A stretch of 64,000 nucleotides of DNA, taken from Squalus acanthias. Taxonomy: Eukaryota. Both the position numbers and the translations under genes were made by a program. Position 1 is the first letter of the stretch; every line of letters starts with the position of its first letter. The notes beneath the pieces are model-generated. The model was not told where the DNA came from and did no database searches. It saw nothing but the letters and a program-made list of their open reading frames with translations. This document shows, piece by piece, positions 1-64,000 of the stretch. Location: assembly GCA_030390025.1 (NCBI GenBank), contig CM059452.1, positions 8,494,001-8,558,000 on the forward strand. The letters run 5' to 3'.

Positions 1-603
1 GAAACAAGTTACAGCAAGCAGCAGGGAGTTCAGCAAGCAGTCCGGCAGAAGGCACTTCCACAGTTCTGCAAAAAGGCAGTTCCACAGCTCTGAAGAAGAC
101 AGTTCAACAAGGCGAGGGGGCAACAGAAAGAAGTTCAACAAAGAAGGCCAACAGCTCCACAAGTAGGCCGACACGCAAGAAGAGACCAGAGCGACCGCCT
201 CAGTGACCATCGGACACCTTGCGGCAACAAGGGCCTTACGAAACTTTTTACTTAAAAAGACTCTAAACCCTATCTCAACTGTCAAGGATTCGTTTGGTGA
301 GCATTATCCCTGGTTCTCTAGGGTCCAACCTAGCTAGTGAAGTGGGATTGGGAGGGGTGAAATATTCTCCTAATGTTATTTCCCTCGTTTGTACCGAAGT
401 GTTCCCCATTTTATTAGAGTGTTAAGATTGTTGTGTTGTATTTTACTTTCTTGAATAAAGATCAAAGTTCTTGCATCAAAACCAGTTGTCTGCTGCACTT
501 TTTGTCACAACCTCCAAATAAGTCCAAGGTCTAGAACCAAGGGACTGGGAGCGATTCGAACCGCTCAGAAGTCAGAGGTGAAGCTGACACAAACCACCAC
601 CCC

Positions 604-925
604 CTACACAGCACCTGACCAGAGAGAATCGTTAACAATGTCAGCTGACATGGGAGCCAGAAAAGGAAGTTGGGTGTTCAGCAGTTTGGTGAGAATAGGG
701 TCGAGGGAGCAGGAAGAGGGTCTCATGGTCAAGATGAGCGTGAACAGGTCATGAGGGGAGATCGGAGAGAAACTGGAGAAAGATGCAAGTTCATGGCTAG
801 GGCAGGGGGGAACCTTAGAGGAAGTTTGGCCCTGTGGGCTAGGGGAAGGAAGGGAAGTGGCAGAGGCAGCTGATCGGATGGTTTCAATCTTAGAGACAAA
901 GAAGTTCATGAGCTCCTCACACTTG
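604..925 (-). mobile_element. L2-clade LINE ORF2 fragment
   Basis: CEELMNFFVSKIETIR...SSCSLDPILTKLL...ADIVNDSL. Confidence 0.7.
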
Positions 926-1052
926 TGAGATAAGTCTCCATTATGAATATAGAAATAAGAATTTATAGTAGAAATGTTGACACAGCATTTGCAGGAATAC
1001 GTCAAACATTTAATATTTGACTAGCTGGCCTTCGTGGTGTTCTACATAGAGA

Positions 1053-2480
1053 ATGATACCCGTTGCCTGCAATTCCTATGTCATGTGGGAACTCCAGGAC
1101 ACTCCATGTGACCTGGATCACCGCGTGCGCAGGAAGTGCCTCCAGTTGCACGAAGTCGAGCTCAGGATTTTTGAGCTTGAAGGGCGGCTGGAATCACTGC
1201 AGGGCATACGGCAGAATTACAATTTCCTGGAGCACGTATAGGACATAATTTAAAAGATATACAGGGCATAATTTCAAAGTCTGCAGATGATAGGAAACTC
1301 GGAAATGCTGTAAACAATGAGGTAGCTAGTAACAGACCTCAGAAGGCCATAGACATACTGGTGATATGGCAGACACATGGCAGATGAATTGTAACTCAGA
1401 GAATTGTGAAGTGATACATTTTGGTAGGAAGAATGAGGAAAGGCAATATGAACTAAATGGTGCAATTTTAAAGGGGGTGCAAGAACAAACAGACCTGGGG
1501 GTGTATGCACAAATTTCTTTGAAGGTGGCAGGATAAGTTGGGAAGGCTGTTCAAAAAGCTTATGGGCTCCTTGGATTAATTAATAAAGCATAATACAGGA
1601 TAAGTGCTCGTCCATTTAGGACTGAGATGACAAGGAATTTCTTTACTCAGACGGTTGCGAATCTTTGGAATTCTCTTTCCCAGAGGGCTGTGGAGGCTCA
1701 GTCGTTGAGTATATTCAAGACAGAGATGGATAGATTTTTGGGCACTAAGGGAATCAAGGGATACGGCGGGAAACGGGAGTTGATGGAGAAGGACAACCAT
1801 GATCTTACTGAATGGTGGAGCAGGCTCAGGGGCGGTATGACCTAATCCTGCTCCTATTTCTTATTTCTTATTTCTTATGAATAGAGTTTAAAATAAAAGG
1901 AAGTCATGCTAAACTTTATAAAACACCGGTTAGGCCTCAGCTGGAGTTTTGTGTTCAATTCTGGGCACCACGCTTTAGGAAGGATGTCAAGGCCTTGGAG
2001 AGGGTGCAGAAAAGATTTACTAGAATTGTTCCAGGGACAACGGACTTCAGTTATGTGAAGAGATTGGAGAAGCTGGGAATGTTCTCCTTAGAGCAGAGGA
2101 GATTTGATAGAGGTGTTCAAAATCATGAATGGTTTTGATATAGTAAATAAGGAGAAAGGAGAAACTGTTTCGAGTGGCAGAAGGGTTGGTAACCACTGGA
2201 CACAGATTTAAGGTGATTGGCAAAAGAACCGGAGGTGACATGAGGAAACTTTTTTCACACAACGATTTGTTGTGATCTAGAATGCACTGCATGAAAGTGT
2301 GGTGGAAGCAGATTCAATAGTAACATTCAAAAGAGAATTGGATACATACTTGAAGGGAAACAAATTACAGGGCTATGGGAAAGAGCAGGGGAGTGGGACT
2401 AATTGTATACCTCTACCAAAGAGCCAGCACAGGCACAATGGACTGAATGGCCTCCTTCTGTGCTGTATCATTCTATGATT
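1053..2480 (+). mobile_element. CR1 LINE fragments: ORF1 N-terminus and two ORF2 3' ends
   Basis: CxSxxMWE...RKCLQL...ELE ORF1 motif; RNFFTQxVxNLWNSL; short (ttctta)/(ttctat) tails. Confidence 0.8.
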
Positions 2481-2925
2481 TTTAGAAACAAGTGAATTAC
2501 TTTGGTTTATTTTCCCTCATTTGTGTGTTGATGAGAGTGAGGGGTGTGGGTGTGAGATTGTGCTGGACTCGGGACGAATCTGTAGGCCCATGCGCCAGCT
2601 CAGGATGGATTTGCATCCGGACAATTAGTTTAAGCAACAATTGGAGGTAACTATTCTCAAACGTCGATATTTGTGACATAATCAGTGGGGCGAGGTGGCA
2701 GAGACAGAGCATTATAGAGCTTCCTCTTGAACTGGCTTCTATACTGGAGGAGGAGGAGGCAGAGACAGAGCATTATGGAGCGTACGCTGGAGCTGGCTTT
2801 TATACTGGGGGAGGAGGAGTAAAGGATCAATGAGATTCAATGGACCGAATCTTCTTTGATCTATGAAATTTGCTTATCTTTCAGTTTAAACTTCTAAATA
2901 ATGTATTTGAATCGATATAGGAGCC

Positions 2926-3697
2926 TAATGGCCCAGAAATTCGGCCGAATACGGGAGAGTACGCACTGTGTACTCACCCATATTCGGTTCCGAAGTGCCG
3001 GTTCCCTGCATGCACTGCGCATGCGCGGGAAACCGGCACTTCCGATATTGCGAAGGGGGCGGTTCCTAAGTGAACCGCGTGCGCACTACAGGCCGTGCGC
3101 ACGCAGCACACTTAGGTTTTTTTTCAGGTTTGAACGCGAGGGTAAGTATTGAAGATTTTACACATGAAAAAAGGAGGCGTAAGACCCCCTTTTAACAAGG
3201 TAAGTAGTTAATTAAGTATTATTTTAAATTTTTTCACAGGTTTATCTTTTTTAGAGACTTTAAAGAAAGGTAAGTTTATTTTTATAACTTTTAAAAAGAA
3301 TTTAAATTTTTTCAAAAATTTAAATTTTTGTTTAAAGTGGTTAATTTATTTAACTATAGTTATTTTATTAATGTGATGGTTTTTAAAAACAATTTAATTG
3401 AGGTTTAGCTGTTCTTTTGGGGGCAAGTTGTATTCATAGTTTTGACAGCTCTTCCTGTCAAAACTATGAATGAAAGATGGTGTGCTGCCATTGGCTCTAA
3501 CTGGCCCACGTGATCCCAGAGGTCGCATCGAACTAACTGCGCCTCTGGGACACGCACACACTGCGCGTCGGCACCAGGGAGAGGCCCAGGAGCAGAAGTT
3601 CGTGTGGGCCAAAACCATAAAGGCAGGCGCGGTAGGTAAGATCGCGCACGATCCTTACCCCCGCGGCAACCATCGAAGTCTAATTTCTGGGCCATTA
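2926..3697. mobile_element. Non-autonomous DNA transposon (MITE, Harbinger-like), copy 1
   Basis: TIRs TAATGGCCCAGAAATT / AATTTCTGGGCCATTA; close second copy at 25327-26633. Confidence 0.8.
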
Positions 3698-4954
3698 TTT
3701 TTCTTTCCGGAGGTAAATATTTAAAAGGTGGAAGAGCTGCTTTGTTCTGTAGTTCCCAGAAGCGCTGGAATTCAAAGTTACATTTTAGCAATTACCGCCT
3801 GGACAGAAGGCATCGCCTGGCTGGCGAACAGAGAGGAAAATCTGCCGGGGGCGGGTGAATTACATGCCTATAATGAGCCACCCTCCACAGATTTTCCTTC
3901 CATTATTTGGGATGTAAGGACATTCCCGGGCTCCGCTCTCAGTGGGTGGCCTTCTCGACCTGAATTTCCTGCTCTTTTTCTTCACTTAAAGTAGAAGTGA
4001 AATGATGGCGTGTGCGAGATGTTCCCTCGGGTTGCCTTTTGTGAGACATGACAGACATGGGAGATATTTCCTTTTATCGATATAATCTGATGACAAGGAG
4101 TGTATCTTCTTATTTATAAGTTCATAACTTATTCCACAAGTTAATAGGGTTCAAAGGCATTTATTCGCAATCATAGAAATTAAGCAGACATAGATAACTA
4201 TTATTAATAACAATTATACATATACATAAGAGAGCAATTAGGGTAATACGAGTTACTGGAGATTCACCAGTTATTGATCTCGAGCTCGAGGGGAACGGCT
4301 GATCCGGACTCGTCAAATTCTGAAGTACCTGTCCTAACTCCCACTTTTTAAACCTTTCTTTCCGCCCTGCTACGTGTCACATGTTCCATCGCATCACCTC
4401 GGTCAGTTAGCAGCATAAACTTCAGTTGAACAAGAATCACTCCCCAAGCTTTCACCTTTACTGAACTGCCAATAAAGTCATTCACCTGGAGACAGTTACA
4501 GAGAGCAGAGGCGCCCAACAGGGACGTTCCACATTCCTTACACAGCTGTCCTCGGTGGAGTCAATATTTGGAGTTAGAGCTTGGCGAGCTGATGATCAAC
4601 ACATGTCTATAGAGATGTCGTTTATCTCACTGCTGAGAGATCGATGGTGCTCGACGCAGCCGCCTAACAAAGAAAGTCTGATTTTGTCTCTGCTGAGCTT
4701 CCTAAGGTTGTCTCTGCCTGGAATTCCTTTAAATTTAAACTAGCTAACTGCACATGGCTCACAGAAACTCGCTTAACAGGCAAAAGCTAAAAGTTAATAT
4801 AAATAAATAAATTAAAAAAAGAACCGCTTCGCTGCATTCACACAGTTTTACCATTTCGCTATAAATAACTCACAAGACATATTAATTCCATGTTTGTATC
4901 TCCAGCAGGAAAGGAAATCAAACCCAATCCTTTCTACGGGTCACCTACAGCTGT

Positions 4955-5155
4955 TGGTTTGCATTTATATCGCGCCTTTCACGACCACCGGACGTCTGAA
5001 AGCGTTTTACAGCCAATGAAGTACTTTTTGAAGTGGAGTCACTGTTGTAATGTGGGAAACGTAGCAGCCAATCTGCGCAAAGCAAGCTCCCACAAACAGC
5101 AATGTGATAATGACCAGATCATCTGTTTTTGATATGTTGGTTGAGGGATAAATAT
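4955..5155 (-). mobile_element. Shark tRNA-derived SINE (HE1-like), 3' part
   Basis: ttgcatttatat...gcctttc...cccacaaacagcaatg; same family as 41895-42295. Confidence 0.65.
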
Positions 5156-5318
5156 TGTGGAGGTTTGAGGGCGATTTGCAGTCAAACTGTTTCTGGGTCG
5201 CTGTAATATGTTCTCCCTATGACCTTCACACCACACCGTGAGCCGAGCACTGCTTCCTCTCACTGCCAGTCTGCACAGCCCCGAATAGGGATGATGTCCA
5301 GGGCACAAAGGCCCCGCT

Positions 5319-5793
5319 AGTTTTTGTACGAGGGTCTAACTGGTTCCCACCGCTGTGAGAGTCAGCGCGCAGTAATACGTGGCGGAGTCAGCAGGCCACA
5401 GTTTGGAGACGGTTAAGGTGAAGGCGGCATTCGAGCCGTCCAGCGCAGAGGAGAAACGGCTGCGAGCAAAATCCGCTTTAATTTGGTAACCGCCTGAAAA
5501 CCTGCGAACTAGAAACTCCGGTTCTCTGCCGGGGTATTGACGGGACCACAGTAAGCTGTAGGAACTCTTGGTGGTGAAATAGAAACAGTCTAAAGTTACA
5601 ATGCTTCCTTCTGTCCTCCTCACTGTGGGAAGCCGCTGTCTGACAGAGATTTCCTGGCTCAGACCTGAATTAAATGCAAACCAACGTCAAAAACCAAATC
5701 ATTTTTAAATTCACATTTGACCCAAAATCGCGACCCAGAATAATTACCTGTAATAAGTGCTCCAAACACAGCACAGATAGCGATTAACCGCAT
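5319..5793 (-). CDS. TRAV/TRDV: TCR alpha/delta-type V segment 1, apparently functional: leader 5793-5748, V exon 5664-5358, 23-RSS 5357-5319
   Basis: Leader MRLIAICAVFGALIT(G) with GT donor; AG acceptor; open V exon ...VTLDC...LLWSRQYPG...DSATYYCALT; RSS CACAGCG-23bp-ACAAAAACT. Confidence 0.93.
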
Positions 5794-6906
5794 TGCTGCT
5801 CCGCCCTGTGTTTATTAACTTTGTAACCTCTGGAAACTGCTACGATTTGGACGCTGAAACAACCCGCACTGAGGGTCGGTTGTCCCGCTCCAGTGTCCCC
5901 GCGGATGTGCCGTGAGGTTCAGTCTTTGGGTTAAAGCGCGGCCGGCAGTCTCCTGCCAATGACAAAGTAAATATTCCAACCGCACAAACCGCAACCACTC
6001 ATAGTCCAAACAGGACAAGCATTTTATTCAGAGGGAAAGAGCGAATGGTTACAAGGCATCAATTTACAATATCGTAGTTCGCTCTCCGTGTGTGAATGTG
6101 AACTTGTTAACATCGCGAACACCGCTCCAAAATATGAATTTCAAATTAGTTTATTTAAAATTTGAACATTAAATTTCATTAATTTATTCTGTATCAAATG
6201 GCGTATCATTGAATGTAGCAGACAGTAGTATCTTGGAGGAAATATTTGTGTAAATATTGAACCTTTCCTTCTTGGTGTTAGGCCCATGCGAGGCACCATG
6301 ATTTTTAGGGTCCTGGATAAATTTCACGACAAATTAAACAAGGGATATCTAAATAACGGAGTTTCCCCTGGAGATAATTGTGTTACAATTTCAGTTTGCC
6401 ACCTGCTGATCAGGACGGATTTTGTATCTCTGTTGCATTTACCTGCAAAATTATTTCCACAATGAATGAAACGCCCCTTTCAACGTGATAAAGTTTCGCT
6501 GAGCAAACATTCACCGTTAACATGTTTTTAACCGTTGAGGTTATGTTGAAACCATTTAGTGAGGTCGAGCTTACTGTTGCTGCAACCTCGGGTGACAGTT
6601 GCGGTCTAAGGTGCGTCAGCACGATACAGGTGCACTTCCGGTTCCAACGGCAGCTTCTGATCTCCAACTGACTCGAGACAGAAATGGGACGGAATGGAGA
6701 ACAGAGCAATTCTCGGCTGATGATGATGATGATGACGATTATGCATAATGGATGACCCAGAAACTGCACAACACTGCTGACGCCACATTTCAAGCACAGA
6801 ACTCATTTTTTGTGGCCTAATTATAAAGAGAATATTGAAACCACGGAAAAAACGTAAAGTGGAATCATTAAGATTGAACCAGGCAAGCGACAGAGTTCTG
6901 ATGACT

Positions 6907-9870
6907 CATAGAGATAGAGTCATAACTGCACAGAAGGAGGCCATTCGGCCCATCGAGTCCGTGCCGGCTCTCTGTAGAGCAATCCAGTCAGTCCCATTCC
7001 CCCGTTCTATCCCCATAGCCCTGAAAGTTTATTCCCTCAAGTGCCTATCCCGTCTCCCCTTGAAAACATTGAGTGTCTCCGCTTCCACCACTTCCGTCAG
7101 CAGCGAGTTCCAGGTCCTCACTACTCGCTGCGTAAAAAAGTATTCCCTCACATCCCCCCTGTATCTCTTGTCCAAAACCTTAAATCTGTGTCCCCCTGGT
7201 CCTTGTACCATCAACTAGTGGAAACAGACTTTCCCCGTCTAGCCTATCCAAACCCGTCATAATCTTGCACACCTCTATCAAATCATCCCTCAACCTCCTT
7301 TGCTCCAATTAAAACAAATCCAGCTTCTCCAAAGTGTCCTTGTAGCTAAGATCCCCCATCCCCGGAACCATTCTGGTAAATCTCCTCTGCACCCTCTCAA
7401 GTGCCTTCACATCCTTCCTAATGTGTGGTGACCAGAACTGGACGCAATACTCCAGTTGTGGCCTAACCAGCACTTTATAAATGTTCAGCATAACTTCTCT
7501 ACTTTTGTACTCAATACCTCTATTTCTGAAACCCAACATCCCATATGCTTTGCTAACCACTCTCTCAATATGTCGCGCCACCTTCAGGGATCTATGCACA
7601 TTAACTCCCAGCTCCCTGTGTCCCTGCACACACCTTAAAACTGTGCCATTAAGTATATATTGCCTCTCCCTGTTCCTTCTGCCAAAATGCAGCACCTTAC
7701 ACTTCTCTATATTAAATTCCATGTGCCACTTGTCTGCCCATTCTGCTAGCCTTTCTATGTCCTGTTGCAGTCGATTAGTGTCATCCTCACTATTTGCCAC
7801 ACCCCCAAGTTTGGTGTTTTCGGCAAATTTAGAAATTCTACTTTGTATTCAAAAATCCAGGTCATTTATATATATCAAAAAAAATCAGTGGCCCCAGCAG
7901 TGACCCTTGGGAAACACCACTGTCTACCATCCTCCAGTCTGAAAAACAGCCATTTACCACAACTCGCTGTTTTCTGTCCTTAAGCCAATTCCTTATCCAA
8001 GCTGCCTCTGACCCACCTATTCCATGAGCCTCAATTTTGTTAACCAACATTCTATGTGGTACTTTGTCAAACGCCTTCCTAAAATTCCCTTCATCGATCC
8101 TCCCTGTTAGTTCATCAAAAAAAATCAATTCGATTAGTCAAACATGATCTGCCTTTTACAAATCCGTGTTGGCTCTCCTTAATTAACTTAACCCTCTCCA
8201 AGTGCCCGTTAATTTTTTTCTTGATTATTGTTTCTAAAACTTTACCCACCACTGATGTTAAACTGAACGGCCTGTAGTTACTAGGATTGTCCTTACACCC
8301 TTTTTTGAACAATGGTGTCACATTTGCCACTTTATAATCCTCAGGCACCTCCCCTGCATCTAGGGAACATTGTAAAATTATGGCACGCCCTTCCGCTATC
8401 TCCTCCCCCAATTCCCTTAGCAACCTGGGATGCAAGCCATCTGGACCAGGTGACTTATCCACTTTAAGCCTTTCTAATATATCCTGTCTATCAATTTACT
8501 CCGCTTCCATTGCTTCTACCTTTTCCACTGCTACCGATATTTTGTCAGCATCCACATCCTTAGTAAACACCGATACAAAGTACTCATTGAATATTCTAGC
8601 CTTGCCCTGCGCCTCTAAGCATATATCACCTTCTTTGTCACTAATAGGCCCCACACCGCCTCTTACTACCCACTTACTGTTTACATGCCGGTAGAGGATT
8701 TTTGGGTTCCCTTTTATGTTAACATAAGAACATAAGAAACAGGAGCAGGAGTAGGCCATTCGGCCCTTCGAGCCTGCTCCGCCATTCAATGAGATCATGG
8801 CTGATCTTCTGCCTCAACTCCATTCACCGGCCCTAGCGCCATATCCCTTGATGCCCTTACTAGTCAGAAATCTATCGACTTCTGTTTTGAATATACCCAA
8901 TGACTGAGCCTCCACAGCCCTCTGGGGTACAGAATTCCAAATAATCACCACCCTCTGTGTGAAGAAATTTCTTCTCATCTCAGTCCTGAATGGCCTACCA
9001 TTTATCTTGAGACTGTGGCCTCTGGTTCTAGGCTCCCCAGCCAAGGGAAACATTCTCCCAGCTTCCATCCTATTAAGCCCTGTAATAATTTTGTATGCTT
9101 CAATGAGATCCCCATCTCATTCTTCTGAATTCAAGAGAATACAGGCCTAGTTTACTCAATCTCTTTTCATACGACAGTCCCGCCATCCCGGAATCAATCT
9201 TGTGAACCTTCGTTGCATTCCCTCTATGGCAAGTATATCCTTCCTTAGGTAAGGAGACCAAAATTGTACACAGTACTCCAGGTGTGGTCTCACCAATGCC
9301 CAAATAATTGGAGTAAGACTTCATTACTCCTGTACTCAAATCCTCTTGTAATGAAGGCCAGCATAACATTTGCCTTCCTAATGACTTGCTGCACCTGCGC
9401 ATTCACTTTCAGTGACTCATGTGCAAGGACACGCAGGTCCCTTTGAGCATCTGCATTCCCCAATCTTTCACCATTTAGGAAATACTCTGCCTTTCTGTTT
9501 TTCTACCAAAGTGCATAACTTCACATTTATCCACATTATATTCCAACTGCCATGTTCTTGCCCACTCACTGAGCCTGTCGAGATCCCCTTGAAGCCTCTT
9601 AACCGCCATTCTACTCTCATATTCTCTCTTTGCCAATCTTCATTTTCATCTTCACTTCCCCTCTCAACTTATTGTATTTTGTCTGGTTCTCCCATGGAGA
9701 ATTCACCTGACATGCATCATACACTCTCTTTGTTTGTTTCATCAATCTCTCTACCTCCCTCGTCATCCAAGGAGCCCTTGTTTTGATTCACTTACCCTTC
9801 CCTCTTGTTGAAATGTACCTAGCCTGTACTTGGAACATCTCCTCATTAAAGATCACCCATTGTTCCGAAA
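6907..9870 (-). mobile_element. CR1 LINE with a second CR1 3' end nested at ~8723-9600
   Basis: RT motifs KSPGPDG...NYRPxSLTS...FRKAFDKVPH...LEYCVQFWSP; second tail (cataagaa)2 at 8723. Confidence 0.9.
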
Positions 9871-11627
9871 TTGTGAGAAATGTGAAAAGCTAGAGCTGCG
9901 TTTACCGGAACACAGATAGCTAAATCTAGTGCTCGATATTAAGAATAACTATTAGAGGCTAAATAGTGAAAGCTATCACTGTGGAGAATTTTGATTCAGG
10001 GTGTCGCAGGGTTCGATGACTAGTGGACAAGAATTAATGTTAAGGGTGTGGAAGGAAAGTGTGAACGTTTAATAACATTGTTAAATTTAAGGAACTTATT
10101 ATGGACATGTTGCCAGCGACGGGATGAAGCAGAAAGCCATGATAATGTTTATAAGAAGGGGAAGATTTCATGTCACTAAAGGAGATACAGAGCTGGTAGA
10201 TCTAGAATCACCACAAGGAAGGTCAGGAGACATTTGAGATGCAAAGGGTACATAGAGCAATGGTCGTCTCTTAAGCAAACCATTACTATACATTTCTGAA
10301 CTTCTTGGGTGACCGGTAACAAGGGAACATAGCATTAGGCTTAGTGTCGGAAAGATGATAGTAATGTATAATATTATCTTAGAATGTGGAATAAATTACC
10401 ACAAGTGACCATAGAGGGCGAGTCAATCACAATGTTAAGGATGCGTTAAAAGAAACAAAATAGAAAATATTGTAGGACAGAGGGAATAGGACGGGAGTAA
10501 ATACTTCCAGTTTACAGCTTGTAATGTCTCAGGTGGCTGAGATCGAAAAAGCGTTCTTCTCTGGTTACATTTCGGAGATTTGTTTAATTCACTGCAGAAT
10601 AATGTTGCGCTCACAAATATCATGTGTTTTAACCAACACGAAGGAACTTAACCTGCTGCAGAAAGTGTATGAGCCGTTCTAATTTACGATGGTTTTGGGT
10701 GACAATTATTCATATTGAACAGTTGATCACTCAAGCACTGGGAAAAGGAACATAGGAACGGGAGTAGACCTGTTCCGCCATTCAGTTAGATCATGGCTGA
10801 TCTCTATCTTAACTCCATTTACCCGCCTTCGTTCCACATCCCTTAATAGCCTTGCCTAACAAACATCTATCCATCTGTTTTTTAATTTTCAGTTGACCTA
10901 GCCTCAAAAGCTTTTTGGGGGAGAGAGTTCCAGACTTAGAATCATAGAATCATTCAGCACAGAAGAAGGCCATTCGGCCCCTCCTGCCCGTGTCGGCTCA
11001 TCTAAGGAGCTGTCCAATTAGTCCCACCCCCTGCTTTTCCTCAAAGACCTGAAAATGTTGCCTTTTTAAAAATATATCCAGTTCCCGCTGGAAAGGTACT
11101 ATTGAATCTGCTTCCACCTGCCTTTCAGGTACTGCATTCCAGATCATAACATCTTGCTGAGTAAAATAATGTCTCCTCGTCTCCCCACTGGCTTCTTGGC
11201 AATTATGTTAACTTCTACTATCTGAAAAAATGCATTTTAGAAGCAGACAGATGCGGAGGAAAGTGTTGTTTGGTGATTGAGAAAACTGAATTCAGTTTTG
11301 TGTTAAGAAGCCGATGAGAAGGCTTGTAGTGCAGGACATCAGAAATGCCAAAAAAAGTAGTGCAGTAGGGAGCTAAATAAGGAAGTGGCGTTTGGTTGAT
11401 CTCAGACTTGGGTTTTAATATCCTGTAATTTGTATGAGGAAGGGACACTGTGGTGATAAGGAGTTCATGAGTGCGCGAATCTGGGGGCGAATTGGTTCCA
11501 AAGTGAAAAAGAAATGGTAATCTATGTGTGACGTTCAGACATTTAAATTAGGGAAAGTCACACATTGATCAGCATTGTTCAGAATAGTCAACCAAAGTAT
11601 ATTCAGGTCCCAGAGCACAGGGTGAGC

Positions 11628-11831
11628 NNNNNNNNNNNNNNNNNNNNNNNNNNNNNNNNNNNNNNNNNNNNNNNNNNNNNNNNNNNNNNNNNNNNNNNNN
11701 NNNNNNNNNNNNNNNNNNNNNNNNNNNNNNNNNNNNNNNNNNNNNNNNNNNNNNNNNNNNNNNNNNNNNNNNNNNNNNNNNNNNNNNNNNNNNNNNNNNN
11801 NNNNNNNNNNNNNNNNNNNNNNNNNNNNNNN
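11628..11831. other. Assembly gap
   Basis: N run. Confidence 1.
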
Positions 11832-13995
11832 TCTTTAGTAAAATCTGTGAAGCGAAAGGTTACATCTAAATATTGTGCCTAAGCAGTATCTCATTACCTG
11901 CTGTGCTATTGTGCAGACGCTCCGTGGTTGAGCTTTCTTCATAGTTACACTGTATCGTTACATTTCCTCCTTCATAAACTGCAGATGGTTATGCATATAG
12001 TTATTAAAATGATGGAGTCCTCTGTCAAAAGGAGTCGATGTCTTTTCTAAGTCTGAAAGCTGATGGCATTTTGAGGAGAGGATACAGGACTATGGAGGGA
12101 GTGGATAAGTTTGACTATATTTGGATTACTCTAGCAAAGGCCTGGCACAAACATGGCCTCTTTCAGTTTTGAGGGGGAAATGACCTACTTCAGCGCTGCA
12201 AACTTCAGGTACTCCTAAGGTACAAAGCAGAAGCGGTGCCAGTCTGCACTTCCCTCCCTAAAACAAGAGCAGTTGTCGCACCGATTTGCTTTACTTCGCT
12301 GGATTCTCAAATTAGGAGCTGACCCTCGATTAGCCTTTATGATAAAAAATACGATTGCAATATAAGTAAGAGAGAATGTAGGTGAGGGAAAGCAATCAAT
12401 GAGACTCTATGGTTAGAAATGAGGAATAAAAGTGGAGTAAAACTGTAATTGGAGTTGTCTACAGGCCTCCTGACAGCAGCGATTAACTGGCTGAATGCAT
12501 TAATTCAGAAATTAGTGAGGCTTGTAGCAAAAGCAGAATAGTTTTAATTGTATAACTTTAATATTCATATAGATTTGGAAGAGCGGAGTAGCTCAAGCCA
12601 GAAAGGTAGTGAATTTCTTGAGTTCTTTCAAGGTAATTTTGTGGAGCAATACGTATACAACCAACAAGAGGGTAGGCTATGCTAGATTTAGTAAGGAGTA
12701 ATGACCAGAATTAGTCAATAATCTAACAGTAAGAGAACATTCATCCAACAGCGATCATAATATGATCGAATTCAATGTTACGTTTCAAAAGAATAACCGT
12801 AACACAGTTACTAAGATTCTAGATTTTGGTTAAGGCTAACACTGAATAACGATTGCAAAATGCTGCAGTCACTATTTGCATTTGAAAAAGAAGCACATTA
12901 GCGCCACCGTGCGTTTGGTATATGGCAGAATTAATTCCATTTCTTGTCCCTCTCCTCTCTCAGTCGGTGAAGAGTGGCGCCACATTCACTTTGATCCAAA
13001 AGATCTTCAGGTAACTATGCACACGAAGGTTAACATGTCACTCGGAAGTCCTTGTCCGATGTTATTTGTGAACCCCGGGCTTCTAATTGTGCCTAAATGT
13101 GGGAGCGCTGTCTGTGGCGGCTCTGTGAACTGTGAGTTTGGATGGATATTCTGGTATCCATCACGGTTACTTCTGGAGATTATGGAATATTTGAGCAGAC
13201 CGTTTCCCCGAGAGAAAATGAGTGAGGTGTTGTCTGCAGTAGGGAAGCTCACACCTGGTCTGTAGAGGGATCCGGTCTGAGAACCCGAATGTCCTTCAAC
13301 TAGTCAATTGCATGTATAATTCTAATTCTAATTTATACGGTTAAAGATTTAAATTATTCTAACCCAAGCTGTCACTTTTATTGAAGAAACACAGACTATT
13401 ATTCGATATCCTAACCACCAGGAGGCATCTTTTCTGTGTTATTGAAGAAGATGAATATGTATAAAGTCTATTATTTTAACTTGAACTGTTAACTGACAGA
13501 GCCCAATGATAACGTGAATTCACTATTCGCTAAGCGCAGTCATTAACCCGACTGCCACCAGCACAGACCTGGAGATGGAACTATGATCTTAACCTGCTGG
13601 GCCATCAAATCAATCATGGGAGCATTTTCCTAAACAGGAGCGAGGACACGGTATAAAACAAATCGGACCAAAATATGATACCAGGGATGAGGGACTTCGG
13701 TTATATGGAGAGACTGGGGGTGGCTGGAATTGTTCTCCTTAGAGAAGGTCACGGGATGATTTAAAAAAGGTCATTCAATATTATAAGAGCATTCTTATAA
13801 AGTAAATAAAAAGAAAGGAAGAAAGAATTTGCATTTATACAGCGCCTTTCACAATCTCAGGAAGTCCCAAAGTTAACAACACATTCCATCATTAAAGTCA
13901 GGTGTAGACGGAGAGTCCGCCCACTGTGCCGGCTTTCTGTGTGGGGGGATGGGAGAAGCGGGCAATTCACAAACCTGACAAGACCTGGGACTGGT

Positions 13996-14959
13996 AGTTT
14001 TTGTACCAGTGTCAAGTGTTCATGTAACGCGGTGCTACATAGCCGCGCAGTAATACACGGCGGAGTCAGACAGCTGGGTGTGTGTGATGTTCAAAGGGAT
14101 CTTTTTGTTCATTCTGTCCTGTACGGCAGAAAACCGCATTGTAAAGGCCGGTGCGTTCTCTTCATTCCCAGCAGTGTGTCTGACGAGCATATACTGCAGG
14201 CCTGTTCCCGAGTACTGTACATACCAGAATAGGTTAGCGGCTGTGTAGATGACGGGGTAGTTACAGGGCAACACCACAGTATCTCCTTCACTCACTGTTG
14301 CTAGTGAAGGCCCCTGAGAAAGGTTATCCTGCCGGCTGGGTTCTGGAAACAGAGTAAGAGGAGGTTATCAATAGAACATTTAGATATAAAGAGTTTTTCT
14401 ACTTTAGACCAAACACATAGTTGGACAACACACACAAACAGACATTCATACGCAGACACATACACCCAAACAACCACACAATCAAACACACATCTCCCTT
14501 CTGATTCAGCTGTTAACCGCACTGCCAATGCGAAACAGAATGGGAATGTCCAAAGCTTTCGCGCCTCATTTAGCTGATCGCAGGCTGTGGACGGTACAAT
14601 GGTCACAGTGTCTCGGAACATGTGGGTTAATCAGCCTGGGTCCCGTTCCCGCGGGAATATGCATCTCCGTGAATCTGCCGTGTTTACAGTGACCGGCCAT
14701 GTTGTGGCTATTTGGAATAATCTGCGGACACTCACTGACCGGGGGGCAAAACCCGAGGAACCGTACGTCAAAATGGCAGTGTTTTCAACAGTGGAGACAA
14801 TAAACATTAGAGGAGAAATATAACTACCATTAATAAACAAATGAACTATTACAATCTCATGAAATACCTACCCGGTAGAACAGTTAAGAGGAAAAGTAGC
14901 GCTTTGACGGGTACTGTTATGGTCCATAACGCACACTGGGAATAATGAGCCGTGGTCAT
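13996..14959 (-). CDS. TRAV/TRDV: TCR alpha/delta-type V segment 2: leader 14959-14872, V exon 14342-14035, 23-RSS 14034-13996
   Basis: Long leader MTTAHYSQCALWTITVPVKALLFLLTVLP(G) splices in phase to EPSRQDNLSQGPSLATVSEGDTVVLPC...FWYVQ...DSAVYYCAAM*; RSS CACCGCG-23bp-ACAAAAACT; TAG is the last codon before the heptamer. Confidence 0.9.
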
Positions 14960-15020
14960 GTTTTATTCCGTGTGCAAGTACTACACTGTACGGAAGTACA
15001 CGCTGCACATAAAAGAAGGT

Positions 15021-15089
15021 TATTATATTTAACTGCGGCATTTGCATTTACGTGGACATCAATACAGGATAAATGAGCAATATGCAAAT
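15021..15089 (-). promoter_or_regulatory. V2 promoter: TATA-like tract and two perfect octamers
   Basis: ATTTGCAT 15040-15047 and ATGCAAAT 15082-15089 (+ strand text); AT-rich tract 15021-15031; 60-130 bp upstream of the leader ATG. Confidence 0.55.
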
Positions 15090-15224
15090 CACGGCTGTCA
15101 GTTTTCTCTACTCGGCGTCTCCCAGAAACCGATAGGTTCGGTATTGGAAAGGGCGGGACAGCCAAACAAAGTGAAGAAACTAGAACCGCGAACACAATTC
15201 ACAACTACAGCCCAGCGCCAGCGT

Positions 15225-15913
15225 TGATGGACATAAATGGCCATTGTTATTTGAGGGACACCAATGACCATTGTTATTTGATGGACACCAATGATCATTG
15301 TTATTTGATGGACACCAATGACCATTGTTATTTGATGGACACCAATGATCATTGTTATTTGATGGACACCAATGACCATTGTTATTTGATGGACACCAAT
15401 GACCATTGTTACTTGATGGACACCAATGACCATTGTTATTTGATGTACACCAATAACCATTGTTATTTGATGGACACTAATCTCCATTGTTATTTGATGG
15501 ACACCAATGACCATTGTTATTTGATGGGCGCCAATGACCATTGTTATTTGATGGACACCAATGACCATTGTTATTTGATGGACACCAATGACCATTGTTA
15601 TTTGATGGACACCAATGACCATAGTTGTTTGATGGACATCAATGACCATTGTTATTTGATGTGCGCCAATGACCATTGTTATTTGATGGACACCAATCAC
15701 CATTGTTATTTGATGGACACCAATGACCATTGTTATTTGATGGACACCAATAACCATTGTTATTTGATGGACACCAATGACCACTGTTATTTGATGGACA
15801 CCAATGACCATTGTTATTTGATGGACACTAATCAACATTGTTATTTGATGGACACCAATGACCATTGTTATTTGATGGACACTAATCACCATTGTTATTT
15901 GATGGGCACCAAT
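15225..15913. repeat. 27-bp minisatellite, about 25 copies
   Basis: Unit ATGGACACCAATGACCATTGTTATTTG. Confidence 0.97.
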
Positions 15914-17942
15914 GTCCTTTTTATATATCTGTATCTTCATATTGAGAACTTCAGTTGGGTCCCACATGTGCCTTTCTTCCTCTGCTTTAGCTGCTGATTC
16001 TATCTACAAAAGTTTCCGGCTCTTCCAGCCCCATTCGGTACCTCAGCGAGACTCGATGGTGAGATTGGACCATGTAGCTGATCAAAGGTGAGTCCAAACT
16101 TCTCCTCACTCCTGATTCACACTTAGAGTGATAGTAAGATAGCGATCGGGAGCAGGATCTCCGGCTGATTGATCCCCGATCTAACGTGGAAATGGAGGGT
16201 TGACACCCACTGTAACCGCTCCATCGCTCACTCAGTACAGACCGGCAACTTCTTCTATAACTTTCCTGGCTGCATTTGGTAGCACCAGTTGGCACATTTA
16301 CTCACTGATTCATGGGGTCTTTTTCTCTCTACAGTATGCTTTTTGTTCCCAGCTTTAAATACTTCTAACATTTTTCACAATGTAAATTATCAAAGGTATT
16401 GTCAGTCACACTGATGCGTTTTGTATTATCGTTACCAAACAGGATCTTCGCCTATCTGAGCGCTGTTACTTCCCACAGTTTGCATATTTATGTATCTTTA
16501 CGCTGCATTTTGATTTACGCTATAACTTGTCTGTTCATCCAGCTATAATCTGATAGAACTGAACGGGAAACGGCCAACCCAGAGCAGAGGTACATGGAAA
16601 GGGAGTGTTAGTATAATCTAACAGAACTGAACGGGAAACGGCCAACCCAGAGCACAGGGAAGTGGACGCAGAGCACCGCAATAACTAAACTTGAGGAAAT
16701 CTTTGCTGTACAAATATCACTGTTACTATTTTAGTCAAGCATTGTTGCCATAATGTTAAATGGTAGGAAATGCAATACAGCAAACTATCAATCTCATTAC
16801 AGTAACACGCTGCCATCTAGTGGCTCGCAGTAGAAATTGACGCAAAATTCCGAATAATTGAGCAGCGGTATATAGGGAAGTGGACCTAATATGGGATTAG
16901 CAGCAGTCCCGTGGAACCTTGCGGAAATTGAGAGCGTTAATACTAAGAACCGTGGGTACTTCAGAAAGTTGTGCTAGAAAAAAAGACATTTTCACAGGTA
17001 GCAGCTGGTTCCAATTAGAGTCCAGAGAACGGGCACACCCAAGTTTTACAAAAATACAAAGAGAAAGTGCTAGAAATACTCAGCAGGTGAGGCAGCATCT
17101 GTGGAGAGAGAATCAGAGTTAACGTTTCAGGTCGCTGACCTTTCGTCAGAAGTTTTACACGGTTTAATGAAGAAATGTTGAGTGACCAAGATAGGAAGTA
17201 TCTGGGATAAGTAATGGAAAGCAGTGCTTTATATCTAATGTCTTGTTGCCTTAACTTTATGTGAGAAAAAGTCAAAGGAGTTTCACAGCTTATGAGCAAG
17301 GCTGGCTCAATATAAATTTTTGACGTATGATTAGCGATTGACAAAATAGTATCTCACAATACAACGGATCACTTCCGTTGGGCAGATATGGGAATAGACG
17401 AGAAAGGGGGATCGTTCTTTTAAAATTAATTTATATGTTATAGTATTTTTGACACCTAAAGCAGACAGGTTTTGAGGGAGAAAGAAGGTGACAGGTGCTC
17501 ATAAATGTTTAAATATTTCTAGAGATGTATTCAGAGGTTTAAAGAAAGGAACAGTTTGTGAATCGGAGTTTCTTAGTTAATACACTGTTAAGAGTGAGAC
17601 TTAAAGTTTGAGTTGTCCAACCAGTTGCCGGTAATGTTTTAAGTGAACCATTGGGATTGTAAAAGTGACGTTTCTGAGAACAGACGGCAAGTTCGGTCCA
17701 CCCGGGAGAAAGGAACTGGCGGGAGAAAGAAGAAATACTACAGCTGCAGACCAGGCCGAACTAGAGGTGACCACGAGTGACCAGAGGGAGGCGGGTCAGC
17801 CAACTCTAGCACTGCGGAATCGGAAGGAGGATGTTCTATGAGATCACGCAGTCCTACTGTTAAAGCTACAAGCTTGGAAGCAATATGCTGAACTTTACAC
17901 ATATTGTGTGGATTTGTTATTCGAATTTATTACGAATACGAA

Positions 17943-18680
17943 GGACGCGATTTCGCCAGCCAAGGCGAGTCCGGTGCGGCCTGAGTAGAAAGCGTCCGCA
18001 AAAACCACACCCGTCGTCATCCCACCTCTTCCAAGTGATTTTGCTCTGACTGAGCTTGTCAAGCCCGCCCTGCGAGGTTCCCGGCAAATTAAAATGAAGC
18101 GGGTCTGATGACGTCATCTGTTGACGCATCATCAGCCGGTTTCCTCAAAGGGGTCATGCCCACAATTGATATAAACAGTTCTGCTGTCAGTGTTCTACAG
18201 CGCTGATGTGCGGCAAACACTGACAAGCACTGCACAAAGGTGCACGGCTGCACCCAGGTTCCCTCCATATGCTTATGGAGGGAGTCACAGCACGCAAGCA
18301 GGTTCTCTACCCTTCCAATGGGTGGATGAGTCCTCCCCAGGAGACCAACGCAGCCTGGTTTCACATTGCACTCAAGGGCATAAGCAGGGATGTCGTGAGG
18401 AGGACCAGGCTGCAGTGGCACAAACCTTTCAATGATCCCAGTAGATCACGAAACGTTACTGCCAAGCCACAGTCAACCTCATCCTGCTGTGCCACTCATC
18501 ACATCCCCATCACTCTGCCTTCCCTACCCTACTCCTACACATCGTTACTCACACAATCTTACCTTGCACCTCCACCCATCCCTCTCTATCTATCTTAACA
18601 CTGCCCCATCTCACTAGCCACCCCTCACACTCACCCTCAACGTGGTCCAATCATACCAACTAACAACTCATAAGTGTAGG
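17943..18680 (+). mobile_element. Harbinger-type transposon fragment with Myb/SANT-like ORF relic
   Basis: APRF...LMEGVTARKQVLYP...AAWFHIA...VVRRTRLQWHKPFND; left end GGACGCGATTTC matches the TIR of 20327-22089. Confidence 0.7.
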
Positions 18681-18689
18681 CACTTTACC

Positions 18690-19686
18690 TCTGTTGTCAT
18701 CCAAGGATCTGTCCTGGGCCGCCTCCTATTTCTCATCTACATGCTCCCCCTTGGCGACATCAGCCGAAAACACAACGTCAATTCCCACATGTTCGCTGAC
18801 GACACCCAGCTCTACCTCTCTTCTCTCGACCCCTCCACGATCTCTAAATTGTGAGACTGCTTCTCCGACATACAGTTCTGGATGAGCAGAAATTTTCCCC
18901 AATTAAATATTGGGAAGACCGAAGCCATTGTTTTCAGTCCCCGCCACAAACTCCGTTCCCTAGTCACTAATTAACCCTCTCCCTGTCATCTGTCTGAGGC
19001 AAAACCACAATGTTCGCAAACTTGGTATCATATTTGATCCTGAAATGAGCTTCCGAACACATATCCACAGCATAACTAAGACCGCCTATTTCCACCTCCG
19101 TAACATCGGCCGTCTCCGCCCTTGCCTCAGCTCATCCGCTGCTGAAACCCTCATCCATGCCTATGTTACCTCCAGTTTTGACTATTACAACGCACTCCTG
19201 GCTGGCCGCCCACATTCTACCCTAAGTAAACTTGAGGTGATCCAAAACTCGGCTGCCCGTGTCCGAACTCGCACCAAGTCCTGTTCGCCCATCACCCCTG
19301 TGCTCGCTGACCTACATTGGCTTCCAGTTAAGCAACGCCTCGATTTAAAAATTCATATCCTGAAGGAGATTACAGAGATAGGGACGGTCGAGGCCAAATC
19401 CCTCCATGGCTTAGACTATCCCTATCTGTGTAATCTCATTCAGCCCCACAACAACCACCTATCCCCGCCCCCGAGATAAATTCCCTAATTAAACATCTCT
19501 GCCTCGCTACCTCTCCTTCCTCCTTTAAGACGCTCCTTAAAACCTACATCTTTGACCAAGTTACCTGCCCCAATATCTCCTTATGTGGCTCAGTGTCAAA
19601 CTGTTTGTCTTTTAATACTCCTGTGAAGCGCCTTGGGACGTTTTACTACGCTAAAGGCGCTATACAAATACAAGTTGTTGTTGTTG
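18690..19686 (+). mobile_element. L2-clade LINE 3' part
   Basis: QGSVLG...FADDTQLY...AYFHLRNI...LADLHWLPV; (TTG)n tail. Confidence 0.88.
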
Positions 19687-19739
19687 TGGCTTTAAACAGA
19701 TGAAACCCTGTGGTGTGGAGCAAACATTTCAACATTTGG

Positions 19740-20310
19740 TAGTGAAATGGATTGATTCAGGACAGACAGCAGGGATTATTTCAGGAAATAACACAGTGTG
19801 GTGAGAAAGGAAATGCAGTGGACGTTGTGGAGATTGATTGTCAAAAGAATTTTGATAAGGTGCCGGAGAGGGGGCTTATTGATAAAAGTAAGATTCACGG
19901 TATTAAAGGGAGTGGAGCAGCGCGGATAGTAAGTGGGGTAAAAGGGCAGAAAACAGAGAGTAGTGGGTAATGGATGTTCTTCAGATTGGAGGGATGTAAA
20001 CAGTGGTGTCCCCCAGGGTCAGTGTTGGGACCATTGCTCTTCTCAATATAGAGACATGATCTGGGCTTGGGTATATGGGGCAAGATAAAAATATCTAGAT
20101 GACACCAAAAAGGGACTATGGCCAAATGTGAAAGGCCTGTCAGTGACTTTAGTGTGAATACACAGGTTATTAAATTGGACAGGGATTTGGCAGATGAAAT
20201 GTAACGCCGAGAAATGTGAGGTGATAGATTTAGGAGGAAGAAAACTGCAGGAAATGTGCATGAAATGGTAAAACTTTGAAAGGAGTAGAGGAGCAGAGAG
20301 GTATGTAACA
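19740..20310 (+). mobile_element. Degenerate CR1 RT fragment
   Basis: VDVVxIDCQKNFDKVP; gtcccccagggtcagtgttggga (PQGSVLG). Confidence 0.7.
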
Positions 20311-20326
20311 TTCTAGCTCACACCTT

Positions 20327-22089
20327 GGCCGGAATTTTGCCGGCGCTCAGAGTGCGGGTTTGGAGGCGGGTCAGCTGTCAAAATCACAAAGATTGAAAGC
20401 GGGCCGGTATCCCGCTGTAAACCCGCCTCCTTATCATTTCCCAAGTGTCGGGTCTGTCATCTCTGAACAGACCCGACACCAAGCGGCGGGTCAGCCAAGT
20501 TAGATACTTATAAGCTTGTTAAAAGGTAGTTAAGAACCATTTTCCCATGTACTTACCATTTTGCCAGGTTTTTAATGAGGTTCCCGGAGAGCGGCTATCA
20601 AGTCAGGTAAGCATGTTGTGTTCTCAATGACTGTGGATTGCTGTGAACAGGTGACAGCTGCAAAAGTGGTACAAAACCTACCATTTCACAGCTGTTCACT
20701 TTCCAATGTTAGAAGCTGGAGCCTTCATGATTTGGAACCCACTTTTGAGCTTTATGCAGTTTGGAATTGTTTGGAGTAAACTCTCTATCCACTGTCACCT
20801 CCTTGGAACAAGCTCTCTCACCATTGACAGATTACTTCTGTCATCTCAACTTCAGCTGCCATCTATTTCAGCATAATCGGTGCCCTTGAAAAAATCTCAG
20901 CTGTGTCCTCAGAATCCCACCACGATCAGCCCCTCCACCAACATCACCAGGCACACCAGCACGACCAATAACAGCACCAACCTTCTCAGCAATCACCTGA
21001 TGCTGCACAGGCCACAGGGCATCAACACCCGACTACGTTGCTGCCCGGGACGCCAGCGATGGCCCCACCATGATTTACTTCACTTGATGCTATACACCCT
21101 GGCTGCCACAAGAAGAGCCAAGTTGGCACCATCTCATAAAAGCACCAAAAAGCATCCCAACAAAGTCCAAGCCATTCCTTTCACACTCATCACCATTGCA
21201 GGGGGGTGGGGCTCCCCTTACACCGCGCCATTCACTGGAACGTACTAAGCCAAAGGCGCCTACAAATCTTTCAAAGAACGTAAAGTGTTGTAAATAAAGA
21301 CTTCAATTTTTGACAGAACATTAGCAGAAACTACACATGAAAATTGGCTAAACCACCCAAGTGCCAACCCTTGTGTGTTCTTAGTTGGTAGGATGAGGGC
21401 GAGTGTGAGGGGTGACTAGTGAGATGGGGAAGTGATAATGTAGATAGAGAGGGATGGGTGGAGGCACAAGGTAATTTGGTGTGAGTAAGGATGTGCAGGA
21501 GTAGGGTAAGGAAGGCAGAGTGATGGGGATGTGGTGAGTGGCACAGAAGGTTGAGGTTGAGTGTGGCTTGGCATTAACCTTTCGTGATCTACTGCGATCA
21601 TTGAAAGGTTTGCACCACTGCAGCCAGGTACTCCTGACGACATCCTTGCTTGTGCCCTCCTGTGCAATGTGCAACAAGGCTGCGTTGCTCTCCTGGTGAG
21701 GTCTCTTCTGCCCATTGAAAGGGAAGAGAACCTCGCCGCGTGCTGTGACCCCCTCCATAAGCACATGGAGGGAGTCATGGAAGAGCCTTGGTGCAGCCGT
21801 GCACCTTTGTGCAGTGCTTGTCAGTGTTTGCAACACCTGAATGCTAACAGCACCACTGTCAAAATGATTGTGGACGTCGTCCCTTTAAGGAAACCGCCAG
21901 ATCACGTGTCATCAAATGACGTAATCAAACTCGCTTCCTTTTAATTGGCTGGAACCTCGCAGGGCGGGATTAACAAGCCCAATCGACGGAAAATTCTTCT
22001 CACAGAGCGGGATGGAGCCGGAAGCGGGGTCGCAACACACCACCTACCTCGGTCTCATTGAGCCTGACACGGTAGGTGAAATCGCGGCC
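20327..22089 (-). mobile_element. Internally deleted Harbinger-type transposon with Myb/SANT-like ORF relic
   Basis: Imperfect TIRs GGCCGGAATTTT / GAAATCGCGGCC; APRLFHDSLHVLMEGV...WLQWCKPFND; inverted relative to 17943-18680. Confidence 0.72.
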
Positions 22090-22387
22090 TCCGTGTGCGC
22101 TATTTTCAGTTGTTCCTCGTAACCAGCTGTGAGTAAATGAACCCAGTGGACATTAGGACCCTGCGGCAGCCTATCCGGCGATGCTGTGAGGTCACTGTTC
22201 CAGGCTATGTCACACAATCAGTCTGTCACGTGAAAGCTCAATAGAAAATACTGCAGGAAAAACAATCCATAACATTAAAAACTATGAGCAACTGGCACAG
22301 GATAACATAAGTGTGAATTAGTAAACTTTAACAGCACAGAGTTTGTCACTGAGTAGTGCAAAATGCAATGCATATTGCTCACCTTTA

Positions 22388-24040
22388 CAAGAAAATAAGA
22401 AAAAGAGCAGGAGTAGGCCATTTGTTCCCTCGAGCCTGCTCCGCCATTTAATGAGATCATGGCTGATCTGATCTTGGGCTCAGCTCCATTTCCCTGCCCG
22501 CTCCCCATAACCCTTCACTCCCTTATTGTTCAAAAATCTGTCTATCTCCACTTTAAATATATTCAATGACCCAGCCTCCACAGCTCTCTGGGTCAGAGAA
22601 TTCCACAGATTTACGACCCTCTGAGAGAAGAAATTCCTCCTCAACTCAGTTTTAAATGGGCGACTTCTTATTCTGAAACTGTGCCCCCGAGTTCTAGATT
22701 CCCCATGAGGTGAAACATCCTCTCTGATCTACCTTATCGAGCCCCTCAGTATCTTATATGTATCAACATGATCACCTCTCATTCTTCTAAACTCCAATGA
22801 GTATAGGACCAAGCTGCTCAACCTTTCTTCATAAATCAACCCCTTCATCTCTAGAATCAACCTCGTGAAACTTCTCTGAACTGCATTCAATGCAAATATA
22901 TCCCTCCTTAAATAAGGAGACCAAAACTGTACGCAGTACTCCAGGTATGGTCTCACCAATGCCCTGTACAGTTGTAGCAGGAGCTCCCTGCTTTTATACT
23001 CCAACCCCCTTGCAATAAAGGCCAACATTCCATTTGCCTTGATGATTACTTGCTGTACCTGCATGCTAACGTTTTGTGTTTCACGCAGAAGGACCCCCAG
23101 GTCCCTCTGAACTGTAGCATTTTGTAATCTCTCTCCATTTAAATAATAATTTGCTTTTTTATTTTTCCTACCAAAGTGGATAACCTCACACTTTTCCACA
23201 TTATACTCCAATGATTTCCCACTCACTCAGCCTGTCTATATCCCTTTGCAGATTATTTGTGTCCTCTACACAACTTGCTTTCCCACCTATCTTTGTATCA
23301 TCAGCAAATTTGGCTACATTACACTCGGTCCCTTCATACAATTCATTAATATAGATTGTAAATAGTTGGGGCCCCAGCACTGATCGCTGTGGCATCGAAC
23401 AAGTTACCGTTTGCCACCCGGAAAATGACCAATTTATCCCGAGTCTCTGCTTTCTGTTAGTTAGTCAATGCTCTATCCATGCTAATACATTTTTTCCAAC
23501 TCCGTGAGCTCTTATCTTGTGCAATAACCTTTTATCTGGCACCTTATCGAATGCCTTCTGGAAAACCAAATACACCACATCCACTAGTTCCCCTTAATCC
23601 ACCTTGCTCGTTACATCCTTAAAGAACTGCAGCAAATTTGTCAAACATGATTTCCCTTTCATAAAATCATGCTAACTCTGCTTGACTGGATTATGATTTT
23701 CTAAATGTCCTGCTACTGCTTCCTTAATAAAGGAAGCCAGCATTTTCCCAATGACAGATGTTATGCTAACTGGTTTATAGTATCCTGCTTTCTGCCTCCC
23801 TCCGTTCTTAAATAGGGGCGTTACATTTGTGGTTTTCCAAGCCGCTGGGACCTCTCCAGATCCAGGGAATTTTGGTAGATTGCAACCAATTCATCCACTA
23901 TCTCTGCAGCCACCTCTTTTAAGACCCGAGGAGGCAGGCCATCAGGTCCAGGGCACTAGTCCACCTTTAGTCCCATTATTTTACCGAGTACTTTTTCTTT
24001 AGTGATAGTGACTGTTTTAAGTTCCCCCCTCCCTGTAGCC
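22388..24040 (-). mobile_element. 5'-truncated CR1 LINE
   Basis: PQxSVLGPQLFTIYIN...KFADDTK...LEYCVQFWSPY; 3' tail near 22390. Confidence 0.92.
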
Positions 24041-24314
24041 CCTTGAGTATTTATTATTAGTCCTGTTCCTCAATCCCAGTTCATCTCTGGGAGATTGTTC
24101 CAAGATTCACCCCATCCTTTCAACACAAATATTACCGACAAAATACCCGATCAATTAGAAATTGCACGCAGCAGCTGATACCTATTAACAGGACTAAACA
24201 ACTGTTTCCATCCAAAAAAGTATTGCATCCTGCCACCCACTCACATATATATCTTTATTTATATTAATACCTATCTATCCATTTAACAGAGAAATAGTCT
24301 AGAACAGTGATAGC

Positions 24315-24760
24315 TGAGACAGGGCCTAGTGTAATATAAACAGAGACAGGGTTTAGTGTATATAAACAGAGACAGTGTCTAGTGTAATATTAAAGAGACA
24401 GGGTCTAGAGTAATATAAACAGAGACAGGGTCTGGTGTAATATAAATAGAGAGAGGGCCTAGTGTAATATAAACAGAGACAGGGTTTAGTGTAATATAAA
24501 CAGAGAGCGTGCCGAGTGTAATATAAACAGGGACAGGGTTTAGTGTAATATAAACAGAGACAGGGCCCAGTGTAATATAAACAGAGACAGGGTCTCATGT
24601 AATATAAACAGAGACAGCGTCTAGTGCAGTAATAAATGAGACAGGGTCTAATGTAATATAAACAGAGACAGGTTCTAGTGCAGTTATAATTGAGGCAGGC
24701 TGTAGTGTAATATAAATAGAGACAGGGCCTAGTGTAATAAAAACAGGGACAGGTTGTAGC
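24315..24760. repeat. 27-bp minisatellite, about 16 copies
   Basis: Unit AGTGTAATATAAACAGAGACAGGGTCT. Confidence 0.95.
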
Positions 24761-25326
24761 GTATTCATAACTGAGGCAGCATCTGTTCAGTATGATGCAA
24801 ACAATCGAGTTTCGCTGCCACCTGGTGACCAAGTTTTGCCATTGCTCCTATTGGGAAACTGATGATATCAGTTACTGTTTCTGATATTAATATATCAAGA
24901 AGAACCTTGCATTGATGTACCACCTCATCACATTCTGCGGGAGCTCCCAAAGGATTTAAAGTGCAATTAATTACAGGTGAACGTGGCCGATTCGCGCTCA
25001 GAATGATAAGCAAAAGAGCAAAGTGGCTCGATTCCTGTTAATTTATTTCTGTTGAACTTGGTTGAAGGGAGGAGTGTTGTCCCGGAAACACTGTGGGGCC
25101 ATGGAAGCTTTAATGTCCACCTCAACAGACAAGGTGCGGCGGGCGGGGAGAGATTATTGGTTCAGGAAAGATAGTTCCTTTTCATTGCTGCAGCGATTGG
25201 ACACCAAGTTAATGTGCTCAGGTGCTGAAGTTGAGTTGAAGTCCACAATCTACTGATTCTGAAACCAGAGTATAGTCACTTTAGCCAAGCTGTTACTAAA
25301 ATGCTTAATGCGCTCAGGTGATATAT

Positions 25327-26633
25327 TGGCCCAAAAATTCGGCTGAATACGGGAGAGTACGAACTGTGCACTCTCGCCTATTCGGTCCCGAAGTGCCGGT
25401 TTCCTGCATGCACTGCGCATGCGCGGCAAACTGGCACTTCCGGTATGGCGATGGGGCAGATCCTAAGTGAACCGCGTGCACAGTACAGGCTGTGCGCACG
25501 CAGCACACTTAGGTTTTTTTTCAGGTTTCAACGCGAAGGTGAGTATGGAAGATTTTACACATGAAGAAAGGAGGCGTAAGACCCCCTTTTAACAAGCTAA
25601 GTAATTAATTAAGTATTATTTTAAATTATTTTCAACAGGTTTATCTTTTTTAGAGACTTTAAAGAAAGGTAAGTTTATTTTTATAACTTTTAAAAAGATT
25701 TTAAATTTTTTCAAAAATTTTAATTTTTGTTTATACTGGTTAATTTATTTAACTATAGTTATTTTATTAATGTGATGGTTTTTAAAAAAAAATATTTGAG
25801 GTTTAGCTGTTCTTTTGGGGGCAATTTGTATTCATAGTTTTGACAGTTCTCCTGTCAAATCTATGAATGAAAGATGGTGTGCTGCCATTGGCTCTCCATG
25901 GCCCACGTGATCCCAGAGATCGCATCGAACTAACTGCGCCTCTGGGACACGCACACACTGCGCGCCGGCACCAGGGAGAGGCCCAGGACCCGAAGTTCGT
26001 GTGGGCCCTGTCGAAGTTTCGACTTCCGAGTAAGACTCTTTAAACAATATCGTCAAAGAAGGCTTTATTATTATATTTTACTTGCAAGGAGAATGCAACC
26101 ATAGCCAAATTCGCTACGATGACAGACTGCCAAATCACAGAAAATGGAGTATTCTTATACACTGATAATACAATCTTTCCATATCACATGACATGTTGTT
26201 TAAGGTAAGCTAAGTTAAAAGTTAAAAAACATAGAAATGCCTTACGGTGAGACTAACTAATCTCTACAAAATGGAGTCTATCTATCTGTTCTTCTCTCAC
26301 CAAGGCCAAGGCGCCTGGTTTGTTTACTTCACTAGCCCTTGGTTATCTCAATTTAATTAGGAAAAGCCTGTTGTTTCTTTGTGCTAGCAGACTTTGCTGA
26401 CAGCATAGTCTGAAACTTTAAATACATTTTCATGAGAAACATAAGAACGGATTCTTGCTTTCCAAACAAGTCAGAGTCGGCCATTTTGTATCATTCTTTG
26501 TTCAAGGAAGCCATTTTGTGTCCAAGACAAAAACTGCACTTCCACAGCCCGAAACACAACGGCAGGCGCGGTAGGTAAGATCGCGCGCGATCCTTACCCC
26601 CGCTGCAAGCCTCCGAGACAAATTTCTGGGCCA
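25327..26633. mobile_element. MITE copy 2, interrupted by a solo LTR
   Basis: Colinear with 2926-3697 except for the 26009-26546 insert. Confidence 0.82.
26009..26546 (-). mobile_element. Solo LTR, 538 bp
   Basis: TGTCGAAG...CTTCCACA termini; 4-bp TSD GCCC; minus-strand AATAAA ~26064; empty site seen in MITE copy 1. Confidence 0.85.
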
Positions 26634-26759
26634 TTATATCCAGTATTTTGAAATAACATCGGTTATTACCGTTGCCATTAAGCATCCACAGCCTAATATC
26701 ACAAATCGTAACTTCAAGATTTCAATTGCAAAACTTTTGATTAATGCAATTGAAATTCA

Positions 26760-27280
26760 CAGAATCATGGGATCTTACGGCACAGAAGGAGGCCACTCGG
26801 CCCATCGTGCCTGTGCCTATTACAGCTCTGTGAATGAGCTTTCTAATTACTTCCACTCTCCTGTTCTGTCTCCAAAGCCCCGCGAACGTTTCCTTTCAAG
26901 TATTTATCCAATTCCATTTTGAAAGATACTGTGGAATCTGTTTCCGCGACCCTTTCAGGCATTGCAATCCAGATCATAACAACTCGCTGCGTAAAAAAAT
27001 CTCCTCATATCCCCGCTGTTTTTTTGCCAATTATCTTAAATCTGTGTCCCCTGGTTACCGACACTCCTGCCAGAGGAAACAATATCTCACTATCAACTCT
27101 ATGAAAAAACTTCATGATTTTGAACACCTCTATTAAATTCCCTTTAACTTCATCTGCTCTAAGGAGAACAACCCCAGCTTCTCCAGTCTCTCCACAAAAC
27201 TGAAGTTCCTCATCCCTGGTATAATTCTAGTAAATCTCCTCTGCACCCTCTCCAAGACTTTGACATCCTTCCAAATGTGT
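26760..27280 (-). mobile_element. CR1 3' fragment
   Basis: KDVKVLERVQRRFTR...RLEKLGLFSLEQ. Confidence 0.8.
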
Positions 27281-29609
27281 GGATTGAAATAAATTCTCTC
27301 CTTCAGCTTAATTCTAAGGATACATGTTCTCTTAAAATTGGACTGAGCAGTTTTCGGAATATGATCAATATTGATAGCAATATTATGACTTGTTCTGACA
27401 GTGCTGACAGTGACTTGTGTGCACAGCAACATCGGCCTCTGCACGATTCATGTTTCAATAAGATCACTGTCGGCACCTGTTGATGAACACCATCTACTAC
27501 AGGCCCCTGAGTTTATTAAACATGATTCATAATCCCGAATTTACAGAGTTACGTTCACCCAGAGAAGTTTCTCATTCTTACTGATACCAGATTATTTATT
27601 TTCAACTTTTTAAAATCTGAATTGAAATGCCATGGTGGGATGTTAATTGATTAATTATTAGCCCAGGCCTCGGGATTGCTAATCCAGTAACATTACCAAT
27701 ACATTACTGCATCCTTTTATATTCTCTGCCTCGGCCATTCAATGTGGCAAAGTATTCCAATGCTCCAACAACTCCCTATACAGAAATCTCCTGACCTCTC
27801 TCTTCCTTATTGACAATTTTAATTTGGCGAAGTTTTGCTTACAGACTCCTCAATCAGAGGAATCAGACTTTCCTTCTTCCCACCAGTAAAACTCTTTTAC
27901 AATTAAGAAAAACTCGATTCGATCACTTAGCCTTTGAAAAATATGATGAAGGCCGACAGTATTGAGAAATATCATTTGTTTAGTAATATGATTTCCTGGG
28001 AAATAACAATGGGTCCGGAAATCTCTCTCCTTCCATCTGTCATTATTTCTGTTAGTTGGCGCAGAGACAGTTTGTTACTCCTGATTGTGGGGTATTGAGA
28101 TGGAATGGGAACTATACACAAACCACATTATTAATCCCTGGATTATGGGAGAGCGCCTCTTGTACAAGGGGGAGGGGGTCAATCAGGAATCAGTCACCTC
28201 GGAGCCATTCGCCGAAAATCACATTACCAAAAATAACAATTCATTTTAAAGCACTTTGGGACATTAAGAAAGGGTTTGAAGCTATACATTTGGACCAGAA
28301 AATTACATGGATCAGTAATTTCTAAATATGGCCATAATAGCACCTTATTCCAGTCTATATATCCCTACACCAGTTCTCCAAGAACCTAAACAAGTCGCAA
28401 AAAAAATACAACCTTCTGAGAAATAAGAGTCTGCTTTAACCTCATGTCATAGAACATTGAGCCTCTCATCTTGTCCAAAATTATCATTCAAATCATCAAA
28501 TTCAACAACTTCACTGACCCAGCTCTGTCTGCATGAAGTACCATGTCCACTCTAACCATATATCTACATTACAGTGGCCCCATCAACCTGAGCACATCTC
28601 AGTGATGTACTGACCTTCCCCGCCCAACTGGTGAACAATTCATTCAGTGTGTGAATGGACTGAATGGAAAGGCTCTGGGGAGTGCGGTTAAAGGACTTAA
28701 GGGCATTGAAATTTGCAAGCACAATGTCCAAAACCCACGGGACATATTTCACTGCGGCAATGACTTACAATGACTATATGGTGGTAAAGAAAGTCAGAGT
28801 TGATGCTCCTTTTATCCGTGTGTTCAGAATGGTGTGACTGCACCAGTCTCACAAAGGAGCAAGGATTTAGGTAGCGAAGGGGAAAAATTAAGTACACATT
28901 GATCTGCTATATTTCCGCATTGATTGAAGTAATTCGGGTGAGGATATATTGAGTGCTTTGTTGTACATGAAAGGACCACATGCTCCAAATATTACACTTG
29001 TCTCTTCTCAACCCAGACATGTGCTCGCTTTATATCTTTGAGATGGAGATTCCCCTTCACCACAGAAGGACCATCGGTACCGTGTGGATACCTTCAGGCT
29101 TCTCTTCGTGATGTTCAGCTCGGTAGAAATGGACACTGTATGGAGTGAAATGATACAGAAAATAAGGAAGGACTGGAGGCGCCAATACTGACACAAATGT
29201 AAAGGGGTTGCCTCGTGTTAGGAAGTAGAGACTCACAAAGATGAGAATGTAGATATATACTTGAGCTACAGGGGAGTCAAGGGTTATGGGGAGCTAGCGG
29301 GAAAGTGGCGTTGAGGCCAAGATCAGATCTGCCATGATCTTATTGAATAGCGGGGCAGGCTCGAAGGGCCGAATGGCCTACTCCTGCGCCTATTTCTTAT
29401 GTTCTTATGTTCTAACAGCAACTTTCAGGCCCATCCATCCATCCATTCATCTATCCATTAATCCGTTCATCGATCCATTACTAAAAATTCAGACATCTAA
29501 CAATCCATATATTCCTGCATCGCTACATCCATCTATTCATCCATGCAAACACGCATACTTATTTATTTCAGAATGTATCCTCTCTCTGAGGTCCTCTGTG
29601 TCTGTCTGA

Positions 29610-29771
29610 NNNNNNNNNNNNNNNNNNNNNNNNNNNNNNNNNNNNNNNNNNNNNNNNNNNNNNNNNNNNNNNNNNNNNNNNNNNNNNNNNNNNNNNNNNN
29701 NNNNNNNNNNNNNNNNNNNNNNNNNNNNNNNNNNNNNNNNNNNNNNNNNNNNNNNNNNNNNNNNNNNNNNN
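29610..29771. other. Assembly gap
   Basis: N run, 1.7 kb upstream of the VH leader. Confidence 1.
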
Positions 29772-31285
29772 GCTGGACTGACCCTCCAGCTGACTGCTGC
29801 TGCTGACAGGATGTCTCAGACGTTGGATATATTTCCTATCCTGAGAGATGGGAACCTTTACATACAGTTACAAAACTAAATAATTAAAATTGACCCCAGT
29901 ACTGTTGCTGGGCAGATTTGTTTATCAATAGGCCTCACTCACAATGTTAAGGGTTTGAAGTTGGCTTTCAGCCAAGCGGTCAGTAGTGAGGAAACAGATC
30001 TTTGATTCACTGCACAGAACCCCAGATGCTTCCTGTAAATGACATTGGGTGTTCGAGCCTCCCTGACGGCAGTCGGCTGGGCTGCTGCCAAATACTGTGT
30101 GGGGCAGATTAGCGTGAATATGAATTGGGAAACAAGATGGGATTTAACTATTTGAACATTAAATTATTCAGCAGCGCTGTTACAAGAAAGAAACATTTTA
30201 CATGGTATAACATCTAAAGAATGATTTTCGGTAAATTCCTTGCTCACAATATTATAAAATAGGATCAGAAAAAAGTAAATTGATCCATATGCTAATTAAT
30301 TAAAAATTCCTAATAAAGATAATTCTGATAATTCAGTCGGTTTATTCAGCACTGCACGAAGTGCTGGAGAGAGATTTTAATGACTCCACACCCACACTGT
30401 AATGAGATCAGTGGGAATCGCAAAGTAAATAAAACAACAGGTGGAATTGCCTCGAACCCGCTGCACTTCCTTGAATATTCTCCGAGTTGTGAGCCTGATT
30501 GAAACTAAGGGCTCCCTTATTACTGATTAGCAGCCGCGCACTGTGCAGTTTAATTTGTGCTGATTTGAATTCCTAAACAAGCCCTCTCAGAGCCCGGCTA
30601 CCAATGGGCAGAGAAATGCCCAGTTTGTGATCTGTTTCAGCGGGAGATGAAGCATTTATTCTTGTGATATTCTGTAACATACCGCTATGTCCTGATATAC
30701 TGTGTTCCTGATACCAGTGTATGTTACACAGTCGGGCGCTATTAAAGTTTGCTGCAAGGATTTGGATGCCGGGGTTTGCTGATCGCATTATCAGTTCTGA
30801 TTCACCAGCTTCTCTTTACCAAAAGCTGATCTGAAGCGGGCGGGCCCCAAATTCTTATGTGTCTCCGTCAACTCACTCCTTAATTATCAGGCAAGCGGAC
30901 TTATTTAACAGCAAATTTTATAAAGGACTGTCTTAGGGTCACAGACTCAGGGGCAGTTAGAGAAATGCAATCAGAGACACTTGTTTAATGTGAGTGGTTT
31001 CTACTCATCTCCGGACCCAAATCCACATTGTAAATAGAATCACATCACCCACCTCCCGCATTCAGGTACATAGACCTAAAGCAATTCATAATATAGGGGA
31101 TACTTTATTGGTACAGAGTGAAGGGATAGATAGCGGGAGATGGAGTAACACATACTGGCAGTCTCTTTAGACCCTGATAATGTAATTTAATCTCAGAGAT
31201 TCACATCCGCTGTGAAGGAGTGAGGAAATAAAGGGATTTGATTGACAGTCCAGATGTGAGTCCATTCTGTTGGTGATGTGGAGGG

Positions 31286-31369
31286 TGTGACGTGGATCCA
31301 GTAGCCGCCTCTATCAGGGAATCAATAGGCGGCGCCTGTAACCTCGCCTCCTTCTACCGGGTATTTAAC
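31286..31369 (+). promoter_or_regulatory. VH promoter region: CRE half-site and TATA-like box, no octamer seen
   Basis: TGACGT 31288-31293; GTATTTAAC 31361-31369. Confidence 0.45.
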
Positions 31370-31460
31370 GGCCGGTCACTGGGACCGCAATACAACAGTC
31401 CGGGAGCGGGTTTGCTCAGTGAGTTCTTGTCAGAACCATTTCCCACACATTGCCAGGAGG

Positions 31461-31956
31461 ATGAGGTCGGCGATTTCTCTCAGTCTGTTGCTGGCTTTCT
31501 TATCCGGTGAGTAGTTTTTATTGTCCAAGTCTCTCACTGTTACTGTCTCAGTGTTAGTCTCTCTCTGGAATGTTACAGAGTCAGGAATCATTTCACCAGG
31601 ATTAATCCTCGGGGTTTTTGATTGTTTTTACAGGTGTCCAGTCGGATGTCGTGTTGACTCAGCCAGAGGCAGAGACCAGGAGTCCCGGAGGCTCCCTGAG
31701 ACTGACCTGTAAAACCAGCGGGTTCACTCTTGGCAGCACCTGCATGCACTGGGTCCGGCAGGTTCCCGGACAGGGGCTGGAGTGGCTGGTTAGCTACTAC
31801 AGTTCATCGAGCAAGTAACTACGCCCCAGGGATCCAGAGTCGATTTACTGCGTCCAAAGACACTTCAAACAGCATCTTCGCTTTGGACATGAAGAACCTG
31901 AGGACCGAAGACACCGCCATCTATTACTGTGCAGCAGCCGCTACAGGGGTGGATGG
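31461..31956 (+). pseudogene. IGHV: IgM VH germline-joined to D sequence (VDD-type), frameshifted: leader 31461-31506, V-D exon 31634-31956
   Basis: Leader MRSAISLSLLLAFLS(G); [48 protein letters not shown]; one extra base at AGC-AAGT-AAC (~31812-31816) gives TAA; frame resumes [15 protein letters not shown]...[16 protein letters not shown] with no RSS after YYCA. Confidence 0.93.
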
Positions 31957-31984
31957 CACAGCAGTTACTGTCAATACAAAAACC
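31957..31984 (+). other. 12-bp-spacer RSS at the 3' end of the joined VH-D
   Basis: CACAGCA-gttactgtcaat(12)-ACAAAAACC. Confidence 0.95.
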
Positions 31985-32308
31985 CTCAGCACTAATTGAG
32001 TGAGTCTGGGTCAGTGCCGCTTTCACAATCCAACTGTAGATGCAGTGAAGTCCTATTTGTGTCCAGCACTGTCCACTAGCACAGCTTAATATGGATAAAC
32101 TGTGATAATTAATCATTGATCAGTTGGTGCTTTCAATAACTGTTCATGGGTTACTCTGTGAAATATAAAACATCAGGGAATTTATAAAGAGTGAAAAGTA
32201 TCCATTGACACATTTATCATTTTATGAAGATCCATCGTGACTTTACTTTGCCTCTGGGATGTGAATATTTAAACTAATGTTGGATTTCTGTCTGTTTTAC
32301 ACAGAGCC

Positions 32309-32395
32309 GGTTATTGTGTGACCCAGCCCGGGGAATGTAACACTGTGACGTCATGGACTACTGGGGCCAAGGCACCATGGTGACGGTGACTGCAG
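32309..32395 (+). CDS. IGHJ: JH segment (32348-32395) with 5' 23-RSS (32309-32347)
   Basis: GGTTATTGT-23bp-CACTGTG, then VMDYWGQGTMVTVTA and GTAAG donor. Confidence 0.96.
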
Positions 32396-32439
32396 GTAAG
32401 AAACATTCACTCTTTCAGTAACTGTTGTATTTGTGTCTT

Positions 32440-33710
32440 TATTTTATATTTCTGTTTATTTCAATAATTCATTCATTCACTGAAACTTGGGTTCGGTGGA
32501 TTCTGTATTGAGATTTTTTGCAATGTTTCATTTGATTCTGCTGCAAAGGGATAATAGAATTAAACAGTTTCTTCAGAAAAAATGTTTTTGAGGGATTGAG
32601 TCCCTGATTGATGTGATTTGGTGTTTATCTGCTGATGAGACTGTGCGCCTGGGTTACTTTAAATACCTAACGGCTGTTGAACTGTTTGGCGTTTCTACAA
32701 TGTTTAATCTCGGTGACATCTAATGGTTGCAGGTTTTCTGATCAAATGTAAACATTATGTGATTAAATGTGTTTGAAATAAGATTGTAGGCAGAAAACAG
32801 AAAGCTTTAGCGGTCAAAAATAATCTTAAGATATTTTAATGTATTTTTATTTGTGATATGTACATTGTCATCTATTAATCTAATGTTCACCAACGGTCAT
32901 ATTCAATACGTGAAATGTTACTGTAATTAAAAACTGCATAATTCATTTTTTTTTAGCCTGAATCAGATTTAAAGTAAAATAAATTAAATTATTATAATGT
33001 AGTAATATCACCCAATATTACAACAAGCTATATCAATATTAATTTGTTAAACATGATCCGTCTACTCACAATTCTGCTGTTATTATTTTATATTTATGTT
33101 TATTTCAATAATTAATTCGTTCAGTGATGGATGGGTTCGCTGGATTCTGTATTGAGATTTTTTTGCAATGTTACATTTGATTCTGCTGAAAGGGTTTATA
33201 GAATGAAGCTGCTTCTCCACAAAACGTTCTGTTGCGGGATTCAGCCCCTCAGTGATGTGATTTGCTGTTTATCTGCTGAGGAGAGTGTGTGCCTGGGTTA
33301 CTTTGAATAACTAAAGTTTGTGAAACTGTTTGGCGTTTCTGCAATGTTTAATCTCGGTGACATCGAACTGCTGCAGGTTTTCAGATCTGTTTAAAACTGT
33401 TTGAAAGATGATTGTAGGCGGACAACAAGTAGGTTTTATAAATCAAAAATCATTTAAAAATAATTTAATGCATTTTTTTATTTAAGTGAGAGTTACAGAT
33501 TCAACTGTTAATCTATGGTTTACGGTGCTCACATTTAATAGGTGAAATGTTACTAATTACGAATTATATAATTAACAATTTGCAGGTTGAAGGAGAGTTA
33601 AATTAATATAACTCAAACGATTATAAAGTGGTAATATCGCCCAATATCACTCAGTATGCTGTAGTATTAATATTAATGTATTAAACATTATTCACCTTCC
33701 ACAATTCTGC
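32440..33710. repeat. Diverged ~650-bp tandem duplication immediately 3' of JH
   Basis: 32440-33080 and 33085-33710 share gggttcg..tggattctgtattgagattttttgcaatg and later blocks; a further partial copy at ~34860-35560. Confidence 0.8.
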
Positions 33711-35899
33711 TGTGCACTGGTCACAATTAACGTGAGCGGAGAATTTTAGAGGCTGGAGACAATTTCTGATTATGTCTGAAATTATTTTAATAACAGCAGA
33801 CTGATTCCACCGCAGTGTTCAGTTTAATGAGGGTTTGAAATTAATTGTTATCTCCCTGTTTCACACAGATGAATGACAGATTGTATTTAATTATGCATTA
33901 AATGCGAGTTGTAAATTGCAGTTTGTAAATGTAATAAATCTGCCGGGTTATTAAATTCTTACTGTGCAGCGGAAACCATGTTATTCCTTCAATATTATTT
34001 GTTGTTTGATAGCGAGACAATTATCACTAAACTAATCTTAAACAGTTTGTAAGATCATAGGCTGAGCGGTCGCTGGCAGTCAAAGAATTGTTCATATGAT
34101 TCTATTTAAATTCACGGAAGGTGCAGACTGCGTAAGGCTGGAGACAGACAAATAACCCATTGACATTCAAGCAGATTAATTTAATTACAAAAGATTAATA
34201 TTAGTTTTGAATTTAATAACAACATCCTGTCTCCCATAGCTGTGCTGTATACGGATAGAATTATAGACAGGGAACAGATTACATCTGAGATTTATGTTTA
34301 ATTCTCATTAATGTTAAATTGATCAACAAAATCTCTCCTCCATTTGCTCATTAAATTTCAGTGTCGCAGATGGTCTGATTGATTTGTTCTCCGCCAGTTT
34401 TACACTGATCATTCTGGAACTGATTTTCAATAAATAGCAGAATATATTTAATAATTAATTTACCGGCATTGTGTGAATTACTGGAGTAAAATATAAAAAG
34501 ATTGTCTGTGTTATTAAACAGCGGAGGCTCTGTTACTGACTGCAAACTGGCCGGTTGTCTTTTAATTCACGAAAATAGTATTTGTAGTTAAGATTGAGGA
34601 CAATGTTTAAACTCGAGAGCCCTGCTTTAGTAAACACACGGTGTTACAGTCCATCGGTAGTTAGTGAGATGTGACCACGGCCAGACTTTGAACTATTTAA
34701 AATAGTTCACTCCTAAATCCATCATGTGAAATCCACTCTGAGAAATGATGGAGTTTATGTTGTATCAGAGAGTTCAGAAACATGCAGAGTTTACAAGTGT
34801 GTAGATAGAGAGCGGGAATGTATTAGAAGTTAGTGACCATTTTAACTTATTCAAATGTGATTTGATTTAAGTAAAAATAATATATTTGTCTGAATGTCTT
34901 TATCTATTAATATGATTCTTAATATTTTAATATTGATAAGTGTCATGTTAATTTAATTGAAACCCTATAGTTCACAAGTTACCAGGCAGAAACAGGATTA
35001 AAATTAATATCAACTAATTTTATTATAATGCAGCTAACATCAATATTAACTTAGAATATAATATGAGTGCGAATTTATTAAACATAAATGACCTCCCACA
35101 ATTGCGTTGTATACTGGACAGGATTACAGTTACTGCAAAATCTCAAGGGTTGGAGAGAATTTTAAATTATGTCTAAAATTAATTTAGAAACAATACATGT
35201 CTTACTCAGCTGTGCTCAGCTCGAGAAGGTGTCGCCGCAGATTTTAATGAATTAACTTCGTGTTTTGCCTCGATGATTTTACCGGTTATATTTAATTATG
35301 AAATTATATTAACCCAGTGGTTCCTAGTTCGTTAAATTCTTGCTCTGTCACGGAGTCCCTGTTATATGCAGCAAATTACCCTGGAATGTGAATTATTTCA
35401 GTAAACTGGTTTTCAGGGAAGCTAAATCTTACTCGGTTTGTAAGATTGTAGACAGGGAGGGAGAAATGGTTGGAAGTCGAAGAGAGTTTTTCAAATTAAG
35501 ATCAGTTTAATTTCAGAAAACGTGCAGACTTGAGGTGGTCGGAAATTGACAAGAGATCAATTAGAAATCAGCTTCATTGAAATTGACAGATTGAAGAGAT
35601 CTATCTGCTGAGAGCACGATTGTTGCACCGTTTGTGTCTGTTCTGTTTCTGTGCGCCTGCTCACTGTGTGAGAATCAGGAGTCCTCCTGACTGGTTGCAA
35701 ACCTGCTGGTTTGTTCTCTTGTGTTTCATGGAGAACAATTCGACTCAGTTATTTCAGAAGTTTGTATCTGTGAGAAATGCGATAGTTTGACTTGAAGTTT
35801 CAGGAGGCGCCTCCGAACTGGGATCAGTAACCCAGTTTGTGATAATCAGAAGGAGCATTTCAGAAACACCTCTGGCAGACTGTAGAAGGAGCTTTAATC

Positions 35900-36350
35900 A
35901 GTTTCTAACCCGGGCCGTACCTGCCCCCAATGTGTTTGATTTTGTAATGTAGAGGGAGCGTAATACTGTATCTAACCCGTGCTGTACCTGCCCCGTGTTT
36001 CTTTGATGGAACGGTATAGAGGAAGATTTACTCTGTATCTAACTCGTGCTGTAACTGCCCCGTGACTATTTAATGGGACAGTGTAGAAGGAGCTTTACTC
36101 TGTATCTAACCCGTGCTGTACCTGCCACGGGAGTGTTTGATGGGACAGTGTAGAGGGAGCTTTACTCTGTATCTAACCCGTGCTGTACCTGCCCTGGGAG
36201 TGATTGATGGGACAATGTAGAGGGAGCTTACTCTGTATTTAAGCAGTGCGGTGTCATACCCGGAGCGTTTGTCAGTGCAGTGTAGACTTGGCTTTGCTCG
36301 GAATCAATCCCTTGCTATACCTGACAGTGCAGAGGGAGCTTTACTCTATA
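35900..36350 (+). repeat. 67-bp satellite-like repeat; inverted array at 49675-49845
   Basis: Unit AGCTTTACTCTGTATCTAACCCGTGCTGTACCTGCCCTGGGAGTGTTTGATGGGACAGTGTAGAGGG. Confidence 0.9.
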
Positions 36351-37109
36351 TTATCTGTACTGTAACAGAGCTGAGAGTGCTTTGTCCCGTGTTGCTCAAG
36401 GAACCTTAATCTGCATCCAACTAATAAAGTGTGAGTTCTCGAGCCAGATATATAAAAATAAAACTTTCCATTGCTCCGATGAAACAACCGCGCATTAATT
36501 GAGTTTAACCTCATTGCAAATAAAACTGCCCATTTTTTAATGAATTGATAAACTTTAAACATTTTGAGTATCAGATAATGATTGAATGAGATTGGCCTGA
36601 TCCTGAGCTCACTTTCAGAACAAACAGTTTCAGGAAGTGACTGTAACGCTCCAGAAAGCAGCGCCTGTTCTGATCTGATGGGAGGCTGGAAGTTATTTTG
36701 ACAATTTAAATGGAGAATGTCGAGACTCCCGCTCCAAATAACCATCATGGGAACCTTATGTTTGAAAGCATTATTTCGTTCAATTGTTTTTAAAAAGGTA
36801 ACAGGCCGGGACAAACTCGGGTGAGGTGCAGCTATTGGACTGGGTCACAGCACAAGGCTCACAGTCACTGAGCCGCACCTCTGTGAAACATTTAAAGAGA
36901 AACAGTCAGCCTGCGATGAGTCGTCATTCACAATAAGCTTTAAGACTCTGTGACGGTATCCGATTGAATCATTTGAGTCAAATTCCTCAGTTCCTTTATT
37001 TTAAATATCCTCTTGCATTATAACAAACAATAAAATAGATCTGATAGAGGTGTTCAACATTATGAAGCGTTTCCTTCCATTAAATCGGGAAGAACTAATT
37101 CCGCTGAGC

Positions 37110-38260
37110 CGTGTAGAATCACAGAATCTCAGAGCACAGAAGGGGCCATTCGGCCCGTCTTGCCTGTGCTGGCTCTGAAAGAGCTGTCCAATCAAATCCC
37201 AGCTTTTCCTCGTAACCCTGCAAATGAGTCCTCTTCAAGAACATGTCCAGTTGCCTCGTGCATTCCAGAACTTAACAACCCTCTGTTTGAAAAAAATATC
37301 CTAATTTCCCCTCTAGTTCTTTTGCCAATTATTTTAAATCTGTGACCTTTGGTTACCGACCTACTCGCCAGAGGAAACCGTTTCTCCCGACTTGCTCTGA
37401 CAAAACCTCTCTCAATTTTGTACAGCTCTATTAAGTCTCCCCTTAATCTTCTCTACTCCAAGGAACAATCCCAGTTTTTCCAATCTCTCCGCATAACTGA
37501 AGTCTCTCATCCCTGGCATCATCCTGGTCAACCTCCTCTGTACCCTCTCCAAGGCCTTGTCATTCTTCCTAAATTGTGGTGTCAGAATTGTATACACTAC
37601 TCCATCTGATGCCTAACCAGTGATTTGTAAATGTTTAGCAGGACTTCCTTGTTTCAATGCTCCTTTTACAATGGCAAGTATCTCACACACGTCCGTAACT
37701 GCCTGATCAACTTGCCCTGCCACCTTCACAGATTTGTGAATATGCACCCCAGGTCCCTCTGCTCTTGCACCCCCTTAAAATAGTACCACTTAGATTAAAC
37801 TGTCTCTCCCTGTTTTTCCTCCCAAAGTCCATCACTTCTCACGTAACTGCAATATATTGCATCAGCAACATGTCTACCCATTTCACCAGTCTGTCTATGT
37901 CCTCCTGAAGTCCGCTGCTATCCTCCTCCCGAGTTACTACGTTGCCAAGTTTTGCATCATCTGCGAACTTGGAAACTATACTCCCTATAAACAGGTCCAG
38001 GTAATTGATATATAAAACATGAAAAGCAATGGTCCTAATACCGACCCAAGGGGGACCCCACTGCATACTTCTCTCCAGTCAGAAAAACATCCGTTCACCA
38101 CTACTCTCTGCCTCCTCTCCCTCAGCCAATTACATACCCAAGTTACCTCCATCCTTTAATGTGTTTCTATTTTCCGAATAAGTCTTTTATGAGATACTTT
38201 ATAAAATGCCATTTGAAAGTATGTATGTACAACATCTACTGCAACACCATCATCAACCCT
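37110..38260 (-). mobile_element. CR1 LINE fragment in the J-C intron
   Basis: SKFADDAKLG; KALERVQRRLTRM. Confidence 0.85.
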
Positions 38261-40056
38261 CTCTGTTACTTCACACTGTAGACCGAGCTTTCAGTATCTG
38301 ACCAATAAGCCGCAGGTGTTTGAGTTATCCGCACAAACCAGAAGCCAGAGTTTCCCACATCAGCAGTCAGCACATTAGTTATTGTTTGTCCTTCCTTACA
38401 TAGAACCCGCTGATAACCAATCGATTTATAATGTTTAAGGATTGCCAATATTAGATATTTAGAGAAGAAACCTGTCCCGATGTTTAGATTATTTTCGGTA
38501 CAAACAGCAACAAGAAGTGACTGTAACGACCCAGAAAGCAGCGCCTGTTCTCACTGGTGGGAGGTTGGAAAGTAATTTGGAAAATGAAATGGAGCATTTA
38601 AAGAGCATCGTTCCATATAACCGGCTTTGGGAATCGTATTTAATTCGGTTTATTTAATTGAGTGAGTGGGAGGAGGAAAGTCAGGAGACATCCATTCAGT
38701 AGAATGGGATAGAGCACAAGTCACACTGCATCGCTCTCCCTCCAATTCTGAGAAGGAAAGAGAGAGACTCGAATCAATCCCGATTCATCTAAAGCTTGAA
38801 TCTTAGAAACCAGGCTGTGCAAAAGTTCCCTATTCAAATCTGTGCGCTGAATTATTCCGCTCACATTTTAAAGGAGACTTCAACCATTTATTGTAAACGT
38901 CCTTTATTGTCATGGGAACAAAGAAGATTTAGATGAGGTCTGATAGAGGGGTTTGGAATTATGAAGGGTTTTATGAAGGGATTCGGGAAACATATTTCCC
39001 GGGTCGGTGAGTTGGTGAGTAAATGGCACTGATTGAAAATCAGCAGCAACAGAATGAAGGGAGAGGGTATTATTCTACTTTTCTACACAGGGGGCTGTTG
39101 AACATGGGATGTCCTATCAGAAAGAGGGCTGCATGCAGAATCCATAATAGCTCGATAAAATTGTACAGTTGAGAAGATTGGGAATTGGAAGGTGCACGGG
39201 ATTGGTGGAGAGATCTTTCAGAGGCGTGATTGGCCGAATAGCCTCCTTCTGTGCTGTAAAGTTGTATTATTTTATAATTCTGGTCATGCTTTATAAACAT
39301 GCTGGGATTTGTTTTAAAGGTAATACAACTAGTAGATCTAGCTGTAGGAGTTGTGTGATTAGGAGAACTAATCCCACCGCTATTCAAACAAGTCTATCCC
39401 CTGAAAACAACAACTTGCATTTATATAGCGCCTTTAACGTAGTAAAACGTCCCAAGACGATTCACAGGAGCGTCAGCAGATACAATCTGACACCGAGCCA
39501 CATAAGGAGATATCATTTTATTCTTTAGTATGGTTGGTAGTTACTCTGACAGTTGACCAAAAGCTTGGTCAAAGAGGTAGGTTTTAAGGCAGCATCTTAC
39601 AATGGAGAGATGACGACACTTTGATATCATGGAATGGCCTGATTCTGTGCTGATAATAAGAGGCTGACAGCAAAAGGATGTAGGGAGGAGCTCAGTGGAC
39701 AGAATGTGAAAGAATCTAATGTGAAAGTGGTTGGGGAATGAGGGAGTGTTCCATAACAGGGGATCAAGAGCTGGAGGAAGTCCACGATACAATATTCCGG
39801 CATTCACTCGGTATAAAGGGGCCTCATGGACAGAATGCCCCTTTCAGACTCCTGACTTTTCTTATGTACAAGACTGGAGTCACATGAAGGCATTTCACGT
39901 CGGGTCTCACAATTCACAGAAACTCAAATGCTGATCTAGGTTTTGATCGGCAAATGATGGAATTAGTTCATCCTGTAGTCACATTTCGAGTTGTTTGGTT
40001 ATGTTATAAGCACGGATTACAGAGTCTAACTTGTTCAATTGGCCATTCTTTCCCAG

Positions 40057-40356
40057 CGACACAGTCTCCTCCCACCCTCTACGCCCTGCTCTCCTCCTGT
40101 GAACAACCCAACACCGGCGGCCCCGTCACGTTCGGCTGTTTGGCGATGGACTACTTCCCGGAAATCACCAGCCTTTCCTGGAGTAAAGATAAAGAGCCGA
40201 TCACCACTGGATTGAAGACCTACCCGTCAGTGTTCAACAAGCAGGGAACCTACACCCTGAGCAGCCAGTTAACCATCACCGAGTCAGAGGTGGGGAGCAG
40301 CGCCATCTACTGCCAGGTTCGACGAAGTGGGTCGGACTGGAGCGTCAAAATGCCAG
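40057..40356 (+). CDS. IGHM: IgM constant exon CH1
   Basis: AG/GT-bounded 300-nt phase-1 exon [16 protein letters not shown]...[11 protein letters not shown]...SWSKD...YTLSSQL...IYCQV. Confidence 0.95.
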
Positions 40357-40384
40357 GTTAGTGTTGTGGGATACAGGGGGAAAC

Positions 40385-41205
40385 TGTGAAAAGCAGAGAA
40401 GTTATGTTCAACTTCTATACAACTTTGTTTAGACCAGACTTAGAGTACTGTGCACAGGTCTGATCTCCATATCACACTAAGAGCACTGTGCACAGGTCTG
40501 GTCTCCATATCACACTTAGAGTACTGTGTACAGGTCTGGTCTCCATATCACACTAAGAGCACTGTGTACAGGTCTGGTCTCCATATCACATTTAGAGCAC
40601 TTTGTACAGGCCTGGTCTCCATATAACACTTAGTGTACTGCCTATAGTTTTGGTTTCCATATCACACTTAGTGTACTGTGTACAGGCCTGGTCTCCATAT
40701 TATAAGAATGATACAGAGGCACTGGAGAAGTGCAAAAAAGATTTACAAGGACGATACCAGAAAGAAAAATTGTAACCGTCAGGAATGATTGAACGGGTTT
40801 GGGATCTTTTCTCTAGAAACGAGAAGTCTGAGGGTTGACCGAATAGAGGTCTTTAAAATTCTGAAGGGGTTTGTAAGGTTAGACGTAGAGACAATATTTC
40901 TGCTTGAGGAGGAGCCCGATACTAGGGGCCATAAATATAAGATTATCACTAATAAATCAATAGGGAATTCAGGAGAAACTTCTTTACCCAGAGAGTGGGT
41001 AGAATGTGGAACTCGCTACCACATGGAGTAGTTGAGGCGAATAGCATAGATGTGTTTCAGGGGAATCTAGATAAGTACAGGAGGGAGAAAGGAATAGAAG
41101 GTTATGTTGATGAGGGAGATGAAGTAGGGAGAGAGGAGGCTCATGTGGAGCATAAACACCGACCTGTTGGGCCGAGTGGCCTGTTTCTGTTTTGTAGATT
41201 CTATG
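40385..41205 (+). mobile_element. CR1 3' fragment containing a 38-39-bp minisatellite (40440-40700)
   Basis: About 7 copies of TAGAGTACTGTGTACAGGTCTGGTCTCCATATCACACT inside CR1 sequence. Confidence 0.8.
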
Positions 41206-41278
41206 TAAAAAAACACTTTACAATTCTTAATTGTTTGGATTGCAACAAATAATCCCAATAAAATGTATTTTCTTGCAG

Positions 41279-41590
41279 ATCGTGTGGTACATCATCCAAC
41301 TGTGATCCTCACCCTGAGTTCCAGTGAAGAAATCATCAGCAGCAGGTCTGCAACCGCCGTGTGTTCAATCATCGATTTCCGTCCAAACTCAATGACCGTG
41401 AATTGGCTGAAGAAAGGACAACTCATGGATTCGGGCTTCGTCACCTCTCCCGTCTTTGAAGTGAACGGGAACTTCTCGGCGACCAGTCGGCTGACATTCC
41501 CCGCCGGGGAATGGTTCGCCGGCTCGGTCTATACCTGCCAGGTCTCTCATCAAGGGGACATCCAAAGCCGAAACATCACCAGATCTCCGG
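41279..41590 (+). CDS. IGHM: IgM constant exon CH2
   Basis: 312-nt phase-1 exon HPTVILT...[12 protein letters not shown]...VNWLKKG...GEWF...YTCQVSH. Confidence 0.95.
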
Positions 41591-41894
41591 GTAAGAGACA
41601 CAATCCCGAGAAGTCCCAGACCATTCTGACCGCTGATCTCTGCCAGCAATTTTATTGGAATTCGTAAAAAGCACAGAAATATTTCTAATTTCCAATCACA
41701 CAGTTTGTGTTTCCTTCCGATGTCAGTGCTGACTCAGGGTTCCTCACGGTTCAGGATTCCAGCACTTCGCCAAAGGTTTCCCTCAGCTGTGATGTCAGTG
41801 AGTGAGGTGTCCTCAGTCTCAGGTTTACCCTGAGAAAGCTCTATTTCTAATTTACAATCATGCTGTTTGTGTTTTCTTCCGATATAAAATAAAA

Positions 41895-42295
41895 GAAAGA
41901 ACTGCCTTTACATAGCGCCTTTCCCGACCTCTGGACGTCCCAAAGCGCTTTACTGCCAAGGAAGTACTTCCTGAAATGTGGTCACTGTTGTAATGTAGAA
42001 ATCGCGGCGGCCAATTTGCAGACAGTAAGGTCCCACAAACAGCAATGTAATAATGATCAGATAATTTTATTATTTGGTGATGGATAGGTATTGACCAGGC
42101 CACCTGGGAGAACTGCCCCGCTCTTCCTCCAAATAGAGCCATGGGATCGTTTATGTCCAACTGAGAGAGCAGACGTCGGTTTAACGTCTGATCCAGAAGG
42201 CGACAATGCAGCGCTCCCTCAGTGCTGCACTGGGAGTGTCAGCTCACATTTTGTGTTCAAGTATCTGGAGTGCGACTTGAACCCACGATCTTCTG
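41895..42295 (-). mobile_element. Shark tRNA-derived SINE (HE1-like), near full length
   Basis: B-box-like GGTTCAAGTC near 42280 on the minus strand; L2-like tail ending in (TTTC)n. Confidence 0.75.
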
Positions 42296-42494
42296 AATCA
42301 GGATTCCTCATGGCTCAGGATTCCATAACCTCGCCAAAGAAGGTTTCCCTCTGCTCTGATGTCAGAGAGTACATGAGGTGTCCTTGGTCTCAGGTTAATC
42401 CTGAGTTGGCTGATCATATTCGGAGCGACAGTAGGTGTCTGGAACCCCTTACTGGTAACTGTCTCGGGACCCACTGCTAGAAAGGACATCTACC

Positions 42495-43040
42495 CTATTT
42501 AGAGAACTGCGTTCAATTCTGGGCACCGCACATCAGGATGGATATACTGGCTTTAGAGGGATGCAACGCAAATTCACCCGAATCATACCGGGGCTGAAAT
42601 GGTTAAATTATGAGGACAGGTTGCACAGAATAGGCTTGTATTCCTTTGAGTATAGAAGATTAAGAGGTGATCTAATTGAGGTGTTTAAGTTGATAAATGG
42701 AATTGATAGGGGAGATAGAGAGAAACTATTTCCTCTGGTGCGGGAGTCCAGAACAAGGGGCATAACCTTAAAATTAGAACCGAGCCGTTCAGGGGTGATG
42801 TCAGGAAGCACTTCTTCACACAAAGGACAGTGGAAATCTGGAACTCTCTCCCCCAAAAGCTGTTGAGGCTGGGGGTCAACGGAAAATTTCAAAACTGAGA
42901 TTGATAGATTTTTGTTAGGCAAAGGTATCAAGGGTTACAGAAACAAGGCGGGTAGATGGTGTTGAGGTGTAGATCAGCCATGATCTCATTGAATGGCGGA
43001 ACAGGCTGGATGGGCTGAATGGCCTGCTCCTGTTCCCATG
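42495..43040 (+). mobile_element. CR1 3' fragment
   Basis: QRKFTRIIPGL...RRLRGDLIEVFK. Confidence 0.85.
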
Positions 43041-43742
43041 TTGTTATTACTGCCCTGCGGTCATATTTCCTTCTGACTCTCTCACCAGACATGTTAAGTG
43101 CTCACTAATGACAGAGATGAAGAAACTACTTCACATCGGCATTACACATTATTCACCACCACAAAGACCCCTTGGAACTCCATTCTCCCGACCTTTCACT
43201 TCTCCTCTGACGGGGGCTGCAACTGGTTCCTGCACATTTTCATCGCCCCCAAAATCGCAACAAGACACCAGAAAATTAACTTTGTTTCCTGTTGCACCTA
43301 AAATCCTGGATATCATTTGACACTCGTTTTGAACCAGTGTAATTTTCGTGTAGAGCTCTTGACCCTGGGGGCGGAGCCATTATAATGAGCGGGAATGCGT
43401 TCGGGCACAAGGATCTAGAGACGGGCGTAAAGGAGCAAGGGATTTCAGGAAGAGCGCTACTCAGTGCGTAACACAATTGCGCCCGAATTTATTCATTTTT
43501 TACGCCGGGTATTTGCTTCACAGCCCATTACAGGAGGCTCTGGGAGCAAATACACAGGAAATGTTAAAGAGTCTCCCGGAATCGTTGTCAATTCGTTGTC
43601 CTTCCAATAACGATGGTGTTTAAGCAACAACGAGAGGTTGATATCTCAAAGGTGATTTATTCTCCCTGAGAGAGTGAAGGCTGAATACTGGTGTCCTGAT
43701 TCTGAAGATGAAGCTTTGCTTGACTTTCATTTCTGTTCACAG

Positions 43743-44051
43743 ATGGTTCCTCATGCAACGATCCAGAAATCACTCTTCCGCAACCGTCACTAGAACAGGT
43801 CTTACTGGAGGCGACGGTGACCTTAACCTGCGTCGTGTCTAATGCTCCTTATGGAGTCAACGTGTCCTGGACCCGAGAAAAGGAGACTTTGAAATCAGAG
43901 ATTGCCGTCCAACCCGGAGAGGCTCCCAACAGCGTGATCAGCAACTTAAACATCTCGACACAAGCCTGGCTGAGTGGGGATGAGTTCTACTGCGTGGTGA
44001 GCCATCAGGATATGCCGACTCCTATAAGAGATTCCATCCACAAGGAAAAAG
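43743..44051 (+). CDS. IGHM: IgM constant exon CH3
   Basis: 309-nt phase-1 exon [29 protein letters not shown]...VSW...[14 protein letters not shown]. Confidence 0.95.
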
Positions 44052-44569
44052 GTGAGCGGTGAGATTGTAGCAATAAGTGAGACTCTGTGACTATTTCCGG
44101 TGCTTGTGCACGGCCCAATTCGTTCTATTAAGTGTTTTAATGGACTGCTCTGATAATTCAATGGGTAATTCCACTAACTAAACCCTCTGGGACCCGAGAT
44201 GATGCATTTAAGGGGAAGCTGGATAAGTCAATGAGGGAAAAAGGAATAGAAGGATATGTTATTAGGGTTAGATGAAGTAAGGTGGGAGGAGTCTCGTGTG
44301 GAGCATAAACAGCGGCATTGACCAGTTGGGCCGAATGGTCTGTTTCTATGATGTAAATTCTATATAATTTTCCAGTCCAACTCTTCAAGCTCCCAGAGAG
44401 AAGGATTGTATCCCGCTCTGCTCCGGGCTGGAAAACCGGACAGGACACAGAGGGGAAAAGGGAATCCTTTAAAATTCAGCGCAAAGCACATTTCTCTCAC
44501 ATCTAACCGCCGGTTTCATTGTCTCTGGAATTCTCCAGTTTATTGACCTTTATTGTAATTGTTCTGCAG

Positions 44570-44961
44570 CTAAAGATCCGCGGGAACCGTCCGTGTCTGT
44601 CCTCCTGCCCCCGGCAGAAGAAGTCTCCGCTCAGAGGTTCGTCAGCCTCACCTGCTTAGTGAGAGGTTTCTCCCCCCGAGAGATCTTCGTCAAGTGGACC
44701 GTCAATGACAAGCCGGTGAATTCCGGCAACTACAAGAACACCGAGGTGATGGCGGAGAACGGCAGCAGTTCCTTCTTCATGTACAGCCTGTTATCCATTG
44801 CAGCGGAGGAGTGGGCCAGCGGCGCTTCTTACTCCTGTGTGGTGGGACATGAAGCGATCCCCTTGAAGATCATCAACAGAACGGTTAATAAATCCAGCGG
44901 TAAACCCAGTTTTGTCAACATTTCCCTTGTTCTGATGGACACCGTCAATTCTTGTCAATGA
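44570..44961 (+). CDS. IGHM: IgM constant exon CH4 plus secretory tailpiece
   Basis: [10 protein letters not shown]...[18 protein letters not shown]...YSCVVGHE...[24 protein letters not shown]; internal donor G|GTAAA at 44899/44900; tailpiece N-glycan site and penultimate Cys. Confidence 0.97.
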
Positions 44962-44989
44962 GAATCTCTCGATTGCATTTCAGTTCTTG

Positions 44990-45005
44990 AATAAAAACCA
45001 ATAAA
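44990..45005 (+). terminator. Secretory-form polyadenylation signals
   Basis: Two AATAAA about 30-45 nt after the tailpiece stop. Confidence 0.8.
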
Positions 45006-45394
45006 GGCCTTTTCTTCCAATCGTCAGTTACACACACAGCCGCTCAATTAATTTTGTTTCCCAGTTTTGCCAAGGGGAGGGCTGTTTATCTGAAGCAGGA
45101 TATTTGCCGGTCTCGGGCCCAAGGCTTGTACAGCCAGCGCTCCCAGCTCAGATACACCACGGGTTAGAGACAGACTGAAGCTCTTTCATGACAGGATTCC
45201 TCAAAGTCACTTCAGCAACTTTCCTCCCGCTGGGGGGAATCAAAAAGTTCCCATTTCAGACAAACAAACGCAGCACATTTAGATCTCGGTGTCCCTGTTT
45301 CTCGTGTTGTCCATCCCTTCAGAATTGGGGCCAGTTTTATTTTGCAGCATCGCAACCTCTGGGATCTGAAATAAGGCCACACACGAACACGAAC

Positions 45395-46837
45395 TGTAAC
45401 CCCCACTCCCCCACCAGAGAGAGGGGAAAGGGCAATTGTTAACCCACTGTACCCCACTCCCCCACCAGAGAGAGGGGAAAGGGCAATTGTTAACCCACTG
45501 TACCTCCCACTCCCCCACCAGAGAGAGGGGAAAGGGCAATTGTTAACCCACTGTACCCCAACACCCCCACCAGAGAGAGGGGAAAGGGCAATTGTTAACC
45601 CGCTGTACCTCCCACTCCCCCACCAGAGAGAGGGGAAAGGGTAATTGTTAACCCACTGTACCCCCACTCCCCCACCAGAGAGAGGGGAAAGGGCAATTGT
45701 TAACCCACTGTACCCCCACTCCCCCACCAGAGAGAGGAGAAAGGGCAATTGTTAACCCACTGTACCTCCCACTCCCCCACCAGAGAGAGGGGAAAGGGCA
45801 ATTGTTAACCCACTGTACCTCCCACTCCCCCACCAGAGAGAGGGGAAAGGGCAATTGTTAACCCACTGTACCTCCCACTCCCCCACCAGAGAGAGGGGAA
45901 AGGGCAATTGTTAACCCACTGTACCCCCCACTCCCCCACCAGAGAGAGGGGAAAGGGCAATTGTTAACCCACTGTACCTCCCACTCCCCCACCAGAGAGA
46001 GGGGAAAGGGCAATTGTTAACCCACTGTACCCCCCACTCCCCCACCAGAGAGAGGGGAAAGGGCAATTGTTAACCCACTGTACCCCCACTCCCCCACCAG
46101 AGAGAGGGGAAAGGGCAATTGTTAACCCACTGTACCCCCACTCCCCCACCAGAGAGAGGGGAAAGGGCAATTGTTAACCCACTGTACCCCCACTCCCCCA
46201 CCAGAGAGAGGGGAAAGGGCAATTGTTAACCCACTGTACCCCCACTCCCCCACCAGAGAGAGGGGAAAGGGCAATTGTTAACCCACTGTACCTCCCACTC
46301 CCCCACCAGAGAGAGGGGAAAGGGCAATTGTTAACCCACTGTACCCCCACTCCCCCACCAGAGAGAGGGGAAAGGGCAATTGTTAACCCACTGTACCCAC
46401 CACTCCCCCACCAGAGAGAGGGGAAAGGGCAATTGTTAACCCACTGTACCCCCACTCCCCCACCAGAGAGAGGGGAAAGGGCAATTGTTAACCCACTGTA
46501 CCCCCACTCCCCCACCAGAGAGAGGGGAAAGGGCAATTGTTAACCCACTGTACCCCCCACTCCCCCACCAGAGAGAGGGAAAGGGCAATTGTTAACCCAC
46601 TGTACCCCCCACTCCCCCACCAGAGAGAGGGGAAAGGACAATTGTTAACCCACTGTACCCCCACTCCCCCACCAGAGAGGGGAAAGGGCAATTGTTAACC
46701 CACTGTACCTCCCACTCCCCCACCAGAGAGAGGGAAAGGGCCATTGTTAACCCACTGTACCCCCACTCCCCCACCAGAGAGGGGAAAGGGTAATTGTGAA
46801 GCCACTGTACCCCCACTCCCCCACCAGAGAGAGGGGA
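45395..46837. repeat. ~52-bp G/C-run minisatellite, about 27 copies
   Basis: Unit CCCCACTCCCCCACCAGAGAGAGGGGAAAGGGCAATTGTTAACCCACTGTAC. Confidence 0.97.
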
Positions 46838-47169
46838 GGTGAACCAATCTCTATTATATGAACTCAGTTGCCATCAGTAAAAAGTCAGCTTTAACTCACA
46901 GTCTAAAAACGTTAAAGTTGCCGGATGAGAATCATATTGTAAAATAAATATTTATTCAACAACTTATCTTTAACTAGTGTTTGGGGTAAATCTGTCCCTG
47001 TTATTCATAAACTAACAGATTGAATTTTAATAGTCCAAATTTGAACTGGTGATTGAATCCTCTGCGGGTTTCTCACGGTTGTGTCCCTGAAGATTCTGAG
47101 GCCCATCGGCTGACGTCACATTGCGTCTCACACAGAACACATTTACACAGAGCGGGGAAGAATGCGTGT

Positions 47170-47900
47170 AAAGTGAGTGTGTCTGTGTTTATGTGTAAGT
47201 GCGTTTGCGATTTTGTGTAAGTGTGTGTGTTTTGTGTAAGTGCACACTTACACATAAACACACACAGACTTACACATAAACACACGCATTAACACATTGA
47301 CATAGAATATTACACATACCCAGAATATAATACACACCGTCATTGTCAGACCCAGTTATTGGTACTCTCTGAAACTTTGAACAGTACCGGAAATACACAC
47401 GCGCACACCCTTAAACAAAGCACACACAAACACATGCATTAACACACACACACTTACACACGCATAAACTCACACATGAACACAAACACACACACATACA
47501 AACACACACACTTACATGCAAACACACACATGTACACATAAACACACACACGCTTACACCTGAACATACACAAACACTTACACATAACCATAAACATACA
47601 CATAAACACACACATGGACGCACATACACAAAAACAAACACACAATTAAACATAAACACAATTACAAATAAACACACACACTTATACAAAGACTTACACA
47701 TAAACATACACAAACTGACAAAAATACACGCACACTTACACATAATCACACACTTACACATAAATACACATATATAGAATTACACAAACACACAATTACA
47801 CAAACACACAAACACGCAAACACACTTACACAGCAACACACACATTAACACACAAACACAGACTAAAACAAAACAAGAGATTGTCAGACACACATACGCA
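47170..47900. repeat. Degenerate (CA)/(TG)-rich simple repeat
   Basis: Runs of acac/taca/aaac. Confidence 0.9.
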
Positions 47901-48549
47901 AACACGAATGCGCGAAAAAACCTCAGGCTATAGACGAATGTAGAATTAAAATGCACTTTTTGAACGAACACAGTTTCCAACGATTGTTCTGAATGAATAA
48001 TTCTTGATACCATAACATCTCACATTTCTCTATTCTGGTCCTACACATACACTGAATCAATGTTCTTGTTGGAAACTGATACAAGTTAATTATGTTCAGA
48101 GCATTGCCATAACAAATAAATAAACAAGATTATAACTCACATCTGATCTCTTACCCAGCCCCCTTGACAGTCTCCAAATAAGTAGCTATCTAAACCTATC
48201 GTTAAAATAATCGATATCAATCAGTAAACCTCCCTCGATATTTCATCATATTATTCCCGAATGATAGATTGTACGAAATTGATGCAAAATCAATTAGCGT
48301 GTGACATTGAAGAAAAAACTGTCGTTTTTTCCAACACGGACTATAGGAGGATCATAAAGGAAGAGCGACTGTGGAGTTAGGAACAGAGATAGATTGCTGA
48401 GAGAGATTAACTTAACACAAGATATACATTGAAAATTCAATTAGAGAACAAACTAATACCTTAAGGAAAAGAAGAGAATATATAATAATAATATGATATC
48501 TTGGATTAATAAACGATCTGAATATATTTCCGCCTCTACATCCCCGTAG

Positions 48550-48826
48550 ATTCCTCAGACCACATCTTGATTGAAGACTATGAGGAAGAGAGCGGCAACA
48601 TCTGGACAACCGCTTCCACATTCATCATCCTGTTCTTCCTGAGCATGTCCTACAGCGCTGCCGTCACTCTAGTGAAGGTGAGAAGATTCAATCCACTCAC
48701 ACTTCGATCTGACTGAAGCGGTTTGACAAATCTCTAAAAGTTTCATTGATAAATACCCTGAGATAAATGCCCCAAACCACTAAATCTCTGCTTCATTCTT
48801 TTATCCCTCTTTTACAGATCAAGTGA
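48550..48826 (+). CDS. IGHM: IgM membrane exons TM1 (48550-48677) and TM2 (48818-48826)
   Basis: DSSDHILIEDYEEESGNIWTTASTFIILFFLSMSYSAAVTLVK|IK* (antigen-receptor TM motif, KIK tail); canonical splice sites; AATAAA at ~48890 and ~49283; absent from the ORF track. Confidence 0.95.
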
Positions 48827-50879
48827 ACGGTTGAATTTCGGACGCCGTGGATTTTCCTCATCTGTTTATTAACATCTCTGTGTCATGAAAATAAAATATG
48901 TCCTCTTGGTGATTCTCAGAGTCAAATGCCTTCAGTTAATAGATCCGAATCTGTAGCTGAGAAAATCATAACCGGGATTTCCGTCTCTCTGTTTGAAATG
49001 TGTGAGATAATCGTGGCTATAATATAAATGTATCTTAGAGTTTCACCGTTGTTTGAATATTTCATGTGTAAATAAGTCACTTTTCTCATTCGTAATTGAC
49101 AATTGTTCCCTTCCCTTTATGCTGAGCCCCTGTTTTCTCTCCCTGGTGTCTGTTACAGTTGTACAGATAACTGGCAGCTCAGACCGCCTGTGTTCTGGTC
49201 TCAATGTGACGCTCTGTTGTTATATTCACTTTGTGCTAATTTTGTAAAAACTTCACTGTAAATTGTTCTCTGTGAAATTGTTAATAAATCTGGAATGACA
49301 AATGGACTACTTGGACTTTGCTGAATTCCTTCCGCCAAGGCCCCTCCACACCGCTCCATTTTCCCTATCACACTTTGCTTTATTTCCCTGACAGGTATTT
49401 TTCACCCGTCCTGTCTGGGTTGTGTTTGAACCCAAGTCCCTTCGGATAAGTAGCTACTGCGCCACCCAGTGTTCCATCAGAGTAACGACACCTTTACCCC
49501 TGCCTTTTCATGTCAAGACCCAGAGGCGGAATGACTGCACAACGACCAGGCTCACCTCGCAGTCTCTTCCAATATTATGCTCTGTCACAGTCACATGCCA
49601 GGTTCTATTAACAAGCAGTGATGTATGCTCTGCTCCATCACAGCCTGATAGAGAACAACATATGGCAGAGTAAAACTCCCTTTAAACTGTCCCATCAAAC
49701 ACTTCCAGGGCAGGTACAGCACGGGTTAGATACAGAGTGAAGCTCCCCCTACACTGTCCCATCAAACACTCCCAGGGCAGGTACAGCACGTGTTAGATAC
49801 AGAGCAAAGCTCCCTCTACACTGTCCCATCAAACACTCCCACGGCAGCTGCACACTTGTTATATACGCACACAGACACCCAGGGCAGAGAGGAAAGAAGG
49901 AGAGATTGTATTTGAGGGAGAGGGGATGAGGGATCACGCGGTGTCCTCAGGTATATTTGGTCATCGCTGGACACAGGTTGTGTGACAGTCGGACAAAATC
50001 AAATTCTGATGGAATATCGTTCCAGTTTTGTTCAGGCCAGGTGAGCGAGTGTAGCCCTCCTCTCGGGGAGGGCACTATAGAATGTATTTTTTGTTTTGGA
50101 TTAGCCCCTTTAATGGAGTCCCGAGTCCAAATGGTCCACACAGACCAATAAAAGAGTCGGCCCAGCACTGGGGTAACCACTTCCAACCCTTCTCCAATCT
50201 GAGCCACACCCATTTACCTTGACCATCTGTCTCCTGTATCCCTGACGACCTTTCTCCCTGCTCTAATCCATTCCCTCTGGTACCAACTCCCTGAACTCAC
50301 TGAACATCACTACTGTGTACCGCCAGTGACCTTCAGATCTCTGATCCCTGTTTCCCTGCAGTTTTGCTCCACGTCCATAACCGGATCCTCGGACTCTTTC
50401 GATGCCTCCCCGCCCCGGGAACATCTCCAGAGGTTTCTGGCCAGACCCGAGTGTCTTCCGGCATTCTCCTTTTGATGCAGTGCTGCTTTCCCTCTGAGCT
50501 CCTGGAGTCCAGGCGCGAGGTCTCCTGTGGTTGAATATATGATCGGGTTGAGGAACGGAAGAATTAGGCGGCCCTTCTGAAGGGCTGAGAAGGAAGTTTG
50601 GAAATGGTTTGAGTTGCTGTTTAAACTATGTCTCTGCCCCAATCTCTCTCCCTCCCCGCAAAGCGACAAATACCTTCAGCCACCATCGCTGTGTCTCCCG
50701 GCTCTGTATCCCGTCCCCAGGCTCCGAGAATATCGGGCGGTGCAGGGCCCATTGAAGACTTTCCGAGCTGACCCCCCGGGGTCACAGCCCTGGGTCAGGG
50801 GTCACAGGCTGCACACACGGGGAATCTTTAGCGCTGAGCGGAGCCTGGAGACTTCCCGTGACCTCTGACCCTCAAGAAT

Positions 50880-51170
50880 GTGAAAAACAGCCAATCGCGG
50901 TGCTGTGACATGCGAAAAGCATTGTGGCGTCATCCAGTGCAGGGCAAAGCCGTGACGGCCATGTTTGTGTGACGTGCGGTGTGACGTGTGACTTCAATTC
51001 CCACAAAAGAAACGGTCTCCCTTTCTTAATAAAAAGGAGAAAATATGCGACAGAGATAAAGATACAGACTGCGATAATTGAAGCGGTTGGCGAGTTGCGC
51101 ATGTGCGAACAGTGCTCCCAGGGAGCAGCACGGCCCGTGGTCTACATTGGGCCTATTCTAGCCCGCTGTG
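50880..51170 (-). promoter_or_regulatory. CpG-rich promoter-like segment
   Basis: CCAATC, two GTGACGTG, NRF1-like TGCGCATGTGCG, locally high CpG. Confidence 0.45.
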
Positions 51171-52277
51171 CATTGTGGGAAACTCTGTCCTTCATGGCTG
51201 CTTAAATCACTGATAGGGTGTGAGCCAACTGAACCACTGAATAGCAATTTATTACAGCCTCCCTCGGGGAAACTGCCACACAGTCAGAGTTCTCCTTACA
51301 GGCCAATAGCACTTGGTCAGATTTATTGCAGGTTAACTGACGCACTGAGGCAGCCAGTGACCGGAACAGCAAGAATAGCGAAAGAGTTCAGAAATCTCTC
51401 TATTTTCTCCACAGATCTCCCGCAACATTCAACTAATTTTCTCTTTCATGTCCTCTCCCATTCGGTTGTGGGTTTCCAACACCTCTGTTTTCAAGCTTGG
51501 AAAGTTGCATCTAAATATAGTGAAACTAAAATAGAGTAATGGGTCGGAGGATTTCCCGAGCACCTCAATACATTAAGTACTTGGTTTTGAAGGAATACAC
51601 GAGATGAAATAACACACACAGGCAGAATATGGGAACCAGATCCTGTCCCATTAACGGAGCGACCAGCAGGAGATTCCTGGCGCTGTCAGCAACCTCTTTC
51701 TCGGAGCTGATCTTAACATTATTCACTGACCTGTCTGCAGTACTTGTCTATGGGAAGCTAGTTTAGAGCGGTTCTGAATTAATATGCCGTGCAGCAGTAA
51801 AGGTTTTACATCGTTAAACTAAAGACTGGAAGAAGAAAGTCCATACGATTAGTAAAGAGTGGAGACAAGGGATGAGAAGAGACAGGCAGGCCCGGAAATT
51901 ACATCAAAAGACAAAAGGTGAGTTGTGGAACCACAGACATGATCGCTGAAGTTCATTTTTAGTATAAATGCAAGTTGAAATCACAAACTAATATAATTCG
52001 GCCAGGGGACCTCACCTGTTCTTGTTGAGTGCTGCGTTTTTTTGTACTTTTAAGGAGGTCCGTGTGACTCTCACTGTGGAGACTGAATTATTGCTTTTGG
52101 TTATCGGTGTGAGAGCGCCCTCTCAGTGTGCGTTTTGGTACAGTAGGGACGTTGAATAGTTACAATTAATGCTCATTGAGGTTCCTTCCAGATATTGGGC
52201 TTCTGTTGGCCACTGCTTGAAGGAGTCTCCAGAACTCAGTTCTGCCGAAAACATTCCTGGTTTCCCATGGAAACAGA

Positions 52278-52835
52278 ATGAAAGTGAGAGTGAGTGCCCT
52301 TGATATCAAGGCAGCATTTGACCGAGTGTGGCATCAAGGAGCCCTAGTAAAAGGGAAGTCAATGGGAATCAGGGTGAAAACTCTCCACTGGCTAGAGTCA
52401 TACCTAGCACAAAGGAAGATGGTTGTGGTGGTTGAAGGTCAATCATCAAAGCCCCAGGACATCGCTGCAGGAGTTCCTCAGGGCAGTGTCCAAGGCCCAA
52501 CCATCTCCAGCTGCTTCATCAATGACCTTCCCTCCAACATAAGGTCAGAAATGGGGATGTTCGCTGATGACTGCACAGTGTTCAGTGCCATTCGCAACTC
52601 CTCAGATAATGAAGCAGTCCATGCCCGCATGCAACAAGACCAGGCAATGACTATCTCCAACAAGCGACAGTCTAACCACCGCCCCTTGACATTCAATGGC
52701 ATTACCATCGCCGAATCCCCCACCATCAATATCCTGGGGGGGGGGGTGGTGGGGGGTCACCGTTGACCATAAACTGGACCAGCCACATAAATACTGTGGC
52801 AACAAGAGCAGGTCAGAGGCTGGGTATTCTGTGGC
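52278..52835 (+). mobile_element. LINE RT fragment of a different family from the adjacent CR1
   Basis: ALDIKAAFDRVWH...GVPQGSVxGP...FADDCTV. Confidence 0.85.
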
Positions 52836-52839
52836 GAGT

Positions 52840-55343
52840 TATCATGAGTGATTTTAATCTACATATAGATTGGGCTAACCAAATTAGTAACAATACCGTG
52901 GAGGAGGAATTCCTAGAGTGTATACAGGATGGTTTCCTGGACCAATATGTCGAGGAACCAACTAGAGACCAGGCCATCTTAGACTGGGTATTATGTAATG
53001 AGAAAGGATTTATTTGCAATCTTGTTGTACGAGGTCCCTTGGGGAGGAGCGATCATAATATGATAGAATTCTTCATTAAGATGGAGAGTGAATTAGTTGA
53101 CTCAGAGACTAGGGACCTGAATTTAAATAAAGGAAACTACGATGATATGAGGCGCGGGTTGGCTAGGATGGATTGGGGGACGTTACTTAAAGGGTTGACG
53201 GTGGATAGGCAATGGCAAACATTTAAAGATTGCATGGATGAACTACAGAATTTGTTCATCCCTGTTTGGCATAAAAATAAAACAAAAAAGTTGACTCAAC
53301 CGTGGCTAACAAGGGAAATTAGGGATAGCATAAAATCCAAAGAGATGACATATAAATTGGCCAGAAAAAGCAGCAAACCTCAGGTTTGGGAGCAGTTTAG
53401 GATTCAGCAAAGGAGGACAAACGGATTTATTAAGAGGGCGAAAATAGAGTATGAGAGTAAGCTTGCAGGGAACATAAAAACTGACTGTAAAAGCTTCTAT
53501 ATATATGTAAAGAGAAAAAGATTGGTGAAGTCAAGCATAGGTCCCTTGCAGTCAGAATCAGGGGAATTTATAATGGGGAACAAAGAAATGGCTGACCAAT
53601 TAAATACATACTTTGGCTCTGTCTTCACAAAGGAGGACACAAATAACCTCCCAGAGATGTCGGGGAAGATAGATTCCAATGAGACGGAGGAACTGAATGA
53701 AATCAGTATTTGTAGGGAAATGGTGTTAGGGAATTAGACGGGATTGAAGGCCGATAAATCCCCAGGGCCTGATAATCTACATCCTAGGGTACTTAAGGAA
53801 GTGGCCCTAGAAATAGTAGATGCATTGCTGGTCATCTTCCAAAATTCTATAGACTCTGGCACGGTTCCCATGGATTGGAGGGTAGCTAATGTAACCCCAC
53901 TATTTAAAAAAGGTGGTAGAGAGAAAACGGGGAATTATAGACCGGTAAGCCTGACATCGGTAGTGGGGAAAATGCTAGAGTCCATTATAAAAGATGTAAT
54001 AGCAGAACACTTGGAAAACAGCAACAGGATCGGACAAAGTCAACATGGATTTACAAAAGGTAAGTCATGCTTGACTAATCTACTGGAATTTTTTGAGGAT
54101 GTGACTGGTAGAATAGATAAGGGAGAACCAGTGGATGTGGTGTATTTGGACTTTCAGAAGGTTTTCGATAAGCTCCCGCATAAGAGATTAGCGTGCAAAG
54201 TTAAAGCACATGGGATTGGGGGTAAGGTACTAACTTGGATAGAGAACTGGTTGGCAGACAGGAAGCAAAGAGTTGGAATAAACGGGTCTTTTTTCCGAGT
54301 GGCAGGCATTGACTAGTGGGGTACCGCTGGGATCGGTGCTAGGACCCCAGCTATTCACAATATATATTAATGATCTAGACGAGGGAACTAGATGTAATAT
54401 CTCCAAGTTTGCAGACGACACAAAGCTGGGTGGGCGTGTGTGCTGTGAGGAGGATGCAGAGAAACTCCAGTATGATTTGGACAGGTTGGGTGATTGGGCA
54501 GATGCATGGCAGATGCAGTATAATGTGGATAAATGCGAGGTTATCCACTTTGGTGGCAAAAACAGGAAGGCAGATTATTATCTGAACGGCAATAGATTGG
54601 GAAAAGGGGAAGTGCAACGAGACCTGGGTGTCCTTGTGCACCAGTCGCTGAAGGTAAGCATGCAGGTGCAGCAGGCGGTTAAGAAGGCAAATGGTATGTT
54701 TACCTTCATAGCGAGAGGATTCGAGTACAGGAGCAAGGATGTCTTGCTGCAGTTGTACAGGGCCTTGGTGAGACCACACCTTGAGTATTGTGTGCAGTTT
54801 TGGTCGCCTTATCTGAGGAAGGATGTTCTTGTCATGGAGGGAGTGCAGCGAAGATTCACCAGACTGATACCTGGGATGGCATGAATGATGTATGAAGGGA
54901 GATTGGGTCGATTAGGCTTATATTCGCTCGAGTTTCGAAGAATGAGAGGGGATCTCATTGAAACTTATAAAATTCTAACAGGACTAGACAGACTAGATGC
55001 AGGAAGGATGTTCCCGATGGCGGGGGAGTCCAGAACAAGAGGTCACAGTCTAAGGATAAGGGGTAAGCCATTTAGGACTGAGATGAGGAGGAATTTCTTC
55101 ACCCAGAGAGTGGTGAACCTGTGGAATTCTCTACCACAGAAGGCAGTTGAGGCCAATTCATTAAATATATTCAAGAAGGAGATCGATATATTTCTTAAGG
55201 CTAAAGGGATCAAGGGATATGGGGAGAAAGCAGGGACAGGGTACTGAATTTGGATGATCAGCCATGCTCTCATTAAATGGCGGAGCAGGCTCGAGGGGCC
55301 GAATGGCCTACTCCTGCTCCCATCTTCTATGCTTCTATGCTTC
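52840..55343 (+). mobile_element. Well-preserved 5'-truncated CR1 LINE (endonuclease C-terminus, RT, 3' tail)
   Basis: ORF2 in four long pieces (DFN...SDHN; KSPGPD; FADDTK; LEYCVQFWSP); tail (TTCTATGC)n. Confidence 0.95.
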
Positions 55344-55386
55344 TAAAATGATCTGCTGTTTTCTGTCTAATTCTAAACCAGGCACC

Positions 55387-55858
55387 ATGTGCTCCCCGTG
55401 TTCCATACTGATAATAATGGTCGTGCTGTCCAGTGAGTTCATATGTAAATGGTCATTGTGTGTTTCACGGATTATCCTTACTCCCAGACTTTTGACACAT
55501 TCTGTGTTTTGTTACAGGAACGAGTGGCAAAAAATCAGTGTCCCAGGATCCGTCTGAATTAATGGTTCAGGAAGGAAAAAGCATAATATTGAACTGCAGT
55601 TACCCGGCAGCTGCTCCAACTCTGTTCGGGTACATCCAGTATCCCGGGGAAGCTCCGAGATATTTACTGAGGATATATAGCTCGGGGACGGTAGACCAGT
55701 CTCCAGATTTCCCAGGCCGGTTTTCTGCTGTTTTGCACAGAGACAGCAAAACGGTCCCTTTAAATATCACCGCGGTTCTTGTCACCGACAGCGCCGTGTA
55801 TTTCTGTGCCATGAGCCCCACACTGCTGCAGAGATATAGCGGATCCCGTACAAAAACC
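55387..55858 (+). CDS. TRAV/TRDV: TCR alpha/delta-type V segment 3, open but lacking the conserved FR2 Trp: leader 55387-55432, V exon 55518-55818, RSS 55819-55858
   Basis: Leader MCSPCSILIIMVVLS; SVSQDPSELMVQEGKSIILNC...LFGYIQYPG (W->G)...DSAVYFCAMS; CACACTG-24bp-ACAAAAACC. Confidence 0.88.
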
Positions 55859-56109
55859 CACACTGAGAGTTCCAGTTAGTGATCACCAGAGGGCGCTCTC
55901 ACATCGATAACCAGCAGCGATAATTCAGCCTCCACAGTGAGAGTCACAGGGAGATTCTTAACAGAGCGACATTTCACAACACTCAACAAGAACAGGTCAG
56001 GTCCACTTGGGGATCTTTTAGGTGATTTCAACTCGTATTTAGAATAAACATGAACTTCACAAATCATGTTTGTGGCGCCTTAACTCCCCTTTTGTCCTTT
56101 CTCTATTGT

Positions 56110-56620
56110 GTACATTTCTGGGCACCACACGTTAGGATGATGTCAAGGCCCTGGAGAGGGTACAGAGGAGGTTTACCAGGATGATACCAGGGATGAGGGA
56201 CTTCAGTTATGTGGAGAGATTGGAGAAGCCGGGATTGTTCTCCTAAGAGCAGAGAAGGTTAAGGGGAGACCTAATAGAAGTATTCAAAATTATGAGGGGT
56301 TTTGACAGAGCAAATAGGGAGAAACTATTTCCTCTGGCAAGTGGGTTGATAACCAGAGGGAATAGATTTAAAATAATTGGAAAAAGAACTAGAGTGGAAA
56401 TGAGGAGACATTTCTTCACAAAGAGGTTGTTAAGATCTGAAAGGCAATGCCTGAAAGGGTGGTGGAATCAGATTTCATGGGAACTTTCAAAAGGCAATTG
56501 GACATGTACTTGAAGAGGACTAATTTGCAGGGTTATGGAGAAAAAGCTGGGATATGGGACTAAACAGGCACGACAGGCCGAAAGCCCCCTTCTGTGCTGT
56601 AAGATTCTATGAATCTATGA
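56110..56620 (+). mobile_element. CR1 3' fragment
   Basis: MRGFDRANREKLFPL...; (tctatga) tail. Confidence 0.82.
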
Positions 56621-57170
56621 TGCCCCTTCCGTGCCTGCCTGCAATATTGTGCAGCCCTTTACACATCTCCCCTGTCAGTGTCCCGGACCCATTGATCGCG
56701 GCCTGTACACAGGGTTTATTTGATCAGAGTATGTTGCTGGGTCAGAGACAGTTTATACACAATGAACAGATTTCACAAGGTAGTGATTGTGCTCTTTAAA
56801 ACAGGCCCCAAGCACAGAGTTCCCCCAATGTCCATTGTCCTTCAGAATGTCTCTTTAATGCTGGAATATTTTCCGTCACCATTAACAATCCCTCAGCTTC
56901 CCGGTTACAATAACCAGGCAAGAGTTTCATTCCCACCCCCGGTCTCTAAAAGCGGAACCATTCCCCTATAAAGGCACTGACTGTGGCCCAGCTCGGGGTG
57001 TTTCCATTCACTGGCAGCCAGCTCACCACCTACCGGTCTCACAGCACCACTGGGGACACCAGGAAGTGAGGTGAGAGCATCCTGAGACACGACAGCAGAT
57101 TATTGAGGGCGGGGATTAGAACGGGTGTCTTCAAATATCCAACCCCCCTTTTACAGAGCGGACAGCGACA

Positions 57171-57683
57171 ATGCGGCTACTCAGCATCTGGGCTGTGTGG
57201 GGGCATTTCTGACAGGTAATTGTGGACCAAACACATTTCATCTTTTCTCTCATTTCTAACATGGTTTGAATCTGAATTTTAAACACCCGCCGGTCTGATC
57301 TTTTCCTGTTTGAACATGTTTTTCAGATCTGAGTCTTGGAGATTCTGTCACTCAGCCGCTGTCCTCAGGAGTTAAGACAGAAGGAGAAGCGGTGACTGTA
57401 AACTGTACCTATGGCACTAAATGGAGCACCTTTAATTATTTATATTGGTACCGGAACCACCCAGACACACAGCCCGAGTTTATACTGTGGAAGGATCATG
57501 ATGGAGTTGATGGTGTTGAGCATAAAGCAGATTTTGGTAAAACCCGTTTCTCTGCAGAAATCCAGACCTGGACTAAATTCACCAGTTTAACCATCTCGGG
57601 GCTGCAGCTGACCGACACTGCAGTTTATTACTGCGCCCTGAGACCACACTGATGGAAACCAGTTAAACCCTGGTACAGAAACT
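57171..57683 (+). pseudogene. TRAV/TRDV: TCR alpha/delta-type V segment 4: intact V exon 57327-57644 and 23-RSS, leader 57171-57215 one base short
   Basis: DSVTQPLSSGVKTEGEAVTVNC...LYWYR...DTAVYYCALR; CACACTG-23bp-ACAGAAACT; leader is 45 nt versus 46 nt in paralog V1, with the loss in a G run. Confidence 0.88.
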
Positions 57684-58394
57684 CCCGCCGCTTTGTAGAT
57701 CAGAGGCTCCGCCTGCTGAAGCCGGATATAAGGCTCACTTTGTGCTGTTTGCGGTTCCGGCCATCCTGAGAACTGTTCCCAAAGTCTCTCATTTGTCGGT
57801 TGGGTTCAGTCTGTGCAGTTTCCGCGTTGTTTTCCCTGTTACTCACTGGGAACTGTCTCTCCTGAATCACTGCCACCTTCATCTTCAGACTATTGACTGT
57901 TGCTCTTTTGCCTGTTTTCAGGACAGTTTTCTCTGAGTTTGCGCACCAGCTGGGGAATGGGAGTCTCGCGGGGTCAGAGTTCAGCCGAGACTTCTTTGTT
58001 CTGAAGGGGTTTGACTCCTCGATGGTTTATTACATCGTCACTGAATGTGTTCCCTCCGTTCAGTTCATTTCCTGCCGACTGGAGCGCCAGGTCTGAGTGC
58101 GATTCTGACACTGAACGAGAACTGGTTTATATTTGTTTCACTAAGTTTGAAAGTTGAGGTGCCCATTACATGAACAGGGATTGGAAGCACCGTCCCATCG
58201 AATACCTTATTATCAAATTAGCAACACGATTATTTTTATTAATAATAAACATGATGTTTCCTGTTCTGTACTGTTAGTTGGATAGCGATTGATTTGTCAG
58301 TTTTTACATGGACACTCTCCTGTGAGAAGTACTGACAGTCCCCGTTTCTCCCCACACTGCCCGCTCTCCACTTGTCCCTGTCACATTCCGGCAG

Positions 58395-58739
58395 TGTTTT
58401 TGTACGGGGCTCCCTCTGGTTCCTGTCACTGTGTCTCTCAGCCTGCAGTGATACACCGCGCTGACAGACAGCTGTAGGCCGCGGATGGTGAAATTCCCCT
58501 CACTTTCTGAAATGTCGTGAAATGCGGAAATTCGAGCCCCCGTGCCCTCTGCTTTGAAAACATCTCCCTAAGAAGGACTGTAGATCAGCAATGTTGGCCC
58601 TTGTCGCGGTCCTGACGGTACAGTTGTAAGGAATGTGAAGGAGCAGTGGTCGAATAGCTGTAATTACTGGTCACCGAGTCTCCTTCAAACTGTATCGCTG
58701 CAAGCGGCCCCTGTGAGACCGAGTCCGCACAACTAACAA
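58395..58739 (-). pseudogene. TCR alpha/delta-type pseudo-V 5 (exon 58739-58434) with near-perfect 23-RSS (58433-58395)
   Basis: ADSVSQGPLAAIQFEGDSVTSNYSY...LQLYRQ...(frameshift)TLLIYSPS*...GNFTIRGLQLSVSAVYHCRLR; first Cys and Trp lost; CACAGTG-23bp-ACAAAAACA; no leader found; absent from the ORF track. Confidence 0.9.
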
Positions 58740-59574
58740 CTACAGCAATATAGAAATACACAACTTTAAACTTTTCTTATCATTTTATTATAACTGATAG
58801 CATCAAGGTGACGGAATATACAGGAAATAGAGGGAAAATACAGTTAAAAGGAAGATTCTCTATGGCAGTGATACGTGCAAGAGGGAAGATTGTGTAACTT
58901 GTAAACTTTACCAGTTAAGAGAGCCGCAGCTGTGACGAATGAATAAAAAGTAACTCCTAACATGTTTGCAGAGAGTTGATAACAGATTTGAACAGAACGG
59001 GTTAAACCTGAAATATTTTAGTCAAGACTTGGGAAGGTGTTGATTGATATCCGGCGTCTCTGCCGATTGGTTCATCCCTGACAGAGTCAACAGGTGAGAT
59101 CCAAGCAGTTCACAGCTCCTTTTTACTCCAATTCTTCCAATCAACTCACAGCTCCTTTGTTCGTCTCTTTATGACGTCTGTGGTCAAAATGCTCTTGCTT
59201 ACTGAACAAGCGACTGGGAAGAAATAGAGTGAGTGCGTAATTAAGGGATTATACCGCATCAGAAATAATGAGCGGCTTTAATCAGCTATAATCTTAATCT
59301 TTGAGAGCCAATAGCTGGCAATCGTGTTTTTATACATGACCAAAAACCTTAAATCTCCTCAATGGCCTCATTCTAAGCTGTATGTAATACAATGCGCCAG
59401 CAGAGGGCGCCAAACTCAAGAATGATAATTAAAAAGTCATGTGATGCAAACGCCAAGGCCAACAGCAATCGAAGCCTGAATGAGGTCACAATGGGGACGC
59501 CCCCTGCAGTGTGTGGGTGGAACAATGAGCTGAACAGCCCGGGTTACCGCTCTCCTTCTCAATCTCTGCCTCAT

Positions 59575-59956
59575 TGAAGCATACAAAATTATTACAGGGC
59601 TTGATAGGGTGGATGCTGGGAGAATGTTTCCCTTGGCTGGGGAGTCTAGAACCACGGGCCACAGCCTCAGGATAAAGGTTAGGCCATTCAGGACTGAGAT
59701 GAGAAGAAATTTCTTCACACAGAGGGTGGTGAATCTTTGGAATTCTCTACCCCAGAGGGCTGTGGAGGCTCAGTCATTGGGTATATTCAAAACAGAAGTC
59801 GATAGATTTCTGACTAGTAAGGGCATCAAAGAATATGGCGATAAGGCCGGTGAATGGAGTTGAGGCAGAAGATCAGTCATGATCTCATTGAATGGCGGAG
59901 CAGGCTCGAAGGGCCGAATGGCCTACTCCAGCTGCTATTGCTTATGTTCTTATGTT
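59575..59956 (+). mobile_element. CR1 3' end, close match to the copy at 8723-9110
   Basis: DAGRMFPLAGE...RRNFFTQRVVNLWNSLP; tail cttatgttcttatgtt. Confidence 0.9.
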
Positions 59957-59977
59957 CATTCAATTCCAAGTCACTGT

Positions 59978-60548
59978 GAGAGATTCAGTCAATTTCTAAT
60001 AATACTGGCGGCTGTGTTGAACAGTAAGTATTGGATTATATTTAAAACACAGGTTAGCTGGTTGATGCAAAGAGCGTGTGCAGGGATTTAGTGCAATTAC
60101 CGATCAGAAATATCCACATGATGGACAGCTGTGTAGATGGAGGGTTATCCACTCTCATACAGATAGACACAAGTTTCGATTTAATCTTCTGCTCTTCTGT
60201 TCCCCTATCTTCACAGGCGGGCTGTGTGCAGATCCAGTAACTCAGTCTCCGGTGACAATTGCCGTGTCAACAGGGGGTTCGGTGCAGTTAGATTGTGAAT
60301 ATACAATCACGGATATTGACTACATGCAATGGTATCGGCAGCAATCGGCACAGCCACCAAGCTGGATAATTAGCAAAACAGTAGCACTGAAGGGAGACGA
60401 AATCTCAGGACAATATCTGGCAGCTGCTAATACGTCTAGAAAGTACGGTTACCTCAATATAAACAGCCTGAGTGTGGAGGACGGAGAGGTCTATTACTGT
60501 GCAGTGAGGCACAGCGTCAGATAAAAGTAAAGGCCCCGGACAAAAACC
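59978..60548 (+). CDS. TRAV/TRDV: TCR alpha/delta-type V segment 6: leader ~59978-60023 lacking ATG, V exon 60217-60509, 23-RSS 60510-60548
   Basis: Leader (E)RFSQFLIILAAVLN|GTAAGT; DPVTQSPVTIAVSTGGSVQLDC...MQWYRQ...EDGEVYYCAVR; CACAGCG-23bp-ACAAAAACC. Confidence 0.87.
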
Positions 60549-60674
60549 TCAGCGAGAATTTACAGCTCCATTAAGTGTTCTTTTGTGCTGCTTTCTGTGG
60601 GGTTAATTTGATCCCAAACCCACGGAGACTAAAGACAGCCAGGTTTCTATTTCAACGAGTTGTATTTGTGTCTG

Positions 60675-61032
60675 TGTCTTTGCCCAAATCAGCGGAGAAC
60701 CGGTCTGGGAAATCTGGAGACTTCACTCCCTGCCCCGAGCTGTATCTCCTCATTAAATAACTCGGATCTTCCCCGGGGATACTGGTTGTACCAGAAGAGG
60801 TAGGGAAATCTATCGGCTGTGGAGTAACTAGAGTTCAGTATTAAGATCTGTCCTTCCTGAACCGTTAATTCAGGTGGATCCTGGGAAAATGAGGCTTCCC
60901 CATTGTAACAAAATACTGAATCTGTCAGAAGTCTGGGAGTAAATATAACCCATGAAATACATACGATATTTTAAACATAGACTCACCGGGCAGCACGACC
61001 ATTATTATCAGTAAGAAACATGGGGAGCGCAT
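60675..61032 (-). pseudogene. TCR pseudo-V 7, 3'-truncated paralog of V3
   Basis: Leader MRSPCFLLIIMVVLP(G) 61032-60987; acceptor AG->AA; SQDPPELTVQEGQILILNS (C->S)...LFWYNQYP, frameshift, SPDFPDRFSA; no YYC and no RSS. Confidence 0.85.
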
Positions 61033-61189
61033 GGTGTCTGGTTTAGATGGGAGTCTCCGGCTCTGATACCAGAACAACATTAACTATTGGTCACTGGCCC
61101 CATCTCACAGACTGACGCTGCTAAAGGGCGAACATTGGCTTTAATCCTCGTCCAGTTCTGAGGAGAACAATTTCACTCCGTTCTCTGAT

Positions 61190-61525
61190 CCCCGCTCTGA
61201 CGTCATGAATTGGCAAACAAAGTAGCTGTGAGCCGATTGGTTGAATTGGAAAACAAAGGAGCTGCAAACTGATTGGATAAATTGGAGAACAAAGGACCGA
61301 GAGCTGATTGGATGTGATCTGCTGACTCTGTCGGGAACGGACCAATCGGCAGAGAGACCGGATATTACTCAACATCTTCCCAATTCTTGACGACAAGACA
61401 ATTTCAGCTTCAAACCGTTCTGTTCAAATCCACCACCAACTCTCTGCAAACATGTTGGGTGTTACTTTTTATTTATTCGTCACAGCTGCAGCTCTCTTAA
61501 CTGATAAGTTCACAAGTTACACAGC
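61190..61525 (-). promoter_or_regulatory. TCR V promoter block (CRE, repeated CCAAT and AACAAAG); inverted paralog at 58890-59180
   Basis: TGACGTCA 61198-61205; several GATTGG and AACAAAG; ~300 bp aligns by eye to the reverse complement of 58890-59180. Confidence 0.6.
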
Positions 61526-61920
61526 ATTGTGTTTCACATCTGTATCATACATTATATTTAATCGGTCAGTTCCCTGAACACATGAATATCAATAGGTTGA
61601 TCCGAAGTGAAGAAAACCATCAGGATCCACCTTGACTCAACACTGAACACTGTTTGGGGAAACTCGACAAACTCCCTCAGTGAATGAAAGCGGATGAGTT
61701 GAGGTGAGATTACAGGCGAATGGCAGACAGACAAGCCCGTCGGCGTCAATGACGGACATTGACAGACACACGAGTCTTAAACCCACAGACAGTTTGGAGT
61801 TTTCCCTTCACATCACAAGAGGTGAAGGTGAGGAACTGATCCCGTTGGAAGGTGCTGAAGGTTAATTAAAGGGTGTTTATTCAGTCGATCCCAGCGCCAT
61901 CCCGTGAGCAGCCCCTGAGC

Positions 61921-62170
61921 TGTGGGGATATATATTTGTGTTCAACTGCCCTGATTTGCTTCACAGGTAAGTGTTGAGGGTGACGGGCTGATTCTGGGCG
62001 GTAAACAGAGTGAAGTGACATTGTTTAATTTAATATCGCTCTGGGCTCTTGCAGGACATGGGCGAGGAGACTCCGGTTCACAGACACCGGCTGTAACCAC
62101 AGAAAATGAAGGAGACGATGTTCAGTTGTATTCTAATTATACAGCCACAAGCATCAATCATATCTATCTA
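61921..62170 (+). pseudogene. TCR pseudo-V 8, 5' fragment
   Basis: Leader-like exon ending ACAG|GTAAGT (61966) without ATG; acceptor at 62054, then GHGRGDSGSQTPAVTTENEGDDVQLYSNY, which breaks into a (TATC)n/(TA)n microsatellite. Confidence 0.65.
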
Positions 62171-64000
62171 TCTATCTATCCATATATATATATATCTATA
62201 TATCCATATTATATGTTATATGTTATATTGTGCAGGTAGATGAGTGAAAGGCTTTCATAGAGGTAACCAGGCTGATGACTGAGAGACAGATGGACAGCGG
62301 CCTGTCTGGGCCTCGGTGGCTTGTTCTCCCTGAGCAGGGGGACCAGTTTGTATTCGGGTTCCCACAGTGCGGAGACACAGAGAAAGGAATCACTGGACAC
62401 CGGGAAATACAGGAGGAAAAACATACTGACTGTCTGGAGCCTGTGCACAAAGGTCACGAGCATCTGGCGCCAGTAGAACTGAAAGAAAATGAAAGTCAGT
62501 TGTTGTGAATGTGGGTTGTGAGTTGTTGTTTATTTTGCAGATCAGAAAGGGTTAAATCTGCGAGCGCAAGCTGTCAATTTCCGAGCTCGAATTCATCTGA
62601 TTAATGTTTCTGTCGCTGTAAGTGTTGATGTAAAAGGCTCTACATTCGCCATCAGCATCACCGCAACACATCTCGCTATAAATGAGCACTGGAAACTGCC
62701 CATAGATACACTGACTGTCTGTTTTCACCCAGGATCTCAAAAGTGTAAAAGTTCCCATTATATCCGCCAGAGGGCGCCGTGCTCATATGTTTCTCGCTGC
62801 TTCCTTCGCACTTAGTCCCATGTTATTCATGATATGTCGAAAACCATCAACATTTCAAACCTGTTTATATTTGTGTTGTATTCCTGGTGTTCAGTAAAAT
62901 ACCTCCCCTCCCTCTTGTTCTGTCTTGCTTTCACCGTCACAATCTCTCTCCACCACGCTTATGAATGATTTCCTTATACTGCAAATCTTAAAGCAACTGC
63001 AAAGTGACATTTTTGGTAGTTTTGTAAAGCTGCAGTTTGAAAAAAATCTCTTATATATTAAAATATGTAATGGGCGACACACTCAGAGGGACAATTTTGT
63101 AACCCGAGTGAGGAGTTTCTCCCGTGTCACTAACCACTGATGGACAGCCTGGAGAGATGTATGTTGGACATCTTGGGGAGTTACGGGTTAACAGTCGAAC
63201 TTCTTTGTATCTTGGATTAACAAGCTTCCAGGCTTTCAATATCTAAACAGGATGACTTTGAAGAGTCGTAAAAAGAATGCACTGCTTTGTTTCTGAGATG
63301 TAAAGTGCTTGTGTAAGGGAATAAGTGATAGTAATGACGTCACCCATGAGTGGTTTAGTTTTAGGGTAATAAACATGGTTAGATGGATCCATTAGCTACA
63401 GAGAGCAGTTGGTACAGTATTTACTTCAAAGATGCTAGCAAATGTTCTGTCAGGAAGTCTTGTTTAAGGGACGTAGTTATGAATTAAACAAACAACAAAC
63501 TGTTTAGATGAATATTCCGTTTTCAAAGGGTCTGGGAATAGATACGTCATACAGGCTTATCTATGACATTTTCCTTTGATGTAGTCAAATATGGTGTATA
63601 AAGGATCGTGGTTTTCAACAGTATCTCAGCGTGTACTCGAAAGATACTGAAACCGAAACAGTCACTCTCTGTATACAGTTAAAGACCGATCACCTTCACT
63701 GTGCATCAATAAGGTCTGTTCCGTGTACTCCACTACGGAGTCTCGTGCTTACTCGAAACGTGTTGTTGTGAACCAGAGGAGAAAGGATGTTGACTGCTAA
63801 CAGCCACCATTTCCCTCCCCGTGTGATTAATTTCCGCGCCTCCTGTTAGTTTCAGGCAGACATTAATCTAACGGGTTCAGCAGATATTTAGGGAAGGGGC
63901 TCCTATTCCCCTCCGAGCTATTGCCAACACAGTCGGATGATGGCGGTTAGATATTATCTCGAAATGACAATATATCGGTTTGAATGTAGATGAAGATGTT

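Follow-up and report, generated by a model that had tools for sequence, protein, structure and literature searches.

An IgM minicluster with a pre-joined, frameshifted V lies amid TCR alpha/delta V segments in Squalus acanthias and has many near-identical copies

We analyzed a 64,000-nucleotide stretch of the Squalus acanthias genome (hereafter the window; GenBank assembly GCA_030390025.1, contig CM059452.1, positions 8,494,001 to 8,558,000; this scaffold is called C29 below). The window contains a shark IgM minicluster whose V is already joined to D sequence and, as assembled, is frameshifted. The scaffold holds at least 31 near-identical copies of this minicluster, the window's included, which stand amid TCR alpha/delta V segments. 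Taken together, the data make it likely that this arrangement spread by segmental duplication of IgM and the neighboring TCR Vs as one block.

All exons of the IgM gene are on the plus strand, with TCR alpha/delta-type Vs on either side. They comprise a leader exon (31461..31506); a VH exon with D1- and D2-like pieces already fused to it (VDD; 31634..31956); a single JH (VMDYWGQGTMVTVTA; 32348-32395, or 32309..32395 with its 23-spacer RSS); Cmu1 (40057..40356), Cmu2 (41279..41590) and Cmu3 (43743..44051); Cmu4 with a secretory tail ending in -SCQ* (44570..44961, with the TM splice donor after 44899); TM1 (48550..48677); and TM2, which ends in IK* (48818..48826). Every splice site follows GT/AG, and the constant region has an open frame in both its secreted and its membrane form. 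The exon order given in a preliminary description of this DNA, L-V(D)-JH-Cmu1-4-sec-TM1-TM2, is therefore correct. The leader, VDD, and JH lie within 31461-32395 and Cmu1 begins 7.7 kb further on; the described layout of shark IgM miniclusters places one VH, Ds, and one JH in a stretch of about 2 kb, with Cmu1 several kb downstream (PMC2435157). The constant region has four C exons, a tail with a penultimate Cys, and TM1 and TM2 in frame. When Cmu4 with its tail was compared with solved structures, using scores summed over domains, mu chains were among the best matches over the whole exon.

The preliminary description had also called the cluster complete, which in the functional sense it is not. 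One extra base in CDR2 causes a +1 frameshift, and the leader and V run into a TAA stop at 31816-31818; up to the Cys codon, the VH exon measures 297 nt, versus 296 nt at 25 of 30 VH loci. The V is fused to D1 and D2 pieces, which we identified by matching the junction to unjoined sister clusters, and is followed by a 12-spacer RSS (31957..31984, plus strand) whose heptamer and nonamer are those of the 3′ signal of D2 in those clusters. With this RSS and the 23-spacer RSS of JH both retained, the cluster has the structure of a germline-joined VDD-J cluster. Of the 30 VH loci read, 22 show partial or full joining and eight are unjoined with a 23-spacer VH. Identical junctions are common to the sister pairs L015/L018 and L010/L011, and one joined VH form is present in both a DNA run and a likely RNA run. 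The window copy's own VDD junction was absent among the listed contigs of the sequencing runs. Somatic VDD-J intermediates exist in sharks (PMC2435157). As the window's junction has been seen once only, we infer the germline origin of its join from the sister copies.

Since joining of VDD to its own JH would be the sole 12/23-compatible in-line join left to this copy, and the product would stop in CDR2, the window IgM gene as assembled reads as a pseudogene with an intact constant region. One alternative, unlikely but the most plausible of those we weighed, is that the frameshift is an assembly error and that the gene is functional, needing a single D-to-J join to yield a normal mu chain. In its favor, the extra base duplicates a neighboring A; both RSS and the constant region are intact; and the leader of a TCR V (Vd, below) in the same block is likewise disrupted by a private one-base change, this one within a G run. 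In addition, none of the contigs from four runs that cover 31815-31819 contain the extra base; these contigs are pooled from paralogues and thus cannot phase the window copy's frameshift. Against an error, private one-base indels are rare among the copies (20 versus 368 private substitutions in three aligned regions) and 5 of 30 VH loci are disrupted, three of them by stop codons. This alternative concerns the state of the window copy only and is compatible with duplication of the block.

As first described, TCR V segments occur on both sides of the IgM gene: at 5.3, 14.0, 55.4, 57.2, and 60.2 kb, plus four that are broken, at 52.1, 58.4, 60.7, and 62.1 kb. Two lie upstream, both on the minus strand. 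Va (5319..5670) has an open frame, a leader upstream, and a 23-spacer RSS, and Vb (13996..14345) has a 23-spacer RSS with the heptamer CACCGCG and is open except that its final codon ahead of the RSS is a stop. Three of the downstream Vs have open exons on the plus strand. Vc (55387..55858) has a leader and a 24-spacer RSS, with Gly in place of the conserved Trp; Vd (57171..57683) has a 23-spacer RSS and a leader that, in this copy only, is one base short and therefore frameshifted; and Ve (60217..60548) has a 23-spacer RSS, no leader ATG that we could find, and a LINE piece directly upstream. The remainder are a minus-strand fragment consisting of a V 3′ end and a 22-spacer RSS (52093..52239), a broken minus-strand V with a 23-spacer RSS (58395..58740), a broken, frameshifted minus-strand V in which no RSS was found (60707..61050), and a truncated plus-strand fragment (62057..62170). 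The 6,561 bases from TM2 to the ATG of the next V contain no N, in agreement with the gap-free 6.6-kb link reported earlier. Pairs of a NAR-TCR V and a supporting V occur 35-55 kb beyond either end of the window.

To classify the flanking Vs, we used a tree that kept 57 of 66 rows and contained no TCR beta V; the redundant rows left out included six C911 VH-like Vs (see below), one V each from C8 and C75, and one identical to Ve. IgL, IgH, and TCR-gamma-type Vs formed a supported clade (99/96) that excluded the five window Vs in the tree, and Vd clustered (97/94) with a whale shark TCR gene model and Vs of scaffold C911. The C8 Vs are presumably gamma, a label based on their CAYW motif. Within the range of this tree, the window Vs are thus of TCR alpha/delta type, as had been proposed, and stand apart from IgL, IgH, and TCR gamma. 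Searches of solved structures, in which multi-domain scFv constructs head the lists, are weak classifiers; they returned many TCR alpha chains among the single-domain matches to Vc and no clear assignment for Vd or the 23-V profile. The 84 RSS that we called on C29 have spacers of 23 (62), 24 (19), or 22 (3) and none of 12; one of these RSS belongs to a VH.

The preliminary description overlooked the copy number. Cmu4 copies that are 96-100% identical extend over 4.3 Mb of C29 (5.97-10.27 Mb), 18 on the plus and 13 on the minus strand, with a median spacing of 103 kb; the total of 31 is a lower bound, as 40 of 58 candidates were scored. By extrapolation, the array contains about 900 TCR-type V matches; roughly 1.2 Mb of C29:5.96-10.33 Mb was read. 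Window positions 610..64000 have an inverted collinear copy at G000:C29:8749401-8821860, in blocks 89-98% identical. This copy spans ~70 kb, from window position 610 to about 5.8 kb beyond the window end, includes both N stretches, and keeps the order Va, Vb, IgM, Vc, Vd, Ve. A second collinear copy runs from 29.8 kb of the window onward. The N stretch at 29610-29771, which the proposed link to the upstream Vs must cross, is bridged by a collinear paralogue (184 bases versus 162 N).

The association of IgM with particular TCR Vs recurs along the scaffold. Vc has 21 copies at ≥93% identity in the genome. Of the 20 on C29, 15 follow a Cmu4 on the same strand at a distance of 10.8-13.9 kb, whereas 100,000 random draws gave a mean of 0.7 and a maximum of 6 such pairings. 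Conversely, 15 of the 31 Cmu4 copies have Vc 11-14 kb downstream and 16 have no listed Vc there. Vd, with 15 copies at ≥96%, is downstream of a same-strand Cmu4 at the corresponding spacing in 11 of 14 C29 copies. Divergence across 12 blocks is similar for Cmu3-4 (3.1%), TM (3.1%), and Vd (2.9%). Block distances for Cmu and TM agree with each other (Mantel rho 0.76, p 0.0005), but neither agrees with those for Vd (rho 0.21, p 0.22 for Cmu; rho 0.25, p 0.17 for TM), indicating either mosaic copies or too star-like a tree. The block distances thus lend no support to a duplication history of one simple step. We found no published description of such block-wise co-duplication, parts of which other papers may already cover.

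The D, J, and C segments of TCR delta and alpha, whose position bears on the proposal of a shared B/T locus, are on scaffold C911, separate from C29. C911 carries D-delta, 14 J-delta, C-delta, J-alpha, and C-alpha, with C-delta and C-alpha each in single copy. The V families of the C29 field are also found on C911 beside this core, and the start of C911 (0.5-24 kb) contains IgM C exons and the same V, 94-97% identical to C29:8454972-8473559. The two scaffolds may be physically linked; we found no TCR C exon on C29, and both ends of its array pass into V-free sequence. A shared satellite that would join the C911 end to the edge of the C29 array was looked for and not found, and the PSMB5 marker was uninformative, as none of 28 matches in a proteasome-family search was on C29 or C911. 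With flanking Vs of TCR alpha/delta type, NAR-TCR V pairs nearby, and the same V families on the core scaffold, the suggestion of a shared B/T locus is probably correct.

With the core on another scaffold, the C29 TCR Vs could be orphons, passengers that were copied with the IgM genes and are too far from the D-J-C core or unlinked to it. Such a fate would fit the state of the six Vs downstream of the window IgM, five of which are broken or leaderless and one of which is without the conserved Trp, and the 4 of 15 Vd copies that are broken. We consider it improbable, however, because 11 of 15 Vd copies are open with a pN/pS of about 0.55 (from small counts), at least 55 of the 113 TCR-type V matches in 464 kb combine an open exon with an RSS of 22-24 spacer, and C911 itself opens with the same IgM and V block. 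Moreover, in great white shark, stingray, and epaulette shark, one sequence carries the V field together with a TCR alpha gene model. T cells may draw on the C29 Vs.

The preliminary description further suggested that the cluster may be a transitional stage in the entry of IgH Vs into the TCR delta locus. A full IgH unit does stand among TCR Vs, the eight unjoined sisters of 30 loci keep a 23-spacer VH able to join D-delta, and IgM-V/TCR delta chimeras have been reported (PMC5931798). For this copy, however, we regard the proposal as very improbable. D-delta and J-delta carry 12-spacer RSS on their 5′ sides, and the window V, which ends in a 12-spacer RSS and is frameshifted, thus cannot join either under the 12/23 rule. 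Lone 23-spacer VH-like Vs at C911:381-519 kb are placed to serve D-delta. They form a distinct clade (100/99) with proteins 57-64% identical to IgM VH, which argues that this array was not recently drawn from IgM clusters. Lone recent copies of IgM VH (>90% identical, with a 23-RSS and without JH-Cmu) were absent near D-delta in the 70 kb that we read of this 140-kb zone.

Shark TCR delta is said, by Deiss in 2019 and Criscitiello in 2010 as cited in PMC12227049 and PMC5931798, to use TAILV and IgH V segments. Like these, the window V is IgH-type sequence within a TCR alpha/delta region. It differs from a TAILV, taken here, with a brief mention in PMC12227049, to be a lone 23-RSS V upstream of D-delta with no JH-Cmu of its own, in that it ends with a 12-RSS and possesses both JH and Cmu. 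The lone C911 Vs fit the TAILV description. Finally, misassembly of the IgM-to-TCR V junction has a negligible chance of being correct: the region is highly repetitive and the sequencing-run evidence consists of contigs rather than raw long reads, but the junction recurs in 15 copies that differ mutually by 1-6%, and the same arrangement is published in independent genomes.

IgM among TCR Vs had been thought unusual, which is not so. In elasmobranchs, TCR alpha/delta V exons are located between IgH clusters (Flajnik et al., 2025; PMC12227049), and great white shark chr27 has nine IgM constant-region rows among TCR V rows (PMC12227049, Table S1). The elasmobranch antigen receptor complex (AgRC) described there resembles the window in that IgM miniclusters show linkage to TCR alpha/delta, and exons of TCR alpha/delta V and NAR-TCR V occur between IgH clusters. 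As a mixed IgM/TCR locus is already published, the window is a further example. The sections of the AgRC paper drawn on here present gene models and contain no repeated IgM and V unit, V count near 900, or 12/23 analysis; here, by comparison, at least 31 copies are 96-100% identical at Cmu4. The window's cluster also resembles the germline-joined shark IgH clusters (VD-J, VD-DJ, VDJ; PMC5192425) in its V fused to D pieces, retained RSS, and separate JH; it differs in that its V, as assembled, carries a frameshift, and its VDD junction has been seen once.

The two lineages would most likely use the locus differently. In B cells, RAG would join V, D, D, and J within a single IgM cluster. T cells would instead join the 23-spacer TCR Vs that separate these clusters to the single D-delta/J-delta or J-alpha core, by deletion or inversion depending on strand, and the IgM genes lying between them would be bystanders.

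What this genome adds is the repeated block with near-identical copies. There is an even chance that the IgM and TCR V block is a unit that grows both repertoires at once, with ~900 TCR alpha/delta Vs, about half of them open, served by one D-J-C core over several Mb and tied in number to the IgM genes. In unjoined IgM clusters, the 12-spacer D1 has 23-spacer TCR Vs tens of kb away, so RAG might also produce heavy chains that combine a TCR V with IgM, the reverse of the known IgH-V/TCR delta chimeras; that both proposals hold jointly is improbable. Two questions come within reach of ordinary repertoire sequencing: the use of TCR Vs that lie among antibody genes and megabases from the core, and the means by which B and T cells separate two 12/23-compatible gene sets that alternate every ~100 kb.

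The IgM cluster in the window has every exon listed in the preliminary description, and every splice site is GT/AG: a leader exon (31461-31506), a V exon (31634-31956), a JH (32348-32395) with a 23-spacer RSS, Cmu1-4 exons and a secretory tail ending at 44961, TM1 (48550-48677) and TM2 (48818-48826). The constant frames are open in both secreted and membrane forms. The V continues through D1-like and D2-like pieces and ends in a 12-spacer RSS; with the 23-spacer RSS on JH, this makes it a VDD-J cluster. Although the layout is complete, as had been claimed, the V is broken as assembled: a TAA at 31816-31818 ends the leader-plus-V frame, and the V exon measures 297 nt to the Cys codon, compared to 296 in 25 of the 30 VH loci read. 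Contigs of four public runs, where they covered the site, all lacked the extra base; these contigs are a mixture of many paralogues, and none of those listed crosses the window copy's junction. Private one-base indels are uncommon among the copies (20 versus 368 substitutions). By our own reading of the junctions, the 30 VH loci comprise eight that are unjoined as far as read, four VDD-J, four VD-DJ, two V-DDJ, two V-D-DJ, one V-DD-J and nine that are fully joined; germline-joined clusters are known (PMC5192425). A 52-base unit is tandemly repeated about 28 times between Cmu4 and TM1 (45393-46837); the sister clusters compared have this repeat too, and its length varies among them.

Five flanking V segments, Va and Vb upstream and Vc, Vd and Ve downstream, are TCR-type exons with RSS spacers of 23 or 24; four further TCR-type Vs in the window are broken. 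In a 57-row tree from which TCR beta V is absent, all five fell outside a supported clade (99/96) of IgL and IgH Vs from this assembly and a V set on scaffold C8, taken by us to be TCR gamma from a CAYW motif. Vd clustered with Vs of C911, the scaffold carrying the TCR core (97/94), and Ve lay near the root without strong support. A 24-base spacer occurs in 19 of 84 RSSs called in a 464-kb region around the window, mostly in one intact V family (the observation concerns family F0 and Vc); the longer spacer may therefore still function and not be a sign of decay.

NAR-type Vs and supporting Vs are also present on C29, the contig on which the window occupies 8,494,001-8,558,000; they lie at 8,438,846-8,443,257 and 8,592,011-8,601,565. 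The best structure matches of one NAR-type V were VNAR, and the NAR-type and supporting Vs paired (100/99) with the two V domains found in a Mustelus gene model bearing a TCR constant region; NAR-TCR is by description a TCR delta chain (PMC5931798). One NAR-type V (C29:8,596,551-8,596,883, - strand) is pre-joined to a J-like terminus bearing a splice donor, and next to it are a supporting V and a NAR V that is not joined; a germline-joined NARTCR V is listed for great white shark (PMC12227049, Table S1).

The IgM gene and its neighboring TCR Vs recur together. An inverted copy (C29:8,749,401-8,821,860) is collinear with the window from base 610 to ~5.8 kb beyond the window end, holds Va, Vb, the IgM gene, Vc, Vd and Ve, and spans both window N stretches; a second copy (C29:8,645,742-8,682,748) matches from 29.8 kb onward. 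Of the 20 Vc copies on C29, 15 are found 10.8-13.9 kb downstream of a Cmu4 on the same strand (random placement gave a mean of 0.7 and a maximum of 6), and 11 of 14 Vd copies are 12.6-16.4 kb downstream of one; among the three Vd exceptions, two follow a TM1 on their own strand and the third has a TM1 on the opposite strand. Seven of eight further clusters sampled had a TCR V within the 10 kb read downstream. As controls, 40 kb at each of two more divergent IgM genes (C130, C988) contained no TCR V, and the 40 kb after a VH on C3 lacked both Cmu and TCR V. An IgM-like gene on C130 (696-704 kb) has a duplicated Cmu3-Cmu4 pair.

Across 12 blocks, Cmu3-4, TM and Vd diverge alike (3.1, 3.1 and 2.9%), as joint copying would predict. 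A simple duplication history is counted against by Vd distances, which track neither Cmu (Mantel p 0.22) nor TM distances (p 0.17) in these blocks; either subsequent exchange among copies or low statistical power could account for this. Vd is open in 11 of 15 copies, with pN/pS about 0.55 versus 0.21-0.49 for Cmu exons (small counts).

A Cmu4 search, which scored 40 of 58 candidates and so gives lower bounds, returned 40 matches at 96-100% identity. At least 31 fall within C29:5.97-10.27 Mb; both strands are represented, and the median spacing is 103 kb. The 464 kb around the window contain four Cmu exon sets, one lone TM1 and 116 V matches (61 on -, 55 on +; 127 with a broader query set), of which three are VH; at least 55 of the 113 TCR-type matches have an open exon and RSS. 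Twenty spaced 10-kb samples gave 42 TCR-type matches, with at least one in 12 samples, extrapolating to ~900 TCR-type Vs (bootstrap 500-1,350) across 4.36 Mb, fragments counted. V-free stretches, three of them with zinc-finger motifs, interrupt the field and make it patchy, and both ends of the array give way to V-free sequence. The first IgM cluster (C29:5,960.9-5,962.1 kb) carries a second VH family, with 54% protein identity to the common VH, a different leader, a VD-D-J state and near-identical Cmu exons behind. At C29:8,430,318-8,464,536, a NAR V and a supporting V lie between a lone TM1 (-) and a Cmu1-4-TM set (+) with JH and no V, which suggests that two clusters were disrupted by an inversion or insertion. 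A block boundary at C29:8,433.5 kb coincides with a Cmu4-TM1-type tandem repeat.

The D, J and C segments sought for the window's Vs were located, on a scaffold separate from C29: C-delta and C-alpha are each single-copy, both on C911 (863,720 bases, about 330 kb read in pieces). Delta and alpha were assigned by segment order and the presence of a D. IgM C exons stand at the start, and TCR Vs extend as far as about 260 kb. Next come lone VH-like Vs carrying 23-RSS (381-519 kb) and a single D that has 12- and 23-spacer signals (557.9 kb); 14 J segments and a C exon at 583 kb follow, and many further J segments at 680-778 kb precede a second C at 782 kb. The initial 24 kb of C911 are paralogous to C29:8,454,972-8,473,559 at 94-97% identity; the link between C29 and C911 is inferred rather than assembled. 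At least 12 lone VH-like segments precede D-delta (C911:381,000-519,500); all nine examined are open with 23-RSS, and the segments group as a separate clade. Among the TCR Vs at C911:158-161 kb are decayed Cmu2-like fragments (53-69% identity), likely an older IgH relic. Mustelus asterias has several TCR-constant-like gene models on different contigs, compared to one C-delta and one C-alpha here. Elsewhere, large arrays of V-J-joined light-chain-like exons occur on C3553 and C13:52.9-54.8 Mb (dozens of copies each) and on C262.

The suggestion that the cluster is an intermediate in the entry of IgH Vs into TCR delta fails for the window copy, whose V ends in a 12-spacer signal, as do the D-delta and J-delta 5' signals, so that it cannot pair with them as a donor. 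The alternative suggestion, a shared B/T locus, stands and is already published: Flajnik et al. (PMC12227049) place TCR alpha/delta V exons between IgH clusters, and in their Table S1 great white shark and stingray have IgM constant genes interleaved with rows of TCR V and NAR-TCR V. The window resembles these loci in having an IgM gene among TCR Vs. Close Ig-TCR linkage is also described in elephant shark (PMC3964593). In such a shared locus, B cells would rearrange inside one cluster (PMC2435157, PMC5192425), and in T cells a 23-spacer V lying between clusters would be recombined with D-delta or J-alpha, through either deletion or inversion; duplication of blocks, both unequal and inverted, would have produced the alternation of IgM and TCR V and the mixed strands. 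A literature search and a term search of the accessible text of PMC12227049 turned up no account of IgM and TCR Vs being copied together as a single block, a weak absence given key papers beyond its reach. The window feature is real and belongs to an already known kind of locus; what deserves follow-up is the repeated IgM and V block, together with how large the V field is.

Follow-up and report, generated by a model that had tools for sequence, protein, structure and literature searches.

A shark IgM minicluster with a VDD-J joint of likely germ-line origin, in a genome where all eight join states are found

The IgM minicluster and its coding state

At 31461-48677 of the window, the whole 64,000-nt stretch of DNA analysed here (G000:C29:8494001-8558000, C29 being the window's own contig), lies an elasmobranch IgM minicluster, a single cassette in which a leader, one V, its D segments and one J precede Cmu1-4 and a membrane exon. 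The leader exon of the VH (31461-31506), with its ATG and a phase-1 GT donor, is followed by the VH exon, which runs from 31634 to a likely untrimmed coding end (31931-31939), and the JH segment (32348-32395) carries the WGQG motif and a GT donor; all exons and segments are on the plus strand. The Cmu1 (40057-40356), Cmu2 (41279-41590), Cmu3 (43743-44051) and Cmu4 (44570-44961) exons are open, the last including the secretory tailpiece and having human mu chains among its best PDB matches, and the membrane exon has approximate bounds of 48550-48677. The domains of the cassette belong to the V-set and C1-set of Pfam. Past the secretory exon and ahead of the membrane exon, 45395-46840 is taken up by a tandem array of a ~50-bp purine-rich unit.

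V, D1 and D2 are fused at 31928-31956. The Cys codon of the YYC motif (31928-31930) is followed by an Ala codon (31931-31933), then by 23 nt (31934-31956) and at once by the 3' 12-RSS of D2 (31957-31984, plus strand), which faces the JH 23-RSS (32309-32347, minus strand) across a D2-JH spacer of 324 bases (31985-32308). This is as an earlier note on this DNA had described it, in coordinates and letters alike. An RSS scan called no further signal from V to J; the 12-RSS is identical in 19 of the 22 clusters that retain one (window included) and the 23-RSS is of the commonest form (11 of 22). Comparison with unjoined paralogs found no V 23-RSS, D1 RSS or D2 5' RSS left in the window cluster, the four inner RSSs and their spacers being wholly excised. 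Scan and paralog comparison agree on the VDD-J configuration given in the earlier note, and the unrearranged layout V-D1-D2-J from which that note had reasoned is the RSS layout seen in 12 unjoined paralogs of the same genome.

The V exon is 297 long against 296 in in-frame family-A paralogs, i.e., one base longer, and the extra base, which lies in CDR2 near 31815 and had been overlooked previously, causes a +1 frameshift with a stop at 31816-31818. As assembled, the V reading frame is therefore not that of a functional rearranging IgH cluster and, since the stop lies before the junction, no D2-J join can rescue a heavy chain. That only the last join is still open, as had been proposed, thus holds for the DNA signals but not for the product, which is sterile as assembled. 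The cluster is a pseudogene as assembled, and the gene as a whole is probably dead. The frameshift sits where two paralog CDR2 types diverge, a stretch from which L066 lacks 1 nt, and could be an assembly error. That the extra base is an assembly or polishing error in a functional germ-line VDD-J cluster, in which a single D2-J join made in B cells would give a half-fixed CDR3, is accordingly a possibility, if a doubtful one: the leader, splice sites, both RSSs, J and all C exons are intact, and the V exon is open in 37 of the 40 clusters examined and broken in three (window, L052 and L066), but the extra base lies outside any homopolymer, CDR1 contains an extra, unusual third Cys codon and, as a weaker point, the window junction is absent among the 12 joints listed for RNA-type runs. 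The extra base was in no listed row when sought in the contigs of eight public runs (X1, X9, X5, X8, X13, X16, X15 and X4; X9 read to ~55%).

The cluster is flanked on both sides by T-cell-receptor-type V segments, whose TCR alpha/delta-type V RSSs, with 23- or 24-base spacers and in both orientations, are at 5319-5357, 13996-14034, 55819-55858, 57645-57683, 58395-58433 and 60510-60548. An isolated 12-RSS-like site with a perfect heptamer, to which no segment was assigned, is found at 11425-11452 on the minus strand.

Composition and origin of the V-D1-D2 joint

The joint was parsed with D and V templates taken from unjoined clusters of the same genome, using exact or one-mismatch matching. 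Sixteen of its 23 nt are exact, in-order pieces of the D1 and D2 of unjoined paralogs; in a shuffle control (n = 3000) coverage averaged 5.8 nt and never exceeded 13, so none of the 3000 reached 16, so that the D remnants are not due to chance. The D1 remnant (31941-31949), trimmed by 3 nt at its 5' end and with its last G common to D2, matches the D1 of unjoined L042 exactly, and the D2 remnant (31949-31956), whose 3' end is intact, is an exact match to the D2 of L039 and L033. Both remnants named in the earlier note are therefore recovered, and its proposed alignment to unrearranged IgM clusters of the same species assigns D1 and D2 with no N bases needed when one mismatch is allowed: the parser left 3 nt unexplained with exact matching and 0 with one mismatch.

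The zero-N parse consists of a 9-nt V end, one P base, D1 and D2. The first 9 nt after the Cys codon are 1 base off the V end of unjoined L047, a cluster that is only distantly related to the window cluster, and 3 off the commonest end; unjoined V ends differ from one another at 0-3 of their 9 bases. The next base (31940) is a G, the complement of the terminal C and thus a likely P nucleotide, and a full V end followed by G and a trimmed D1 is also found in three other V-D1 joint lineages (L034/L035, L038 and L041). The chance that a random 7-mer allows such a parse is 0.003-0.005. On these grounds, i.e., the one-mismatch parse, the recurrence in three lineages and the low chance value, the window joint is probably a full-length, diverged V end joined through a P base to D1 and D2, free of N. 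Its ends at coding borders, its trimming and its P base are those of a RAG-type coding joint, with the P assignment hanging on the V-end parse. The V trimming and the GC-rich, N-like stretch proposed in the earlier note do not fit this parse, in which the V end has its full length and the stretch is made up of V end and complementary G.

The germ-line joint could instead hold a V trimmed to the Ala codon and ~7 N bases, which would require that TdT had been at work in germ cells. The V exons nearest to that of the window cluster, those of L065 and L066 (96%), have the common end, from which the window's differs by three substitutions, the 7 nt are rich in G and C, and the joint of L063 has an unparsed stretch of ~9 nt, but the recurrence of the exact 9-nt length with its complementary G, its low chance value and the natural variation of unjoined V ends make this quite improbable, as does the little sign of TdT in germ-line light-chain joints, which are RAG-like and have P bases in the accessible part of PMC2193156. 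The zero-N reading applies to the window joint; parsing failed even with one mismatch for 8 joint rows (including L032, the D2-J joint of L038, L057-L060 and L063) and left 4-10 nt unexplained in several other joints, partly through J divergence, so that germ-line joints as a whole cannot be called N-free.

From comparison of the sequences, the window joint is very likely of germ-line origin. Joined IgM clusters make up 28 of the 40 examined, and 19 of the 26 on C29, and the same joint recurs at separate loci (L061/L062, L028/L029, L037/L052, L034/L035 and L049-L051); although some recurring joints may be haplotype duplicates, duplicated joints speak against somatic capture because a polyclonal somatic process would not yield them. 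Among the 16 best matches to the upstream flank (91-94%; best 40 candidates scored), 15 were examined and all are joined clusters, the examined unjoined clusters ranking lower at 86-90%, and no unjoined parent with the window's flanks was found among the clusters examined. The nearest J-C intron to that of the window is 96% identical. These observations lend indirect support to the suggestion of the earlier note that RAG was active in the germ line, which is most likely correct.

The contending view is that the assembly captured a somatic two-step rearrangement from a lymphocyte. It is a real rival, since somatic VDD-J intermediates are frequent in the thymocytes of nurse shark and are also met with in B cells (PMC2435157, as far as its accessible text goes). 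The window joint is moreover single-copy in G000, no other cluster carrying it within 3 mismatches; the best 40 of 56 candidates included neither an allele-level second copy nor a haplotig matching the joint with its flanks, and the other allele may be missing from a haploid assembly. Contigs of the eight public runs, which drop rare variants, did not bridge the joint, and this speaks neither for nor against it. Somatic capture is nevertheless highly improbable: most clusters are joined and many joints duplicated, no unjoined cluster has the window's flanks, and somatic joints are rich in N whereas the window joint is low in N. For run X13, taken by guess as RNA, 11 joints are listed; nine have ≥5 untemplated bases, as judged by eye over three joints, and these N-rich joints are likely somatic; one of the remaining two has ~2 untemplated bases, so that low N does not by itself prove a germ-line origin, and the other has 0-1, is far deeper and also occurs in DNA run X9. 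Run X9 in addition holds the D1-D2 joint of L040, which is not surely independent support because X9 could be related to the source of the assembly.

The D2-J spacer with its RSSs (31957-32347) differs from that of unjoined L066 by 3 mismatches in 391, i.e., 0.8%, the J-C intron by 3.4% (p = 0.004), and the window Cmu4 (44570-44960) is identical in 8 places, window included. The far greater uniformity of the D2-J spacer and Cmu4 than of the J-C intron likely reflects gene conversion between clusters. Such exchange could be turned into an origin of the joint without RAG at the locus, by conversion from another joined cluster or by homology-driven deletion; with the four inner RSSs gone without remnant, breakpoints at coding ends and no second cluster carrying the joint within 3 mismatches, this is even less probable than somatic capture. 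Joining between clusters, V from one and D-J from another, was weighed, since clusters of both V families have the D2-J spacers nearest to that of the window, and is unsupported, the trees leaving the window cluster without a close sister in forks they do not resolve; trans-rearrangement of the open 12-RSS to the neighbouring TCR V 23-RSSs was set aside because it would give no useful product.

The preferred reading, held with good confidence, is that of a shark IgM minicluster, a pseudogene as assembled, whose V, D1 and D2 were fused by RAG in the germ line of an ancestor without N addition, leaving only the D2-JH signals. Acting in a germ cell or in the early embryo, RAG would have cut the V 23-RSS/D1 12-RSS and D1 23-RSS/D2 12-RSS pairs and removed both spacers in two deletions. 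The V hairpin would have opened off-centre, giving one P base, and the D ends would have been trimmed and ligated without TdT input, after which the joined allele was presumably inherited and drifted. RAG in lymphocytes could still join D2 to JH, although the message would stop in CDR2.

Join states across the genome

Clusters were searched for with the V-J stretch, J and Cmu4, the best 40 of 89, 51 and 58 candidates being scored, respectively, and the count came to 40 clusters in which J is accompanied by a conventional VH; L054, L055, L069, L071 and L076, which have a J without an adjoining conventional VH, were excluded. All eight join states are present among the 40. Twelve clusters are V-D-D-J and ten VDDJ, eight are VDD-J (six distinct joints), four VD-DJ and three V-DDJ, and VD-D-J, V-DD-J and V-D-DJ are each represented by a single cluster. 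VDD-J, the state of the window cluster, is the commonest partial state and accounts for 8 of the 26 clusters on C29.

Two clusters differ by one join. L033 (VD-DJ; G000:C29:6599800-6604300) and L032 (VDDJ; G000:C29:8645800-8650300) have their V-D1 and D2-J joints in common, are <1% apart and are sisters in trees of the upstream region plus V (100/100) and of the J-C region (100/98). What sets L032 apart from L033 is a D1-D2 join made precisely at the coding ends, together with a short J deletion, and the best reading is that L032 likely arose from L033 when a partially joined cluster was joined once more, later, in the germ line. L040 (V-DD-J) and L031 (V-DDJ) similarly have the V end and D1-D2 joint in common, a weaker case because the J-C tree puts L040 nearer to unjoined L039. 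In the unjoined clusters L043 and L030 the V 23-RSS is intact and the V end next to it has a G-rich tail resembling D1; this may be an open-and-shut joint, or a V-D1-joined gene may have been opened again by a crossover.

Of the five J-bearing places left out of the count, L069 (G000:C29:8439100-8449000) and L071 (G000:C29:8040100-8050000) contain a VNAR-like V with D and J, a cassette that we take to be NAR-TCR-like. Further on they have a second V, tandem 60-bp repeats with RSS heptamers and an IgM-type J without RSS, the same RSS-less J being found in L054, L055 and L076. The Cmu1-3 exons of L069/L070 are 96-99% like those of the window. The VNAR-like V of L069 runs straight into a 12-RSS and is a pre-joined V-D of a T-cell-receptor-type cassette. 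The low-N VDJ joint noted above for X13 and X9, at a depth of 394 in X13, was sought in G000 and not found; it is likely an expressed germline-joined IgM, which may vary from animal to animal or have been left out of the assembly.

Taken together, the genome may be read, with somewhat better than even confidence, as a fossil record of repeated, stepwise, TdT-poor germ-line V(D)J recombination, in which at least 40 clusters occur in eight states, most are joined, some are re-cut in later generations (L033 to L032), pre-joining extends to a NAR-TCR-like cassette and animals may differ in their content of joined genes. The VDD-J cluster of the window would be one snapshot of this process.

Known systems and significance

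Germline-joined shark IgM clusters are already known, and the window cluster adds one more. Partially pre-joined clusters are established in the accessible parts of several reports (PMC4279169, PMC5192425 and PMC8355894; VD-J and VD-DJ are named in PMC5192425). Those of the horn shark (VD-J and VDD; Kokubu et al., 1988, as cited in the available text of PMC2193156 and PMC4279169) are IgM miniclusters in which V and D are fused in genomic DNA and J is separate behind an RSS, as in the window. Joined and split horn shark heavy-chain genes are not especially close, by the same text of PMC2193156, whereas joined and unjoined clusters of the present genome are 95-96% alike in V, so that their joints can be parsed base by base; the window copy differs further in being frameshifted. 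The NS4 (kappa) light chains of the nurse shark (Lee et al., 2000; PMC2193156, seen in part) resemble the present genome in their independent, recent joins with cleanly excised RSSs, P bases, little sign of TdT and some joined genes that are pseudogenes, whereas the window cluster is a heavy chain with two joints, incompletely joined, among clusters in all eight states.

The somatic 2R VDD-J IgH intermediates of the nurse shark (Malecek et al., 2008; accessible portion of PMC2435157) have the configuration of the window, with no strict order of joining, but are clone-specific, show N/P diversity and do not occur in the DNA of erythrocytes. Nurse shark IgM1gj, too, is a germline-joined IgM heavy chain but, as described in the available part of PMC4279169, is fully VDJ-joined, expressed and without Cmu2, whereas the window cluster has four Cmu exons and its D2-J step open. 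Elasmobranch IgH clusters have been linked to TCR alpha/delta, with TCR-type V exons between IgH clusters as in the window (PMC12227049, in the parts available, in which partial germ-line IgM joins do not appear). In the literature within reach, which leaves out most subscription papers, neither a genome-wide census of join states nor stepwise germ-line joining was found. The census of all eight states and the VD-DJ/VDDJ sister pair, which points to stepwise joining, are what the present analysis adds.

The window gene alone is an expected shark feature, and value beyond the single gene lies mostly in the surrounding census, in which it is one of ~20 germ-line joints of independent origin that have near relatives still unjoined, all within a single genome. 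Such a set makes it possible to test, at the level of sequence, RAG activity in germ cells without TdT, the completion of partial joins in later generations, a bias in join order mirroring that of lymphocytes and the pace at which clusters are lost to joining. If the stepwise reading is true, germ-line recombination would act as a ratchet by which clusters that rearrange become fixed genes or pseudogenes.
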